From: Ignavibacteriota bacterium
GTDB lineage: Bacteria; Bacteroidota; Ignavibacteria; UBA10030; UBA6906
Length of the DNA stretch: 64,000 bases
Assembly: GCA_963801355.1 (NCBI GenBank)
Contig: CAWDEM010000008.1
Span: 224,001-288,000 of the forward strand
Reading direction: 5' to 3'
A model generated the notes under the pieces. The model was not told the origin of the DNA. It ran no database searches and saw only the letters and a program-made list of their open reading frames with translations. Positions 1-64,000 of this stretch are shown in pieces (position 1 is the stretch's first letter; every line of letters starts with the position of its first letter). A program made the translations under genes and the position numbers.

Positions 1-600
1 TCGGTGAAGAAGGGCGATACCATCGGACACATCGCTGAGTGGTTCGATTGCCGGGCTGCTGACATACGCAACTGGAATGACATCGCCTATGGCAGCCGTA
101 TCCGTGTCGGACAGACACTCGAGATCTACGTCCACGAGTCCAACGCGGCATCGTACAAACGCATTGAGGGAATGTCCTTCGCCCAGAAGGAAGCTCTCGC
201 CAGCAAGACTGCCCGTCCGGCACGGTCGGCGACACCCGAAAACGGCGACAGCCATATCGTGAAATCCGGTGAGACGCTGGAGTCCATCGCCCACGATCAT
301 GGCGTCAGCATCGACCAGCTGAAGCATTGGAACCGTCTGCGAACATCACGCATCAACGGCGGTCAGAGTCTCGTCATCCACAAGAGTGCGCAGAACATGC
401 GCATCGTGACGCCTCAGAGTTCTCCCGCTGCATCGCGCACGACAAGGGGTGGCAAGGCCGTCGTGTACATCGTTAAAAAAGGGGACACACTGTGGGATAT
501 CGCAAAAGCCTTTGAGGTCACACCAACAGACCTGAAGGCGTGGAACGATCTGGGCAGGAACAAGATTATTGCAGGACAGGAGCTGGTGATCAGGAAGTAG
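1..600 (+). CDS. LysM peptidoglycan-binding protein, 3' part (probably the C-terminus of an MltD-like lytic transglycosylase); 5' end lies outside the window
   Basis: Three LysM repeats (VKKGDTIGHIA..WN, VKSGETLESIA..WN, VKKGDTLWDIA..WN); frame is open to base 1. Confidence 0.85.
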   Translation, partial: SVKKGDTIGHIAEWFDCRAADIRNWNDIAYGSRIRVGQTLEIYVHESNAASYKRIEGMSFAQKEALASKTARPARSATPENGDSHIVKSGETLESIAHDHGVSIDQLKHWNRLRTSRINGGQSLVIHKSAQNMRIVTPQSSPAASRTTRGGKAVVYIVKKGDTLWDIAKAFEVTPTDLKAWNDLGRNKIIAGQELVIRK

Positions 601-645
601 TGGAGGGGGAACGCATCACGTCACCCCTCCGTTACGATCGTTTTC

Positions 646-1134
646 CTAATCCTTCTCTTCGATCTTCTTCTCAATCCTCCGTTCGATCACCCGATCGCGC
701 ATTCCATGGCCTCCCTGCTGCAGGTGCTTTTTCCAGATCTTCTGTTGCTCGGGGTTGAGGATCGCCTTCACACCGAACTGATGATCCAGCATGGCGATTT
801 TTTCCTGATATTGCAAATCAGAAACTTCCTTCATTTTCTTTTCAATCGCCGCCTTGTCGGGATTGGTTGCGCCGTACAGTTCCTCCATTTCCAATCTGGC
901 GATGCGAATCTTGGCCTGCAGCGCCGTCTGTTTCTTCTGGAGGTCCAGACGCATCTTCTGCATCTGTGACTGCTGGTCTTCGCTCAAGTTAAGCTTGGCC
1001 ATCATGTCCTGGCGTTCGTGCATCGGGCCTGTCCCGTCGCCGGGGCCCATCCCTCTGCCCATGCCGGTCCGGTTCTGAGCGAAGGCAAGCGTTCCCATCA
1101 TTACCATCAACACCACTGCCACGAGTCGTCTCAT
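646..1134 (-). CDS. Spy/CpxP-family periplasmic chaperone (LTxxQ motifs)
   Basis: Signal peptide, G/M-rich linker, LNLSEDQQ and ILNPEQQ motifs, helical body. Confidence 0.8.
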   Translation of the reverse strand: MRRLVAVVLMVMMGTLAFAQNRTGMGRGMGPGDGTGPMHERQDMMAKLNLSEDQQSQMQKMRLDLQKKQTALQAKIRIARLEMEELYGATNPDKAAIEKKMKEVSDLQYQEKIAMLDHQFGVKAILNPEQQKIWKKHLQQGGHGMRDRVIERRIEKKIEEKD

Positions 1135-1185
1135 GGAATCACCTATCGTTTATGTTGTGAGAGTACAGCACGCCGGTTACATGTG

Positions 1186-1213
1186 TTAGACCTCGTGGCG
1201 GGGTAAAGGTTTA
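1186..1213 (-). promoter_or_regulatory. ECF-sigma-type promoter for the Spy-like gene
   Basis: Minus strand reads TAAACC-N16-GTCTAA, about 50 nt upstream of the ATG; resembles ECF/RpoE-type AAC...GTCTAA consensus. Confidence 0.5.
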
Positions 1214-1217
1214 ACGT

Positions 1218-1246
1218 TTGACTTTCCCCGCCCCTTTCGCTATGTT
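1218..1246 (+). promoter_or_regulatory. sigma70-type promoter for the TPR-pyrK-pyrD-folC operon
   Basis: TTGACT-N17-TATGTT. Confidence 0.55.
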
Positions 1247-1277
1247 CTTATGATCCTCGTGCGATCCGGAGCTTACT

Positions 1278-3680
1278 GTGCGGACTGCTGTCCATCGTCT
1301 TCTCCCCATCCTTGCGACTCTTGCCCTGATGCAGTTTTCCTCCTGCGGCGTCTGGGACTCCTTCACTGCATATTTCAACACCTATTACAACGCCCAGCGG
1401 GCGTTTACCGAAGCGCAGGATGAAGTGTGGGCGATGCCCGAGACCAAGGAATCCGGCCGGAATCTCTTGATTCCGTTCAACATCAGCCCGGGGACCAAGA
1501 CCAAGTTCACATCTGTCATCGAAAAGTGCTCGAAGCTCCTCCAATATCATCCTGATGCCGGCCTGGTAGACGACGCGCTGATGATGATCGGGCGCTCTTA
1601 CTACTATCAGAACGACTACCAGAAAGCCGAACGGAAGTTCACAGAATTGATCGACGGCTACCCTGAAAGCGACCTCGTTCTGCAGGCGCAGGTAATGCTC
1701 GCTTTTTCGTACTACAAAAGCAAGGAAGTGGAGAAGGCCACCATGACCGCCCAGCAAGTGCTGGATCTGGCAACGACCAGGGGTGAATACAAGGTGGCAG
1801 CCGAAGCGGCACTTGTGCTGGGGCAGATTGCTCTTGATGACAAAGCATACGCCCGTGCCCGTACTTTCTTCGAACAAGTGGGCGAGAATGGCGATACATC
1901 CGAAAAACGCGCGCAAGCGTTGATGAAGGTGGGAGAAATGTACGCCCTGGAGCGGAAGTACGTCGACGCCCGGGCTGCCTACGAGCGGGCGTATTCGCTG
2001 AGCACTTCGTATCTGGGGGAATACCGGGCCCGGATCAGCGTCGCACAAATGCTCAACAAGCAACAACGGTTCGGCGATGCAGAGGAAACGCTCCTTGCGC
2101 TCCGCTCCAACTCGAACTATCGTGAATTCTTCGGTCAGATTGAATACGAGCTGGGAAATGTTGACCGTGATCGGGGTGATATTCAGAAAGCCATCGAACA
2201 GTACGCGTACGTCGATACCGCTTATGCGCGCACGGAGGCGGCCGCAGATGCAAATCTCGCCCTCGGGATGCTGTATGAGACCGTCCTGTTTCAGTACGAT
2301 TCTGCCCGTGCCGTCTACGAACGGGGACGAGGTGCCATCAACACTGCCGAATCGAGACTCCAGATCATCCGCAGGGCGGACTACCTTTCCCGATATGTAG
2401 TGTTCCGGAATGACCTCATCAAACTCGACAGTCTCCGTTACTCTGCCCTTCATATTTCCGATACGGTGCATGCAGCCGGGGGCGGCACCCGGACCGACTC
2501 CACTCGCAATGCCCGTGCCGACTCCACTCGCAATGCCCATGCCGACTCGACCGGACATTTGCCTGCAGTTGCGGCCGGACATGCACTCGCCGACACGACA
2601 GGACGCGCACTTGCAGATACGGCAAGGCCTGCGCATGCCGACTCAGTCAGGCTCGGGCTTGCCGACTCAGTCAGGCTCGCGCTTGCCGACACCGCACGCC
2701 GCGCCCAGGCAGACAGCACAAAGCCCCCTGTCCTGCAGCCGCCCGTCCCTCAGACACCCGCACTCTCGCTCGACACCATCAATGTCCGCCTCGCAGACCG
2801 CATGGATGACATCGCGGGATTGTTTTATGCCACCATGGGTCTTCCAGACTCGGCGCGGTTCTGGTACCATCGTCTATTGCGCGAGTATCCTGACAGCCGT
2901 GGGGCACCGCGTGCCCTCTACGTGCTCGCACGGATGGAAGGGGAAGATTCGAGCGGGACGCCGTTGTTCGCCGACTCGCTCCACAGGGAGATCATCCGGC
3001 GCTTTCCGGAATCGCCCTTTGCCGAAGAGTCCAGGCGTTTGCTCGGACTTCCGCCTACGGTTCAGGCTCCGGATTCGCTGGCTCAGAGCTACCGCCGCGC
3101 GACTGCACTGCTGCAAGCAGGAAAGAATGGAGCTGCAATTGATTCGTTCAGGGCTATCGTCCGCCGAGCCCCGGCCTCTCCGCTGGCGCCGCGGGCGTTG
3201 TATGCCGTCGGGTGGGTGTATGAGTTTCAAACCAGTCAGATGGACAGCGCAGGGGCAAATTACGAACGTCTGGTGGCGCTCTATCCGGGAACTCCGTATG
3301 CGCAGCGGGTGCAGCCGCGGGTGACGGAAATCCAGAGTGCCCGTCAGGCGAAGCTGGCCGCGCCCAAAACAGACACGACGTCGGCCGCCCAACCCAAAAC
3401 GGGCACGATATCGCCCGCCCGGTCGAAGACGGACACGACATCGGTTGCCCGGTTAAAAACAGACACGACGTCGGTCGCCCGGTCAAAAACGGACACGACG
3501 TCGGTTGCCCAACCGAAAGCGGATACGACATCGGTTGTTCCGCCCGTGAAGACGCCGGAGAAAAGACCCGAAGAGATGGACCAGGAACAGGTGAACAAGC
3601 GCCGGCGAAGGGCAGCGGAGCCCGGCGCTGAAAAACTCGACAATTCAGACAGGATTCCTGACGACAGAGTACCTCGCTAA
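1278..3680 (+). CDS. TPR-repeat lipoprotein (possibly SprE/PorW-like) with two low-complexity repeat tracts
   Basis: Lipobox FSSC, YFNTYYNA N-terminal motif, many TPR/BamD-like helices (YPDS, A..AL..G). Confidence 0.75.
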   Translation: MRTAVHRLLPILATLALMQFSSCGVWDSFTAYFNTYYNAQRAFTEAQDEVWAMPETKESGRNLLIPFNISPGTKTKFTSVIEKCSKLLQYHPDAGLVDDALMMIGRSYYYQNDYQKAERKFTELIDGYPESDLVLQAQVMLAFSYYKSKEVEKATMTAQQVLDLATTRGEYKVAAEAALVLGQIALDDKAYARARTFFEQVGENGDTSEKRAQALMKVGEMYALERKYVDARAAYERAYSLSTSYLGEYRARISVAQMLNKQQRFGDAEETLLALRSNSNYREFFGQIEYELGNVDRDRGDIQKAIEQYAYVDTAYARTEAAADANLALGMLYETVLFQYDSARAVYERGRGAINTAESRLQIIRRADYLSRYVVFRNDLIKLDSLRYSALHISDTVHAAGGGTRTDSTRNARADSTRNAHADSTGHLPAVAAGHALADTTGRALADTARPAHADSVRLGLADSVRLALADTARRAQADSTKPPVLQPPVPQTPALSLDTINVRLADRMDDIAGLFYATMGLPDSARFWYHRLLREYPDSRGAPRALYVLARMEGEDSSGTPLFADSLHREIIRRFPESPFAEESRRLLGLPPTVQAPDSLAQSYRRATALLQAGKNGAAIDSFRAIVRRAPASPLAPRALYAVGWVYEFQTSQMDSAGANYERLVALYPGTPYAQRVQPRVTEIQSARQAKLAAPKTDTTSAAQPKTGTISPARSKTDTTSVARLKTDTTSVARSKTDTTSVAQPKADTTSVVPPVKTPEKRPEEMDQEQVNKRRRRAAEPGAEKLDNSDRIPDDRVPR
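2493..2720 (+). repeat. Imperfect 24-bp (8-aa) coding tandem repeat, ADS/T-x5
   Basis: ccgactccactcgcaatgccc occurs twice and gccgactcagtcaggctcg twice; protein ADSTRNAH, ADTTGRAL, ADSVRLGL etc. Confidence 0.85.
3366..3545 (+). repeat. Six imperfect 30-bp (10-aa) coding tandem repeats, KTDTTSVAxx
   Basis: Unit aaaacRgacacgacgtcggtYgccc..; KTDTTSAAQP/KTGTISPARS/KTDTTSVARL/KTDTTSVARS/KTDTTSVAQP/KADTTSVVPP. Confidence 0.9.
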
Positions 3681-4447
3681 TGCTCCACCTCCACAGCCGC
3701 GTATTAAGCCTCCGTCCAGTCGCCCCCAACGTCTTCGTATTGTCTCTGCATTGTCCCGAGTTGAGTACAACCGTCGCGGCCGGGCAGTTTGTCAACATAC
3801 TGGTGCACGACGGCATAGAACCGCTGTTGCGCAGGCCGTTCAGCGTTTACCGCACCGAGGGTGATTCCATTGAGATCCTGTTCCAGCGGTTGGGCAAGGG
3901 CACTGCACTCCTGGCAAAGGTGCAGGAAGGACAGCTGCTTGATCTCCTCGGGCCCCTCGGCCACGGATATCATCTTAATGAACCGTCATTTGAGACGGCC
4001 GTTCTCATTGGCGGCGGACTCGGGGTAGCGCCACTGCCGGTCGCCACGGCGGGCCTGCGCTCTGCAGGCAAGAATATTGTTACACTACTGGGCGCGCGCA
4101 CGGCCGGTCTGGTCATCGATGGGCATCTTCAAAATGTCCGCGTGGCCACCGACGATGGGACGCGGGGCCTTCACGGGACCGTTGTCGATCTTGCCGCCCA
4201 TGTCTGGGATGCCCGGAACATTCCTCGGTCGCGCATTTTTGCGTGCGGACCCACACCCATGTTGCGCGCCCTCGCCGCCTGGGCGGTCTCGCGCAACATC
4301 CCGTGCGAGGTCTCACTCGAAGGTCAAATGGCCTGCGGCATCGGCATCTGTCAGGGGTGCCCTGTGGAAATTGTGGGGCAGGAACGGAAGTATGCATTGA
4401 TGTGCAAAGATGGTCCGGTCTTCAACGCTCGGGACATCATTATCTGA
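3680..4447 (+). CDS. pyrK: Dihydroorotate dehydrogenase electron transfer subunit
   Basis: RRPFS FAD motif, GGGLG, CGP, MACGIGICQGC...C 2Fe-2S motif; adjacent to pyrD. Confidence 0.93.
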   Translation: MLHLHSRVLSLRPVAPNVFVLSLHCPELSTTVAAGQFVNILVHDGIEPLLRRPFSVYRTEGDSIEILFQRLGKGTALLAKVQEGQLLDLLGPLGHGYHLNEPSFETAVLIGGGLGVAPLPVATAGLRSAGKNIVTLLGARTAGLVIDGHLQNVRVATDDGTRGLHGTVVDLAAHVWDARNIPRSRIFACGPTPMLRALAAWAVSRNIPCEVSLEGQMACGIGICQGCPVEIVGQERKYALMCKDGPVFNARDIII

Positions 4448-4467
4448 CATGAGACGGACGATCTGAC

Positions 4468-5412
4468 ATGACACGCACGGATTTCCAACTCGGAAGCGTA
4501 CACTGCAAGAATCGCGTTTTCGTCGCTTCAGGGACGTTTGGTTACGGCGACGAGTGCCTGGATCTCGTGGATGTGGCGCGTCTCGGCGGCATCATGACGA
4601 AGTCGCTCTCGCTTAAGCCGCGGGACGGGAATCCTCCCCCCCGGGTCGTGGAAACGCCCGGCGGGATGCTGAACTCAATTGGACTTGCGAATATCGGCGT
4701 GCGTCGCTTCATCGCCGATAAACTTCCCATCCTACGGTCGATCGATACCACAATCGTGGCGAACATTGCGGCAAGCAGCGTGGATGAATACTGTGCCGTG
4801 CTGGATCTGCTTGAGGAAGCAGGCGGTGTGCACGCGTATGAAATCAACGTCTCATGCCCGAACGTCAAGGAGGGGGGACTTAACTTCGGCACCGACTGTG
4901 CGATGACCGCCGGAATCACCCGGCGACTCCGGGCGCGCACGGGAAAACCGTTAATCATCAAACTCACACCCAATGTCGCCCACATCTCCTCGTTTGCGCG
5001 CGCCGTGCAGGATGAAGGGGCTGACGCCGTGTCGGTCATCAATACGCTGATCGGCATGGCCATCGATGTGCGTACGCGCAAACCGCTGCTTTCGACAGTC
5101 ACCGGCGGCCTCTCCGGCCCGGCCATAAAACCGGTAGCGCTGGCCAAGGTCTACGAAACCGCGCGCGCAGTCCACATCCCCGTCATCGGTATCGGAGGCA
5201 TCATGTGCGCCACCGATGCCATTGAATTCTTCCTCGCCGGAGCGACCGCCGTGCAGGTCGGGACCGCCAACTTCATCGATCCGGCTGCCGCGGTTACAGT
5301 AGCCGACGGGATCGCAACCTGGTGCGACGAGCACGGTATTGACGACGTCGCGAAACTTGTCGGGGCGCTCGACGCGCAAACCGGTGTGTCGGTGCTGGAG
5401 AGCTGGTTGTGA
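4468..5412 (+). CDS. pyrD: Dihydroorotate dehydrogenase, class 1B catalytic subunit
   Basis: ASGTFG, GNPPPR, NSIGLAN, EINVSCPN, KLTPN, GGLSGPAIKP. Confidence 0.95.
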   Translation: MTRTDFQLGSVHCKNRVFVASGTFGYGDECLDLVDVARLGGIMTKSLSLKPRDGNPPPRVVETPGGMLNSIGLANIGVRRFIADKLPILRSIDTTIVANIAASSVDEYCAVLDLLEEAGGVHAYEINVSCPNVKEGGLNFGTDCAMTAGITRRLRARTGKPLIIKLTPNVAHISSFARAVQDEGADAVSVINTLIGMAIDVRTRKPLLSTVTGGLSGPAIKPVALAKVYETARAVHIPVIGIGGIMCATDAIEFFLAGATAVQVGTANFIDPAAAVTVADGIATWCDEHGIDDVAKLVGALDAQTGVSVLESWL

Positions 5413-6749
5413 AACGGTCAGAGGGGGAGTACCGCCGAACGCTCACCTACCTGTACGGCCTGCAGTACCGCGGCATCAAGTACGGCCTCAAAAACATCCG
5501 CGCACTCCTCAGAGCCTGCGGCAATCCGGAGTGCACATTCGCTGTCGTGCATGTCGCCGGCACAAATGGCAAAGGTTCCACCGCATCGTTCATCGCATCA
5601 ATTCTTCAGGAAGCCGGCTACCGCACCGGGCTCTACACGTCCCCGCATCTCGTCGACTTCACCGAACGGATCCGGATAAATGGGGCTCGGATATCAGAAG
5701 AACGACTCGTGATGTATGCGCGGGAAATGAGGCCCGCTTTCGAACGGACGCAGGCGACGTTCTTTGAAGCCACCACCTGTATTGCCTTCCGGTACTTTGC
5801 AGACGAACGGATCGAGATCGGGGTGATCGAGACGGGTCTGGGGGGCCGTCTGGATGCCACGAACGTTGTGATCCCCGTGGTGAGCATCATTACCAACGTG
5901 GGAATGGACCACACGGAGTATCTGGGAACCACTCTCCGCGCCATCGCAAGGGAGAAGGCCGGCATTATCAAGGCTGGAGTGCCCGTGGTGACCGCGTCGA
6001 CATCAGCTGAAGTGCTCGCGGTGCTTCGGTCCGCCGCAAAGAGCCGGGGAAGCGCATTTCATCACATGTGGGATGTCATTGCGCCATACATTGTGGGGAG
6101 CCGGAAGGGATGTTCAGAGGTCCGCTTCAGTGGTTCACGGTGGCGTATCCCGCCCGCGCGTCTCGGGTATCCGGGCGTGCACCAGGTCGACAATGCCGCC
6201 CTTGCCGTCTCTGCTCTGTCTCTTGCCGCGGGGCGGCACAGACTTGCCCGGCTCACACCCGGTGCCATTGTACGCGGGCTGAGGCATGTATTTCGCAATA
6301 CCGGCCTTGGGGGACGGATGCAGACCCTTACCCACGACGGCGTTCAGGTCACGCTGGATGTCGCGCATAACCCTGACGGCATGAAAGTCCTGGCTGACAC
6401 GCTGTCAGACCAGCACGTGGTGTATCCCGTGGCGGTATTCGGGATCGTGCGTGACAAGGATGCGGGTGCGGTGCTGGATGAACTACGCAGGGTTGCCCGG
6501 GAGGTAATCACTGTCGCGCCTACGACCGAGCGGGCCCGTAGCAGCCGCGAAATTGCGCGGATTGCCACCGAACGGGGAATTCTGGCGAAGGATGGCGGCA
6601 GTGTGTCCCGGGGGCTGGCTCTGGCCCTGAAGACGGTTCGTGCCGGCAATCCTCCCCCGCGGCGGAAGCTCCTCGTGGCCGGATCGCACTATCTGGTGGG
6701 TGAAGCGCTGCAATTTTTCAAGACGGCGGAAAGGCATGAAAAACCTTGA
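5409..6749 (+). CDS. folC: Folylpolyglutamate synthase/dihydrofolate synthase
   Basis: HVAGTNGKGS, YTSPHL, ETGLGGRLDATN, DVAHNP. Confidence 0.95.
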   Translation: MKRSEGEYRRTLTYLYGLQYRGIKYGLKNIRALLRACGNPECTFAVVHVAGTNGKGSTASFIASILQEAGYRTGLYTSPHLVDFTERIRINGARISEERLVMYAREMRPAFERTQATFFEATTCIAFRYFADERIEIGVIETGLGGRLDATNVVIPVVSIITNVGMDHTEYLGTTLRAIAREKAGIIKAGVPVVTASTSAEVLAVLRSAAKSRGSAFHHMWDVIAPYIVGSRKGCSEVRFSGSRWRIPPARLGYPGVHQVDNAALAVSALSLAAGRHRLARLTPGAIVRGLRHVFRNTGLGGRMQTLTHDGVQVTLDVAHNPDGMKVLADTLSDQHVVYPVAVFGIVRDKDAGAVLDELRRVAREVITVAPTTERARSSREIARIATERGILAKDGGSVSRGLALALKTVRAGNPPPRRKLLVAGSHYLVGEALQFFKTAERHEKP

Positions 6750-6774
6750 CAAATATGCGGAAATTCTCTATACT
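6746..6774 (+). promoter_or_regulatory. sigma70-type promoter of rho
   Basis: TTGACA-N17-TATACT; the -35 overlaps the folC stop codon. Confidence 0.75.
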
Positions 6775-6944
6775 CATTACATCATGACATTTCGCTGCAC
6801 CGCCTGTTGTTCACATCTGTTCTATCGGTAACTCGTCCGCCCGACTATCCTTAATACTATTCCCCAGCAGTGACCTGAGTGCGTCGAAAACAGGAGCTGG
6901 CCATTACGCACTAACCAATTCACTTCGTGAGAGGCTTTTCATCC

Positions 6945-8198
6945 ATGGCAATGGACATTTCGGAGCTCAAATCAAAAAAAATCATTGAGCTCAACCAAAT
7001 CGCCAAGGAACTTAACATTTCCGGTTACAGCGATCTGCGCAAACAAGAATTGATATTCAAGATTCTTGAAGCGCAGACCGAACAGGGGGGCCTGAGTTTC
7101 AGCCGGGGGGTTCTCGAAGTACTGCCGGACGGTTATGGATTCCTTCGGTCGGTGGATTACAACTATCTACCGTCTCCCGACGACATCTACGTTTCGCCTT
7201 CACAGATCAAGAAGTTCAATCTCCGCACCGGTGATTCGGTCAGCGGGCAGGTGCGTCCTCCCAAGGAAGGTGAGCGGTTCTTTGCGCTGCTGCGGGTGGA
7301 GGCTGTGAACGACGAAAATCCCGATTCCATTCGTGAGCGTGTGCTGTTTGACAACCTCACGCCGCTGTATCCGAATACGAGTCTGAAGCTGGAAACCGCC
7401 CCGGGCGAGTATTCGATGCGCATCATGGACCTCCTGGCGCCCATCGGGAAGGGCCAGCGCGGCATGATCGTGTCGCCGCCGAAAGCCGGCAAGACCATCT
7501 TGCTTCAGAAGATTGCCAATAGCATCAGCCGGAATCATCCCGAAGTCAAACTGATCGTCCTCCTGATCGATGAGCGTCCGGAGGAAGTGACGGACATGGA
7601 GCGGTCGGTGAATGCCGAAGTCGTCAGCTCCACGTTTGACGAGCCGCCCGAGCGTCACGTGCAGGTGTCGGACATGGTACTCGAGAAATCGAAGCGACTC
7701 GTGGAAGCCAAGCGCGACGTAGTGATCCTACTGGACAGCATCACGCGTCTCGCGCGTGCCCACAATACGGTTGTCCCGCATTCCGGCAAGATTCTCTCCG
7801 GCGGCGTGGACGCGAATGCACTGCACAAGCCGAAACGGTTCTTCGGTGCCGCCCGCAATATCGAAGAAGGCGGCAGCCTCACCATCGTTGCAACGGCGCT
7901 CATCGAGACCGGCAGCCGCATGGACGAGGTGATCTTCGAGGAGTTTAAGGGGACGGGCAATATGGAAATCGTGCTCGACCGCAAACTGAGCGACCGGCGC
8001 ATCTTCCCCGCGATGGACGTCAACAAGTCCGGCACCCGCAAGGAAGAACTCCTCATCGACGCCGACGATCTGAACCGCATCTGGATCCTCCGGAAGCTTC
8101 TTGCAGAGATGAATACGGTGGAGGGGATGGAGTTCATGCTCGAGAAAATGCGCGGCACGAAATCGAACAAGGAATTTCTCCGGTCGATGAGCAGCTAG
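6945..8198 (+). CDS. rho: Transcription termination factor Rho
   Basis: [44 protein letters not shown]; ATG at 6945 or 6951. Confidence 0.98.
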
Positions 8199-8263
8199 CG
8201 TTCGCCGGGCACCTTCACAATCATTCGTAGCTCTGAACTTCCACAGGGGACAACCGTTGCATC

Positions 8264-8294
8264 CTTCGTCCCGCCGCACTCCGGCGGGACGAAG
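8264..8294. terminator. Perfect 13-bp GC-rich hairpin after rho (terminator or REP-like element)
   Basis: cttcgtcccgccg-cactc-cggcgggacgaag; U-tract is weak. Confidence 0.5.
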
Positions 8295-8419
8295 ATTCTG
8301 TTCCGCTCCCATCCCTCACCTCTTACGGCATTTCACAAAATTCTACTCTCAGGACCGATGTGCCGACCTCTTCGATGTTGCGCACGCGAGAGACAAACTA
8401 ACCAGGAGATAACGTCACA

Positions 8420-9274
8420 ATGGCATCCGACACGGTGGTGGTGATCGGTGCGGGGACTATGGGGAGTGGTATCGCCCAGGTCTTTGCCCACTATGGATTC
8501 AATGTCACCCTCGTCGACCTCCAGGCATCGTCCCTGGATCGTGCGCTGGTGACAATCGGTAAAAGCCTCGATCGTATGATCAAGAAGGGTACCATTGGCA
8601 CAGAGCGGCGGGACGAAACCCTGTCGCGCATCAGGGTCGGCACCGATATCATGGGCGCGCTCACCGGCGCCGAAATCGTGGTCGAGGCGGTATTCGAGGA
8701 TCCGGGTGTGAAGAAGGCCCTGTTCCGCGAGATAGACCCGGTGTGCGGACCTGAAGTCATCCTCGCGTCAAACACTTCCTCCATTTCCATCACGATGATT
8801 GCCGGAGCTACGAGCCATCCGGGAAGGGTGATCGGCATGCATTTCATGAATCCCGTCCCGGTCATACCGCTTGTGGAGGTTGTCCTCGGACACGCAACAT
8901 CTCCGGATACTGTGCAGGCGGTCAGGGCGATATGTGCGCGGATAGAAAAGACCCCGGTGGAAGTGGCGGATTCCCCGGGATTTGTGGCCAACAGAATGCT
9001 CATGCCGATGTTGAACGAGGCTATGTTTGCCGTGATGGAAGGTGTGGCCACCCCTTCGGCTATTGACACGGTGATGAAGGTCGGGTTGAACCATCCGATG
9101 GGAGCACTCGAGCTCGCGGACTTTATAGGGTTGGACGTGTGCCTTGCCATCATGAACGTTCTCCACGAAGGCTTTCTTGATTCAAAGTACCGTCCATGTC
9201 CGCTCTTGAAGCGCATGGTTGCGGAGGGAAACCTGGGGAGAAAGAGCGGGCACGGGTTCTATGCGTATCCCTAG
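8420..9274 (+). CDS. hbd: 3-hydroxybutyryl-CoA dehydrogenase
   Basis: GAGTMGSGIA, EAVFE, ASNTSSISI, GMHFMNP, HPMG, DFIGLD. Confidence 0.9.
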   Translation: MASDTVVVIGAGTMGSGIAQVFAHYGFNVTLVDLQASSLDRALVTIGKSLDRMIKKGTIGTERRDETLSRIRVGTDIMGALTGAEIVVEAVFEDPGVKKALFREIDPVCGPEVILASNTSSISITMIAGATSHPGRVIGMHFMNPVPVIPLVEVVLGHATSPDTVQAVRAICARIEKTPVEVADSPGFVANRMLMPMLNEAMFAVMEGVATPSAIDTVMKVGLNHPMGALELADFIGLDVCLAIMNVLHEGFLDSKYRPCPLLKRMVAEGNLGRKSGHGFYAYP

Positions 9275-9370
9275 ACTCCTGAAGGCAGCCGGGGGGGAAC
9301 CTTCCCTTGCTTAAATGAATTCTACACATTACATTGGCGAATATATCACAATCATCCGGGAGGTCTTCTG

Positions 9371-9865
9371 ATGAAACAGACACTGACCATAGTTTGCCTG
9401 GTGGCGATTCTGCTTGCGGGAACTCACACAGCATCACAGGCGCAGAATGTCAGGTGGATTGTCGGTGGCAACATGGGACTGGGGATCTCGAGCGGTGGAT
9501 GGGGGGGTACGAGCGCGGGTTTCAATTTCGGCCCCATGGCTGAAGTTGTCTTTTCGAAACAGTTCGCCATCGGGACGGAATTCAACATCAATACGACATC
9601 AGGGACGCCGATCGAATGGGCGGACTACTTCAAGTACTATATCCTGGTCAAGGGTTCTACGCTGAAACCGTACGTGGATGGCGGCTTCAGCCTCATCTTC
9701 GTCACAGGGGGTCCGTATTTTGGCATTCGCTTCGGAGGCGGTGTTGGTTTTCTCGTGGCAAAATCAATCTACATAGGTCCGGATATCCAGCTAGGTCCCG
9801 TGTTTGTTACCGGATCGACCATGTTCGCCTTCCTGATTCGGGGGGCTTTCCGATACGAGCTCTGA
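9371..9865 (+). CDS. Small outer-membrane beta-barrel protein
   Basis: Signal peptide, alternating amphipathic strands, KPYV.GG, C-terminal FRYEL. Confidence 0.7.
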   Translation: MKQTLTIVCLVAILLAGTHTASQAQNVRWIVGGNMGLGISSGGWGGTSAGFNFGPMAEVVFSKQFAIGTEFNINTTSGTPIEWADYFKYYILVKGSTLKPYVDGGFSLIFVTGGPYFGIRFGGGVGFLVAKSIYIGPDIQLGPVFVTGSTMFAFLIRGAFRYEL

Positions 9866-9913
9866 CAGAAGCAGCTCTGACACCACATACCATTCAATAG
9901 CCTGGAGGCGGCC

Positions 9914-10543
9914 GTGAAGAAGATTGTGCTATCTGTTGTATTCCTTATGCTCATGACCAATCTGGCCATGAGCCAGGTCAGCTTCGGCGGGGGCGGACAG
10001 CTGGGATTTTCCATAGCCATGTTTCCCGACCCGTTGAAAGACTATTACGGCATGGGGTTCGGATTTGGCGGGCACGGAGATGTCAACCTCATGAAATTCC
10101 TCACTGTCCGACTGAACGTGGACTACTACATGTTCGGCTTCGACAACAAAAAGTACGGTGAACTCATAGCCAAAGATCAGGGCGTCGCAGCAGGCGACAT
10201 TACTATGGAAGGATTGCGGATAGGTGCGTTGGGATTGATGATCAACGGTATTGGAAAGATACCCACCAAGAGCATCGTCACCCCGTACGGCATCCTGGGT
10301 TTCGGCTTGTATATGATGAGCGCCAGTGATCCCAAGGTGAGCTACAAGGGGCAGGATGTGACACAGCAGCTCGGGTTGGGGAAAACAGAATCCTCAACGG
10401 AATTCGCATTGAATTTTGGCGGGGGTTCCGAGTTCCAGGTCGGCAACCTCAAGCTATACGCTGAGATCAAGTTCGTCATGATCTTCACAAAAGGGAGCAA
10501 CTCAAACCATCTGCCGATATCTTTCGGGGTCACTATTCCCTAG
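9914..10543 (+). CDS. Outer-membrane beta-barrel protein (8-stranded OMP type)
   Basis: Signal peptide, GFGFGG, TPYGILGFG, LNFGGG strands. Confidence 0.75.
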   Translation: MKKIVLSVVFLMLMTNLAMSQVSFGGGGQLGFSIAMFPDPLKDYYGMGFGFGGHGDVNLMKFLTVRLNVDYYMFGFDNKKYGELIAKDQGVAAGDITMEGLRIGALGLMINGIGKIPTKSIVTPYGILGFGLYMMSASDPKVSYKGQDVTQQLGLGKTESSTEFALNFGGGSEFQVGNLKLYAEIKFVMIFTKGSNSNHLPISFGVTIP

Positions 10544-10688
10544 TGCCGATTTTGCGCAGAAAACGCAGGAATCCGCAGCCGACCAAATCCTCCAGAACTT
10601 GATTGAAACTTTTCAGATTCTTATCTTGTTATGATGGTATTGGGAATAGGAAGAGGTTTATATTTCATTCACTATCTGGAGCCTTAAG

Positions 10689-11267
10689 ATGAAGAAGCTT
10701 GCACTTGTTGCCACAGTGGTCGGTTTGGTCGCTCTCATGTCCTTCAGTGCTTCTGCACAAGGCAAGTTTGCCCTGAATATTGGTGCGGATGTCTTGGTCC
10801 CTATGGGGAGCTTCAGCGATGCGGTGAGCATCGGATTTGGCGGGACTGCCCGTGGCGAGTACGCATTCACCCCGCAGCTCTCTGGGACATTCAGGACCGG
10901 TTACTTGATTTGGACAGGTAAATCGGTGGAAGGTCACGATCTCGGTAACTGGTCTGGAATTCCGATCCTCATTGGCGGCAAATACTACTTCCAACCGGAA
11001 GGGAAGATGCGCTTCTACGGAATGGCCGAACTTGGCCTCATGATTCTTTCGGTCTCGACCCCGGAAGTCAAGGTTGGCAACATCGTGGTTCTCCCGTCAG
11101 GCTCCGCCAGCTCCAGCGAATTCACGATTGCACCCACGGTCGGCCTTGAGGTCCCAGCGGGTCCCAAAGCCACAATCGACTTCGGGGTTGGATACATGCT
11201 CATAGCCTCCTCAGGTTCGGCCAGCAACCTCACCGGCCGAGTCGGCTACAAGTTCATGCTTAACTAA
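10689..11267 (+). CDS. Outer-membrane beta-barrel protein
   Basis: Signal peptide, GFGG..RGEY, IPILIGGKYYF, C-terminal RVGYKF. Confidence 0.8.
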   Translation: MKKLALVATVVGLVALMSFSASAQGKFALNIGADVLVPMGSFSDAVSIGFGGTARGEYAFTPQLSGTFRTGYLIWTGKSVEGHDLGNWSGIPILIGGKYYFQPEGKMRFYGMAELGLMILSVSTPEVKVGNIVVLPSGSASSSEFTIAPTVGLEVPAGPKATIDFGVGYMLIASSGSASNLTGRVGYKFMLN

Positions 11268-11282
11268 CAGGCATGCATTTAG

Positions 11283-11316
11283 AAAAGGGAAGCCCCACGG
11301 GGCTTCCTTTTTTTTT
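11283..11316 (+). terminator. Rho-independent terminator
   Basis: ggaagccc-cacg-gggcttcc followed by T9 and preceded by an A-run. Confidence 0.85.
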
Positions 11317-11375
11317 GTCCACACAAGGCAAAGGACCCTGGGAAAATCCCCGGACTTCAGCCCCCTACAGCCCAC

Positions 11376-12353
11376 ATGCCCCATCGCATCCCTCTAATTC
11401 TAATCGTCATTGCGGCTTTTGCGCCGGCCTCCGCCCGATCGGAAGATTCTTCCAGGGTCGTCCTCAGGTTCGGCGGCGACGTACTGCTTGGCGGGCATTA
11501 TGAAGAGGCTGCCCGTCGCGATCCGGACAAAGCCTTCCGCGGATTTACCCTCTTCCAGGAATCGGATCTTTCCATTGTGAACCTGGAGAATCCCGTCACT
11601 ATACGGGGAACAATTGTCCCCAAACCCTTCAATTTCAGGATGCAGCCCCGTTTCCTGGGGAGTCTCAAGAAGGCCGGCATTTCCGTTGTTAATCTCGCAA
11701 ATAATCACATCTTTGATTATGGAAGGGAAGGTCTGGAGGACACATTCCGTCATCTGGATTTGGCCGGGATACGGCATATCGGGGCCGGCAACAACAGCAC
11801 GGAAGCCCACACCCCCCATATCCTCACAAAGGGGCACCAAACGGTCGCGGCCTTCGGCTACTACGCTGGAGGGGAGGCTCCGGGTGCCGGCAAGAATACC
11901 GCCGGCGTAGCAGTGCGAGACATTCGTCTTGCCAGCCGCGACATCAAGGTGGCAAGAGAAGAAGGAGCGACGTATATTGTAGTTATTCTTCATTGGGGAA
12001 CCGAAAAGGCCGACACGCCGAGTGCTGCCCAGCGGTGGTTTGCCCATTCGCTCATTGATGCCGGCGCTGACGCCGTAATCGGGCATCATCCCCATGTTTT
12101 GCAGGGTATCGAGCGTTACAAATCGGGTGTGATTGTGTATTCGCTCGGCAACCTTGTTTTCGGAGGTCTCAGGAGGAGCACCTATACTGCCGGAGTATTC
12201 GAAATCGGGTTGAGCAGTCAGGACACGACCTACCGTCTCATTCCGGTAGGAGTGCGCAATTGGCACCTCGAGGAGTTGATGGGAGAGGATTCATTGCGTG
12301 TGTGGCGACGGGTCCAGGAGCTGTCGAAGAGTTTTCCACATACCATACCGTAA
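11376..12353 (+). CDS. CapA/PgsA-family metallophosphoesterase
   Basis: GGDV, NLENP, LANNHIFDYG, HWGTE, GHHPHVLQ, YSLGN. Confidence 0.9.
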   Translation: MPHRIPLILIVIAAFAPASARSEDSSRVVLRFGGDVLLGGHYEEAARRDPDKAFRGFTLFQESDLSIVNLENPVTIRGTIVPKPFNFRMQPRFLGSLKKAGISVVNLANNHIFDYGREGLEDTFRHLDLAGIRHIGAGNNSTEAHTPHILTKGHQTVAAFGYYAGGEAPGAGKNTAGVAVRDIRLASRDIKVAREEGATYIVVILHWGTEKADTPSAAQRWFAHSLIDAGADAVIGHHPHVLQGIERYKSGVIVYSLGNLVFGGLRRSTYTAGVFEIGLSSQDTTYRLIPVGVRNWHLEELMGEDSLRVWRRVQELSKSFPHTIP

Positions 12354-12368
12354 TAACATGGAGACGTC

Positions 12369-12977
12369 ATGAAATCAAAAGGCTGTATGATCTCTGCCGC
12401 GGTTCTCATCGTTATCGCCGTTGTCGTCGGAGGTATCTTCCTCTGGGGTCTGGGAGTCTACAACAACCTGGTGGGCCAGGATGAGACGGTCCGTAAATCA
12501 TGGAGCGACGTTGAAGCGCAGTACCAACGGCGTCTGGATCTGATCCCGAATCTGGTGAACACCGTGAAGGGGTACGCAACGCAGGAGCAGACGGTATTTA
12601 TCGGCGTCGCGGAGGCCCGCTCAAAAGTGAGTCAGATGACCGTGACCAAAGAAGTTCTCGAAGACCCGCAGGCGTTTGCAAAGTTCCAGCAGGCACAGGA
12701 CCAACTCTCCAGCGCGTTGTCGCGCCTCCTCGTTGTTGCGGAACAGTACCCGCAATTGAAGTCGAACGAGAATTTCATGGATCTGCAGAAGCAACTTGAA
12801 GGAACCGAAAACCGGATCACCGTGGCACGCAGCCGGTACAACGAGACCGTGCAGGCATTCAACACGACCATCCGCCGTTTCCCGGCGTCGATGGTTGCCG
12901 GATTCACCGGCTTCAAAGAGAAGGCCTACTTCCAGGCGAAGGAAGGTGCGGAGGAAGCGCCAAAGGTCACTTTCTAG
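12369..12977 (+). CDS. lemA: LemA family protein
   Basis: N-terminal TM, YQRRLDLIPNLV, YPQLKSNENF, LEGTENRI, RRFP. Confidence 0.93.
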   Translation: MKSKGCMISAAVLIVIAVVVGGIFLWGLGVYNNLVGQDETVRKSWSDVEAQYQRRLDLIPNLVNTVKGYATQEQTVFIGVAEARSKVSQMTVTKEVLEDPQAFAKFQQAQDQLSSALSRLLVVAEQYPQLKSNENFMDLQKQLEGTENRITVARSRYNETVQAFNTTIRRFPASMVAGFTGFKEKAYFQAKEGAEEAPKVTF

Positions 12978-12984
12978 GGACTGA

Positions 12985-13785
12985 ATGTCTCAACTTCTTG
13001 ATCCACTCCGGTTGATCCGGGTTTGCCGCCAGCGTTGGCCCGCAAGGGCAATACTGGCGGCACTCATACTCTTCTGTGCCATCGGGGGCGCCGCCCAAAC
13101 GCAAACCCCGATTCCAGTGCTGCGCGAGTATGTAACCGATCAGACGGGGACATTGTCGTCCGGAGAGCTCGCTTCGCTGAACGCCCGCCTCCGTCAGTTC
13201 GAAGATTCCACTTCGACGCAGATTGTGGTTGTGCTTCTTCCCACGATCGGCCGGGATGTGCTGGAGGAAGTGAGTCTGAAGATTGTCGAGGCCAACAAGG
13301 TCGGGCAGGAGAAGAAGGATAACGGTGCGCTTCTGCTGGTCGTGATGAACGATCGCTTGATGCGCATCGAAGTGGGGTATGGCCTTGAAGGAGTGCTCAC
13401 CGATGCGTTGAGCGCGCAGATCATCCGCCGCGAAATTGCGCCCCGTTTCAAAGCCGGTGACTACGCAGGGGGCATTGACGCCGGCGTCGAGGCCATCATG
13501 AAGGCAACCCGGAACGAGTATACGGCGGATCCGCGGGCGGACAATCAGGACACGATGTTTTCGTTCCCTTTCATTGTGTTCCTCATTATTCTGTTCATCG
13601 TCATTTCGCGCATGCGCCGGAACACCCGATTCATCGGCGGCGGATTCCCACCGGTAGGAAGGGGATGGGGAGGCGGCGGGAGCAGCTGGGGCGGAGGTTT
13701 TGGTGGAGGAGGGGGTTTTGGCGGTGGAGGCTTTAGCGGCGGGGGTGGGTCCTTTGGCGGGGGTGGCTCGAGCGGCAGCTGGTGA
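12985..13785 (+). CDS. TPM-domain (YgcG-like) membrane protein
   Basis: VTDQTGTLS, DNGALLLV, RIEVGYGLEG, TM, Gly-rich tail ending GGSSGSW; typical LemA neighbour. Confidence 0.9.
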   Translation: MSQLLDPLRLIRVCRQRWPARAILAALILFCAIGGAAQTQTPIPVLREYVTDQTGTLSSGELASLNARLRQFEDSTSTQIVVVLLPTIGRDVLEEVSLKIVEANKVGQEKKDNGALLLVVMNDRLMRIEVGYGLEGVLTDALSAQIIRREIAPRFKAGDYAGGIDAGVEAIMKATRNEYTADPRADNQDTMFSFPFIVFLIILFIVISRMRRNTRFIGGGFPPVGRGWGGGGSSWGGGFGGGGGFGGGGFSGGGGSFGGGGSSGSW

Positions 13786-16163
13786 GCGCAATGACCACGA
13801 CTCCGACATCACGCAGCAGACTCGCAAGGCCGGATATCTCACCATCCGATTCCCCGGTGTCAACGGCGCTCTTCTCGGCACGCCGCCTCCTGGAATGCAA
13901 TTCCCTTTTTGCCGAGCACTTCGTCTCCTTCACCGATGGACAGCCCGACGGGCTGTCTCTTTCCGCCTTCGCAGGTTCCCGGAATACCGCGCTTACGAGG
14001 GAAGTTGCACGCATGATCAACAGCACGGACCCCGTGCGTTTTCCGGTCGTCAAGGAAGTGCTGCTTCCCACCCGGGAGGGTGAACGGCGGTTCCTGCTGT
14101 CCGCACTTCCGTCCACGTACGACGGCAAGCGGGTGGTGCGGGTTGTGATACAGGACATCACCCAGTACAGCGACAGGGCGCGGCAGGCGGAAGAAGCTGA
14201 AGCCCGGTACCGGATCTTTGTGGAGTCCGGCAGCATCGCCATTGCACTTGTGCGCGAAGGCGTCTTTGTGTATGTCAACAAAGGATTGCTGGACCTGCTC
14301 GGCTACATGTTCGTCGAAGAAATGGTGGGGAAGGAGGTCCCGCAGTTCTTTGCTGCGCGTGACCGCAAGGCAGTGGCGGAGTACGGACGCAGTAACGAAA
14401 ACGGCACAACACTGCCGCCGTCCATTGAATGTACCGCAGTCCGGAAGGGCGGCTCGCGGGTCCGCGTGCAAATCCGCGCCGAGCTCCTGACCGTCGAAAA
14501 CTCGCCGACCCTCCTGTGGCACTGCCTGGATGTCTCGCCGTGGCGTGATGCTGAAGAGGCGGTCGAGCGGAAGGCGCGCGAGAACGAAATACTCGAGCAC
14601 CTTCTGGATGCCGTCCATCAGTCGGCCGACCGTGCCGGGGTGCAACGTGCCACGCTGGCAGCATCTGTGCGATGGCTCGGCTATGAATGCGGAGCCCTTT
14701 TTGTCCCTGCGGCCAACGGCACATCCCTACTGCTTGAGATGGAGGAACATCTCTCTCCTGCGCTGAAAGAGAAGCTGCAGGAACTTCCCGCTGCGGAAGG
14801 ATTGATGGGGTTCCTGACGAAGACCATGGAACCGGTGCGCCTCACCATTGCCGAGTACCCGGCACATCTTCCGTTCCGCGGCTTGTTTGAAGGCGAGGGG
14901 ATCCATGCCGTTGCATTCCTGCCACTGGTGCATCAGGACACGCTTTCCGGGATTCTGATGTTACTCACTACGAAAGAACATGACGTGCCATCCTACCACG
15001 AGGATTTCCTCGGTGTGTTGGCCCGGCATCTCGGGTTTTCCCTGGCAAAGGCGGCGACCTATCACGCGATCCAGCGTCGGGCAGACTCCTACCAGGACGC
15101 CATCGAGCGGGTGGCGGGAGTTGTCTATGTCGCAGGGGCGAACGGTACATTCCTCTACTGCAGTCCGGTCGTGGAGCGACTGACCGGCTACAAAGTGCGG
15201 GAGATCACTTCGACGCCGGATGCCTGGCGCGCGGCGGTCCATCCCGACGATCGATCCATTGCGGCGGAACGGATCAGCAGGCAGGCCGGCACACAGGACG
15301 AGTTTGTTCTGGAGTACCGCATGTTGCCCAAGGGGAAGGCGTCGTATATACGGGTTCGCGATGCGGTGCGGTATCTCCGCGCGGAGGATGGGACCGTGCA
15401 TGCGATGTACGGACTCGTCACGGACATCGCCGATCCTCAGGCGATCCGGCAAGCGATGCAGCCCGTGCCGGAGTCACGTGCGTCACGCAGCGACGGTATG
15501 GACGAGTTTGTCCATGTTGTCTCGCACGATCTGAAGGAACCATTGATCACCATCGCCGGTTATACTAAGCTCCTGCTCGATGACGGTGACGCGGCATTGA
15601 ATGAGGAAAGCAGAGAGCAGTTGCAGGCCGTGATGCGGTCCAGCGTGCGCATGAAACAGCTTATCGATGATCTGCTCACCCTCTCGCGGATCGGCCGCGT
15701 GCCGGCAAGCCAAAAGATGGTCCCTGTCGGCGCATTGCTGGAGGATCTGGTACTCGACCTGGAGTATTTCCTCCGGGATCGGCGGGCCCGTGTGGAATTG
15801 TCACCGACGCTTCCATCCGTCCGGTGCGATCCAACAGAACTGGGAATCGTCTTCCGCAATCTCATTGTGAACGGTGTGCTCCATAACGTGCAGGAACTGC
15901 CGATGGTACGGGTCGAGGCAACTGAGGATGGAGGTGGAGTCACATTCGCGGTGACTGACAACGGTGTCGGCATCGATCCGGCGGATGCCGATCGGGTGTT
16001 TGCAATCTTCCAACGCTTGCAACCAGCGGACGATCGCCCGGGCACAGGCGCGGGTCTGACGATCGTCAAGAAAGTTGTCGAGGGCTTCGGGGGAAGAATC
16101 TGGTTTGAATCCACGCCGGATGTCGGCTCAACCTTCTTCTTCACGGTGCCGTCCAATGGATGA
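13782..16163 (+). CDS. Cytoplasmic PAS-GAF-PAS sensor histidine kinase
   Basis: PAS motifs (VYVN, VHPDD), GAF region, SHDLKEPL H-box, NLIVN, DNGVGI, FQRL, GTGAGL. Confidence 0.9.
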   Translation: MSAMTTTPTSRSRLARPDISPSDSPVSTALFSARRLLECNSLFAEHFVSFTDGQPDGLSLSAFAGSRNTALTREVARMINSTDPVRFPVVKEVLLPTREGERRFLLSALPSTYDGKRVVRVVIQDITQYSDRARQAEEAEARYRIFVESGSIAIALVREGVFVYVNKGLLDLLGYMFVEEMVGKEVPQFFAARDRKAVAEYGRSNENGTTLPPSIECTAVRKGGSRVRVQIRAELLTVENSPTLLWHCLDVSPWRDAEEAVERKARENEILEHLLDAVHQSADRAGVQRATLAASVRWLGYECGALFVPAANGTSLLLEMEEHLSPALKEKLQELPAAEGLMGFLTKTMEPVRLTIAEYPAHLPFRGLFEGEGIHAVAFLPLVHQDTLSGILMLLTTKEHDVPSYHEDFLGVLARHLGFSLAKAATYHAIQRRADSYQDAIERVAGVVYVAGANGTFLYCSPVVERLTGYKVREITSTPDAWRAAVHPDDRSIAAERISRQAGTQDEFVLEYRMLPKGKASYIRVRDAVRYLRAEDGTVHAMYGLVTDIADPQAIRQAMQPVPESRASRSDGMDEFVHVVSHDLKEPLITIAGYTKLLLDDGDAALNEESREQLQAVMRSSVRMKQLIDDLLTLSRIGRVPASQKMVPVGALLEDLVLDLEYFLRDRRARVELSPTLPSVRCDPTELGIVFRNLIVNGVLHNVQELPMVRVEATEDGGGVTFAVTDNGVGIDPADADRVFAIFQRLQPADDRPGTGAGLTIVKKVVEGFGGRIWFESTPDVGSTFFFTVPSNG

Positions 16164-16851
16164 AAAGACCACTGTCCGCCTGCTCCTTGTTGAGGACAAC
16201 AAGGATTTTGCCCACCTCGTCCAGCTCTTCCTGAGACGGCATAGCGGAGCGGCGTTCGAAGTCCGCTGGGCCGCGAATGGACGCGATGCGTTGAAGGAAA
16301 TCGAAGCCGATGCCGATCTGGATGTCATTCTCATGGACTACTTTCTCCCCGGAAAGAACGGCCTGGATGTCACGCGCGAAATCCGGGAGCGGGGGATCCT
16401 CATCCCTGTGGTGTTTCTGACCGTCAACAAAGACTTTGACCTTGCCGTGGAAGTGCTGAAGCTCGGCGTTGAAGACTATCTCGTTAAGGAGGAGATCTCG
16501 ACCCCCGTGCTGCCCAAGACCATCCTGAGTGTCATTGAACGGCAGACCTTGCGCGACGAGTTGACGGAGCTGGAGATATCCCGGAAGCGTTTGCAGGTGA
16601 TTCAGGAGCTTGTCGTGAAGATCATCGGAGAACTCCGCGCGCCGATGTCCGGAATGCGGAAGGGTGTTGACGGGCTGCTTGAGGTCCATGGTGAAGACAA
16701 TCTGCGCGCGTATCTCGTCATCATCCGGGACAACCTGATCCGGATGGAAAGAAAGATGGTGCGGTTGGGCGAACTCAGGACGGACAGGACCATTCCCTAC
16801 GTCAGGGATATCCGGATGTTTGATCTCTCGGAGGAGGCGCCCCAGCAATGA
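16156..16851 (+). CDS. Response regulator with a C-terminal HisKA-like helical domain
   Basis: LLVED, ILMDYFLP, FLT, DYLVK; ATG at 16156 overlaps the kinase 3' end. Confidence 0.85.
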   Translation: MDEKTTVRLLLVEDNKDFAHLVQLFLRRHSGAAFEVRWAANGRDALKEIEADADLDVILMDYFLPGKNGLDVTREIRERGILIPVVFLTVNKDFDLAVEVLKLGVEDYLVKEEISTPVLPKTILSVIERQTLRDELTELEISRKRLQVIQELVVKIIGELRAPMSGMRKGVDGLLEVHGEDNLRAYLVIIRDNLIRMERKMVRLGELRTDRTIPYVRDIRMFDLSEEAPQQ

Positions 16852-17696
16852 AGTGCAGGATAGCGGTCGCGCAGATTGATGCGGTCCTGGGTGATCCGTC
16901 CAAGAACATCGCGATCCATTGCGAAGCAGCGGAGCGTGCACGGCAGGCCGGTGCACAGATGGTGCTTTTCCCGGAGTTGAGCCTCACCGGGTATTCTGTG
17001 AAGGATCTCAACTGGGATCTCGCGATTCGCACCGTTGCGCCGCCTGATGTCTATGCCCCGCTGTTGGAGCTGAGCCGTGGCATCAGCATCGTTGCGGGCG
17101 GAATTGAAGAAGGCGATTCGTTCGGTATTTACAACTCAGCATTCCTGTGTGAGGACGGCCGCATGCGCTCCGTGCACCGGAAGGTGTATCCGCCGACGTA
17201 CGGGATGTTTGAGGAGATGCGGTATTTCAGCCGGGGGGATGTGGTCCGTGCGGTTGACACGCGCATCGGCAGGATCGGCGTGCTTGTATGCGAAGATCTC
17301 TGGCATATTGCTCTGCCGTATCTTCTCATGCTGGATGGGGCAGAGATGGTTGTGTCGCTGACGGCGAGTCCCACGCGTCTTGGCGGGGATGCGGGATCGC
17401 TACGGTCTGCTGATGCCCTCGGCGAGCATCACCGCACGTACGCCCGGCTGCTCTCGGTGTACCTGGCGTTCTGCAATCGCGTGGGGTTCGAAGACGGCGT
17501 GAATTTCTTCGGCGGTTCGGAAGTGATCGGCCCGGCGGGCGATGTCAAGGTGAAAGCACGGTTATTCGAGCCGGATCTTCTTTTTGCGGACCTGGACGAC
17601 AACGAGATACGGCGCGCTCGCCGTTTTTCCCGTCATACGCTCGATGACGATCCGGCGCTGGTGATGCGTGAGCTCGCGCGGCTGCTCGCGCGCTGA
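16848..17696 (+). CDS. Carbon-nitrogen hydrolase (nitrilase fold, resembling the NAD synthetase glutaminase domain)
   Basis: FPELSLTGY, HRK, PTYGMFEEMRYF, VCEDLW: Glu-Lys-Cys triad. Confidence 0.88.
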   Translation: MKCRIAVAQIDAVLGDPSKNIAIHCEAAERARQAGAQMVLFPELSLTGYSVKDLNWDLAIRTVAPPDVYAPLLELSRGISIVAGGIEEGDSFGIYNSAFLCEDGRMRSVHRKVYPPTYGMFEEMRYFSRGDVVRAVDTRIGRIGVLVCEDLWHIALPYLLMLDGAEMVVSLTASPTRLGGDAGSLRSADALGEHHRTYARLLSVYLAFCNRVGFEDGVNFFGGSEVIGPAGDVKVKARLFEPDLLFADLDDNEIRRARRFSRHTLDDDPALVMRELARLLAR

Positions 17697-17708
17697 CATC
17701 CGGACTGC

Positions 17709-18410
17709 TCAGATGCCCAGGAACAACCTCTGGGCAAGGTAGTCCGGCAACCGTGCAGCAAGTATTGCGGAGGCCGTGGTTTCGATATTGTAGTCAACCC
17801 GCATGACTTCAAACGTCGCAGCCGTCGTATCAAGCAGCCCGAATGAAATCCGGGGGTTTCCATCGCGTGCCTGTCCCACACTTCCAACGTTGATCAGGTA
17901 CCGCAGCCCATCCCGGAACGTGTTGACGGAGCCGTCTTCTCCAACGATGACGGGGATGTGTGTGTGGCCGATAAAGCAGATGCGCGTGCTGAACGCCATG
18001 AAGCAGCGTTCGGCGTCCGGCCATGCAAAGATGTACCGCCAGTCTTCAGGGTTCAGGGGGGAAGCATGAGCAAGCGTGATGTCGTCCACCACCCGCAGCA
18101 TGGGCAACCCGCGGAGATACTCCACGTTGGCTTGTGTCAGATGCGTTCTTGTCCACCGGATGGCGCTCTTACCATAGATATTGAAGTGGTCAAGCGGCAA
18201 TTCGTCAATTGCGCCGCTGTCGTGGTTGCCTTTGACGACAGCTGAGCACCGTTCCTGGACAATTTGGATGCACTCGTTTGGCGACGGCCCGTAGCCGACA
18301 ATGTCTCCTAAACAGTACACCCGGTCAACGGAGAGACGGTCAATAACCTCGAAGGTCCGCTGGAGGGCCGTAAGATTGGAGTGAATATCTGATATAACGG
18401 CTATCCGCAT
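17709..18410 (-). CDS. Metallophosphoesterase (YfcE/ApaH-like)
   Basis: SDIHSN, GDIVGYG, GNHD, HAS, GHTH, NVGSVG. Confidence 0.9.
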   Translation of the reverse strand: MRIAVISDIHSNLTALQRTFEVIDRLSVDRVYCLGDIVGYGPSPNECIQIVQERCSAVVKGNHDSGAIDELPLDHFNIYGKSAIRWTRTHLTQANVEYLRGLPMLRVVDDITLAHASPLNPEDWRYIFAWPDAERCFMAFSTRICFIGHTHIPVIVGEDGSVNTFRDGLRYLINVGSVGQARDGNPRISFGLLDTTAATFEVMRVDYNIETTASAILAARLPDYLAQRLFLGI

Positions 18411-18473
18411 GGCCCAATTCGTTTAGACTTGAAAATCTACGAAAAAATGACATATATGCAAACACAATTACAC

Positions 18474-19496
18474 ATGCCATTCAACCGGGACATACTCGCG
18501 CTTGATGCGAGGGGAGAGGCGCTGCGTATCACAGAGCGCGTTCGCACACAGGTGTTTCACGTGCTCCACAAGCGCGGAGTGGTTGTGGCCGTCTCAGGCG
18601 GGCTGGACAGTGCTACCTGTGCTGCGCTGTCGGCTCTCGCGGTCGGGAAAAGTCATGTGCTGGCCCTCCTCCTCCCTGACCGGCATTCCTCGATCGACTC
18701 CACACGCCTGGGCAATGAGCTGGCGGGAGCCCTCGGCATTGAAGTTCTCACCCGGGATATCACCCCTCTCCTTGAATCCGCGGGATGCTATCGAACACAA
18801 CTGGAGGTGGTACGATCTGTTTTCCCTGAGGCTACGCCGGAGTGGACATTCAAGATCACGCTCCCCTCGTTGCTGGATCAGGAACGGTTGAACATGCCAC
18901 GATTGACCGTGCAGACGCCCCGGGGTGAAATGCATACCCAGCGCCTCAACCACAGCGACTATCTCACACTCGTCGCAGCCACGAACTTCAAGCAGCGTAT
19001 CAGAACGATGCTTGCCTATTTCCATGCCGACGCCCGCAATTTTGCAGTGTGCGGCACACCCAACCGGCTGGAATACGATCAGGGCTTTTTTGTCAAAGGG
19101 GGCGACGGGCTGGCGGACTTCAAGCCGATCGCGCATCTGTACAAGGCGCAGGTGCGCGCAGTTGCGTCGGCGGTGGGGGTTCCTGAGGAAATCATTGCGC
19201 GCACACCGACCACGGATACATTCCCGCTCAGCCAGGGACAGGATGAATTCTATTTTGGGGTTCCGCATGACCTGATGGATCTCTGCCTGTATGGATGCAA
19301 CAACGGGTATCCTGCGGCCGAGGTCGCGGCTGCCCTTCAACTCAACCCCACTGTTGTCGAGCGGGTCTATCGGGAAATCACCGGCAAGCGTCGCACGACA
19401 TTGCCTCTTCATCTCCCTGCACTCCTGGTGGATGAAGTCACCGAAATCAAGCTCATGGAGGATCAGGCCCTGTGTGCGGCATCGCCGGAATCATAA
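18474..19496 (+). CDS. nadE: NH3-dependent NAD synthetase-like ATP pyrophosphatase (AsnB/ACP-cluster type)
   Basis: SGGLDS PP-loop, NFKQRIR, GTPNRLE, FVKGGDG, PIAHLYK; start uncertain (18429-18474). Confidence 0.8.
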   Translation: MPFNRDILALDARGEALRITERVRTQVFHVLHKRGVVVAVSGGLDSATCAALSALAVGKSHVLALLLPDRHSSIDSTRLGNELAGALGIEVLTRDITPLLESAGCYRTQLEVVRSVFPEATPEWTFKITLPSLLDQERLNMPRLTVQTPRGEMHTQRLNHSDYLTLVAATNFKQRIRTMLAYFHADARNFAVCGTPNRLEYDQGFFVKGGDGLADFKPIAHLYKAQVRAVASAVGVPEEIIARTPTTDTFPLSQGQDEFYFGVPHDLMDLCLYGCNNGYPAAEVAAALQLNPTVVERVYREITGKRRTTLPLHLPALLVDEVTEIKLMEDQALCAASPES

Positions 19497-21473
19497 ATTT
19501 CGGTGACCAGCGCCCTCCACCGGATCTTGACCGGCTCCGGGGGATGGCGCGGGCACTCCGTCACCGTGGGCCCGACGACTCGGCGATCTACAGGGACCGG
19601 CGGGCCGGGCTGGTACATACCCGGCTATCGATTATTGATCTCACGACCGGTGCGCAGCCTCTCGCGAATCAAGACGAATCACTCTGGATCGTCTACAACG
19701 GCGAGCTGTTCAACTATATCGAGATCAAACGTGATCTTGAAGCCGCCGGCCACGTGTTTCGCACGCGGTCGGATACGGAGGTCGTCCTTCATGCGTATGA
19801 AGAGTACGGCATCGATTGTTTTACCCGTTTCAACGGACAGTGGGCACTGGCCATCTGGAATGTGCGCGAAGGTTCGACTCCTTCTGGCCCGTGACCGCAT
19901 GGGGGTCCGGCCGTTGTTCTTCCATGTGAGCAATAACCGCCTCTGGTTTGCCAGCGAGGTAAAGGCGTTGTTCGCCGACAATGAGGTGCCGCGGACTTTT
20001 TCGTCTTACGGGTTGAATCAGGTGTTCACATTCTGGAGCACGGTGGCGCCTGCGACCGTGTTTGAGGGAGTGAAGCAACTCCGTCCCGGGACCGTGCGCA
20101 TCTATCAGCGCGCTGGCACGTTCAGCCAGAAGTGCGTCTGGGCTCCTGCGTTTGCCGGGGATCAGGCGTCGTCACGCATGCCGTTACGCGATGCCGCCGA
20201 ACGGCTCAAGGAGCGGCTGGTTGAGGCAACGACGCTCAGGCTCACCCGCGCGGATGTGCCGGTCGGGAGTTACCTTTCGGGTGGACTTGACAGTTCGGTG
20301 GTCGCTTCGCTCGGATTGGCGGCGCATCCCGCCGACTACCGCACCTATTCGGTGCGCTTTGCCGATGCCGAGTTCGATGAATCATACTACCAGCGAATGA
20401 TGGCGCGGCACCTGGGAAGCACTCACAGGGAAATCGCAGTGACGCGTTCCGACATTGCGCGCGTGTTTCCTGAGGTGATACGCCACACGGAGGCGCCGGT
20501 CCTTCGGACCGCCCCGGCACCGATGTACATTCTTTCCGGTCTTGTCAGAGAGGACGGCATCAAGGCGGTGTTGACGGGGGAGGGAGCTGACGAGCTACTG
20601 GCCGGCTATGACCTCTTCCGTGAATCGGAAATCAGAAGATTCTGGGGACGCGCGCCGGAGTCCGCCGTGCGGCCGCTTCTCTTCCAGCGGCTTTATCCGT
20701 ATCTTGCACGATCGCCGCAGTCCGCACAGGCGCTGGCCCACAATTTCTGGAAGCAGGGGATTGACCGCACGGACATTGCGTGGTTTTCCCACGAGCCACG
20801 CTGGCGCACGACGATGCAACTCCGGAGATTTCTGCGTCCGGAATTCCGTTCCGTCGAACCGGAGGCGGAGTTCATCGAAGGTGCAGTGCCTTTGCCCGGG
20901 AAGATTTCACAATGGGGATCTCTGGAACGCGCCCAGTACATTGAGATCGTCACTCTCCTCTCGGGATATCTCCTTTCTTCGCAAGGAGACCGGATGCTCA
21001 TGGCACATTCGGTGGAGGGACGGTTTCCGTTTCTGGATGCCGGAGTGATCGACTTTTGTCTTGCGCTTCCTTCAACGCATAAGCTGACCGGTCTCAGGGA
21101 AAAAGTCATTTTGAAAACTCTTGCTCACGGCGTCATTCCGGAAGAAATCATCAACAGGCCGAAACAGCCTTACAGGGCCCCCGACGCGCTGAGTTTTCTT
21201 GTCGATGCGCCGGAGTATGTCGCCGAGATGCTGTCCCCGGAATCGTTGGACAGTGTGGGCGTGTTCGACACCAGGACTGTTACGATGCTCCACGAAAAAT
21301 GCCGCCGGGTCGTCCGGGAACAGGGAAACGACGCGCTGCTGAGCAACACCGACAACATGGGACTGGTGGGAATTCTCTCAACGCAACTGCTGCATCACGA
21401 AATTCTCAGGGGGGGGAATGCGGCCCCTACGCAAGACCGCACGATACCAGAGCGACTCATCGAAAAAACATGA
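19472..21473 (+). pseudogene. asnB: Asparagine synthase-like glutamine amidotransferase split by a one-base frameshift near 19871-19874 (pseudogene or sequencing error)
   Basis: First frame MCGIAG, HRGPD, RLSIIDL, YNGE, SDTEV; second frame LARDRMG, LSGGLDS, TGEGADE, DRMLMAHSVEGRFPFLD. Confidence 0.85.
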
Positions 21474-21733
21474 ATCCAACACACGGTGAAATCCGGACCG
21501 CTGTACTGCGGTTCCTCCAAACGAACCTTCTGTTTGATGAAACCCGGCAGATTCCCGATGCGCAATCCCTGCTCGGCGCAGGCATCGTGGATTCCACGGG
21601 GATACTCGAGTTGATAGGCTTTCTGGAGCAGACGTACGACGTGAAATTTCGTGATGATGAGCTTGTGGCTGAGAACTTCGATTCGCTGGGTGCGATCACT
21701 TCCTTCATGTCTGCAAAACTGAGCGGCACATGA
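21470..21733 (+). CDS. Acyl carrier protein
   Basis: GIVDSTG phosphopantetheine Ser motif, ENFDSL; ATGA overlap with asnB. Confidence 0.9.
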   Translation: MNPTHGEIRTAVLRFLQTNLLFDETRQIPDAQSLLGAGIVDSTGILELIGFLEQTYDVKFRDDELVAENFDSLGAITSFMSAKLSGT

Positions 21734-21769
21734 TCTTCCGGAGTCCGGGGGAAGGCGGAGGAACAGTCC

Positions 21770-23290
21770 ATGCTACTTCATAACTATCTCTCTTACGCGG
21801 CGCAACAGCATCCGAAGAAGACAGCGCTCGTGGCGGGTGGCGGGCGGTGGACGTATCACACCCTGGATGAGCACGCATCTGCAATAGCGGGGCATCTTCA
21901 TGCCCGCGGGCTTGTTCGGGGTGATCGGGTAGCGGTGTATCTGGAGAATAATGTCGAAGAGGTCGCTGCGATTTTTGGTGTGCTGCGTGCCGGCGGGTGT
22001 ATCGTGGTCGTCAATCCGACGACACAGGTTGATCGCCTCGGCTTCATCCTGTCACACTGCGGGGCACGGTTTCTGATCGCACCGGTGGACAAAAAGGGCC
22101 TGGTGTTGCGTGCGATCGAGCAGGGAGCGGGGTCGGCGGAGGTCATATGGGTAGGAGGTGCCCCCCCTGAAGGGAAGGGTGTGTCGTTTGATGATTTTTT
22201 GAAGCCGCTGAAAGCGGTCACGCTGCCACGGGTTATTGACGAAGATCTTGCCTCCATTATCTACACCTCGGGTTCTACCGGTAAGCCGAAGGGGGTGACG
22301 CACCTCCACCGGACCATTGATGTTGCCGTCGACTCCATCATCGAGTATCTCGGGAACAATGATGAAGACGTCATCCTGGACGTGCTTCCGCTCTCGTCCA
22401 GCTACGGGCTCCTGCAGCTGCTTGTCACTGTGAAAACCTGCGCGCGGTTGGTGTTGGAGAAGGGGATCGGATACCCGTTTGAAATCATCAAGAAGATTCG
22501 TGAGGAAAGGGTAACCGGCATGGCCGGGGCGCCGACCGTCTGGGCGATACTCCTGAAGCTGGAGAACATAAGACCGTCTGATGTCGCCTCATTACGGTTT
22601 ATCACGAACGCGGCGGCGGCCTTGCCTGCCAGTTTCGTGCCACGTCTGCGGGCTGCGTTTCCGAAAACGAAGCTCTTTCTCATGCACGGGCTGACGGAAT
22701 GTCTCCGCACAACGTACCTCCCGCCGGATCAACTCGACACCCGTCCGACATCTGTGGGCACGGGCATGCCCAATGTGGAGCTCTGGGTGCAGGATGCGAA
22801 CGGTAACCGTCTCCCGCCGGGGGTTCCGGGCGAGATGGTGGTGCGCGGATCGAACATCATGGCCGGATACTGGGGTGATCCCGAGGCAACGGCCAGGATG
22901 ATTCTCCCCGGGCGCTATCCCTGGGAGCGCATTCTCCGGACAGGCGATCTGTTCAGGTCCGATGAAGAAGGGTACTTCTATTTCGTTGCCCGCAGCGACG
23001 AACTCATCAAGAGCCGGGGCGAAAAGGTCAGTCCGATCGAAGTGGAAGACGTCGTCTACCAGATGCCGGAGGTGCTGGAAGTCCGGGTCATCGGTGTTCC
23101 CGACCAGGTGCTCGGTCAGGCGATCCGTGCAGAAATCGTTCTCAAGGACGGACAGCAGTTAAGCGTGCAGCACGTGAAGGCGCATTGCCACAAGCACCTG
23201 GAAGATTTCAAAGTGCCGCATCAGGTGGAGTTCGTTGCGAGCCTCCCGAAGACGCAGGGGGGGAAAATCAAACGGTCGACGGAATCATGA
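21770..23290 (+). CDS. Class I adenylate-forming enzyme (acyl- or aminoacyl-ACP ligase)
   Basis: YTSGSTGKPKG, HGLTE, RTGD, LPKTQGGKI. Confidence 0.9.
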   Translation: MLLHNYLSYAAQQHPKKTALVAGGGRWTYHTLDEHASAIAGHLHARGLVRGDRVAVYLENNVEEVAAIFGVLRAGGCIVVVNPTTQVDRLGFILSHCGARFLIAPVDKKGLVLRAIEQGAGSAEVIWVGGAPPEGKGVSFDDFLKPLKAVTLPRVIDEDLASIIYTSGSTGKPKGVTHLHRTIDVAVDSIIEYLGNNDEDVILDVLPLSSSYGLLQLLVTVKTCARLVLEKGIGYPFEIIKKIREERVTGMAGAPTVWAILLKLENIRPSDVASLRFITNAAAALPASFVPRLRAAFPKTKLFLMHGLTECLRTTYLPPDQLDTRPTSVGTGMPNVELWVQDANGNRLPPGVPGEMVVRGSNIMAGYWGDPEATARMILPGRYPWERILRTGDLFRSDEEGYFYFVARSDELIKSRGEKVSPIEVEDVVYQMPEVLEVRVIGVPDQVLGQAIRAEIVLKDGQQLSVQHVKAHCHKHLEDFKVPHQVEFVASLPKTQGGKIKRSTES

Positions 23291-24093
23291 AATACTGTCT
23301 CATATGCGCGGTGCTTCTCCTCTCCGGCTGCCGGGGAGATTCGCCGCAGGAAGGTCCATTGAATATGAAGGGCGACGTGTCTGCCGATCTTGCCGCGGTG
23401 AAAACGATGCGGGTATTCTTCGGGCATCAATCGGTGGGGAAAAACCTTCTGGACGGTTTGCTGGAAATCGCCCGGTCGCGGGGTGATTCGGTCCAGATTG
23501 CCGCACTCTCTGCCGATGGCATGCCTGCGGCTGCCGGCATCGCTCATGCATACATTGGCCAGAATCAGGACCCCGGGTCGAAGTGCGATTCCTTCCTGTC
23601 GACGGTGACACGGATCGCCGGTAACGAGCCTGATGTTGTCTCTATGAAATTCTGCTATGTGGATATTGAAGAACGGAGCGACCCGCAAGCAATATTTGAC
23701 CGGTACCGGAAAACGATAGAAGGGGTCCGGGAGGCTGCTCCCCGCGCCAGGATCCTGCACATGACTGCTCCTCTGACTGCCCGGACTCCAACCTGGAAAC
23801 AGTTGGTGAAGAGGCTTCTGGGTCGTGGCGGTTCGGGGGATGAGGCGGCGAAGATGCGGGCGCAGTTCAACCGGTTGATGCGGGAGGGGTTTCCGGGGGA
23901 TGGGCTCTTCGACCTGGCCCGCTATGAGTCGACATTTCCCGATGGCCGGCGTCACACGGTTGACATCGACGGTACCGAAGCAGAGTTCCTGGTGGATGAG
24001 TACACGAGTGATGGCGGGCATTTGAACGAGCGGGGGCGCAGTGCGGTAAGTGGAGAGCTGCTGCATGTTCTGGCATCGATGAAACTTCGCTAA
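23287..24093 (+). CDS. Lipoprotein with an SGNH-like hydrolase/acyltransferase signature
   Basis: Lipobox LLLSGC, FGHQSVG (block I Ser), DGGHLN (DxxH); ATGA overlap with the ligase. Confidence 0.65.
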   Translation: MKYCLICAVLLLSGCRGDSPQEGPLNMKGDVSADLAAVKTMRVFFGHQSVGKNLLDGLLEIARSRGDSVQIAALSADGMPAAAGIAHAYIGQNQDPGSKCDSFLSTVTRIAGNEPDVVSMKFCYVDIEERSDPQAIFDRYRKTIEGVREAAPRARILHMTAPLTARTPTWKQLVKRLLGRGGSGDEAAKMRAQFNRLMREGFPGDGLFDLARYESTFPDGRRHTVDIDGTEAEFLVDEYTSDGGHLNERGRSAVSGELLHVLASMKLR

Positions 24094-24184
24094 GGTGATG
24101 GCCTCAGTGTAAGGAGTGGTATTTGTTTGACTTCGGAAGATTTGTATATTATTGTCGTTGAGCAACGCCCGGAAGGAACACGGC

Positions 24185-24544
24185 ATGCCGAAGATTCTTG
24201 TGATCGATGACGACGAGATCACGCTGGCCCTGATGCACAATGTGTTGGAGGACGAGGGGTACGAGATCTGTTCTACGGCGGATGGTCCGCAGGGGATACA
24301 GATTTACAGGGAGCGTGAGCCGGATGTTGTCATCCTGGATCTTGCGTTGCCGAGTATGAACGGGTTGGAGGTGTTGCGGAAGATCCGGAAGCAGGATCCG
24401 GACGCGAAGATCATTGTTGTCACCGGGCACGGATCGGAAGAGTCGGCGAAGGTTGCGTTGAAGTATGGAGCGTGGGGTTACATTGAAAAGCCGGTGGATT
24501 TTTCCACGTTTCTGCATCAAATCCGCACTGCGGCGGAGCCGTGA
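24185..24544 (+). CDS. Single-domain response regulator
   Basis: LVIDDD, ILDLALP, VTG, IEKP; upstream TTGACT-N17-TATTGT at 24127-24155. Confidence 0.9.
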   Translation: MPKILVIDDDEITLALMHNVLEDEGYEICSTADGPQGIQIYREREPDVVILDLALPSMNGLEVLRKIRKQDPDAKIIVVTGHGSEESAKVALKYGAWGYIEKPVDFSTFLHQIRTAAEP

Positions 24545-24577
24545 GGGCGCGATGTGGTGGGAGGCGGGCTTTCGCGA

Positions 24578-24606
24578 TTGATATTCCCCTGTCATTTTGC
24601 TAAATT
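24578..24606 (+). promoter_or_regulatory. sigma70-type promoter for tRNA-Lys
   Basis: TTGATA-N17-TAAATT. Confidence 0.55.
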
Positions 24607-24637
24607 GAAGGCCTTCAAAACAGCCCAACAAGGGCTC

Positions 24638-24709
24638 GGGCGCGTAGCTCAGGGGTAGAGCATCTGCCTTTTAAGCAGAGGGTCGGTGGTTCGAGCCCAC
24701 CCGCGCTCA
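24638..24709 (+). tRNA. tRNA-Lys(UUU), CCA not encoded
   Basis: Acceptor GGGCGCG/CGCGCTC, D arm GCTC/GAGC, anticodon arm TCTGC-CTTTTAA-GCAGA, T arm GGTGG-TTCGAGC-CCACC. Confidence 0.96.
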
Positions 24710-25204
24710 CAAAGTAAATCAATGGGTTAGTGGTTCTCTCAGCTCTTCATTATATCCCCCCGGTTCTCCTTCTTCAAACGGTCCAACCAAATTGCTGTCT
24801 TGACAGGTCTCCGGCAAGACGAAATGCTCAATCCGCCCTCCAGGATCTATTCCTTGGCAAGTTACTGGCACTTGAGTTGGCATGAAACGGTGAAATTTCA
24901 GGAGCTTGACTTTCGTTGCCTGGGTTGCTATGTTGGTGCCACATAGGTCTCCATTCGGTGGACGGGACGGTTGCCGTATGAGACCTGAGGGCGCAAGTCC
25001 GATTTTTGCCTCTGCTCTTACACTCCCATCTCTCGCGCGGTCCTTCCAGCCACATCAGTCCTCGTCGTAGTATCTGTCGTATGGCTCGAGGATGGAGTGT
25101 GTCTGCTGTCAAGTGCATCTGGCAATCGTCCTACCCAACGACTCATCGAGTCCTGCTTCAAACCGCAGTCATTCCAGCGCCGAGTCCGTAGAAAGGACGA
25201 AAAG

Positions 25205-27157
25205 ATGAGAACGCAATCCACATGTCTCGCTGGCTTGCTCCTTCTGGTTTCCGTCGGTACATCCGCACAATGGGTCGAAACAAACGGGCCCTCCAGTGGC
25301 ACCGTCATGTGCTTGGCAACGAACGGCGCAAAGCTCTTTGCCGGGTCTTCGGGGGGGGTATTCCTTTCCACCAATAGAGGCACGGATTGGACTGCAGTCA
25401 AGACAGGTCTGCCCTCGACGACTGTATATTCCCTTTTTGCCAACGGATCGGATCTCTTCGCAGGGACAAACAGCGGTGTCTATGTGTCGACGAATGACGG
25501 CGCAAACTGGAAAGCGGCGAATGTCGGACTGACAACCGCGAGGGTATATGCCTTTGTAGTGAGGGACACGAATCTCCTCGTGGGGACCTCTCGGGGAGTG
25601 TTTCTGTCGACCGACACGGGCACTACGTGGCTTGCCATGAATGGTGGGCTGACGAGCACTGATGTCCGAGCTCTTGTGCTCAGCGGCACGAATCTCCACG
25701 CTGGAACAGCAGGGGGAGGTGTGTTTCTCTCGACCGATAACGGCGCAAGCTGGACGGAGAAAAGTGTAGGACTCTCAAACAAGAACGTCAGGTCACTCGC
25801 GCTCATTGGTGCAACGCTCTTTGCAGGGACTTTTGGCGGCGGAGTGTTTTGTTCGACCGATAGTGGCGGGAGTTGGACACCCGTGAATTCCGGCGTCTGG
25901 GAACTGTATGTCCAATGCCTTGCAGTCAGCGGCACAGATCTCTTAGCAGGAACGTGGGCTGGCGGCGTGTTTCTCTCTTCTGATCGTGGAGGAAGCTGGA
26001 TACCGGCGAATGCCGGTCTGTCCGGTACGGACGTCTATTCTCTCGCTCTCGATGACACGAATCTCTATGCTGGCACCACGAAAAAGAACGTGTGGAGGCG
26101 GGCACTATCAGAAATGCACACTCAAGTGCACATCAGTCCATCGTTTTCCCATGTGTGCAGCTTTGACGGCAATGGGGATCGCGCAGAAGTTCCCGATGCT
26201 CCAACGTTACGCTTTGGCAAAGACACAAGTTTCACAGTCGAATTGTGGTTCAAAAAGAAGAGAGATTGGGCTTTCAACCTGGTGAACAAGGAAGGTCAGT
26301 CGGGAGGGTGGATGCTCGACCTGGGGTACTATCAATCGTCATCCCAGACCTTGTATCTTTGGGCCCTCCATATGCAGTTCGGCGGCGGGTATGCGCTTAT
26401 TCAGAACAGCTTCGGGATATACAAGGACATATGGTGCCACATGGCTATGGCTGTGAATCGCAGTTTGGACAGGACGGATATCTACGTCGATAGAGAGGAT
26501 CTAGCACACTATGAGTACGGATTCAGCAGTTGGCCCTCTGCGGACTATAATGTTAATGCAGACGGCATGTGCCTCGCCGTGGGCGGCCGTCCTAATACCA
26601 TGGCCTCCGCTGATTGGTTCGACGGGGAGATTGATGAAGTGCGTGTGTGGAACACCGCGAGGAGCAGAGCTCAGATTCAGGCGACAATGAAGGATACTCT
26701 GGGGCCAGAATACTACGCGAGTGCGGATAGTGGTCTCGTGTTGTACCTCCGCTTTGAACAATTGGAGAATCTGGGGATCGGAGGTGAGGGCCGGGATGTC
26801 CGGGATCTTTCAGTTGCAGGCAATCACGCGGCAATGAAAGGTGATGCCCGGGTTGTCAGTCATATCCAGGAATCGGCTATAGTGAATCGTGAAAACAGTT
26901 ACCGGGTGCTCCAGAACTACCCGAACCCTTTCAACCCGAGCACGACCATCAAGTTTGAGTTGCCCAAGTCCTCGGAAGTGAGATTGAGTGTGTACGATAT
27001 GCTCGGTCGTGAGGTGACTGTACTCGTGAATGAGAGGAGGGACGCGGGAGTTCACGAGGTCAAGTTCGACGCATCCGGTCTTTCCAGCGGCGTGTACTTC
27101 TACCGACTACAAGCGAGAGAGTTTGTCTCAACGAAGCGTATGGTGGTTCTGAAGTAG
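25205..27157 (+). CDS. Secreted protein: BNR/Asp-box beta-propeller + LamG-like domain + T9SS type A CTD
   Basis: Signal peptide, repeated GVFLSTDxGxxW, FDGEIDEVRVWN, QNYPNPFNPSTTI..GVYFYRL..KRMVVLK. Confidence 0.88.
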   Translation: MRTQSTCLAGLLLLVSVGTSAQWVETNGPSSGTVMCLATNGAKLFAGSSGGVFLSTNRGTDWTAVKTGLPSTTVYSLFANGSDLFAGTNSGVYVSTNDGANWKAANVGLTTARVYAFVVRDTNLLVGTSRGVFLSTDTGTTWLAMNGGLTSTDVRALVLSGTNLHAGTAGGGVFLSTDNGASWTEKSVGLSNKNVRSLALIGATLFAGTFGGGVFCSTDSGGSWTPVNSGVWELYVQCLAVSGTDLLAGTWAGGVFLSSDRGGSWIPANAGLSGTDVYSLALDDTNLYAGTTKKNVWRRALSEMHTQVHISPSFSHVCSFDGNGDRAEVPDAPTLRFGKDTSFTVELWFKKKRDWAFNLVNKEGQSGGWMLDLGYYQSSSQTLYLWALHMQFGGGYALIQNSFGIYKDIWCHMAMAVNRSLDRTDIYVDREDLAHYEYGFSSWPSADYNVNADGMCLAVGGRPNTMASADWFDGEIDEVRVWNTARSRAQIQATMKDTLGPEYYASADSGLVLYLRFEQLENLGIGGEGRDVRDLSVAGNHAAMKGDARVVSHIQESAIVNRENSYRVLQNYPNPFNPSTTIKFELPKSSEVRLSVYDMLGREVTVLVNERRDAGVHEVKFDASGLSSGVYFYRLQAREFVSTKRMVVLK

Positions 27158-27236
27158 CTCCCCCACCGACTGCACCTGATGCCGCATGAAATTGAGCGAG
27201 CGTGAGCGCCGCAGGCAAGCCGCGGCCCTCAAACGC
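27158..27236 (+). mobile_element. Degenerate integron attC-like site
   Basis: cgactgcacctgatgccgc...gcgccgcaggcaagccgc resembles attC inner L boxes; the outer AAC/GTT cores are eroded. Confidence 0.45.
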
Positions 27237-27276
27237 TTGATCGTCATTGGACATGCAGCTCAGAAGAAGGGGACCT

Positions 27277-27645
27277 ATGAAACTCGCGAAATGGGTTTTT
27301 CTAATTGCTGGTATCCTGGGATTACTGTCCGCGATTCCTCTCGCTTTTGCTGAGAAGGTGATGGCGGTGAAACAGCCGGAGTTCTACTATGGGTTCGTTT
27401 TTCTGAATATCTGTTGGCAGATTCTCTATCTGTTCATATTCTTAGATCCGGTTCGCTATCGGCCGATGATGATTCCAGCGTTTCTGGCAAAAAGCAGTGG
27501 GACGGTTGCCCTGACGTGGTTGTATCTGCTGGGACGAGTGCCCAGTCATTGGATCGCAATAGGCACTGTCGATGGGGTCTTCGCTGTCATGTTCCTGGTC
27601 GCGTTTTGGGCCACGCGCAATGACTCCAAGGAGCGGGCAACCTGA
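27277..27645 (+). CDS. Small 4-TM membrane protein of unknown function (cassette-like)
   Basis: Four hydrophobic segments, PEFYYGF and DPVRYRPMM motifs, SD upstream. Confidence 0.75.
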   Translation: MKLAKWVFLIAGILGLLSAIPLAFAEKVMAVKQPEFYYGFVFLNICWQILYLFIFLDPVRYRPMMIPAFLAKSSGTVALTWLYLLGRVPSHWIAIGTVDGVFAVMFLVAFWATRNDSKERAT

Positions 27646-27716
27646 CCAGCGGCCGCACGTGACCCCACGTGGAGATAGACTAATGTAAGTCACTCGCGTG
27701 AGCCCGACAGCCCCTT
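27640..27716 (+). mobile_element. Degenerate attC-like site overlapping the ORF stop codon
   Basis: cctgaccagcggccgcacgtgacc parallels CCTAACAAGCGGCTGCACCTGAC with the stop at the usual position; 3' half gtgagcc. Confidence 0.4.
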
Positions 27717-27986
27717 CACAACCGATTCTACGACGGGAAATCAGCAGTTGAGTTGGGGTATTTCGAGCTGTCTCTGTCAGGGGGTATCCGAGGCGGGGTC
27801 GCTGGGAGATCGTCCGGAAAACCGATGCTGAGTCGGGTTTTCAACAGGATTCCCTTCAAAGGAAGTCTCGATTGAGGTTCTTGCTTCAAGCTAGGTTGTT
27901 CAAGTGGATGAACTCGACCATACTGGATGCCGCAAAGGTTGCTGCCTCAGAGGAAAGTCGCGGACACTAGCTAGCAATTCGGCTAG

Positions 27987-28015
27987 TTGACATTGCATGT
28001 TGGCCGGAGTATATT
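27987..28015 (+). promoter_or_regulatory. sigma70-type promoter
   Basis: TTGACA-N17-TATATT, about 265 nt upstream of the next ATG. Confidence 0.65.
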
Positions 28016-28281
28016 TGGTCAGTTGTATGCACGATGGCTTCCACAGCCATCGAGCCGCCGCTGTTTGACCCTGTACTAGTTGGTCTGCACTAGAGCCTCC
28101 TCCGACGACCCCCTGGCTGACAAGCCGATAAGTACCCCGATAGTGTCTTGGCACGATTGCTCAATGGCTTGATGTAGGAGTCAGCGAGCCGCCGAGTGTT
28201 ACTGCGATACCGCCCTACCCGACGACCCACCGACAACTACCAGGTCAGCATCTACCTACAACCACCCTTAGGGAGGTCAAT

Positions 28282-28740
28282 ATGCGAAAGCTATGCTTGG
28301 TCGTTGCAGTCCTTATGTTGCTTCCTTCTGCGTACCTCTTTTCGCAAGAATGGTCAGCGGCCCAGAAGGAAGTCTGGAAGAATGTGGAAGCCTACAGCGC
28401 TTTGGCTGATGCGGGGAATGTCGAGGGATTTATGGCCTATGTCCACAATGACTACCTCGGCTGGAACTATCAAAGTGCATTGCCAAACGACAAAGCCACA
28501 GTGAGAAAATTCGTGGAGTTTCAATTCAAAAACTCGAAGACACTTCTGACAAGCATCAAACCCGCAGCGATTGGTGTTTTCGGAAATGTCGCTTACGTCC
28601 ACTACTATTGGATGGCTGCCTACAAGGATGCGGAGGGGAAGGAGAAATGGGAATCAGGTCGCTACACCGACATCCTCATGAAGCAAGGGGACAAGTGGGT
28701 GATGATTGGCGACCACGGCGGGAGGACATCGAAAGAATAG
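28282..28740 (+). CDS. Secreted NTF2-like (DUF4440/SnoaL-type) protein
   Basis: Signal peptide, GNVAYVHY, GRYTDILMKQGDKWVMIGDH; SD GGGAGG. Confidence 0.8.
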   Translation: MRKLCLVVAVLMLLPSAYLFSQEWSAAQKEVWKNVEAYSALADAGNVEGFMAYVHNDYLGWNYQSALPNDKATVRKFVEFQFKNSKTLLTSIKPAAIGVFGNVAYVHYYWMAAYKDAEGKEKWESGRYTDILMKQGDKWVMIGDHGGRTSKE

Positions 28741-28830
28741 CGGACAATTGGACATCACGGTCGTGTGGTCCGCGCGCCGTGCAGCTTCACAAACGGTGAA
28801 GCAATCAACATCATTATGGGAGAACTAACC

Positions 28831-29334
28831 ATGAGACCAGTCTTCTTCTCAGCTCTTTTTGTCAGTATCGGCCTCCTGATGGGGTGCCAACAATCCCCTG
28901 ACCCGGTACGAGAGGCGACTGCAAAACTCAAGCCTGTGGTGGAGGCCTACGTTCAAGTATGGAACACGGGGAATCTCAGCGCTCTCGACGGAATCTGCGT
29001 TCCGCAAGTCGTGCGCCATGATAGGACGACCGATGTGTCCAGGGGGTTAGATTCACTGAAGGGGGTCATTGCGTCCATCCGCGGGATGTATCCGGACTTC
29101 AAAGTGACCATCGAAGAGGAATTCTTTTTGCCAGACCACGCAATGGTGCGCTGGAGCATCACCGGCACGAACACTGGTCCGGGAGGGTTTACCCCGACCG
29201 GGAAGTCATTCAAGGCAACCGGGTTGAGCCTGAGCCGCTTCGAGAACGGCAAGCTCGCAGAAGAACACGCAGAGTATGACAGGTCCTCTGTCCTACTGCA
29301 GCTCGGTGTCCAGCAACCGCCTCTGGCCAAATGA
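28831..29334 (+). CDS. SnoaL-like ester cyclase family lipoprotein
   Basis: Lipobox LLMGC, WNTGNL, YPDF, RWSITGTNTG, PTGK, RFENGK. Confidence 0.85.
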   Translation: MRPVFFSALFVSIGLLMGCQQSPDPVREATAKLKPVVEAYVQVWNTGNLSALDGICVPQVVRHDRTTDVSRGLDSLKGVIASIRGMYPDFKVTIEEEFFLPDHAMVRWSITGTNTGPGGFTPTGKSFKATGLSLSRFENGKLAEEHAEYDRSSVLLQLGVQQPPLAK

Positions 29335-29795
29335 TCAAAAGCAGCCGTTTTGGTGAAGAAAACTAGGACAGCAGGAGGGTCCACGGCAACATTTCTTATT
29401 GCAGGTCTCGCACGTGGAGGCTCATGCGTATCCGCCTAATTCACTTTCACAAATCATCAGAAAGGGCACAGTTACCGGGGCCAATTCCAATTCAAGTGCG
29501 TTTGATTCTCTTACACCGGCAGCAGGTTTGGGACCTGATGGAACGCCTGGCCACGCCTGGAGCAATCAAGTAAGTAGGTTCACGAAAGTGCATGGTCATC
29601 TTGCCATCGATGGATGCGCTGTTGAAAACATCAAATTGCAGGCAGTCGGACATTGATTGCCTTGTTGACACAAAGAGCGTTCGTTGTTTCAGGTGAGCAT
29701 TATTGCTGAAAAGAAGAAAACGTAACACGACGCTCCGGGTCACCACAGGCCGGGAACGAAGCTTCTTGCCTTTGCGTTATTCTGTTTATTGCGTT

Positions 29796-29936
29796 AATGC
29801 CATGACTGCTCCGCATGCTTTTGCGGGAGATTGACACATCAAAGGCGCTGAGGGGTTGAAATGGACGTGACGTTGGTTTGCGCAAGGCGATGTCGTCTTT
29901 AGGACCGCTGAACATGCGGGCGTCATGGTGTTTTTT
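29796..29936 (+). ncRNA. Candidate rod-like structured RNA ending in a U-tract
   Basis: aatgccatgac-t-gc-t-ccgcatg pairs with catgcgggcgtcatggtgtt; inner stems gcgg/ccgc, gac.acatc/gatgt.c.gtc and gcgc/gcgc; then T6. Confidence 0.45.
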
Positions 29937-29969
29937 CCACGGCCCCAGGACTCACAACCAACCGATCGG

Positions 29970-30641
29970 CTAGTAATGCTCGACGTATTCGGGAGAACTG
30001 TGCAGAGATGCAGTGGTATCGGTGAGGGATGCTGGATACTCGGGCCGCGGAGGCTGAAGGAACGCGGCTGAATTCTCCATGCGGTTGAGTTCTTGGTCGT
30101 GTTGATCAGGGAACGTCACGACGAGCATCGGGCGTATTTGCACGACCGCATTATCCGGAATGTTCTTCTCAACGACCGCGTTTGCGCCGATTTTGACATT
30201 GTTCCCGATCTTGATCCTTCCTGCGATTTTCGCTCCGGGTGCGATATATACATTGTCCCCGAATGAGGGGAAACCCAGGATATTCCTGGCTTTGGAATAG
30301 CCCAGCGTAATTTCGTGTGTGAGGGTGAAATTCTCGCCTGCAACGACTTCCCCTGCGACAAAAATGCCTCCGTAGTGCCAGATATAGAACCCCGGGCCGA
30401 TTTCGGCTTCGGGGCCGATGAAAATCCCCCATTTCGATCGTATGCGGTGCCCCTGCCAGGCGACGAATGGTCGCAATAGCAATCTCACGATAAATGGCTG
30501 TGTTCGCAGCCAGTGGGCCATCCGGTACAAGGCGACAGCCTGAACTCCGGGGCTGCGGAGGCACATGCATATCCGTTTCGCCCTTGAACCCCTGGCGAAG
30601 AGGTAAGCCCTATGGAGATCCTGTTTGATCATTGCACACAT
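29970..30641 (-). CDS. Serine O-acetyltransferase-like hexapeptide-repeat acetyltransferase (EPS-type)
   Basis: YRMAH, GIFIGPEAEIGPG, FGDNVYIAPGAKI, IGNNVKIGANAVV. Confidence 0.8.
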   Translation of the reverse strand: MCAMIKQDLHRAYLFARGSRAKRICMCLRSPGVQAVALYRMAHWLRTQPFIVRLLLRPFVAWQGHRIRSKWGIFIGPEAEIGPGFYIWHYGGIFVAGEVVAGENFTLTHEITLGYSKARNILGFPSFGDNVYIAPGAKIAGRIKIGNNVKIGANAVVEKNIPDNAVVQIRPMLVVTFPDQHDQELNRMENSAAFLQPPRPEYPASLTDTTASLHSSPEYVEHY

Positions 30642-30734
30642 ATGATACGCACTCCGGCATGTGGATTGCTGTGCGCATCGTCACATGGCGCAGAAAAGGC
30701 CTAAAATTGCACACAGGCCAGTGTGGAACTTGGT

Positions 30735-31397
30735 CTACAACAGGTGATCGTTCAGCGCTTTGGCGACCGCGCCGCCGCGGGTATGGACCTGCAGCTTGGC
30801 GTAGATGTTCTTGATATGCGTGTCGATCGTATGATAGCTGAGAATAAGCCGTTCTGCTATCTGTTTCTTTGTGAGGCCGTCGACCATCAATTTGAGAATT
30901 TCCTGCTCCCTCTCTGTGAGGGGGCTCGGGCTGCGCGGACCCGCCAGATGCGTGAACATCGCCAGCATCTTGCGGGCGATCTGGGCATTGATCGGGGCGC
31001 CCCCCCTTAGTACTTCCATCATTGCCCGTTCGATCTCCTCCGGCGGCGAACTCTTCAGGAGGTACCCGGAAGCCCCCGCGCAGAGCGCGTCGAAGATTTT
31101 CTCGTTATCCTCGTGGATTGTCAGGATAATTACGCGGGTCGCGGGTGAGATCTCTCTTACCCTGGTCGTGCCTTCAATACCGTTCATGCCGGGAAGGCCG
31201 AGGTCCATGAGGATCACGTCGGGGGCGGGTTCGGTTTCCAGCGCGCGTAATGCATCCTCGCACCGCGAAAACGCGTGGTCACAGCGAATTCCCTCGACTT
31301 CATGAAGGAGTTCCGAGATCGTCTTACGGTAAAGCGCATCGTCCTCCACAACCCACAGTTCCTTCTCTTCTTCCGGAGGAGCCTTGACCCGCTGCAT
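30735..31397 (-). CDS. NarL/LuxR-family response regulator
   Basis: VVEDD, LMDLGLP, GASGYLLK, LTEREQEIL, HIKNIYAKL. Confidence 0.93.
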   Translation of the reverse strand: MQRVKAPPEEEKELWVVEDDALYRKTISELLHEVEGIRCDHAFSRCEDALRALETEPAPDVILMDLGLPGMNGIEGTTRVREISPATRVIILTIHEDNEKIFDALCAGASGYLLKSSPPEEIERAMMEVLRGGAPINAQIARKMLAMFTHLAGPRSPSPLTEREQEILKLMVDGLTKKQIAERLILSYHTIDTHIKNIYAKLQVHTRGGAVAKALNDHLL

Positions 31398-31486
31398 TTG
31401 ATCCCTCGCTGATTATGGACAATCCCCGGGGAAGGTTAACGCACAGCGGAACTTAATAAGTCTTTTGCTGCAAAACGATACCGCAT

Positions 31487-34400
31487 TCACGGTATTTTTA
31501 CATCCAGGGTCACCTCTGTGCCTTTTCCCGGCGTGCTCCGGATGGCAATGGTCCCTCCAAGCTGCGCCGCCCTTCTTTGCATCGTGGAAAGGCCGTTCCC
31601 GGTGGACGGTTGGGAGGTGTCAAATCCCTTCCCGTCGTCCGAGATCGATATCAGGAACCGCCCCCCATGAACGCTGATGCGGATTGCCACGTGGCCGGCT
31701 GCCGCATGATGCACGATATTGCTGAGGATCTCCTTGTAAATGAGCACGACGTCCCGGCAAAAAGCCATCGGGAGATGTGTCGCCGCAACGCGATCGTCCC
31801 TCTGGAACGTAGAGTCCACTCCGGCGAGGAGCTTGGAGGAAATCCCCTGGAGATGATCGATAATGTTGCCGGTGGTGTCGTGTTCGGGGTTGATGAACCA
31901 GACGATGTCTCTCAAAGCGTCGGATGTCGAGCGAGCTGCTTTGCTGATGTCCAGCAGATGTGCGGCTGCCGCCGGCGGGACGCTCATCCTGTTACGAACG
32001 AGATCTGCGAGTACCGCAATACTCGCGAGGCTGCTGCCGATGTCATCGTGCAGGTCGGAAGCAATGCTGAGTCGCATCCGTTCCACTTTCAAGAGGGAAG
32101 CGACGCGCAACCGGTACGCAATTGTGACGGCGGTGAGCAGGAACAGCACTCCCAGCACCCGGAACCAGAGAGTTTCCCAGAAGGGAGGAGCGATGATAAC
32201 GCGCAGCGACATCCCCGCTTCGTTCCAGATCCGGTCGTTGTTGGATCCGCGGACGCGGAATACATATCGGCCGGGAGCGAGGTCGGTGTAGACAGCCAGC
32301 CTGCGTGTTCCAGCATCCACCCATGACTTGTCGAGACCCTCGAGAGTGTAGGCATATGAGTTGCGTGCGGGCAGCGAATAGTCCAGGGCCGCGTATTCGA
32401 ACGAGAAGAAGTTTTCCGTGTGATTAAGCACTATCTCACCTGTAGCCCACCCGGTGGAGTCCGGCGGAACCGGGGTGTTGAACAAGTTGAATCCGGTAAT
32501 GACGATGGGCGGGACATGGGGATTGAGGGCGATGCGGTGCGGGACGATGGCATTGAAACCGTTGATGCCTCCGAAGTATAGTGTCCCATCGGACCCCCGG
32601 CACGATGCATTGAAGTTGAATTCGTCCGCCTGCAGGCCGTCGTTCCGTGTAAAATTCCGGAATGATCCGCTGTCCGGATCAAAACGCGAAATCCCGTTGT
32701 TCGTGCTCATCCAGAGCTTACCGCTTTCGTCCTCTTGGATTGCGTACACCACATTGTTCGGGAGTCCGTGCTGCACTGTGTAGTGGGTGCATTGCCCGTT
32801 GTGCGGATCCATCCTGTTCAACCCGCCACCGAATGTGCCGACCCAGAGGTTCCCTCGACGATCCTCGAAAATGGTCTGGACGTAGTCATTGCTCAGGCTC
32901 CCCGGATTGCCGGGTGCATGCCTGTACCGGTGAAACGTCCCGGCTCCTGGATCGAAACGTGCCAGGCCACCGCGGGCAGTTCCCACCCATTGCGATCCCG
33001 AGCGATCTCTGAAAATGCATCTGATGTCATTGTCCGGAAGACCGTTCGGGTTTTGCCTGTCATACGCGAACGTGCGGATCACCGTACCTGCCGGGTTCGT
33101 AACGAGGATGCCGGCTATCCATGTGCCCACCCAGAGGTCGCCATTGCGGTCCTGCGCGAGAGAGCTGATATACTCATTCAGACGCCTTGCGTTGTTATCG
33201 GGATCGGTCGTGTAGCGTTGAAACCGTTGATGCTTTCGGTCCAACCGCGCCAGACCCCCGCCGTATGTTCCCACCCATACATCGCCGTGGTTGTCTGTGA
33301 AGAGAGCGGCAACATAGTCGTGGGGCAGGCTGCCGGGATCGTGCGGATCGTGGCGGTAGTGCCGGAATTGTCCGGAGCGCGGGTCGAATTGATTCAAACC
33401 GGCGTCTTCTGTCCCGATCCAGATGAATCCAAGGGAATCCTCGCACATGGCGAAGACCCTTTTACCGTGTAGTCCGCTGCCATCCCTGATATCGCGAGTA
33501 TAGAGAGGGAACTTCTGCACGTAAGGTGAACTGACGCTGAGGCCGTTCGACGTGCCGAACCAGAGGACTCCACCGTCATCCTCGAAAAGTGAAGTGACGA
33601 CATCGTCGGAGAGGGAGTTGGAGACAAAAGGTGAATAGCGGTACCGGATAAACCGGCGTGTCGCGCTGTCGAAACGTGCAGCACCTGCTCCCATTGTCCC
33701 GACCCAGAGGCTGCCTCTTGCGGTCGCGGAAGAGCGAGCGGACGATGTCGCCCGGGAGCGATGTTGAATCGCGAGGGTCCGTGCGAAAATGCTCGAATGT
33801 CGAACGGGAGCGGTGAAAGAGGTTCAGCCCGCCGCCCCAGGTTCCAACCCACAGATCCCCGTTGTCCGCCTCCGAAAGACCGGTAATTCTGTCGTCGGAG
33901 ATTGACGCGTCGTCGCCGGCCTTGTGCCGGAAGTCCCTGACGGTTCCACGGCGCGGGTCGTAGCTGAGGAGCCCGGCGGAGTACGTGCCGATCCAGATGA
34001 TACCGTCCCGGTCAGTCACCGCGCAGAACAGCGCAGTGCGCCGCGGCATGGGGAGGGTGCTGAACAGTTCCGGCACTCTGATGAAGCGGCGCGTGGTGCG
34101 GTCGAAGCGGTTCATGCCGCCCCCCGCCGTGCATGCCCAGAGCGTTCCCAGGGAGTCTTCCAGCACCGCCGTCACGCGATCGTGACTGATTGTCGTAGTG
34201 TCCGTCGGGTCGTGCCGGTAACGGGTGAAGGAATTGCGGATAGGGTCGAAACAGTTGATGCCACCGCCCCAGGTGCCGATCCAGAGCAGACCGTCACGGT
34301 CTTCGTGTAGTGACCAGATGTAGCTGCTTGAGAGGGAATTGGAATCGAGCGGATCGTATCGATAGGTAACAAAGGAGTATCCGTCGTACCGGTTCAGCCC

Positions 34401-34601
34401 ATCTTCAGTGCCGAACCACATAAACCCCCGGCGATCCTGTGCCATGCAGAGAACTACACTTTGCGAGAGGCCATCATCTGTTGATATGCGCCGGAAGACG
34501 TGACCGGGCCCGGGCACCTGACCATATCCAGGATTGGAAAGCAGCGGTGCCAGGACAAAGAAAGCCAAAAGTATTTCCCGCAGTGGAGTCGTGTGCAACA
34601 T
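31487..34601 (-). pseudogene. Reg_prop beta-propeller + Y_Y_Y + HisKA_3 sensor kinase split by a one-base frameshift near 33716-33720
   Basis: GLSQS, repeated D..G.LW.GT..GL, YAYTLEG, PPFWETLWF, DLHDDIG, DDGKG; reads RDRK-(extra A)-GSLWVGT across the break. Confidence 0.85.
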
Positions 34602-34702
34602 GCAAAAAAGATAGTGGTACGCGACGGAAATGTCAAACGCATACCTGCTATTTTCAAAAGTTTTTGATACCTTAACACTATGCATATTATCCGGAGGACG
34701 CC

Positions 34703-35536
34703 ATGTTTCGACATGTGATCGGTATGGGACTTCTGGTGCTGCTTGCTGGTTCCACCGTCTTCACTCAGGTGGAAAAGGATGTGAAGGGGAGCCTGGATCA
34801 TCCTCTGTTCACGCGAATGCCGGGATACTACATTTCCAACTACGAGGTCAAAGACTTCGACGCTATCACATCCGCATACCTGACCGGCCCGGATGCAACC
34901 TGGGAGGGGAAGGTGACCAAGATAGAGTACTACATCAAGAGTGGCGCCCACCAGCCGAGCATGCTGCAGATTGCCCGCAACTACGAAAGCGCGGCGAAAA
35001 AGATCGGCGCCGAGATCCTCGGAACTGAAGATCGTTTCGTGGATGCAAAGTTGCGGAAGGGCGGAGCGACCACATACGCCCACGTCGAGGCATTCAATGA
35101 CGGCAGGAACTACGAGGTGACGATTGTCGAGACGAAACCGATGAAGCAGGATGTTGTCGCGGATGCTGCTGCGTTGAGCGCCGGCATAGCCGCAACAGGC
35201 AAAGCGGCGATATACGGCATTTACTTCGACACAGGGAAGTCGGTTGTGAAACCCGAATCGAACCCTTCTCTGGAAGAAATCACGAAGCTTCTGAAGCAGC
35301 AGACGGCACTCGTGCTCTATGTTGTAGGACATACTGACAATGCTGGAGCACTGGACTATAATCTGAAGTTGTCGGCGGATCGTGCCGATGCCGTGGTAAA
35401 AGCGCTAATCGGCCGGGGCATTGCTGCATCGCGCCTGAAGGCGGCGGGTGTCGGGCCGTATTGCCCTGTGGCATCAAACCGGACTGAGGATGGCAAGGCA
35501 AAAAACCGGCGCGTGGAGCTTGTAGAGCAAAAATAG
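34703..35536 (+). CDS. OmpA-family peptidoglycan-binding periplasmic protein
   Basis: DHPLFTRMPG N-terminal domain, IYFDTGK, GHTD, LSADRA, NRRVEL. Confidence 0.9.
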   Translation: MFRHVIGMGLLVLLAGSTVFTQVEKDVKGSLDHPLFTRMPGYYISNYEVKDFDAITSAYLTGPDATWEGKVTKIEYYIKSGAHQPSMLQIARNYESAAKKIGAEILGTEDRFVDAKLRKGGATTYAHVEAFNDGRNYEVTIVETKPMKQDVVADAAALSAGIAATGKAAIYGIYFDTGKSVVKPESNPSLEEITKLLKQQTALVLYVVGHTDNAGALDYNLKLSADRADAVVKALIGRGIAASRLKAAGVGPYCPVASNRTEDGKAKNRRVELVEQK

Positions 35537-35550
35537 GGCTGGCATTCATC

Positions 35551-36447
35551 ATGGCAGGCAGAAAACAGAAAAGCGGATTCGCTCTGGTCCTGGGAGGAGG
35601 TGGGGCCAGGGGTCTTGCGCACATCGGCGTTCTCAAAGTGCTGGAGAGGGAAGGGCTTACCCCGGAGTACATTGTTGGAACGAGCATGGGGGCAATTGTT
35701 GGGGGGATGTACGCCCAGCAGCCCAGCGCGAAGGCGGTGGAGGAGCGCATCAAGCGCCTGATTCAGAGTCGGCCATTCCGGAGAATCGTCATGGATGGGT
35801 TCGCACATGAGCCTGCTCCCGATGGCGTCGGGACAACGTCCGTACTCTACGGCCGGGTGAAGCGGGGATACGGCATGTTTAAGTCCGCCTGGTCGACGGG
35901 GATCGTGGATTCCACCGTTCTCCTGGATTTCCTATCCCACCTTATTGACGATGTGAGGATCGAAGAGTGTGAAATCCCCTTCGCGGCAGTGGCCTGTGAT
36001 ATCTATGCGGGAGAAGAAGTGATCTGCAAGACCGGGTCAATGCTAAAATCCATCGCTGCGAGTTCTGCGATACCGGGAATCATCTCACCGATCAGCCTCA
36101 ACGGGCGTACGCTGGTGGATGGCGCTCCGACGAGCACCGTTCCTGTTCTTGCCACGCGGAGTCTCTCGGCCTTTCCGCGGGTTGCCGTGGATGTCACAAA
36201 AAGCGTCGCCAGATCAAAGCCTGTGCGGAATGCGATCGATGTCATGTTGCGTGCAGGTGTGATCTCCAGGATGCAGGTGACCCGCCACAATCTGGAACAG
36301 GCGGCAGTTGTTCTCTGGCCAAAAGTGGGCAATTACGGATGGGCGGATTTTTCTGCGTGCGATCAATTCATTGCGGAGGGGGAACGTGCCGCAAGAACTG
36401 CAATACGCAAGATCCGTTCTGCCATGAAGTCCGGGCTAAAAGTCTGA
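35551..36447 (+). CDS. Patatin-like phospholipase
   Basis: GGGARG, GTSMG, SSAIPG, LVDGA. Confidence 0.9.
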   Translation: MAGRKQKSGFALVLGGGGARGLAHIGVLKVLEREGLTPEYIVGTSMGAIVGGMYAQQPSAKAVEERIKRLIQSRPFRRIVMDGFAHEPAPDGVGTTSVLYGRVKRGYGMFKSAWSTGIVDSTVLLDFLSHLIDDVRIEECEIPFAAVACDIYAGEEVICKTGSMLKSIAASSAIPGIISPISLNGRTLVDGAPTSTVPVLATRSLSAFPRVAVDVTKSVARSKPVRNAIDVMLRAGVISRMQVTRHNLEQAAVVLWPKVGNYGWADFSACDQFIAEGERAARTAIRKIRSAMKSGLKV

Positions 36448-36500
36448 GTTTTTCCTCAGGCTTTTTGCTCTGACTTTTTTGCCTGACTTTAAAGTCAGGC
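36438..36500 (+). terminator. Terminator-like hairpin over the patatin stop plus a perfect 20-bp palindrome
   Basis: aaagtctgag/ctcaggcttt hairpin; gcctgactttaaagtcaggc at 36481-36500. Confidence 0.55.
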
Positions 36501-36558
36501 GTTGAAACCTCTTTGAAACCTGTGCCGCTCCCTAAATTCTTACCGCGGAGAAAACCCC

Positions 36559-39500
36559 ATGCGTTTGATACTCACTTCAGCATCAGCGGTGCTCATGAGT
36601 ATTCTGCTGTTGCCCTTCGCACAAGCTCAGATTGCCAGCACCTTTCCAAAACCAACGACCTTCTACGTTTCCCCCAGGGGCAACGACGCTTCGACCGGGA
36701 CTCTGCAAAAACCATTCAGATCCCTTGAAGGCGCACGGAATGCAGTCCGCTCGATCAAAAGGACGGAAGGGGGACTCCGCGCTCCGGTGACTATCATCCT
36801 GCGCGGCGGGACGTACCGGCTGTCCGTACCCTTCGTCCTCCAGCCTGGAGATGGTGGAACCGCTCAATATCCCGTCACCTATGCCGCGTACCCCGGAGAG
36901 GCCCCGGTGCTCAGCGGGGGAGTTGCCATTGGAGAGTGGCGCCGGGGGAGCCTGAACGGAAGAAGTGTGTTGACCGCCCGGATCGGCAAGATCCCGGTTG
37001 AAGGCCGGCGGCTCCGGCAATTCTGGGTCAACGATGTCCGGCGTCCGCAATCGCGGTATCCCGACAAGGGCTACCTGCGTGTTGCCGCCGCCCCGGAAGT
37101 CACTGCGTCGACACTCTGGAACGAAGGGCAATGGTCATTCACCGTTGAACCCAACGCCATCCCGGACTGGCGCTTGCTTGAAGGTTCGGAGTGCGTGTTG
37201 ATGAATCGGTGGACGGAATCCCACCTTCCGGTGACAGGCTGGAACCGCGATTCATCCACGCTGCGTTTCGGACTCCGGACCGTTTTCCGCACTGAGCCGC
37301 AGGATCCCTACTACCTACTCAATGTTGCTGAGGGAATGGACACACCTGGGGAATGGTTCTGGGACGGAGCGGATGAGTCCATTCACTATCTCCCGCTGCC
37401 GGGCGAGGATTCCAGGACAATGACAGCGGTCATTCCCCGTCTTTCGAGACTACTCGTGATTCAGGGACGGCCGGAATCCGGTGAGTATGTGGAACACCTC
37501 GTGTTCCGCGGAATCACTTTTTCGCATACGGAATGGGGGATTGATGGTACTGTCGAGGGAGACCTGCTCACGCTGCGTTCGGGTGGCTTTGGCCAGGCTG
37601 CCATAGGGCTGCCGGCGGCGATTGAAGCGGAAGGAATGCGACATGGAGTCTTTGATGGATGCACAGTGACACATGCCGGGACTTATGGAATGTTCCTCCG
37701 GCGTGGATCGCGTTTCGTGACGGTGAAAGGATGTACGTTTAATGACCTGGGGGGGGGTGGCATCAAGCTCGGTGAAACGAAGATACCCGCGGACACCGCG
37801 CAGTTCACATCCCACAACACGATTCTGGATTGCACCATCGCAAACGCCGGCCTGGTTTTCCACAGTGCCGTCGGCATCTGGGTCGGGCAGAGCCCCGCAA
37901 ACCGCATCATTCACAATGAGATCTGCAATCTCTACTACAGTGGCATCTCCCTCGGGTGGACCTGGGGCTACGGGCCTTCAATTGCCGGGAACACGCTTGT
38001 CGCCCTCAACCACATCCATCACATCGGTGTACGAACCGACGGCGACGGGTACATCCTTGCCGACATGGGGGGCATCTACACTGTAGGCGCCCGGTGGCAA
38101 ACGATGATTCGCCGGAACGTCTTCCACGATATCGGTGCCCGCCTGTACGGCGGATGGGGTATCTACTATGACGAGGGCACGACGGGCACGATCTCCGAAG
38201 AGAACGTCATCTATCGCACATCCCACGAAGGGTTCCACCAGCACTACGGCAAGGAGAATGTCTTCAGGAATAACATCATCGCCTATGGCACCGGGTATCA
38301 GGTACGGACCAGCCGTGCAGAACCGCACACGAGCTATGCTTTTGAGCAGAACATCGTTACATGGGACGGCGGGCCCATGTTCGCGGAAAGAGATTCCGGG
38401 ACGTCCGAGCTCTTTGATCACAATCTCTACTGGTGTGCCGGCGGAACACCGCTGATGATGGACACATTGTCAATGGAGAAGTGGAGGGCCATGGGGAGAG
38501 ACAGGCATTCGCTCGTGGCCGACCCGCTGTTCGCAGACCCGAGGAACGGCGATTTTTCGTTTCCGCCAAACTCGCCTGCGCGGACGCTGGGCATCAAACC
38601 GCCGCGCACTTCACGTGCACTTGATCGTGCGCCTCTCACTTCGGGCGAGCTCGCAGAATTGTCAAGGCCTGTGCTTCCCGGGACGCTGCTGTACAACAAC
38701 GATGGCTCCAACATACTCATGTCGTGCGACACGCTGACGCTCGAAGCGGCATACAAGCGGATTGATGCTCTCGCGGGCCGGGGCATCTCCAGGTTCATTC
38801 ACAATGTGAATCCCGGCCAGAACATGGGCTATCCGAGTGCCGTAGCGCCCATGTTTCACTGGGAGCGCAAGGAGAATAGCCCCCCCGAATCGTGGGACGT
38901 CTACGGCGTGCGAATGAACAACAACCTCCGGCAGCTGGTCAGCGATAGCATTGATCCGGTCGGCATGGTCATGCAACGTGCCTGGTTCCGAGGTATGGGT
39001 GCATTCCTGTCATTCCGTATGAACGAACTCCATGATGTGGACAAACCTGCAAGTCCGCTGTTAAGTCCTTTCTGGAAGGAACATCCGGAGTACAGGGTCG
39101 GCGGCTATCCCGGCTGGGGTGCGTACGCGCTCAACTATTCGATCCCGGAAGTCCGCGAGTACTGTTTCGCCATCTTGCGGGAAGTCTGCGAGCGGTACGA
39201 TCCTGACGGGCTCGAACTGGATTTCATGCGGTTTCCATACTACTTCCCTCCGCGGCAGGATTCACTGCAGGTGTACACGTCAATCATGACGGAGTTCATG
39301 CAAACGGTCAGGGATATGACCCGGGAGATCGGCGGGAGGCGCGGCAGACCTTTCCTGCTGGCCGCGAGGGTGCCGACTGCACTTTCAGCGTGTGCGTATA
39401 TCGGTCTGGACCCTGCGGGCTGGTCTGCAAGGGGGCTGATCGATCTCCTCACGATTGCGCCATTCCTCTCCACACAGCCCGAGATGCCCGTGGAGGAATT

Positions 39501-40128
39501 CCGCCGCGCGTGTGGCGCCATACCCCTGTATGCGGGGCTTGAGTATACCATGGGCACAAGAGGGATGACGCGCGAGCAGAAACGGGCGTCTGCGGCATTG
39601 TTGTACGCTGCCGGGGCAGATGGCATCTATCTCTTCAACTATTTCGTACAGTGGGACGCCGGACTGCAGGTGGACACGGAGGTATTGCCGGAGCTGGCGG
39701 ATCGCGAGCTTCTCTCGCGGAAGGACAAGCTGTACACGATTGCACCCACCCGCCATCCGATCCCGATGGTGACGCCGGCTTCTCCCATGCCTCTGGTCGT
39801 GCCGAAAATGGAGACCCGCACCGTGATATTTCGTACGGCTGAAGAGCAGCATCCGCATTCGGTGACATTGAGAGTCGAATGCAAGGAAGACCTTGCCCCC
39901 GAAGAGCTGAAGGTCTGGCTGAATGTCGTCGAGCTGGGGAAGGGTATCCACCCGCTTGAGCCCATGCTCTTTCCCCAGCCGGTGGATTTCAAGCCTGTCC
40001 CCGGGACGCGTGTGCTTCAATTTCGTGTCGACCCGTCACTGCTCAAGGAAGCCAATTCGCTGACGTTCTCCGTCACGCGGGAAGTGCAGATCGAGTACAT
40101 TGATATTGCGGTGAGACATGAAGATTGA
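36559..40128 (+). CDS. Secreted right-handed beta-helix protein (GH141-like) fused to a putative glycoside hydrolase TIM barrel
   Basis: FYVSPRGND..GT..KPF, LRGGTY, DMGGIY, GWGIYYDEG; second module YNNDG, SFRMNE, DGLELDFMR, DGIYLFNY. Confidence 0.75.
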   Translation: MRLILTSASAVLMSILLLPFAQAQIASTFPKPTTFYVSPRGNDASTGTLQKPFRSLEGARNAVRSIKRTEGGLRAPVTIILRGGTYRLSVPFVLQPGDGGTAQYPVTYAAYPGEAPVLSGGVAIGEWRRGSLNGRSVLTARIGKIPVEGRRLRQFWVNDVRRPQSRYPDKGYLRVAAAPEVTASTLWNEGQWSFTVEPNAIPDWRLLEGSECVLMNRWTESHLPVTGWNRDSSTLRFGLRTVFRTEPQDPYYLLNVAEGMDTPGEWFWDGADESIHYLPLPGEDSRTMTAVIPRLSRLLVIQGRPESGEYVEHLVFRGITFSHTEWGIDGTVEGDLLTLRSGGFGQAAIGLPAAIEAEGMRHGVFDGCTVTHAGTYGMFLRRGSRFVTVKGCTFNDLGGGGIKLGETKIPADTAQFTSHNTILDCTIANAGLVFHSAVGIWVGQSPANRIIHNEICNLYYSGISLGWTWGYGPSIAGNTLVALNHIHHIGVRTDGDGYILADMGGIYTVGARWQTMIRRNVFHDIGARLYGGWGIYYDEGTTGTISEENVIYRTSHEGFHQHYGKENVFRNNIIAYGTGYQVRTSRAEPHTSYAFEQNIVTWDGGPMFAERDSGTSELFDHNLYWCAGGTPLMMDTLSMEKWRAMGRDRHSLVADPLFADPRNGDFSFPPNSPARTLGIKPPRTSRALDRAPLTSGELAELSRPVLPGTLLYNNDGSNILMSCDTLTLEAAYKRIDALAGRGISRFIHNVNPGQNMGYPSAVAPMFHWERKENSPPESWDVYGVRMNNNLRQLVSDSIDPVGMVMQRAWFRGMGAFLSFRMNELHDVDKPASPLLSPFWKEHPEYRVGGYPGWGAYALNYSIPEVREYCFAILREVCERYDPDGLELDFMRFPYYFPPRQDSLQVYTSIMTEFMQTVRDMTREIGGRRGRPFLLAARVPTALSACAYIGLDPAGWSARGLIDLLTIAPFLSTQPEMPVEEFRRACGAIPLYAGLEYTMGTRGMTREQKRASAALLYAAGADGIYLFNYFVQWDAGLQVDTEVLPELADRELLSRKDKLYTIAPTRHPIPMVTPASPMPLVVPKMETRTVIFRTAEEQHPHSVTLRVECKEDLAPEELKVWLNVVELGKGIHPLEPMLFPQPVDFKPVPGTRVLQFRVDPSLLKEANSLTFSVTREVQIEYIDIAVRHED

Positions 40129-40174
40129 CTTTGTCGATTGTTTTCTCCTTACTTAAGGTGATTTAAAGGGCGCG

Positions 40175-40738
40175 ATGCTATCGGCCCACGAAGAGGACAA
40201 CAACCGCGAGAAGACCCCGATCTCCTCTCCTCAACCAATAGTACCCTTGAGCCCACGCTGGTACGCTCTGTATCTCCGTTCCCGCTACGAGAAACGTGCG
40301 CACCAGCTCCTTCTCGGCAAAGGTGTTGAGTCGTTTCTCCCGCTGATTGAAGAAGTACACACCTGGAGCGACAGAAAGAAAGTAGTTGAAGAGCCGTTGT
40401 TCCGCGGGTACCTGTTTGTCAGAACCGATCTCAAGGACCGGATTTCCATACTTGAGACAGACGGCGTCGTGCACTTTGTCCGCATCGGTGCCAGACTGAG
40501 TGCGATTCCCGATGAGCAGATCAACTGGGTCAGGATACTGGTCGGGCACCCGGACCGTGTCGTGCGTGAAGAGTACATGTCGGAAGGGCAGAGGGTGCGC
40601 GTCAAAGCCGGACCTATGATGGGGGTGCAGGGGTACGTGTTGAAGGTGAAGTCATCCACCCGCGTGGTCGTGTCTCTCGACGCGATAGCACGATCGGTCT
40701 CGATCGATATCGATCCTGAGTTGCTCGAGCTGCTGTAG
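40175..40738 (+). CDS. upxY: UpxY-family NusG paralog (antiterminator)
   Basis: WYALY.R.RYEK, WSDRKKVVEEPLFRGYLFV, KOW-like GQRVRVKAGP. Confidence 0.9.
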   Translation: MLSAHEEDNNREKTPISSPQPIVPLSPRWYALYLRSRYEKRAHQLLLGKGVESFLPLIEEVHTWSDRKKVVEEPLFRGYLFVRTDLKDRISILETDGVVHFVRIGARLSAIPDEQINWVRILVGHPDRVVREEYMSEGQRVRVKAGPMMGVQGYVLKVKSSTRVVVSLDAIARSVSIDIDPELLELL

Positions 40739-40752
40739 AAAGCACTGTCATT

Positions 40753-42795
40753 GTGCATGAAGGGATGAGTGGAGTGTCAGGAAAACTCTATCATATGTTG
40801 CTGTCTCCACGCAAACGCCAGGTGATGGTGGTTGATCTTTTTCTCCTCTGCCTCATCCCTTCGGTTGCCCTGGTCCTCCGGTTCAAGAGTCTGGAACCGC
40901 TCTCACAGCTCGCCGGCGACCTCATGCTCTATACGCTGCTTTCCCTCATCTGGAAGATGATGCTTTTCTACCCGATGGGTCTGTACGACCGGTACTGGCG
41001 GTTGGCCAGCGTAGAGGATTTCAGTATTCTTGCCGCTGTATCAATCGCGTCGTGGATCGCCGGCATCGCGATCACGCTTGTGATCCTCAAACCGGTCGGT
41101 CTCCTCTCCGGTCTTCCGCAAGCTGTGCCGGTGATTGACGGAGCGCTGACATTGCTTGTTATTGGAGGACTCCGGTTCGGCTTCCGTGTGATGGACCACC
41201 TGAGCAGAGTTGGCGGCGGGAGGACCCAGAAACAGAAAGTATTGATTGCAGGGGCTGGATCAGCGGGATCGATGGTGGTGAAGGAACTCCGGGTGAATGC
41301 CCGGTGGGGACTCGAACCGGTAGGTATTGTGGACAACGATCTCAAGATGATGGGAATCCGGCTCAATGGCGTTCCGGTTCTGGGGACCCTCCAGGATCTC
41401 CCCCGGCTGATCACATCGGAGATGGCGGATGAAGTCATCATCGCTCTGCCGGAGGTCTCCGGGCGCGTCATCCGGGAGATCGCAAGGATCTGTGATGACG
41501 CGCACGTGAAGAGCCGGACTATTCCCAGACTTTACGGGATCCTTGAAGGGTCAGCCGCAGTCCCGCAATTCCGTGACATCCAGATTGAAGACCTCCTGAA
41601 ACGCGGGGTGATGGTGATCGATAACGATCGGGTCAAAGCCTCTCTGCAAGGTGCCAGAGTGCTGGTGACCGGAGCGGGAGGTTCGATCGGGAGTGAACTC
41701 TGCAGGCAACTTGTGAAGTTTGAACCGTCAGAGCTGATCCTTGTGGGGCAGGGAGAGAACTCGATATTCCAGATCGCGTCCGAGCTGGATGCGATTTCCG
41801 AAGACCACCCGTCACTCCAAATTCACTCCGTTGTGGCGAATATCAGAGATCGTGAGCGAATGGATTTTGTTCTCCAGCTCCACCGTCCGCGCGTGATCTA
41901 CCACGCGGCCGCCTATAAGCATGTCGGGTTGATGGAGGCGAATGTAGCTGACGCGGTGATCAACAACGTGATGGGCACCCGGATTCTGGTCGAGTTGGCG
42001 GCGCAGCATGGGGTTGAGCAATTTGTGATGGTCTCGTCGGAAAAGGCGGCGAAACCGACTTCGGTGATGGGTGTAACAAAGAGAGTGGCGGAACTGCTGG
42101 TGCTCGATGCGGCCGGACGGACAGGGAAAGCGTTTGTCACAGTGCGGTTTGGCAATGTCCTCGGGACCCGCGGGAGCGTTGTCTCGATCTTCAAGAAACA
42201 GATCGCCGCCGGAGGTCCGGTACTCGTCACACATCCTGATGCCACCCGACATTTCATGACAATTCCCGAGGCCGTTCAGCTGGTGCTGCAGGCGTCGACG
42301 ATGGGCCGCGGCGGTGAAGTGTTTGTGTTGGATGTGGGTGAACCGACGAAAATCCTCGATCTCGCACGGGATATGATCCGGCTGAGCGGGCAGGAGGAGG
42401 GGAGGGACATCGAAATCAAGTTCACCGGTTTGAGAAAATGGGAGAAGGTGAACGAGGATCAGTTTGGTGAGGGGGAGGTGCTCCGGAAGTCGGAGCACTC
42501 GAAGATACTCGTGTGCGCTCCCGGTGAGAAACTCCCGCGAGGCAAGGAGTTGCATGACGATGTGGCACTTCTCATAACTGCGGCACAGGAGAATGCGTTG
42601 GAAAGGGTGGAGGAGGCGCTGAAGAAACTTGTGCCGGATTACACACCCGCGCTGACCGATGCGGAAGCCCTTGCGAAGCAACCGATCGAAACACCTGTCG
42701 CATCGAAGCTTGTTATCTCGATTCACCGTTCAACGATGATTGCGCCTGGGCATCGCTGCATGCCGAGGGTGCACCGGGGCTTTGAGCTAGCATGA
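40753..42795 (+). CDS. CapD/PglF-like membrane nucleoside-diphosphate sugar dehydratase
   Basis: 4 TM, GAGSAG, IEDLL.R, TGAGGSIGSEL, HAAAYKHV, VRFGNVLG, FMTIPEA; start 40753 or 40765. Confidence 0.88.
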   Translation: MHEGMSGVSGKLYHMLLSPRKRQVMVVDLFLLCLIPSVALVLRFKSLEPLSQLAGDLMLYTLLSLIWKMMLFYPMGLYDRYWRLASVEDFSILAAVSIASWIAGIAITLVILKPVGLLSGLPQAVPVIDGALTLLVIGGLRFGFRVMDHLSRVGGGRTQKQKVLIAGAGSAGSMVVKELRVNARWGLEPVGIVDNDLKMMGIRLNGVPVLGTLQDLPRLITSEMADEVIIALPEVSGRVIREIARICDDAHVKSRTIPRLYGILEGSAAVPQFRDIQIEDLLKRGVMVIDNDRVKASLQGARVLVTGAGGSIGSELCRQLVKFEPSELILVGQGENSIFQIASELDAISEDHPSLQIHSVVANIRDRERMDFVLQLHRPRVIYHAAAYKHVGLMEANVADAVINNVMGTRILVELAAQHGVEQFVMVSSEKAAKPTSVMGVTKRVAELLVLDAAGRTGKAFVTVRFGNVLGTRGSVVSIFKKQIAAGGPVLVTHPDATRHFMTIPEAVQLVLQASTMGRGGEVFVLDVGEPTKILDLARDMIRLSGQEEGRDIEIKFTGLRKWEKVNEDQFGEGEVLRKSEHSKILVCAPGEKLPRGKELHDDVALLITAAQENALERVEEALKKLVPDYTPALTDAEALAKQPIETPVASKLVISIHRSTMIAPGHRCMPRVHRGFELA

Positions 42796-44501
42796 AGACC
42801 TTTGCGACACCACTCGTGTGTGCATCTCTCCTCCTGTGCGCCACCGCCGCGTACGCACAACAGGAAAACGTCCCGGTGTCAAACCCGGTGTACAATTTCC
42901 TGAAAAGGATGGAAGTGAAGGGAGTAATCGAACGCTACCACGATGTGGTTCTGCCGCTCTCCCGCGCTGAGGTGGCGAGGTTTCTCGTGGCGGTCGAAGA
43001 AAAGAACGACCGCCTCTCCGATGCCGAACGAGCGTGGCTCAGTGACTTTTTTGCCGAGTTCCGTTTTGAGATCGACGGGACGACAGGGAATTTTCACAGG
43101 CTGATCGCATCGGAGGAGAGTACTTTCGGTGCAGCCGCAGGAGAGATATTCTGCAGCCGCGAAAAGTATCTCTATTTTCATACTGATTCTACGATTTCGA
43201 TATTCGCCAACGTGTTGTTGGATGTCGACGCACGGTTGATCAGCGGGGATGCTCTCGGCTCGGAACACACGGAGTACCTGCAGGTGGGGGGGAGGGCGAG
43301 GGGCAGCATCTATGGCCACCTGGGATACTACGTTCAATGGACGAACGCGCAGTTCTGGGGAAGCAGAGAACTGCTTTACCGGGATCCCGTCATCTCACAG
43401 AGTCACGCTCTGCAGGTGGGGAACGCACAGAACTTCGATATCGCGGAGAGCTATCTTCGATACGGCACCGACGTGGTCTCTCTCCAGGTAGGTCGGGAAC
43501 GTCTCCTTTGGGGGACCGGTTACGATCAGAAGATGACATTGTCGGACAACGTCCGTCCGTATGACTTTGTCCGGTTCGATGCGAAGTTCAAGTCGCTCAA
43601 GTACACATTTCTCCATGCATGGCTGGTCGGAACGCGCGGACAGGTCGTCTTCACCGTTCCGTCGGATACCTCCGCCCGCTTCACCGAAGACGTCGCGGCT
43701 GACAAGTACTTCGTCGCGCACAGGCTGGAATTTTCGCTCCCCGGACTTTTTGACTTCGGTTTCCAGGAGATGCTCATCTACAGCAACCGCTCTCCGGACC
43801 TGGCGTATCTGAATCCCCTGACGATCATCGAATCATCACAACGTTCACGGGGCGAACGGGATAACGCCTACTGGGCATTCGACGTCCAGCTCCACTTCAT
43901 TCCGCAAATCGAGGTCAGCGCAAGCATCACCTTCGACGACATCAACCTGCCGATCATCTTTTCCGACAAATGGAATGCGATGTATGCCTGGCAGGCGGGT
44001 ATGTTCTATGCAGACATGTTCGGAATCGCAAATACCAGTCTCATGCTGGAGTACACGCGGATCGAGCCGTATATCTACTCACATGCCAGGTCGCGCGAGG
44101 ACAATTACACGAGTCTGGACCGCAACCTCGGCCCGCGGATCGGGCCGAACGCCGATTCCTGGTTCATCCGGATCGATTACCTCCCTTCGCAGAATTTGAC
44201 GTTTTCTTTGCGGACCAGTTTCGACCGCAAGGGAGAGAACATACGCGATGCCGGCGGGCAGGTCATCAAGAATGTGGGTTCGGACGTCTTTCTGCCGCAC
44301 CGGGGGGGCGATCCGGAGACCAAGGTCTGGCTGGACGGGATTCTGTACAAGTCGCGCACCGTGGATTTCCGGGTTACATGGGAGATCGTACACCAGATCT
44401 GGCTGGAAGGGCGGGGCCTATTCGAGTCTGTGGAGAATGCTGCCGTGGGGAGCCTGGACAAGAACGCCACGGCGGTCTTTCATGTACGTGCGGAATTCTA
44501 A
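42792..44501 (+). CDS. Wzi-like capsule assembly outer-membrane protein
   Basis: Signal peptide, VYNFLKRM..LPLSR, GRERLLWG, HRLEF, YLNP, EYTRI.PY.YSH, terminal F. Confidence 0.7.
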   Translation: MKTFATPLVCASLLLCATAAYAQQENVPVSNPVYNFLKRMEVKGVIERYHDVVLPLSRAEVARFLVAVEEKNDRLSDAERAWLSDFFAEFRFEIDGTTGNFHRLIASEESTFGAAAGEIFCSREKYLYFHTDSTISIFANVLLDVDARLISGDALGSEHTEYLQVGGRARGSIYGHLGYYVQWTNAQFWGSRELLYRDPVISQSHALQVGNAQNFDIAESYLRYGTDVVSLQVGRERLLWGTGYDQKMTLSDNVRPYDFVRFDAKFKSLKYTFLHAWLVGTRGQVVFTVPSDTSARFTEDVAADKYFVAHRLEFSLPGLFDFGFQEMLIYSNRSPDLAYLNPLTIIESSQRSRGERDNAYWAFDVQLHFIPQIEVSASITFDDINLPIIFSDKWNAMYAWQAGMFYADMFGIANTSLMLEYTRIEPYIYSHARSREDNYTSLDRNLGPRIGPNADSWFIRIDYLPSQNLTFSLRTSFDRKGENIRDAGGQVIKNVGSDVFLPHRGGDPETKVWLDGILYKSRTVDFRVTWEIVHQIWLEGRGLFESVENAAVGSLDKNATAVFHVRAEF

Positions 44502-44553
44502 CGAAAAGGTTGACTTTTTCGATTCTTTTTCCGACTTTGAGCTCGCTAGTCAA

Positions 44554-44639
44554 GCGGAAGTGGCGAAATTGGCAGACGCACCATCTTGAGGGGGTGGCGC
44601 CCACAAGGCATGCGGGTTCAAGTCCCGCCTTCCGCACCA
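44554..44639 (+). tRNA. tRNA-Leu(GAG)
   Basis: GCGGAAG/CTTCCGC acceptor, CCATC-TTGAGGG-GGTGG anticodon arm, long variable arm, GGTTCAAGTCC, encoded CCA. Confidence 0.96.
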
Positions 44640-44691
44640 CCCGGAAGAAGAAGCGCGGGATCTCTCTCTCATCCACTGGGGATGGAAAATC

Positions 44692-45093
44692 ATGAGTAGA
44701 GCATTCATGGCTGTGCTGTTCATTGCCATTATGGCTGCCTGTGCGTACGCCGGTGGTATCAAAGACGGTTCGCTGTCGGCATACAGCAACGGCTCCGCCA
44801 TCGTCGTGCGATGGGTCAGTGATGATGAGCGCGATGTGCGCGGCTACATGGTGGAGCGCCGGACCGGCGTGGAGGGTCCCTTCATTCAACTCACCGATCC
44901 GTTCCTATCTCCACAGGGCAACGGCGCGAGTTACGAATTCATCGACAACTCCGTGTTTCGCACCAACGACAATCTGTATCAGTACCGTGTCACCTGCGTG
45001 GGCACTACGACCGCTCCATACTACGTCCTCGCGCGCTACAACTCCACCGGCGTGCGGCGTACATGGGGAAGCATAAAAGCGATGTTCCGGTAA
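44692..45093 (+). CDS. Small secreted Ig/FN3-like protein with a C-terminal TWGSIKAMFR tail
   Basis: Signal peptide; VRW...GYMVERR...YEFID...YQYRV beta-sandwich pattern; followed by a terminator. Confidence 0.75.
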   Translation: MSRAFMAVLFIAIMAACAYAGGIKDGSLSAYSNGSAIVVRWVSDDERDVRGYMVERRTGVEGPFIQLTDPFLSPQGNGASYEFIDNSVFRTNDNLYQYRVTCVGTTTAPYYVLARYNSTGVRRTWGSIKAMFR

Positions 45094-45120
45094 GTCTCAT
45101 CACACAACGACGATCGTTCA

Positions 45121-45154
45121 ACGGAAGACTCACAGGGTGAGTCTTCTGTCGTTT
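45121..45154 (+). terminator. Rho-independent terminator
   Basis: acggaagactcac-agg-gtgagtcttctgt followed by cgttt. Confidence 0.7.
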
Positions 45155-45179
45155 AGAGGAAACCCTTCACAAGGTCTGC

Positions 45180-45779
45180 ATGCAACTTTCCCATCCGTTG
45201 ATACTCGCATCCCGCTCGCCGCGGCGGAGCGCACTCCTGCAACAAATCGGATTGAGTCCCAGTGTCGCGCCATGCGATGTCCCTGAGGTTATGGATCCGT
45301 TGCTTTCTCCCGCACAGAATGCGGAATCACTCGCCGTCCAGAAAGCGCGATGCGGCGCCAAGGACGTGAGGGATGGGATCGTGCTCGGTGCCGACACGAT
45401 CGTCGTGATCAATGGGGAGACGCTCGGGAAACCATCGGATGAAGCCGATGCCGTGCGCATGTTGCTCTTGCTCAGCGGCCGGACACATATGGTGCACACC
45501 GGGTTTGCGTTGCTGGAGTGTCCGTCGGGGCGGGTTGTGAGCGGCGTTGAGTCGACGCGGGTGACATTCCGGACGTTGCCGATGGAGGAGATCACGGAAT
45601 ACGTCCGGAGCGGCTCACCCATGGATAAAGCCGGAGCGTATGGGATCCAGGATGATTACGGCGCAGTGTTCGTTACGCGCATCGAAGGGTGTTACTACAC
45701 GGTGGTGGGTTTGCCTCTTGCGAGGGTGTACCAGGCGCTGCGGGCATTCGCAGCGACAACAGAAGAAATAGGAAAATAA
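45180..45779 (+). CDS. maf: Maf/YhdE nucleoside triphosphate pyrophosphatase
   Basis: LILASRSPRR, GADTIV, LGKP, DKAGAYGIQ, VVGLP. Confidence 0.93.
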   Translation: MQLSHPLILASRSPRRSALLQQIGLSPSVAPCDVPEVMDPLLSPAQNAESLAVQKARCGAKDVRDGIVLGADTIVVINGETLGKPSDEADAVRMLLLLSGRTHMVHTGFALLECPSGRVVSGVESTRVTFRTLPMEEITEYVRSGSPMDKAGAYGIQDDYGAVFVTRIEGCYYTVVGLPLARVYQALRAFAATTEEIGK

Positions 45780-45992
45780 TCACCCGGCAACAACTGCCTT
45801 CATCACCCCTACAGCCTGCAGTCCCTTCTGACCTTGCTCCACTTCAAACTCAACATGTTCCCCCTGCTTCAAGGTCTTGTATCCTTCGCCCACAATAGAC
45901 TTAAAGTGGACGAAAAGGTCCTCCCCGTTCTCACGCGTGATGAATCCGTACCCCTTTGCGTTGTTGAACCACTTGACAGTGCCTGTTTCCAT
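45780..45992 (-). CDS. Cold-shock protein
   Basis: [29 protein letters not shown]. Confidence 0.95.
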
Positions 45993-46059
45993 GGAGCCAC
46001 CCCCGAATGTGATTCCGTGTGGATGGTAAGGAACCGCACTGATAAACGCAAGTGGAAGT

Positions 46060-48405
46060 CTACTCGTCGAGCCAGATGCCGAATCTGCCGGGAGTTTCCT
46101 CGACTTCATCAGGCTGGCCCGGGGCGGACGTGGTGATGATCTCCACCCCTTCGGAGGAGAACGGGAAGAGGTCATCCGGGGCGAAAATACGGACGAAATC
46201 CTGTGGCCGGAAGAAATCCTTGAATTTCTGGGCAAATTCATCGAGACGCTTCACGTAGTAGGCAACATTCTCGTCCGGAAAGTGAGGGTCCCAGTCTTCG
46301 GCCGGCTTGCAGTTCTCAAAGCCTTTGACATTCGGGTCCGTGCCGGTAATGTAGTAGACCACCCGTTCGCCCGCCCGCACGCGCCGTTCGGATTGCCGTG
46401 CGACCTCGTAGGCCGCACTTCTGTTGCGCTTGCCGGTCAGGACCTCGCGATCGTAGGTCTCCAGTGAATCCTTCAGTGTCTCCACGCGCGCGAATTCGCT
46501 GACGCTCATCTCGTGTCCTTGAAGGGCATTCACGGTGTTCATGTAGACGCGATGGAGTCCGTCGATGTCATTATTGAGAATTCTTTCAACTGCTTGCCGG
46601 ACAAATGCCCGCCCGAACCGTTCGATGCTGCGGGATATCAGGGATGATCCTTTCATGGTGAGACGGTCGTCGTAGCCAAGCAGGGCATAGTTCTTCTTTT
46701 TGTAGCTCAGCATGCGGCGGTAGCGCCCGTCGAGTTCCAGGGCGATCCGGGGTGGGAGGGTGAGCGCGATGGTCCGCACGAAGCCCCGCTCCGCATCTTC
46801 ACCGATGCAGTCAGGGGGTGGCACGAAGAACACCCCGTCCGTGTCCACCTCGACCACGATGCCGTAATGTTCGCGAATTGCGGCGATGATTTTCCGCAGG
46901 ATCTCCTGCCCGGCTTGCGTCACAGCGTCGGCCTGCGCGTAGTCGTTAAACAGCGCCCGGCTATACCCGAGATATCCGTAGAAGGAGTTAATCAGGATCT
47001 TCAGTGACGATTGCTCTGCGTCGAGGCGTGAGCGTTCGATGGGGTCAGTCGCGGTGCGTGCCTTCTGCTTGATATCGAGGCGCTGTGATGTGAGTTCTTC
47101 CAGCATTGCGGTGAAGATTCCCAGGGTGTCTTTTGCCGGACCGATGCCGTTGCCGATCATGAGGGAAGGATACAGCGAGGCGACGTCGGCATGGACGACC
47201 GGTGCAACCACGCCGGTCACGTACATATCGGTATAGCCGCCGGTGGTCTGGATCCCCTGCGAAGGGCGGGGGAGAGAGTGTTTCTGGCGCAGATATTCCC
47301 GTGCCATGAGCTGTTCGATCTTCGCTGCCGAGCCCATGCGTGTGACTGTCCCGTACGGAGAAGGGAGCAGCTGCGTGAGGTAGAAAGAGGTGGGCGAGAG
47401 ATGCCTGCTGATGAGTCCGGTTTCGGTTACGTCGTCCAGAGCGTACCTGACGAGTGTCTCAGGATCTTCGTCCCATGTGGATGAAATGCGATCGCCGTTG
47501 ACATAGACGCGGTCGGGAGATGCGAATCCGAAATACCGGGCCACGTATTTCAGCCCGTAGCTCTCCATGTTGCGTTTTGACTGATCGTAGCTCTGGACGA
47601 GGTGGAGGGTGTCCACCACATGACGCCCGGCGATAGCAGGCTCGCCGGGATATTCGCCGGTGCCGCTGCGTGCTTCCGCCGTTTTTGCCGCGCTGCCGTC
47701 CCTCCCGATGGTCAGCTCGACATCGTGGCGCGCACATCGCGTGAGGATGTACGGAAGGTCAAAAGCAATGATGTTGTGCCCCTCGATCACATCAGGGTCC
47801 CGCTCGTTGATCACCCGCACGAGGTCACGGAGCATCCGGCGCTCGTCGTGTTTTCGTCCGTCGATGACAGTGTGCCACCCGCGATTGTCGGTGAGTGCGA
47901 TGAGGATAATCCGGTCTCCGGGCCTCGTGGCTTTGCTGAAGCGGTACGGGCCGTCGGTATAGGTCTCAATATCCAGCTGCAGGCGATGCAGGTCGTCGAA
48001 CGACATCCCCTTGAACAGCGTCCGGCCCGTTTGCAGGAGAAATTGCGTGACAGGGTCGGGGACAAGATGGAGGGCGTCGAGTTGTGTGTATGATTCGATG
48101 CGGGTGGTGGTCAGCGCGTTGAAGCGGTCGAGCATGTGACGCACTGCATCCCAGAGTACCGGCCAGGCAGGGAAGACACAGATGTGAGAAAACGCCAGAG
48201 AACCTTCGGCCTTTTTCAGCCAGAATTTCTGGGTGAACCCGTCCAGGAGAAATGGGTCAGAGAGGTAGAAAAACGGAAAGAATTCTTCGTCGCGCGTAGT
48301 GACAGACTTCGCGCCGCGGATGTAGAGGCGCATGGACGCGTCGCCGGATGGGTGGACGGCGAGAATTCGTTCTTCGGCATTATGCCCGCGCAGGAGCGGC
48401 GTCAT
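46060..48405 (-). CDS. polB: Family B DNA polymerase with a 3'-5' exonuclease domain
   Basis: ExoI LDIET, ExoII HN...FDLPY, ExoIII YALDD; [21 protein letters not shown]. Confidence 0.9.
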
Positions 48406-48435
48406 CCTCCGTCCCTGTGATGTTCCGGGATGTCC

Positions 48436-49218
48436 TTATCCGTTGCCCGAAGCCTTGTTCTTCTCCTTGAATGCTTGAATGAAGGGGGCGATCAGGTCGA
48501 TGGGAATCGGGAAAATTGTCGTCGAATTCTTCTCCGAAGCGACCTCGGTCAGCGTCTGGAGATAGCGCAGCTGGAGGGCCATGGGATGGTGTTCGATAAT
48601 GACGGCAGCGTCGGCGAGTTTCTGGGATGCCTGGAATTCGCCTTCCGCGTGTATTACCTTTGCCCGCCGTTCGCGTTCCGCCTCCGCCTGACGCGCCATG
48701 GCCCGTTGCATCTCGATCGGGAGGTCGATCTGCTTCACTTCCACCGTGGATATCTTGATGCCCCAGGGTTCGGTATGGAAATCGATGATTTTCTGGAGTT
48801 CGGAGTTGATTTTGTCCCGTTCGGCGAGGAGCTCATCCAGAGATGACTGACCCAGGATGCTGCGCAGGGTGGTTTGCGAGAGCTGCGAGGTGGCGAAGAG
48901 GTAGTTCTCCACCTCGACGATAGCCTTGTCGGGCTGTACGACGCGGAAGTAGACCACCGCGTTGACTTTGATGGAGACGTTATCCTTGGTGATGACATCC
49001 TGGGGGGGAATATCGAGCACCACGGTGCGGAGGCTGACCTTGACCATTTTGTCGACGAGCGGGATCAGGAAAATGATTCCCGGGCCCTTCATGGCGATCA
49101 GCCGGCCGAGCCGGAAGATGACACCGCGCTCGTATTCACGCAGGATGCGCACGGCATTCGATATGATGATGACAGCAAAGATGATGATGACGAACAGGAC
49201 GATGCTGAAGGATTCCAT
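48436..49218 (-). CDS. Stomatin-like SPFH (slipin) protein
   Basis: [42 protein letters not shown]. Confidence 0.93.
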
Positions 49219-49239
49219 TGCAGTATTCCTTTCTGAAGC

Positions 49240-50523
49240 CTAGTGTGAACGCAATCGCACGGTAAGTTGCAGGCCTTCCGCCCGCAACACCTCGATCGGG
49301 GAGCCCGCAGGGATCGTCGTGCCGGAGGTCGTGGCGTTCCAAATTTCTCCGTGTATCCGCACCTGCCCGGTTGGCGAAAGATCCTGTATGGCCGTCCCGG
49401 TTTCGCCTAAAATTCCTTCAACGCCGGTCACGGGTTTGCGCCGTTGTGCGCGGATACCCATGCCGATGGCAAAGACGAAAAACAACACCGTGAAGATCAC
49501 TGAAGGGATGATAACGCTCCAGGAGATGCTGGCGAATTCAAGTGCTGAATCGGAATTGATAAGCATAATGGACCCTAGCAACAGAGAAATGGCTCCGCCC
49601 ACTGTGAGAAGGCCATAGCTGGTGATTTTGATCTCAAGGATGAACAGCACGATACCGACGATAATGAGTGCCAGGCCGGCATAGTTCACGGGGAGTGTAT
49701 GCAGGGAGTAGAATGCGAGGATCAGGGAGATCGCGCCTACGACGCCGGGAAGGACAGAACCGGGGTTATAGAGTTCAAACAGGAGTCCGTACACACCGAG
49801 CAGGAAGAAGATATAGGCGATGTTGGGGTCGCTGAGGAGATCCAGAAGCTTGTGCTTCCAACCCATCTCGATTTCAACGATTTCTGCGTCGGCGGTATGC
49901 AACGTGCGCGTTTCTTCACCGATGGTCACGGTCTTGCCGTCGATGTCGTTGAGAAGCGTTTGCACATTCGGAGCGATCAGATCGATCACGGAGTCCTTCA
50001 ATGCTTCCGTTTCGGTAATAGAGATACTTTTCCGCACTGCTTCTTCGGCCCAGCGGACGTTGCGGTGGCGTTTTTCACTGATGCTCCGGATGAACGCGGC
50101 GGCATCGTTGGTCGCCTTCTCATTCATGATCGAGTCTTTTTCGCCCCCCTGCATGCCCACCGGGTGTGCGGCGCCAATGTTGGTGCCGGGTGACATTGCC
50201 GCGATGTGGGCTGCGAGAGCGATGAACGTGCCGGCGGATGCCGCCTGAGCGCCGGAGGGGGCAACGTAGACCACCACCGGGATCGGGGCGGTCAGGAGAT
50301 CGCTGACGATGATCCGTGTCGATTTGAGCAATCCTCCCGGGGTGTTGAGCCTGACCACCAGGCACCCTGCTCCGTCCTCCACCGCTTGATCGATGCTCCG
50401 GTGTATGAAATCCGCAGTGGCCGGGTTGATAGTGGCATCGAGGGTGATGACGTGCACGGGTTGCGCATGTGCAATGAAGGAGGCGAAGAGAACCGTGATA
50501 TAGAGGGAGAAGGCAGGTCGCAT
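49240..50523 (-). CDS. nfeD: NfeD long form (membrane-bound ClpP-class serine protease)
   Basis: LNTPGGL, AASAG, IGAAHPV, TM bundle, C-terminal OB domain GEIWNA; paired with SPFH. Confidence 0.92.
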   Translation of the reverse strand: MRPAFSLYITVLFASFIAHAQPVHVITLDATINPATADFIHRSIDQAVEDGAGCLVVRLNTPGGLLKSTRIIVSDLLTAPIPVVVYVAPSGAQAASAGTFIALAAHIAAMSPGTNIGAAHPVGMQGGEKDSIMNEKATNDAAAFIRSISEKRHRNVRWAEEAVRKSISITETEALKDSVIDLIAPNVQTLLNDIDGKTVTIGEETRTLHTADAEIVEIEMGWKHKLLDLLSDPNIAYIFFLLGVYGLLFELYNPGSVLPGVVGAISLILAFYSLHTLPVNYAGLALIIVGIVLFILEIKITSYGLLTVGGAISLLLGSIMLINSDSALEFASISWSVIIPSVIFTVLFFVFAIGMGIRAQRRKPVTGVEGILGETGTAIQDLSPTGQVRIHGEIWNATTSGTTIPAGSPIEVLRAEGLQLTVRLRSH

Positions 50524-50723
50524 GGCGTCAAGGATCCTCAAGGTAACCCTGCTATTCCGGAGAAAATGGTCACGCTTTGGACACGGTATACTGAGGCTGT
50601 CATGTCTAAAGTACCTCTCCCTATGGTCAGAGTCAAGGCGTCGTTTCAGAGAAGCCTTCGCTCCTCATTCCGGGGATTAACTACTTTTTCATCCTTTCGG
50701 TTGATTCCTTCGTGCGTTCTGTC

Positions 50724-50732
50724 TGGTATACT
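50724..50732 (+). promoter_or_regulatory. Extended -10 promoter upstream of kaiC
   Basis: TG-G-TATACT about 155 nt upstream of the kaiC ATG. Confidence 0.45.
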
Positions 50733-50887
50733 GCCTTAGGTTCAACTCGCGGCTCTCCAATCGGGGAACCGCATGCTCCTGGCCGTGTCCATGCTCCGGG
50801 CCATGTACTTGAGCTTCTCAAGTGGTGGAAGGCGTTTCACAACTGGATATGTGTCAGGCAGCTCAAAAAATCTCGAGATAAAATATC

Positions 50888-52633
50888 ATGAAGAACAAGA
50901 AAGCACAGTCTCATAGTGATGTCTTCCCAAAATCCCGCACATATATTCAAGGATTGGACGAGATCACCGACGGGGGATTACCCAAAGGCAGAGCGACGCT
51001 TGTGTGCGGTGGTGCGGGTTGCGGGAAGACACTCTTCGCCATGGAGTTTCTCGTCTACGGAGCAACGCAGTGCAATGAAAAGGGCGTCTTCGTTTCATTT
51101 GAGGAAACGGCGAAAGAACTCACTGCAAACGTTGCCTCGTTGGGGTTCGATTTGGACAACCTTGTAGAGCGCAAAAAGATGAAGATTGAACATATTCGGG
51201 TTGATCAGGGCGATTTGAAACTGGACGGCGAATACGATTTGGTCGCTCTGTTTATCAGGATCCAGGATGCGATCGAGAACATCGGGGCCAAGCGTATTGT
51301 GTTGGATACCATAGAGTCCCTCTTTTCAGGGTTGCCAAATCCTCTCATGCTGCGCACTGAATTGCGCCGGTTATTGCGCTGGCTCAAGAGGAAGGGCGTG
51401 ACAACAATTATTACCGCAGAGCGGGGCGATGGTACGTTAACGCGTCACGGTTTGGAGGAGTACGTGTCCGACTGTGTTATCCTGCTCGATCATCGAGTGA
51501 GCGATCAATCATCCATACGGCGGCTGCGCATTGTCAAATATCGTGGTTCAATGCACGGTACCAATGAGTATCCATTCCTTATTGATGAAGACGGTTTTTC
51601 TGTTCTGCCCATCACTTCCCTGGGACTGAACTTCTCTTCATCCCGCAAAAGAATTTCCACAGGCATTCCCCGTCTTGACACCATGCTCTCCGGCAAAGGT
51701 TACTTCCGCGGCAGTACGGTACTTGTCTCAGGTACCGCCGGTACAGGCAAGACGAGCATTGCTTCGCAATTTGTTGAAGCTGCATGCAAGAGGGGAGAAC
51801 GCGTGCTGTTCTTCACTTTCGAAGAATCCCCGAGTCAGCTTGTGCGCAATATGAAGTCGATCGGGATACAGTTGGAACCCTGGATACAAAAAGGATTGCT
51901 TCAGTTTCATGCAACCCGTCCGACACACTATGGCCTGGAAACTCACCTGACGACGAGCATAAAGCTGATCAATAGATTCGATCCTCAGATCGTTATTCTC
52001 GACCCGATAAATGCATTCGTTACAGGTGAGAACCACACCGACGTCAAAACAATGCTGCTGCGTCTTGTGGATTTTTTGAAGATGAAGCGGATAACCTCGT
52101 TCTTCACAAGCCTCACTTCCACCGGCGATGCTCTGGAGATCACCGATGCGTACATCTCGTCCTTGATAGATACCTGGTTGCTCCTCCGTGACATTGAGAT
52201 TGGAGGTGAACGCAATAGAGGATTGTACGTTCTTAAATCGCGCGGCATGGAGCATTCCAATCAGATTCGTGAGTTCAAGCTGACAAACCATGGTATCCAA
52301 CTGCTTGATGTCTATGTTGGCGCGGACGGTGTCCTGACGGGCTCAGCGCGCCTATCACAAGAGGCGAAGGAAGAAGCCGAACAATTGTTGCACCAGCAGG
52401 AAATTGTACGCAAACAGATTGGATTGAAGCGCAAGCATGAAGCAGTGGAAGCTCAGATTCTCCTGTTACGGTCTGAATTAGAAGCTGAAGAAGCAGAGGC
52501 GCTCAAGGCTATCGAAATTGACAAATCGAGAGTTGACCGTTTCGCCCGGGACAAGAGAAGAATGGCAAAGAGTCGAAGGAGTGATGTTCACACAAGACTG
52601 GCCGGAACAAAAACGAAAAAGGTGTCATCATAG
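50888..52633 (+). CDS. kaiC: Double-domain KaiC ATPase/autokinase with a C-terminal coiled coil
   Basis: Walker A GGAGCGKT and GTAGTGKT, FEE in both halves, KYRGS and KSRG, ISSLIDTW phosphosite region. Confidence 0.93.
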   Translation: MKNKKAQSHSDVFPKSRTYIQGLDEITDGGLPKGRATLVCGGAGCGKTLFAMEFLVYGATQCNEKGVFVSFEETAKELTANVASLGFDLDNLVERKKMKIEHIRVDQGDLKLDGEYDLVALFIRIQDAIENIGAKRIVLDTIESLFSGLPNPLMLRTELRRLLRWLKRKGVTTIITAERGDGTLTRHGLEEYVSDCVILLDHRVSDQSSIRRLRIVKYRGSMHGTNEYPFLIDEDGFSVLPITSLGLNFSSSRKRISTGIPRLDTMLSGKGYFRGSTVLVSGTAGTGKTSIASQFVEAACKRGERVLFFTFEESPSQLVRNMKSIGIQLEPWIQKGLLQFHATRPTHYGLETHLTTSIKLINRFDPQIVILDPINAFVTGENHTDVKTMLLRLVDFLKMKRITSFFTSLTSTGDALEITDAYISSLIDTWLLLRDIEIGGERNRGLYVLKSRGMEHSNQIREFKLTNHGIQLLDVYVGADGVLTGSARLSQEAKEEAEQLLHQQEIVRKQIGLKRKHEAVEAQILLLRSELEAEEAEALKAIEIDKSRVDRFARDKRRMAKSRRSDVHTRLAGTKTKKVSS

Positions 52634-52651
52634 AGGCGTTAACCCGGCTCC

Positions 52652-53110
52652 TCAAGGACCCGGTATTTGCCCCGGGCCGAGATTCTCATCAAGGTGCCTG
52701 AACAACATCGTATAGCAGCTGATCAATTCCTCTTCATCGGAACGTGTGAGCACAATCTGCTCGTCTCCATAGACGAACGATGCAAGAACCGAGACCTCGC
52801 GTTGCGTCTTCGGCCTGATCTTGAGAACCATTAAGATTCTCTTGTTGGTCACGGCCTCATTGACCAATCCGGCCTCCGAGGAAGAGACGCTCAGATTCTT
52901 GTGTCCAATGATCCTTCCTGACTCCTGCTCAAATCTCTCCAGACGGAATCCTTCGTGTATGCTGAACAGACGCACCTGGTCAAAGAACGCAGGCACGGTT
53001 GCCGCGTAGATGCGTGTAGGATTGATATCCCTCAGCCTGGTCCTTTCTGTGGAAGCACAGCTGAGGCCGACACATAGAAGCATGATCGGGAGAGCGTGAT
53101 GACTTGTCAT
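52652..53110 (-). CDS. Hypothetical lipoprotein
   Basis: Signal peptide with LSC lipobox; fills the gap on the minus strand next to the upstream gene. Confidence 0.6.
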   Translation of the reverse strand: MTSHHALPIMLLCVGLSCASTERTRLRDINPTRIYAATVPAFFDQVRLFSIHEGFRLERFEQESGRIIGHKNLSVSSSEAGLVNEAVTNKRILMVLKIRPKTQREVSVLASFVYGDEQIVLTRSDEEELISCYTMLFRHLDENLGPGQIPGP

Positions 53111-53125
53111 AGGTCCTCTGCTATC

Positions 53126-54154
53126 TTAGTCGGTGGGAAGCATCTCTGCCACCCGGTCTTCCAGCCAATCGCCAAGGGTTTCGAAGCAGAGGGGATTGGC
53201 AAGATGCCCGCGATCATCCATAACGGCAACTCTTTTGTTCAACGTAATGTAGCTGGTCCGCCTCCGCCAGCCCCGGTACTGGACTTTCAGCCATCCATCA
53301 AACGAAAACTGCCACAGCCCCGAATCCGCCAATGGCGTGAGGCTGAACGCGTCGGCGGTGAGGGGATGCTCGAGTCCGTCGCGCAACGCCGTTATAGAGC
53401 CGATGTGAGCGGTGAATCCTTCCTGCTCCAATGTGCCGCGGACGAGAGACTTCAGAAAGTGTGCAAATGAACCATGGTAACTGAGCTGACGGTTTGTCTC
53501 CCACTCCTTCTTCATGTCGTTCGTCGCCCCCTCTATTTCCTCGAATCGCGGGTACACGAGGTACTGCCCCCCTCCTTCGTCAGTGTTCCATGCGAACTTC
53601 GACAGCACGATGGACAGCCGGTACCCCAGGGCATTGTTCTCGACACGAACGATGCTGTCCGTAGAGGCTATCAGCAGGCGCGTCACACTGTCCCTGCGCA
53701 GGTTGATGACCTCGGGATTGAGCAGGCGTGTTTCATCCGCATTGGATGTCTGTCCGATGAATTCCCGCACGAACAGCTTGAGGAGCTTCCTCCACTCCAT
53801 GGGCGCGACGGCAACCGACTGTATCTCCTCGGTCTCCAACAAGCGGGGCTCAAGGATGAAGGTCAATTGGAGCGAATCGGCCACCGCGACATGAACCTGC
53901 CTTGCCTGGAATTGGAATCCCACCAGTGACACCACGAGCGTATAGACGCCAGGCGGGAACCCGGTGACGCGGAAACTGCCGTCAATTCCGGTGCCGGTCC
54001 CGTAGGGAGTGTTAGCCAGAAAAACGTTCGCGTTCGCCAGCGGTGTCCCGCGTTCGCCATCCAGGACCCTCCCGGCTATTGTCGCGTGCTGCGCGGCCAA
54101 ACGGCCGGCACAACAGAACAGCAGCAGGAGGATGAACATCCCCGATCTTTTCAT
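53126..54154 (-). CDS. Carboxypeptidase-like regulatory domain protein
   Basis: IAGRVLD..GTPL..ANVFLANT, YTLVVS.VG, LLNPEVI, ENNALGY, YHGS..HFLKSL. Confidence 0.8.
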   Translation of the reverse strand: MKRSGMFILLLLFCCAGRLAAQHATIAGRVLDGERGTPLANANVFLANTPYGTGTGIDGSFRVTGFPPGVYTLVVSLVGFQFQARQVHVAVADSLQLTFILEPRLLETEEIQSVAVAPMEWRKLLKLFVREFIGQTSNADETRLLNPEVINLRRDSVTRLLIASTDSIVRVENNALGYRLSIVLSKFAWNTDEGGGQYLVYPRFEEIEGATNDMKKEWETNRQLSYHGSFAHFLKSLVRGTLEQEGFTAHIGSITALRDGLEHPLTADAFSLTPLADSGLWQFSFDGWLKVQYRGWRRRTSYITLNKRVAVMDDRGHLANPLCFETLGDWLEDRVAEMLPTD

Positions 54155-54304
54155 TGCGCGGAACGCCCTCCCCGAGAGGATCGTTGGCTGAGATGCATAA
54201 CCGGAGTATACACGAAACGCGAGTCACCTGCAATATCGCGGTTCTTGTGAGGTAACAGGCGCAAGGAAACTACTTCAATTGATCGGCCGATTCATTAGCG
54301 ATAC

Positions 54305-57300
54305 TTAGCGAAGTACCATCATCTTGTTCACCTGCACAAATCGTTTCCCCGGATCGCCCAGGGTCGTTGCTTCGAGCCTGTAGAAATATACGCCACTTGC
54401 AACAACGTTTCCTTCGCTGTTCCTCCCGTTCCACTGTGCGTTGACTTCGCCAGGGTATTGACTTGTGCTCAGGAGAGTCTCGACTTCTCGTCCCAGCAGA
54501 TCGTAGACCTTCAGCGTCACATAGCTCGGATCAGGAACCGTGAACCTGACCGTAGTCCCAGCATTGAATGGATTCGGAAAGTTCTGGTACAGCTGATACG
54601 AGGCCGGAATATAGTCATTCCTGTCGAGTACGAACGTCCACCAGTCCGTCGAACTGGGTGCGTGGTATGTGTCAATGCGTAGCTCCGCGCCCGTACGGAA
54701 GTTGACACGGCGTGCCGGGTACCCGATCCACATCAATGGAACATGCATGGTGGAAATGTCGACTTGAAGGGCGGGATCGGGCGTTTCACTGTACGGTGCA
54801 TCGAATATGAAGAACCACTCTCTGGGACCATCGGCGGCTCCGTTATCATACGGCGTACCTGACAGGGGGGGCTCGTATTTCCCATCCACAAGCCCGAGCG
54901 CGACATTGTTCTCCAGAAATCCTACCATGAGCCGCCGCCGCGGGTTCTCACTGACATCATATGCCGAAAAGGGAAGGCTCCGGGTGTAGTCCTGATAGGC
55001 AAAGACCCCCGACGTATTCCTGATGAAAGAGCTGAACTCCGGCTTTGCGGGGGGAGCACCTGCATTTTGCAGATAGCGGTACGCAAAGCTATTCGCCGAA
55101 TCTGAGGCGGGGGCCGATGCCGACGAGAAGACGATCCGAATGGCATGCTGTCGACTATAGCCGACACCCCCTGACGGCCAATGGTCAAATGCGTTCCCGA
55201 TCGTGCCGCCAAATCCCTCAAGCCCCAAAACGTTTGAGACACCGTACGACGTCCATGGCAGTGCACCCTGGACCGTCTGTAGATTTCTCATCGTCCCCGT
55301 CCGCACATCTGTTGTCCCGCGCAGTATCTTGAAGCCATCGGTGATAAGGATACTGTGCCCGAGCGAATCGGGCAACCGGTGGTTCAGGAGGAGTACTCTC
55401 CCATCCGTCGAGTCCTTGAGTGTGAACCCGTGGCTGCGCGCGACGTCAATAGAATCAACCCCCCGAATGACATAACGATGATTGGTAAACCGGGCGGGAT
55501 CAACCACCAGGAGGCTGAAGTTCCCTGTTGCCTGGCCTCCACTCTGGAAGAGAGAATAGCCCGCTGGCTTGTATGGCAGAGGAGCAACGGGGAAGGAGAT
55601 CGTGTCGGACCAGACGTTTCGGTTTGCATCTGAGAGAAGCACCGGGATCACAACCTCCGCCTCTGTGAAGTCCGATGGAAGCGTCATCGTACAATAGCTC
55701 TGCGGATCCGCCGATTCATAGTGCATGGCATAGGTCGTGCCGGCTGCCATGAGAGGTATCTGGATCTTTGTCTCTCCGGAGGCCAGCAGGACCTGTCCAG
55801 GGGGAAAGAGGCTGAGACTCCTGACGGTGAAGCCGTACCGAATGTTCTCTCCGGGATTCGCTACTCCATCGTTATTGACATTATCGGAAAAGAGCTTCGG
55901 ATCATCGATGTAGATTGGTCCGGCTGTGGTGATGCCCTCCTGCAGGTTATGCCAGAGGTGGACCAGCCCCGAGTGGTCTGTTATCGACATCGCCAGGGAT
56001 ACCGGAGTAGATTGACGGGGGAGCGTGATACTGGAACCGAACACACCATCTCCTGCAAGCCCTTCTCCATGCAGACCATCATCGAGAATTGCGAATTGTG
56101 TGAGCGTGGAGCCATCGGGACTCTCCAGAAGCACAGTTGCATTCTGTGGATGGCCGGGCCTGAAATCTGCCGTCACCCGTACGGAAGCTTCAAGAGTTGA
56201 AGGATAGGTGACTGAAGCCTCTACTCTGGGAGGAATGGGGCGTGCTGGATCTCTGAAGAATGTACCAACTCTCTCTGCATGGGATTTAAGCAGTTGCACG
56301 CTGGATAACCTGTCGGTGCCTTGCGCCACGAGGTGCGCGAGAACAACTTCCTGTGTGTCACCTGTAGCCATCTGAAAGGGTCCGGTCGAAAGCATGCAGC
56401 GGCGATCGCCGGGGGGAACGAGTGATCCGTCCACCCATCCCTGGGCGGTCACGGGATCACCCGAAAAGGTGAATGTTGTGGCGAGACCCGTTGTCGGGTC
56501 GATGAAAGCGTCGCCGGAATCTGCCGTCGTACCCTTCATATTCCGATACCATTGAATTTCACCTCCAAACCCAGTTGCCGGATCGTGAAACAATCTCGCT
56601 CCGCTCATTATTCCCACAAAAGCGGTCATACCACGATTCCTGTAGCCGTAGCGAAAACCTCCCTGAAACAGAGCTGTATCACCTGGTCCACCTGCAATCA
56701 TCGGGCCCTGCAGCAGTGTGAAGCCGACGGCCGGCGGCGAGGCACCATATGAACCATCGTTCGCCTGGCCGTTGAACGCATAGCCCAGGCTCCTCGAAGA
56801 ATCGCACCCGATAAGATCGTCAGTTGCATCACCGAGATCCGGATCAAACCATTGTGCGATGTACATGCTGTCGATGGGGGCACCACTTGCGTTGATGATC
56901 TTCGTGGCAATGAATATTGTATTTGCGAAAAAATCTCCCCGTGCGTACCCCCAGACCGTCCGTTGGAATTCGAGACCGATGACCGGAGAGCCCGCGAGAC
57001 TGTTGACACGGGCCAGATCGCCATCATTTGCCACATACCAGAGTGTCTGATCAGCCCCGGGACAGCCAGGGATATCAGTCGCAGACTCATAGGTCCCGTT
57101 GCCATTGAGATCACGGTACGGTGCACCATCGGTGGCGGGCCATTCGATCCAGTCTCGGATGTACTGATCGTAGAGCTCCCGTGCCGACACTGGAGCGTAG
57201 CGACTTATCAGTGACACTTCCTGCCGATTGAGAGTCGTCGCCATCGTGGGATCAAAAGGCGTGGCAGGTGTGACGTCAGGTCTGACACGGTAGATCCTGT

Positions 57301-57739
57301 ATCTGGGAAGCGAGGGGTCGTCGGCGACGGGATCTGCCGCAGCCGATCCCGGTGAGAGCACTCTGCCTGCCTGGAGAGCATGCCTGTAGACCGAACCGCC
57401 GACCTTGGGCAGGGAGCGCCCTTTGTGATAGCCTCCCCATACTATCCCGTCTTCGAAGGTGGTTGTCTTTCCACTCCCCTGGGGAAACTCAAATCCACCG
57501 CCGAACCGATCGAGCATGTTGTAGGAGCCGTCGCCGTTGTTCCCGTAGTAGTTGAACACACGATTGATAAGGAAGGGGGCATAGAACTCGTTTGTGACGG
57601 TTTTGACCGGCAACTGGACCTTGGGGGGGTGCTGAGCGAGCACCGGAATGTTTGAAACCAGGAGGGAGAGAACGGCCGCAGCGCAACACACGAGAACATC
57701 TTTTCGCAACGCGGCCCCAATGACCATCGGCTTCACCAA
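54305..57739 (-). CDS. Large secreted T9SS type A CTD protein of unknown function
   Basis: Signal peptide, DPDLGDATDD, PGDRR..STGPF, DDGLHG...DGVF, QNFPNPFN...ASGVYFYRL..KMMVLR. Confidence 0.85.
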   Translation of the reverse strand: MVKPMVIGAALRKDVLVCCAAAVLSLLVSNIPVLAQHPPKVQLPVKTVTNEFYAPFLINRVFNYYGNNGDGSYNMLDRFGGGFEFPQGSGKTTTFEDGIVWGGYHKGRSLPKVGGSVYRHALQAGRVLSPGSAAADPVADDPSLPRYRIYRVRPDVTPATPFDPTMATTLNRQEVSLISRYAPVSARELYDQYIRDWIEWPATDGAPYRDLNGNGTYESATDIPGCPGADQTLWYVANDGDLARVNSLAGSPVIGLEFQRTVWGYARGDFFANTIFIATKIINASGAPIDSMYIAQWFDPDLGDATDDLIGCDSSRSLGYAFNGQANDGSYGASPPAVGFTLLQGPMIAGGPGDTALFQGGFRYGYRNRGMTAFVGIMSGARLFHDPATGFGGEIQWYRNMKGTTADSGDAFIDPTTGLATTFTFSGDPVTAQGWVDGSLVPPGDRRCMLSTGPFQMATGDTQEVVLAHLVAQGTDRLSSVQLLKSHAERVGTFFRDPARPIPPRVEASVTYPSTLEASVRVTADFRPGHPQNATVLLESPDGSTLTQFAILDDGLHGEGLAGDGVFGSSITLPRQSTPVSLAMSITDHSGLVHLWHNLQEGITTAGPIYIDDPKLFSDNVNNDGVANPGENIRYGFTVRSLSLFPPGQVLLASGETKIQIPLMAAGTTYAMHYESADPQSYCTMTLPSDFTEAEVVIPVLLSDANRNVWSDTISFPVAPLPYKPAGYSLFQSGGQATGNFSLLVVDPARFTNHRYVIRGVDSIDVARSHGFTLKDSTDGRVLLLNHRLPDSLGHSILITDGFKILRGTTDVRTGTMRNLQTVQGALPWTSYGVSNVLGLEGFGGTIGNAFDHWPSGGVGYSRQHAIRIVFSSASAPASDSANSFAYRYLQNAGAPPAKPEFSSFIRNTSGVFAYQDYTRSLPFSAYDVSENPRRRLMVGFLENNVALGLVDGKYEPPLSGTPYDNGAADGPREWFFIFDAPYSETPDPALQVDISTMHVPLMWIGYPARRVNFRTGAELRIDTYHAPSSTDWWTFVLDRNDYIPASYQLYQNFPNPFNAGTTVRFTVPDPSYVTLKVYDLLGREVETLLSTSQYPGEVNAQWNGRNSEGNVVASGVYFYRLEATTLGDPGKRFVQVNKMMVLR

Positions 57740-57765
57740 TGGAATCTCAGTGTATGTCTACAGTT

Positions 57766-59883
57766 TCATCGAGCAACCATCTTGTCATCGGAGGGAATCT
57801 TGCGATTATTCAAGATACTTGCCAGTTGTTTCCGTGCAAGCTCAAAGGAGTGGTTGTCTTCCTTGTAGATCGGGTATGTCCTGACCACACCATCGCCGAA
57901 TACTGCCCCGACGCTTTCAACTCTCCCGACGGGGTTGTACCGTTTCCACTGTCTGGCATCATTGAAGGCCGCCGGTACGATGGTATCCACTATTGCAGTT
58001 ACGGCGGTCGGATTCACTCGATCCGCCATGTACAGGTACTCGTAATCCTGAATCCCCCGGCGATACATCTTCATACGAATACTGGCGATAGGCCCCCTGT
58101 ATTTGCGATCATCCCTTGGGAAATATGTTGAGGAAGCATTACCCGGGATCAGCCTCTCTTCCCCGCTATAGAGCCAGGACGCCCCGTGCGCATCGGCGGC
58201 AGCCCAGGGGTTCTGCGTATCCTCCGGCCACCTGGCACCAGGGTACCGGCGTTCCGCCCAGAAGGCCGTTTCCCAGAGCATGTACATGTCCACGTCATAC
58301 TTGAACAGAATCCATGGATTCACCCGCATTTCTGTCGGCGGCAGATCAAGATACGGGATGCCTCCGTAGTCAGGACGCTGACCGTTGTAGACACCAGCAA
58401 GACGATGGCCGCCGGCAGGGGCAGGAAGAGCTCTTACTTTCTCAGCAGTATACACCGGACTTCCGCCGGGATGACCATCCCATCCGCTCTCAACGTTGTA
58501 TCCGAACCACGGGCCGGCAGGGCCGCAACTAAGGAAGGCATCCATTCCTTCCGCCACCAGGTCAATGTTCAGCGGCTCAAGGGGCGGTTCTGGAAATGGC
58601 TTTGTGTACAGATGAGTGGTAACCAGCACCTTCAAGCTCTTTCCTACCCCGGGGTTATTATGCATCCAGTGCAGTTGTTGGACCGTGGTCGGGAGATACC
58701 TGGCGTTGAAATTCAACGGTTCGTCGCATGAATAAAAGAAACGCCAGGCCTTTGGCGCATTGGTGATAAACCACTGCTCCCAGAGGTTTGCGGAGGTCCA
58801 AAATCCTTCCTGCGTGTTCGTCTCAAAGCTCATCCTCTCGGGATGGTGCGGCATGGCAAACTGCCCGATAAGATACATGTTGTCGCCCACACCCGTGCCG
58901 GGGCCCGCGTATCCGCGCGCAGCCGTATAGCCCGCGCCGGTGAGGTAGTCGCCGTAGAACTTCGTCTTTCTTTTGCCGCCCGCGAAATTCTCGTATCGCA
59001 TAACATGGGTCAGGTTCTGGCGATGACGGTGCATCATCAACTTGTACTTGTGGATGAGGCTGATATACTCCGCCGAGAACGTTCCGTCATAGTTCTCCGG
59101 AGGCAACCCGTGGGCCACGACGTTGCTGTAACTCCCAAAGAAGGAATTATGCAGATGAGTTGAGTCTGAGAGCGTGATGTTGTAGACGGTCAGGTTCACC
59201 GGTATGGACTGCATATCCACCCCGCCCTTCGAGACGACGACTTGCCCGTGGTAATCTCCGGCAGGGGAGCTCTTGGGAATGTATATGTCGATCCAGACAC
59301 CTTGTGTGTTGTTTGCGGCAATGTGAAACGGAGCGCCACCTTGCCCGTTGGCATAGTCACCGCTATCGGCCTCGATGGGCACGAGGGCATCAGGCACCCA
59401 GCCCATGTACGCGGAAGTATCCGTGTCAGATCCCACCCGGCCCTTGTGCAGTTGCCTGGTTATTTGCAGGTACTGTTCCACAAACAGTTCGATATTCCGC
59501 CCCACGTACTGAAGCGGATCGTCGGATCTGTTCCTGATGAAGTTTGTGCCGTCAGTCAATCTGTCCAAACGAACATCAAGCCCGGAAACGGCCGAGTCCG
59601 TGGCGATAATGAGCTGGAAGGCAACCACCTCATTCCTTGCTCCTGCAAGAACCACCCTTCCATTGCGCCAGACGGTATTACCCGTGTCATTCCGTGACCA
59701 GTGATTGATGTCGTTCTGTTTGACGCGAATGCCATCGTCGACAGCCCACACAACAATGCCATGAGAGCCGTGGCTTTGAGAAACAACATCGTGTGTATTC
59801 TTTGGTACGCCGGCCTTCTTTGTGCAATCCGTGCTCCCTAAGGCCAGGACAAGGAGACCCGTGATGAGCAGCTGGTATCTCAT
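57766..59883 (-). CDS. Secreted putative glycoside hydrolase with a DUF4091-like C-terminus
   Basis: GARNE.VAFQL, PDALVP, VWIDIYIP..AGDYHG, DEP, SIRMKMYRRGIQDYEYL; signal peptide from ATG 59883. Confidence 0.7.
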   Translation of the reverse strand: MRYQLLITGLLVLALGSTDCTKKAGVPKNTHDVVSQSHGSHGIVVWAVDDGIRVKQNDINHWSRNDTGNTVWRNGRVVLAGARNEVVAFQLIIATDSAVSGLDVRLDRLTDGTNFIRNRSDDPLQYVGRNIELFVEQYLQITRQLHKGRVGSDTDTSAYMGWVPDALVPIEADSGDYANGQGGAPFHIAANNTQGVWIDIYIPKSSPAGDYHGQVVVSKGGVDMQSIPVNLTVYNITLSDSTHLHNSFFGSYSNVVAHGLPPENYDGTFSAEYISLIHKYKLMMHRHRQNLTHVMRYENFAGGKRKTKFYGDYLTGAGYTAARGYAGPGTGVGDNMYLIGQFAMPHHPERMSFETNTQEGFWTSANLWEQWFITNAPKAWRFFYSCDEPLNFNARYLPTTVQQLHWMHNNPGVGKSLKVLVTTHLYTKPFPEPPLEPLNIDLVAEGMDAFLSCGPAGPWFGYNVESGWDGHPGGSPVYTAEKVRALPAPAGGHRLAGVYNGQRPDYGGIPYLDLPPTEMRVNPWILFKYDVDMYMLWETAFWAERRYPGARWPEDTQNPWAAADAHGASWLYSGEERLIPGNASSTYFPRDDRKYRGPIASIRMKMYRRGIQDYEYLYMADRVNPTAVTAIVDTIVPAAFNDARQWKRYNPVGRVESVGAVFGDGVVRTYPIYKEDNHSFELARKQLASILNNRKIPSDDKMVAR

Positions 59884-59998
59884 TGAAGTCACTCTACACA
59901 ACCGTTGCCTGCGGTTCTTGGAAGATGGGCATGATGTGGACATGTGGCAAGAGGTGAGCACTTTCATGCAATAGCGACGTGAGGAAATCGAACATCGG

Positions 59999-60085
59999 CG
60001 GAGAGGGTGGGATTCGAACCCACGATACCCTTACGAGTATACCACCTTTCCAGGGTGGCCAGTTCAACCGCTCCTGCACCTCTCC
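59999..60085 (-). tRNA. tRNA-Ser(GGA), CCA not encoded
   Basis: Minus strand: GGAGAGG/CCTCTCC acceptor, CCACC-CTGGAAA-GGTGG anticodon arm, long variable arm, GGTTCGAATCC. Confidence 0.96.
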
Positions 60086-60257
60086 AGGTGTAGTGCATTC
60101 AAATATAAAAAAAGACCCACCGATTTGCAATTGATTGGGAAGCGATCCGCTCAATCCTGAGGAAATCGATTCATTCGATGTGATGTGGATCGATATAGTC
60201 ATCCCCGGTCTAAGCCGATTCCATTTGTTCTCACGGAATGATATATTGTCCCTCATT

Positions 60258-61754
60258 GTGACGCACACAAGCGGTCATATTGCACGCAGTGCCGTCTGGA
60301 ACCATGTCGGCAAGGTAGCCGAGTACACGCTGTTTTTTTTCTCCACAGTCGTCATCGCAAGAGGGCTCGGAGTGGAGGGGAATGGACGGCTGGCCGGCAT
60401 GCTGAGCCTCGTGCAATTGTTCATCGTGTTATCCTCTGCCGGCGTGGAGGTCTCCCTGAACAGGTTCCTGCCACAGGTGGGAGAGGCGGGTCCGCAGACA
60501 AGATATCTCGTACGAAGACTCCTGCTCATGCGTGTCAGTCTCTATGCCGGCGTTTGCGCGGTCGGCATGGCGGCACTCCATTTTGTGTTCCCCGCACCAG
60601 GCAAAGGATGGGCCGAGTATCTGGGTCTGCTTGTCTCTCTGGGATTGCTGCGGGGTGCGGCGCCGGTTCTGGGCATGCTGCTCGTTGCCCGGTTCCGGAC
60701 CGGCCGGGCCGCAGTTGTCGGAGTCTTGGCGCGCGGCGCTGAGTTGCTGGCGTTGCTCGCTGCCGGGAGCGCCCTGAGCGTTCCCAGCGTGTTGGCAATC
60801 CTGCTTGGCGGATCCGCCATGCAGGTCCTCGGGTATTTGTTGGCATCGAAAGCGGAATGGGCCGGGGAGGTGCGCCCGATGGCCGTGGCCCCCGTGATTG
60901 CTTTTGGTGCTGCATTCTGGTTGAACACCATCACTGACTACTTCCTGGGACGCCAGGGAGATGTGGTGTTTCTGACTATGCTGCTCCCGGAGAGCTCTCC
61001 GGCATCTTTGTATGATGTCGCCTATTCAATAGTTCAAGTCGGACTCCTTGTTCTCACCGTGGGGTTTGGGGGTGTGTCGCTGGCCGCCTTATCGCAGTAC
61101 GCCGCGACTGACCATGCGCGGATGAATTCCCTATATGCCACAGTTGTGCGAATTACATCGTTTCTCACCATTCCGGTTCTCGGCTTTCTTATCGTCTGCG
61201 CGCCGCAACTGCTCAGCATTGTCTATACGGGCGACTATGCGGGAGCCGTGGTCATACTCAGGATTATCCTCGGTTTCCGGATACTCTCCCGCATGTTTGC
61301 GACAGGGGAGAACACAGACTACCTCCTGGCGCTTGGTCGAGTTTGGACAGTCGTGCGGATCGGTGCTGTAGCAGCTTGCGTCACGGTCGCGATGCATCTT
61401 GTCCTGATCCCCCGATGGGGCGCGATTGGAGCTGCATGTGCAGGTGGCACCGGAGTGCTCCTCTTCAACCTTCTGGGGGGCTTCTCGGTGGTGAGACTCG
61501 GCGGTGTCAACATGCAGTGGATCGCCTGGGTGCGAATCGTGGCGGCTGCATTCGTCGCAGGAGGGGTGGCACTCCTCCTTCCGGACTTCAGCGATTCCCT
61601 TATCAGTGTCTGCCTTTCCGCAGTTGTCTTCTTGCCGGCATTTATGCTTCTTGTGATCATTCTGCGTCCTTTGCACAAGCAGGACCTGGATGCTGTCAGC
61701 GCGGCTCTGGGGGGCTTGCCACGGCCGTTGCGAATGATTGCAGGATCACGATGA
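60258..61754 (+). CDS. Wzx/MOP-family polysaccharide flippase
   Basis: Many TM segments, IARGLG..G.G, LIPRWGAIGAA; GTG start at 60258 inferred. Confidence 0.8.
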   Translation: MTHTSGHIARSAVWNHVGKVAEYTLFFFSTVVIARGLGVEGNGRLAGMLSLVQLFIVLSSAGVEVSLNRFLPQVGEAGPQTRYLVRRLLLMRVSLYAGVCAVGMAALHFVFPAPGKGWAEYLGLLVSLGLLRGAAPVLGMLLVARFRTGRAAVVGVLARGAELLALLAAGSALSVPSVLAILLGGSAMQVLGYLLASKAEWAGEVRPMAVAPVIAFGAAFWLNTITDYFLGRQGDVVFLTMLLPESSPASLYDVAYSIVQVGLLVLTVGFGGVSLAALSQYAATDHARMNSLYATVVRITSFLTIPVLGFLIVCAPQLLSIVYTGDYAGAVVILRIILGFRILSRMFATGENTDYLLALGRVWTVVRIGAVAACVTVAMHLVLIPRWGAIGAACAGGTGVLLFNLLGGFSVVRLGGVNMQWIAWVRIVAAAFVAGGVALLLPDFSDSLISVCLSAVVFLPAFMLLVIILRPLHKQDLDAVSAALGGLPRPLRMIAGSR

Positions 61755-61809
61755 ATGAGGATTCCACTGTGGCTGCAGGGCACCTAGATTTCTTCAGAAG
61801 GATTCTTGC

Positions 61810-63330
61810 ATGACGAAGGAAGAAGTCCGCGGTCGGCTTTGGATATACCTGGCGGTACTCCTATCGGCAGGGCATGTTGCACTGATCTGGTGGTACAGGT
61901 TTATCCCGGTCTACGACTACCCGAACTGGCTCTATCAGGCACGAATTCTTGCAGACCTGGTAAAAGAAGAATCGACGTTTGCTCAGCAATATGCGATCCA
62001 GTGTTTGCCAGTTCCGAATGCGACATTCTCGATACTAGTCGCAATTCTCGGACAAATTTTCTCGTTTGAAGTCGCTGGGAAGATTCTTTTGACTATCTCA
62101 GTGCTGTTGTTCCCCTGGGGATTCTGGTTCGCCTCCAGGAGGTTTGGCGCGAAGCGGGATTCTGCGGTGCTGTATATGGGATTTCCGTTTGCCGTGACCA
62201 TGTTTGCACTAAACGCTCAGAATTATACGCTTGCGCTCGGGATGCTCTTCTGGTTCCTCGGGCTGTTCATGGTCACGTTCCATGGGCGCTCCCGCACAAT
62301 ATGGGTGCTGATGTCAGCATCAATCTGTCTAATCTTCCTCACGCACGGAGCCATCTATGGTGTGCTCGTGGTGCTCCTCATCAATGCGGCTCTGACACAG
62401 CCATGGGGCACGCGAATGCGGATCGGGATGACCCTTGTTCCATCAGTTGCGTTGGCCGTCTGGCATGTCGCGGTAATGCTTCCACAGCCATCTGACAATA
62501 CCGTGTGGGGCACGATTACCTTTGCTCGCCATTTCGTCAAGCCGCTCTGTATCTTCCTAAAATCGTATGGGATTGCTCCACCGTTCCCTCCGACATATCT
62601 GAATGTTGCGTGGATGGCAGCGATCGGGCTCTTTGCTCTTGTCTTGGGGAGGGGGGCTGTCCGTTCTCGATCTGTTCGCTGGTGGATTGCGGGGAGTGGG
62701 GGAGTGCTGATGCTCCTCGCGCTCTTCCTCCCCGACCCCGCTCTTGGCATGGCGCAACCAGGCGCACGCTTCATGTTTCCCGCCGCTTTTCTTCTGCTTC
62801 TCTCCGTAAGCGCTGGCAAAGAGATGCGGGGCTGGCACCTTCTGATCCTTGGTTCCGGATTTGTGGCATTGCTGTACAACTTCGCTTTCTTCCGTTCATT
62901 TGACAATCGAGCCGCGGGGCTCACTGTAGACCTTCACGCGATAGGCGTCGTACGTGAACCGGTGTATATCATCGGATTGGACTGGGATGTGGGGGCCGAT
63001 GCATCGTCCAGAATTGCACCTTCGATCAACGCTATGTCCTTCGTACCGCTCTACACCTTTTCCGAACGCGGGATCACGTACAGCATATTCGAGACTGGGC
63101 TGGTGAGGATGAAAGATACGCTCCGCAGTCTGTATCCGGTTATTACCGGGTCCGATCTTACGACTTGGTTTGCGTTAATGTTCTCGGATCCTGCTCGATT
63201 TGTCCGCTTCAGATCGATTCTAGTGTTCGGAGACGGTCTGTTGGTCGAAGAGGCCACGAATATTCTCCGCGATAGGGGATTCATGATTGAGGTACGCAGG
63301 CCCGGTTGGCGCATCCTCGTTCGGGAATGA
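61810..63330 (+). CDS. Polytopic membrane protein (GT-C-like glycosyltransferase candidate)
   Basis: N-terminal TM followed by IPVYDYPNW, PVPN, H in a TM segment, RF motif, soluble C-terminus; next to the flippase. Confidence 0.55.
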   Translation: MTKEEVRGRLWIYLAVLLSAGHVALIWWYRFIPVYDYPNWLYQARILADLVKEESTFAQQYAIQCLPVPNATFSILVAILGQIFSFEVAGKILLTISVLLFPWGFWFASRRFGAKRDSAVLYMGFPFAVTMFALNAQNYTLALGMLFWFLGLFMVTFHGRSRTIWVLMSASICLIFLTHGAIYGVLVVLLINAALTQPWGTRMRIGMTLVPSVALAVWHVAVMLPQPSDNTVWGTITFARHFVKPLCIFLKSYGIAPPFPPTYLNVAWMAAIGLFALVLGRGAVRSRSVRWWIAGSGGVLMLLALFLPDPALGMAQPGARFMFPAAFLLLLSVSAGKEMRGWHLLILGSGFVALLYNFAFFRSFDNRAAGLTVDLHAIGVVREPVYIIGLDWDVGADASSRIAPSINAMSFVPLYTFSERGITYSIFETGLVRMKDTLRSLYPVITGSDLTTWFALMFSDPARFVRFRSILVFGDGLLVEEATNILRDRGFMIEVRRPGWRILVRE

Positions 63331-64000
63331 AAATGTCCGCACACAAGAACATCCATTGGCTCTGGCTGGTCGGCGTGGGTATTCTCATTCTTGATGTTGC
63401 GATTCTCTGGAGTGTGCGAGTCGTTCCTTCCGGCTACAGCTCATGGATTCTTGTCGCGCGAATCGTTGCCGGTCTCGTTGCAGGAGATCCAGCCTACGTC
63501 GGTTCGTACTCGTTCGTCAACGTTCCTGTTCCAAACTGTGCGCTAGTTGCGCTGGTTGCCGGACTCGGACCGATCTTCACATTCGAAGGAGCCGGCAAGC
63601 TAGTGATTAGCATCCTCGTGGTCTCGTTGCCACTCGGAGTCCTGGCGGCGAACAAGGCGCTTCACGGGGGGGATGGGCTGGCGCCCGCTCTCCTGACGAT
63701 TCCGTTCGCGATGAGTTGGCAGGTGTTCCTCTCGCAGAATTGCATAATCGGACTTGCGCTCATTGTCTGGGGGGTAGCCTACTACGGTTGGCGTAGGAAC
63801 AAACTGTGTGTTCGCGATCTGCACGTATTTGCAGGCATTCTTGTGCTGGTCTACTTTTCACACGGCCTTTCGTTTGTCCTAGCCATTGCCGTCACTGTGG
63901 GCATTGTTTTCCTGGAACCACTTCCCTGGAGACAGAGATTCCTTTCCTTCGGCCTCGTCATCGCTCCTTCAGCGCTGCTTGCCTTCTGGTATGCACTGGG
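63327..64000 (+). CDS. Paralog of the preceding membrane protein, truncated by the window end (absent from the ORF track)
   Basis: ATGA overlap; MKMSAHKNIHWLWL...VPVPNCA...LGPIFTFEGAGK aligns with LPVPNAT...LGQIFSFEVAGK. Confidence 0.75.
   Translation, partial: MKMSAHKNIHWLWLVGVGILILDVAILWSVRVVPSGYSSWILVARIVAGLVAGDPAYVGSYSFVNVPVPNCALVALVAGLGPIFTFEGAGKLVISILVVSLPLGVLAANKALHGGDGLAPALLTIPFAMSWQVFLSQNCIIGLALIVWGVAYYGWRRNKLCVRDLHVFAGILVLVYFSHGLSFVLAIAVTVGIVFLEPLPWRQRFLSFGLVIAPSALLAFWYAL

Follow-up and report, generated by a model that had tools for sequence, protein, structure and literature searches.

The locus at positions 18474 to 24093 of the analyzed DNA (a stretch of 64,000 nucleotides, here called the window) is, with a probability that we put at roughly 0.55, a copy of a widespread cassette in which an acyl group bearing an amide is assembled on a dedicated carrier and then used to decorate a surface polysaccharide. 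The core of this cassette consists of four genes, encoding a NadE paralog of family NF002048 (NadE2), AsnB, an ACP and a VinN-like ligase, which are found in many phyla with their order shuffled. The window carries them as four adjacent genes of the SMb20649-52 type, each closest to its counterparts in such cassettes, together with the gene of an exported lipoprotein with an SGNH fold.

Layout of the locus

The five genes listed in the first-pass annotation (NadE-like, AsnB, ACP, ligase and SGNH lipoprotein) were all confirmed on the + strand by coordinates and domain matches, and its three overlapping junctions were recovered as overlaps of 25 nt between nadE and asnB, 4 nt (ATGA) between asnB and the ACP gene, and 4 nt (ATGA) between the ligase and SGNH genes; the ACP and ligase genes are separated by 36 nt. 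Its treatment of asnB as one gene had to be revised, as the window holds this gene in two frames, with a one-base shift near 19877. The features are as follows:

18474..19496, + strand: NadE2; NF002048 433.4 bits (cut-off 313), PF02540 141.6 bits (cut-off 21) in two stretches; alternative starts at 18429, 18447 and 18456
19472 (GTG) to 21473, + strand: asnB, whole extent, in two frames
19472..19894, + strand: AsnB N-terminal glutaminase piece; Met-Cys start, GATase_6/7 E 1e-30, TIGR01536 positions 1-134
19877, + strand: asnB frameshift site, one extra base relative to related sequences
19878..21473, + strand: AsnB C-terminal synthetase piece; PF00733 284 bits, TIGR01536 302.5 bits, positions 133-517
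21470 (ATG)..21733, + strand: ACP, 87 aa; GIVDS serine motif, weak NCBIfam carrier matches
21770..23290, + strand: stand-alone AMP-binding ligase; PF00501 268 bits plus PF13193, VinN-like pocket
23287 (ATG)..24093, + strand: SGNH-fold lipoprotein; lipobox LLSGC with Cys15, GHQS and DGGH motifs
24152..24544, + strand: response regulator with a single domain, immediately after the SGNH gene; PF00072 115 bits
29970..30641, - strand: hexapeptide-repeat (CysE/WcaB-like) acyltransferase; PF00132, EpsC/CysE-like 99.7 bits, below cut-off

Whether the response regulator belongs to the system is uncertain; a relative that is 44% identical to it adjoins the cassette in genome G285.

The four-gene cassette and the proposed pathway

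The distribution of the cassette was surveyed in one-genome-per-species contigs using our own small HMMs, keeping the best 80 loci out of more than 585 NadE2 relatives. Among these best 80, AsnB was found in 55, the ligase in 59 and the ACP in 56, with all three present in 43 loci and any of them in 70; for the 48 loci with flanks of 6 kb or more on each side, the corresponding numbers were 32 and 44. Searching with the window proteins (tblastn) recovered all four genes in L007, L008, L013, L031, L032, L034, L035, L036 and L039. Within the phylum of the window, the four core genes are linked in 12/13 of the other genomes that carry the NadE paralog, which adjoins the ligase in 13/13 and AsnB in 12/13. 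Linkage in 43/80 loci of many phyla and in 12/13 genomes of the phylum is far more than chance would produce.

The ligase presumably loads the ACP. Its best NCBIfam model is TIGR03098, which at 434.9 bits stays below the cut-off of 592.35, and the solved ligases closest to it (VinN, IdnL1, CmiS6 and HitB) come from natural-product pathways. In the pocket region, VinN is the best solved match (161 bits versus 96 for the next), with no gap in the beta13-beta14 loop; VinN charges an ACP with 3-methyl-Asp or Asp (PMC11253843). Arg313 of the window ligase aligns with R331 of VinN, and this position is Arg in 67/67 cassette ligases. The position of the amino-binding D230 of VinN is Asp in only 16 of the 67 and is Ser211 in the window, and that of K330 is Leu312. 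Matches of the ACP to known families are weak (AmcB 31.7 bits, OlsHI ACP 29 bits); it does not reach PF00550, which its homolog in L033 does. The source genome contains one AcpS-type PPTase.

A cluster of these same four genes (nadE, ligase SMb20650, ACP SMb20651, asnB), which the first-pass annotation had named for S. meliloti, does exist there, on pSymB. Identities to the window proteins are 49% for NadE2, 47% for the ligase, 38% for the ACP and 45-47% for AsnB. According to PMC7232532, SMb20651 is converted to its holo form by AcpS and acylated by its own ligase, SMb20650, in E. coli, and this ligase is not a FadD. The S. meliloti cluster differs in its order (asnB-ACP-ligase-nadE), in having no SGNH or polysaccharide genes nearby, and in a ligase pocket that keeps the VinN-like Asp and Lys in place of Ser211 and Leu312.

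Except in rhizobia, cassettes are usually embedded in polysaccharide loci, among genes for DegT, FdtA, RmlA/C/D, Wzz, Poly_export, Wzx, glycosyltransferases and PglF-like dehydratases, and often beside a hexapeptide or GNAT acyltransferase. The surface-glycan target envisaged in the first-pass annotation fits these neighbourhoods in other genomes. The cytoplasmic hexapeptide and GNAT acyltransferases are far commoner neighbours than the SGNH protein. The hexapeptide gene of the window, which lies 5.9 kb past the SGNH gene, is 45-54% identical to hexapeptide genes of seven other loci (L013, L042, L122, L127, L139, L143 and L015), where these adjoin either the cassette or an SGNH gene, and its product may act as the system's transfer enzyme. 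A HemK-family methyltransferase (hemK_fam 161.5 against a cut-off of 115.5) lies inside or beside the cassette in 5/80 and 7/80 surveyed loci, and in L031, L032 and L166 there is a Cupin_8 or 2OG oxygenase among the neighbours; both hint that the product carries an amide.

The fifth protein is an exported lipoprotein, as indicated by its lipobox, and belongs to an unnamed SGNH subfamily. No Pfam or NCBIfam model reached its cut-off on this protein, GDSL_2 scoring 23.9 bits against 32.9. Its AF2 model (pLDDT 88) matches SGNH enzymes with a Foldseek probability of 1.0, among them SGNH acylhydrolases, PatB, sialate O-acetylesterase and the SGNH domain of OafA. The fold, the block I Ser and the block V Asp-x-x-His of the superfamily are thus all present, and the candidate catalytic residues Ser49 (GHQS), Asp242 and His245 (DGGH) are invariant in 10/10 sequences of our alignment A2. 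With the PatB/OafA-type domains it shares the fold, the Ser/Asp/His in the expected motifs and an extracytoplasmic location; it differs in an identity of only 10-18% (TM about 0.45-0.5) and in having no MBOAT or AT3 partner in the window.

The SGNH family occurs in 3 of 301 sampled genomes of the phylum, all three of which have the cassette, itself present in 14/301. Centring instead on the SGNH gene, the cassette was found in 7/10 metagenome loci flanked by at least 5 kb on both sides, a proportion inflated by a query alignment built largely from cassette-linked copies, and in 14/19 flanked by at least 5 kb on one side. The SGNH gene was found in 8/80 cassette loci (the best 80 of more than 585 relatives), which makes the lipoprotein an optional partner of the cassette, and the 7/10 well-flanked loci argue that it is a largely dedicated one. 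The first-pass annotation had tied its reading to such co-occurrence, and the family was indeed found with the cassette in several phyla.

We therefore propose the following pathway. The VinN-like ligase would adenylate a dicarboxylic (amino) acid at one of its carboxylates and attach it to the phosphopantetheine of the ACP, the loading step having been shown for the S. meliloti pair, and the invariant Arg313 would hold the second carboxylate. This free carboxylate could then be converted to a carboxamide by NadE2 (using ammonia), by AsnB (using glutamine) or by both. Judging from the neighbourhoods, a cytoplasmic hexapeptide or GNAT acyltransferase, for which gene 29970-30641 is the candidate in this genome, would transfer the group to a sugar, which may be an amino sugar. 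Once the glycan has been exported, an ester-linked group on it may be removed, moved or trimmed by the SGNH lipoprotein, a role suggested by the fold, signal peptide and linkage of this protein. Some observations sit uneasily with this pathway: two amidating enzymes exceed the need of one free carboxylate; seven loci (6/48 well-flanked ones plus G285) have NadE2 and the ligase without AsnB; and polysaccharide genes are absent around the cassettes of S. meliloti and Mesorhizobium, and the nearest clear ones in the window (40175-44501) lie 16 kb away.

Competing explanations

NadE2 is a paralog of the NH3-type NAD synthetase, with which it shares the PP-loop ATP pyrophosphatase signature, the SGGxDS motif (S41, G42, G43, D45 and S46 are invariant in our alignment A1) and scores above the PF02540 and NF002048 cut-offs, the latter family being named NAD(+) synthase by NCBI. 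NadE2 also stands alone in a housekeeping context, adjoining PFK and acetate kinase, in 4/48 well-flanked loci of the best-80 survey, and 1/14 control genomes passes the NF002048 cut-off, so some members of the family may be true NAD synthetases. That NadE2 is itself a second genuine NAD+ synthetase, with the acyl pathway reduced to AsnB, ACP and ligase, nevertheless strikes us as very unlikely. The linkage of NadE2 to the ligase and ACP sets it apart from NadE, and its link to the ligase is kept across phyla and changes of gene order, even where AsnB is missing; a conserved insertion of about 65 residues has invariant residues of its own, the best solved relative (P. horikoshii NadE, 2e18, 101 bits) showing a gap at query residues 103-169; and NadE2 is never the sole NadE, as a canonical copy (245-268 bits on PF02540) accompanies it in 11/11 genomes checked. 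Since one is also encoded elsewhere in the genome of the window (G000:C8:2395722-2396432), NadE2 is, judging by gene content, not the housekeeping NAD synthetase of the cell, which leaves intact the earlier suggestion of a NadE repurposed away from NAD. A further doubt concerns asnB: its glutaminase frame ends at an in-frame stop and the synthetase part resumes in another frame from about 19878, so that the window does have the Met-Cys start, GATase_6/7 and PF00733, split over two frames. Were this frameshift real, the operon could be decaying in this genome and its pathway broken or reduced, in line with the loss of asnB from the cassette of G285 and with the SGNH gene of L042, the closest Ignavibacteriae locus, being a truncated fragment only. 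We give such decay poor odds, as the remaining genes are all intact with their start-stop overlaps preserved, neither asnB piece contains further stops, and a second apparently split gene in the window (31487-34685) hints at assembly indels. Because the extra base is absent from contigs of two metagenome runs (X1 and X2, at a contig depth of only 2.5-3.4) and asnB is intact, with both parts in one frame, in 4/4 relatives (L013, L042, L122 and L139), an assembly error or a change particular to this strain probably accounts for the break, and the frameshift is probably not biological.

The remaining alternatives concern the fate of the acyl group. The cassette could yield a small molecule that is not attached to any glycan, for example a starter unit or a modified amino acid amide, with the polysaccharide neighbourhoods being secondary: the rhizobial copies stand alone, many AsnB relatives as well as the closest solved ligases come from natural-product pathways, and the four-gene core has no release or transfer enzyme. 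This we judge rather unlikely, as most of the non-rhizobial loci examined are polysaccharide loci with adjoining sugar-modifying and acyl-transfer genes, and the annotated loci showed neither PKS nor NRPS genes next to the cassette. The first-pass annotation had instead proposed a Dlt-like system, and a stand-alone ligase, a small carrier and an extracytoplasmic SGNH-like protein do occur together here, with a cell-surface polymer as the probable target. The cassette is not a Dlt system, however, because no MBOAT accompanies it: there is none in the window, as had been noted, and the single PF03062 match of the genome lies on contig C2. In the co-occurrence survey suggested earlier, the link between SGNH protein and cassette held up and that with an MBOAT did not (0/80 cassette and 0/80 SGNH loci, or 0/160, with our own single-sequence profile). 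Neither are the ligase and ACP equivalogs of DltA and DltC, as the top 25 NCBIfam families of the ligase do not include DltA and the DltC model gives the ACP 16.1 bits against a cut-off of 68; the lipoprotein has the SGNH fold and a lipoprotein signal, and no match to a DltD family. The window system also has two added amidating enzymes, and its organism is a diderm with type IX secretion. A Dlt-like route could still operate if the acyl group crossed the membrane and the SGNH lipoprotein itself transferred it to the surface polymer. Its family is tightly tied to the cassette, its gene often directly follows that of the ACP or ligase (L057, L069, L076, L112, L132, L134, L155, L166 and the window), and transferases (PatB and the SGNH domain of OafA) are among its structural neighbours; moreover, in G266 (L038), from the same phylum, the cassette and a GNAT are accompanied by an MBOAT and a DUF1574 protein, and in L060 the second gene after that of the SGNH protein encodes an AT3. 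Such a route is nonetheless improbable in our view: besides the missing MBOAT, no AT3 gene lies near the window cassette (those of the genome are 2.7 Mb away) and the AT3 profile gave a single match in the surveyed loci, about 90% of cassette loci lack the SGNH gene, and the cytoplasmic ACP is out of direct reach for an exported enzyme.

Wider meaning and relation to known systems

Extending the glycan-decorating reading beyond this locus, we tentatively suggest, at odds clearly below even, that NF002048 is mostly misnamed and is the signature enzyme of an ACP-dependent, phylum-spanning pathway for carboxamide-bearing acyl decorations (Asn/Gln-like or dicarboxylate monoamide) of capsules, EPS and O-antigens, in which a dedicated exported SGNH family handles the decoration outside the cytoplasm without an MBOAT or AT3. 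More than 585 species-representative genomes carry a NadE2 relative, labelled NAD(+) synthase by annotation pipelines, and if NadE2 truly amidates an ACP-bound acid, a large block of NAD-metabolism annotation would be wrong. One could then predict from sequence a new class of glycan substituents that bear an amide, and the long-unexplained SMb20650/SMb20651 pair of S. meliloti would gain a pathway. The link between the SGNH protein and the cassette also raises the question of how a cytoplasmically built acyl group is processed after export without an MBOAT.

Several known systems resemble parts of the cassette. In Vibrio cholerae O1, rfbKLMNO in the O-antigen locus provide the tetronate N-acyl group of perosamine, likewise combining an ACP, an AMP-ligase, tailoring enzymes and a hexapeptide transferase to give an unusual acyl substituent of an amino sugar; the tailoring there is reductive rather than amidating, and no NadE or AsnB paralog and no SGNH partner are known from that system. 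The VinN-VinL pair, which supplies the starter unit of vicenistatin, also consists of a stand-alone ligase for an acidic substrate and a stand-alone ACP (PMC11253843). It differs in the pocket, where D230 and K330 are replaced by Ser and Leu in the window ligase, in its polyketide context, and in the enzymes that follow, which in the window are amidating ones in place of a decarboxylase. The XrtA/PEP-CTERM set (TIGR03098 ligase, TIGR03108 amidotransferase and TIGR03100/TIGR03101 hydrolases) shares the setting in EPS loci, and its amidotransferase model is near-best for AsnB, as its ligase model is best for the window ligase. The window proteins score under the cut-offs, however (TIGR03108 gives 162.5 and 212 on the AsnB pieces against 816.9), a NadE paralog falls outside the named XrtA set, no PLP decarboxylase was seen next to the window cassette, and no exosortase (PF09721) was found in the 100% complete genome G000. 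Pairs of hydrolases related to TIGR03100/03101, whose scores are also below the curated cut-offs, adjoin the SGNH gene in L132, L134, L166, L167, L169 and L190.

Gene content of the locus and the split asnB

Read from the window alone, the first-pass annotation had proposed that an acid is held on a dedicated acyl carrier protein (ACP), amidated and destined for the envelope, with a NadE repurposed for the task. The finding itself is real, and this core idea is well supported by the comparative genomics reported here. The locus consists of five genes between 18474 and 24093, all on the plus strand, of which the first four are referred to as the cassette:

18474-19496, +, NadE-like protein (NadE2), matching NF002048 ('NAD(+) synthase') at 433.4 bits against a cut-off of 313
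GTG start at 19472, +, AsnB, beginning 25 nt inside nadE with Met-Cys
ATG start at 21470, +, small ACP, overlapping the asnB stop by 4 nt
21770-23290, +, AMP-binding ligase
ATG start at 23287, +, SGNH protein of 268 aa, overlapping the ligase stop by 4 nt, with a lipobox (Cys15) and GHQS and DGGH motifs

The Pfam NAD_synthase match of the NadE-like protein falls into two stretches with an insertion between them, and a Met-Cys start is expected of a class II amidotransferase. Scans of 16700-25200 for sigma-70 promoters (4 sites, 3.4 expected) and terminators (6 sites, 7.7 expected) were uninformative.

The five genes had been described correctly; what had been overlooked is that asnB lies in two frames, its glutaminase part stopping at 19892-19894 and its synthetase part running in another frame from about 19878. 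Both parts are contiguous and in a single frame in all four relatives that cover both (loci L013, L042, L122 and L139). We compared Logan contigs from four metagenome runs (X1 to X4) with window positions 19400-20400; the break site had cover in X1 and X2 only. A 321-base contig from X2 spans the break and omits one base at 19878, with 9 further differences, and a contig from X1 matches the window to 19876 and then continues with 12 letters equal to the window from 19878, so that base 19877 is absent, although contig depths were low (2.5 and 3.4) and X1 may or may not come from the sample of origin. With base 19877 removed, the two asnB frames join without a stop. We take the break to be probably an insertion made during assembly or a change specific to the strain, and a second apparently split gene points the same way: the overlapping ORFs 31487-33694 and 33576-34685, both on the minus strand, each contain Reg_prop repeats, the downstream one also having Y_Y_Y, HisKA_3 and HATPase domains, and together they look like one hybrid sensor kinase cut by a frameshift, a second possible assembly indel.

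Conservation of the cassette across phyla

The cluster that the first-pass annotation had named in Sinorhizobium meliloti is indeed present on pSymB, in the order asnB, ACP, adenylate-forming enzyme, nadE; on a Mesorhizobium plasmid the order is nadE, asnB, ligase, ACP. Each of these rhizobial proteins is 38-55% identical to its counterpart in the window. When expressed in E. coli, SMb20650, the ligase of S. meliloti, acylates holo-SMb20651 but does not replace FadD (PMC7232532). Our literature search turned up no study of what the cassette does or of its genes as a system, and none connecting NadE, AsnB and ACP in polysaccharide loci.

Within a sample of 301 genomes from the window's phylum, NF002048 was found in 14. 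In the 13 other than the window's own, the NadE adjoins a ligase in every case and AsnB in 12, and the ACP was found by tblastn in 8, with Pfam adding one more (L033). The cassette of genome G285 is composed of NadE2, ACP and ligase without asnB. Scanning the NadE2 alignment against contigs representing one genome per species yielded at least 585 relatives, the best 80 of which include the closest ones, from Ignavibacteriae (63%), as well as members of the Myxococcota, Acidobacteriota, Planctomycetota, Desulfuromonadales, Nitrospira, Gemmatimonadota, Verrucomicrobia, Actinomycetota, Spirochaetes, Fibrobacterota and alpha-, beta- and gammaproteobacteria. When the loci around these best 80 were searched with profiles built in this analysis, AsnB was found in 55, the ligase in 59, the ACP in 56, all three in 43 and any of them in 70; among the 48 flanked by at least 6 kb in both directions, the corresponding counts were 37, 41, 37, 32 and 44. 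Within this set of 48, the ligase occurs without AsnB in six loci and NadE2 stands alone in four; three of these four (L053, L059, L081) adjoin genes for PFK and for acetate kinase or phosphotransacetylase. The gene order varies widely between loci, and the persistence of linkage despite this shuffling argues for a functional unit.

The G285 cassette, from a genome of the same order as the window's, lies at 9285-12245 of contig C94 (L030), with no asnB between its genes, and is adjoined on the opposite strand by a response regulator 44% identical to that of the window.

Putative roles of the ligase and NadE2

Over its whole length, the ligase has its best solved matches, at about 245 bits each, in VinN and an LgrA adenylation domain, and within the pocket region VinN leads by a wide margin (161 bits versus 96). 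VinN is a stand-alone enzyme whose substrate, 3-methyl-Asp or Asp, is bound as a beta-amino acid and transferred to the ACP VinL; its D230 binds the amino group, and K330 and R331 are named as key residues of a loop (PMC11253843). Aligning VinN with the window ligase, with a numbering offset constant at 16 for all marker residues, pairs D230 with Ser211, F231 with Tyr212, S299 with Ala281, K330 with Leu312 and R331 with Arg313. Arg313 is invariant across 67 cassette ligases, and position 211 is Asp in only 16 of them, among which those of the rhizobia retain the Lys as well. These residues suggest that all cassette ligases would bind a second acidic group and that one subgroup would take an Asp-like amino acid; the subgroup of the window (with L013, L030, L042 and L072) may take an acid that lacks this amino group or has it blocked.

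An unlikely alternative for NadE2 is that it serves NAD synthesis. One of 14 control genomes passes the NF002048 cut-off, and some members of this family may therefore be true NAD synthetases; NadE2 itself keeps the SGGxDS loop, and its insertion of about 65 residues has invariant residues of its own. A canonical NadE is encoded elsewhere in the window's genome (C8:2395722-2396432, 263.9 bits), in each of five genomes checked that have a stand-alone NadE2 and in each of five checked phylum genomes that carry the cassette, which gives 11 of 11 genomes overall with both. Judged from these gene complements, NadE2 would not be the housekeeping enzyme.

Hints of an amide in the product come from neighbouring genes. 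A methyltransferase lies in or beside the cassette in 5 of the best 80 NadE2-centred and 7 of the best 80 SGNH-centred loci, and in all five of the former the ligase pocket has the Asp/Lys pair. The L166 copy is a member of the HemK family (hemK_fam, 161.5 bits, cut-off 115.5; PrmC, 195.8 bits, cut-off 199.1), a family that methylates glutamine at its side-chain amide. In L031 and L032 the cassette is flanked by Cupin_8 proteins, and in L166 by a 2OG-Fe(II) oxygenase. These neighbours are only hints, and fit an Asn/Gln-like moiety.

A CN_hydrolase gene (16848-17696, plus strand) is located 0.8 kb upstream of NadE2, behind a metallophosphoesterase gene on the opposite strand. Its top NCBIfam match is NF010588 (141.9 bits), the glutaminase half of glutamine-dependent NadE, and in G285, too, a CN_hydrolase is encoded 5 kb from the cassette that lacks asnB. 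We rejected the idea that it acts as a split glutaminase for NadE2, as none of 80 cassette loci has one within 10 kb.

Glycan neighbourhoods, the SGNH lipoprotein and named systems

In the phylum sample, the cassette is directly adjoined by a hexapeptide acyltransferase in L013, L031, L032 and L033 and by a GNAT in L037, L038, L039 and L041, and Sfp-type PPTases are neighbours in L031 and L032. Other neighbours in this sample are DegT aminotransferases, FdtA, RmlA/C/D, a PglF-like dehydratase (L036), Wzz/GNVR, Poly_export, glycosyltransferases and polysaccharide deacetylases. SGNH-bearing loci of other phyla have a similar setting (Wzz, tyrosine-kinase ATPase, Poly_export, BBP2_2, WecG, Wzx, UDP-glucose dehydrogenase, Bac_transf), and the hexapeptide profile matches in 19 of the best 80 NadE2-centred loci. 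In the window, none of the genes right next to the locus is a glycan gene; these neighbours encode a histidine kinase with response regulator, the CN_hydrolase, the metallophosphoesterase, a response regulator and a T9SS cargo protein. Glycan-related genes lie further along:

29970-30641, -, hexapeptide acyltransferase, 45-54% identical to copies beside the cassette or SGNH gene in seven related loci
40175-44501, UpxY-like NusG, PglF-like 4,6-dehydratase and Wzi, 16 kb downstream of the cassette
60135-61754, Wzx-like flippase, farther downstream

The genes at 40175-44501 and 60135-61754 are parts of capsule or EPS loci. The window also encodes a family B DNA polymerase (46060-48405, minus strand) and a double-domain KaiC-like ATPase (50888-52633, plus strand).

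The SGNH protein has a sub-threshold GDSL match in Pfam, no NCBIfam match and no Pfam family shared among its 30 nearest ESM Atlas clusters. Gly46, His47, Ser49, Asp242, Gly243 and His245 are invariant in a ten-sequence alignment, and its AF2 model (pLDDT 88) matches SGNH enzymes with probability 1.0 at 10-18% identity, among them Bacteroides acylhydrolases, PatB, sialate O-acetylesterase, the OafA periplasmic domain and PAF-AH. Members of this family are rare in the phylum sample, occurring in 3 of 301 genomes; all three are among the 14 cassette carriers, but are kin. The family occurs in 8 of the best 80 NadE2-centred loci, once only as a fragment. Conversely, at least one core gene accompanies it in 28 of the best 80 SGNH-centred metagenome loci and in 14 of the 19 that extend at least 5 kb to one side of it, and NadE2 plus partners in 7 of the 10 that extend at least 5 kb in both directions, counts that are biased by a query alignment of mostly cassette-linked copies and by the use of the best 80 loci only. 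The gene often directly follows that of the ACP or ligase. From the counts in both directions, we therefore conclude that the SGNH protein is an optional but largely dedicated accessory of the cassette. A second paralog in the window's genome (G000:C4:6839-7549, L015; 41% identical) has no cassette (no ligase, no ACP) and is divergent from a hexapeptide acyltransferase, adjoining T9SS cargo genes and a Wzz/tyrosine-kinase gene. In L042, which is the closest locus from Ignavibacteriae, the ligase gene is followed by an SGNH gene (5393-5707) that ends early, leaving a fragment of about 100 residues, and then by genes for a glycosyltransferase and the hexapeptide protein.

Dlt-like transfer by the SGNH lipoprotein, as originally envisaged, is not supported. 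The window's genome encodes a single MBOAT, located on a different contig, and its AT3 genes lie at a distance of 2.7 Mb, MBOAT and DUF1574 profiles built here gave no match in the 160 surveyed loci (80 NadE2- and 80 SGNH-centred), and the window's ligase and ACP are not DltA and DltC equivalogs; the locus is therefore not a Dlt system. An exosortase/XrtA system was likewise rejected, given that the genome has no exosortase and XrtA-associated models score below their cut-offs; the XrtA-associated system is nonetheless the nearest named relative.

The only AlgI/AlgJ- or Dlt-like pair observed next to any cassette is in L038 (G266:C72, 12241-15566), where an MBOAT and a DUF1574 protein are encoded directly beside the GNAT and cassette, and in L060 an AT3 gene lies near the SGNH gene. 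An alpha/beta hydrolase pair related, below cut-offs, to exosortase-A-associated hydrolases 1 and 2 adjoins the SGNH gene in L132, L134, L166, L167, L169 and L190, with no cassette within reach in L167.
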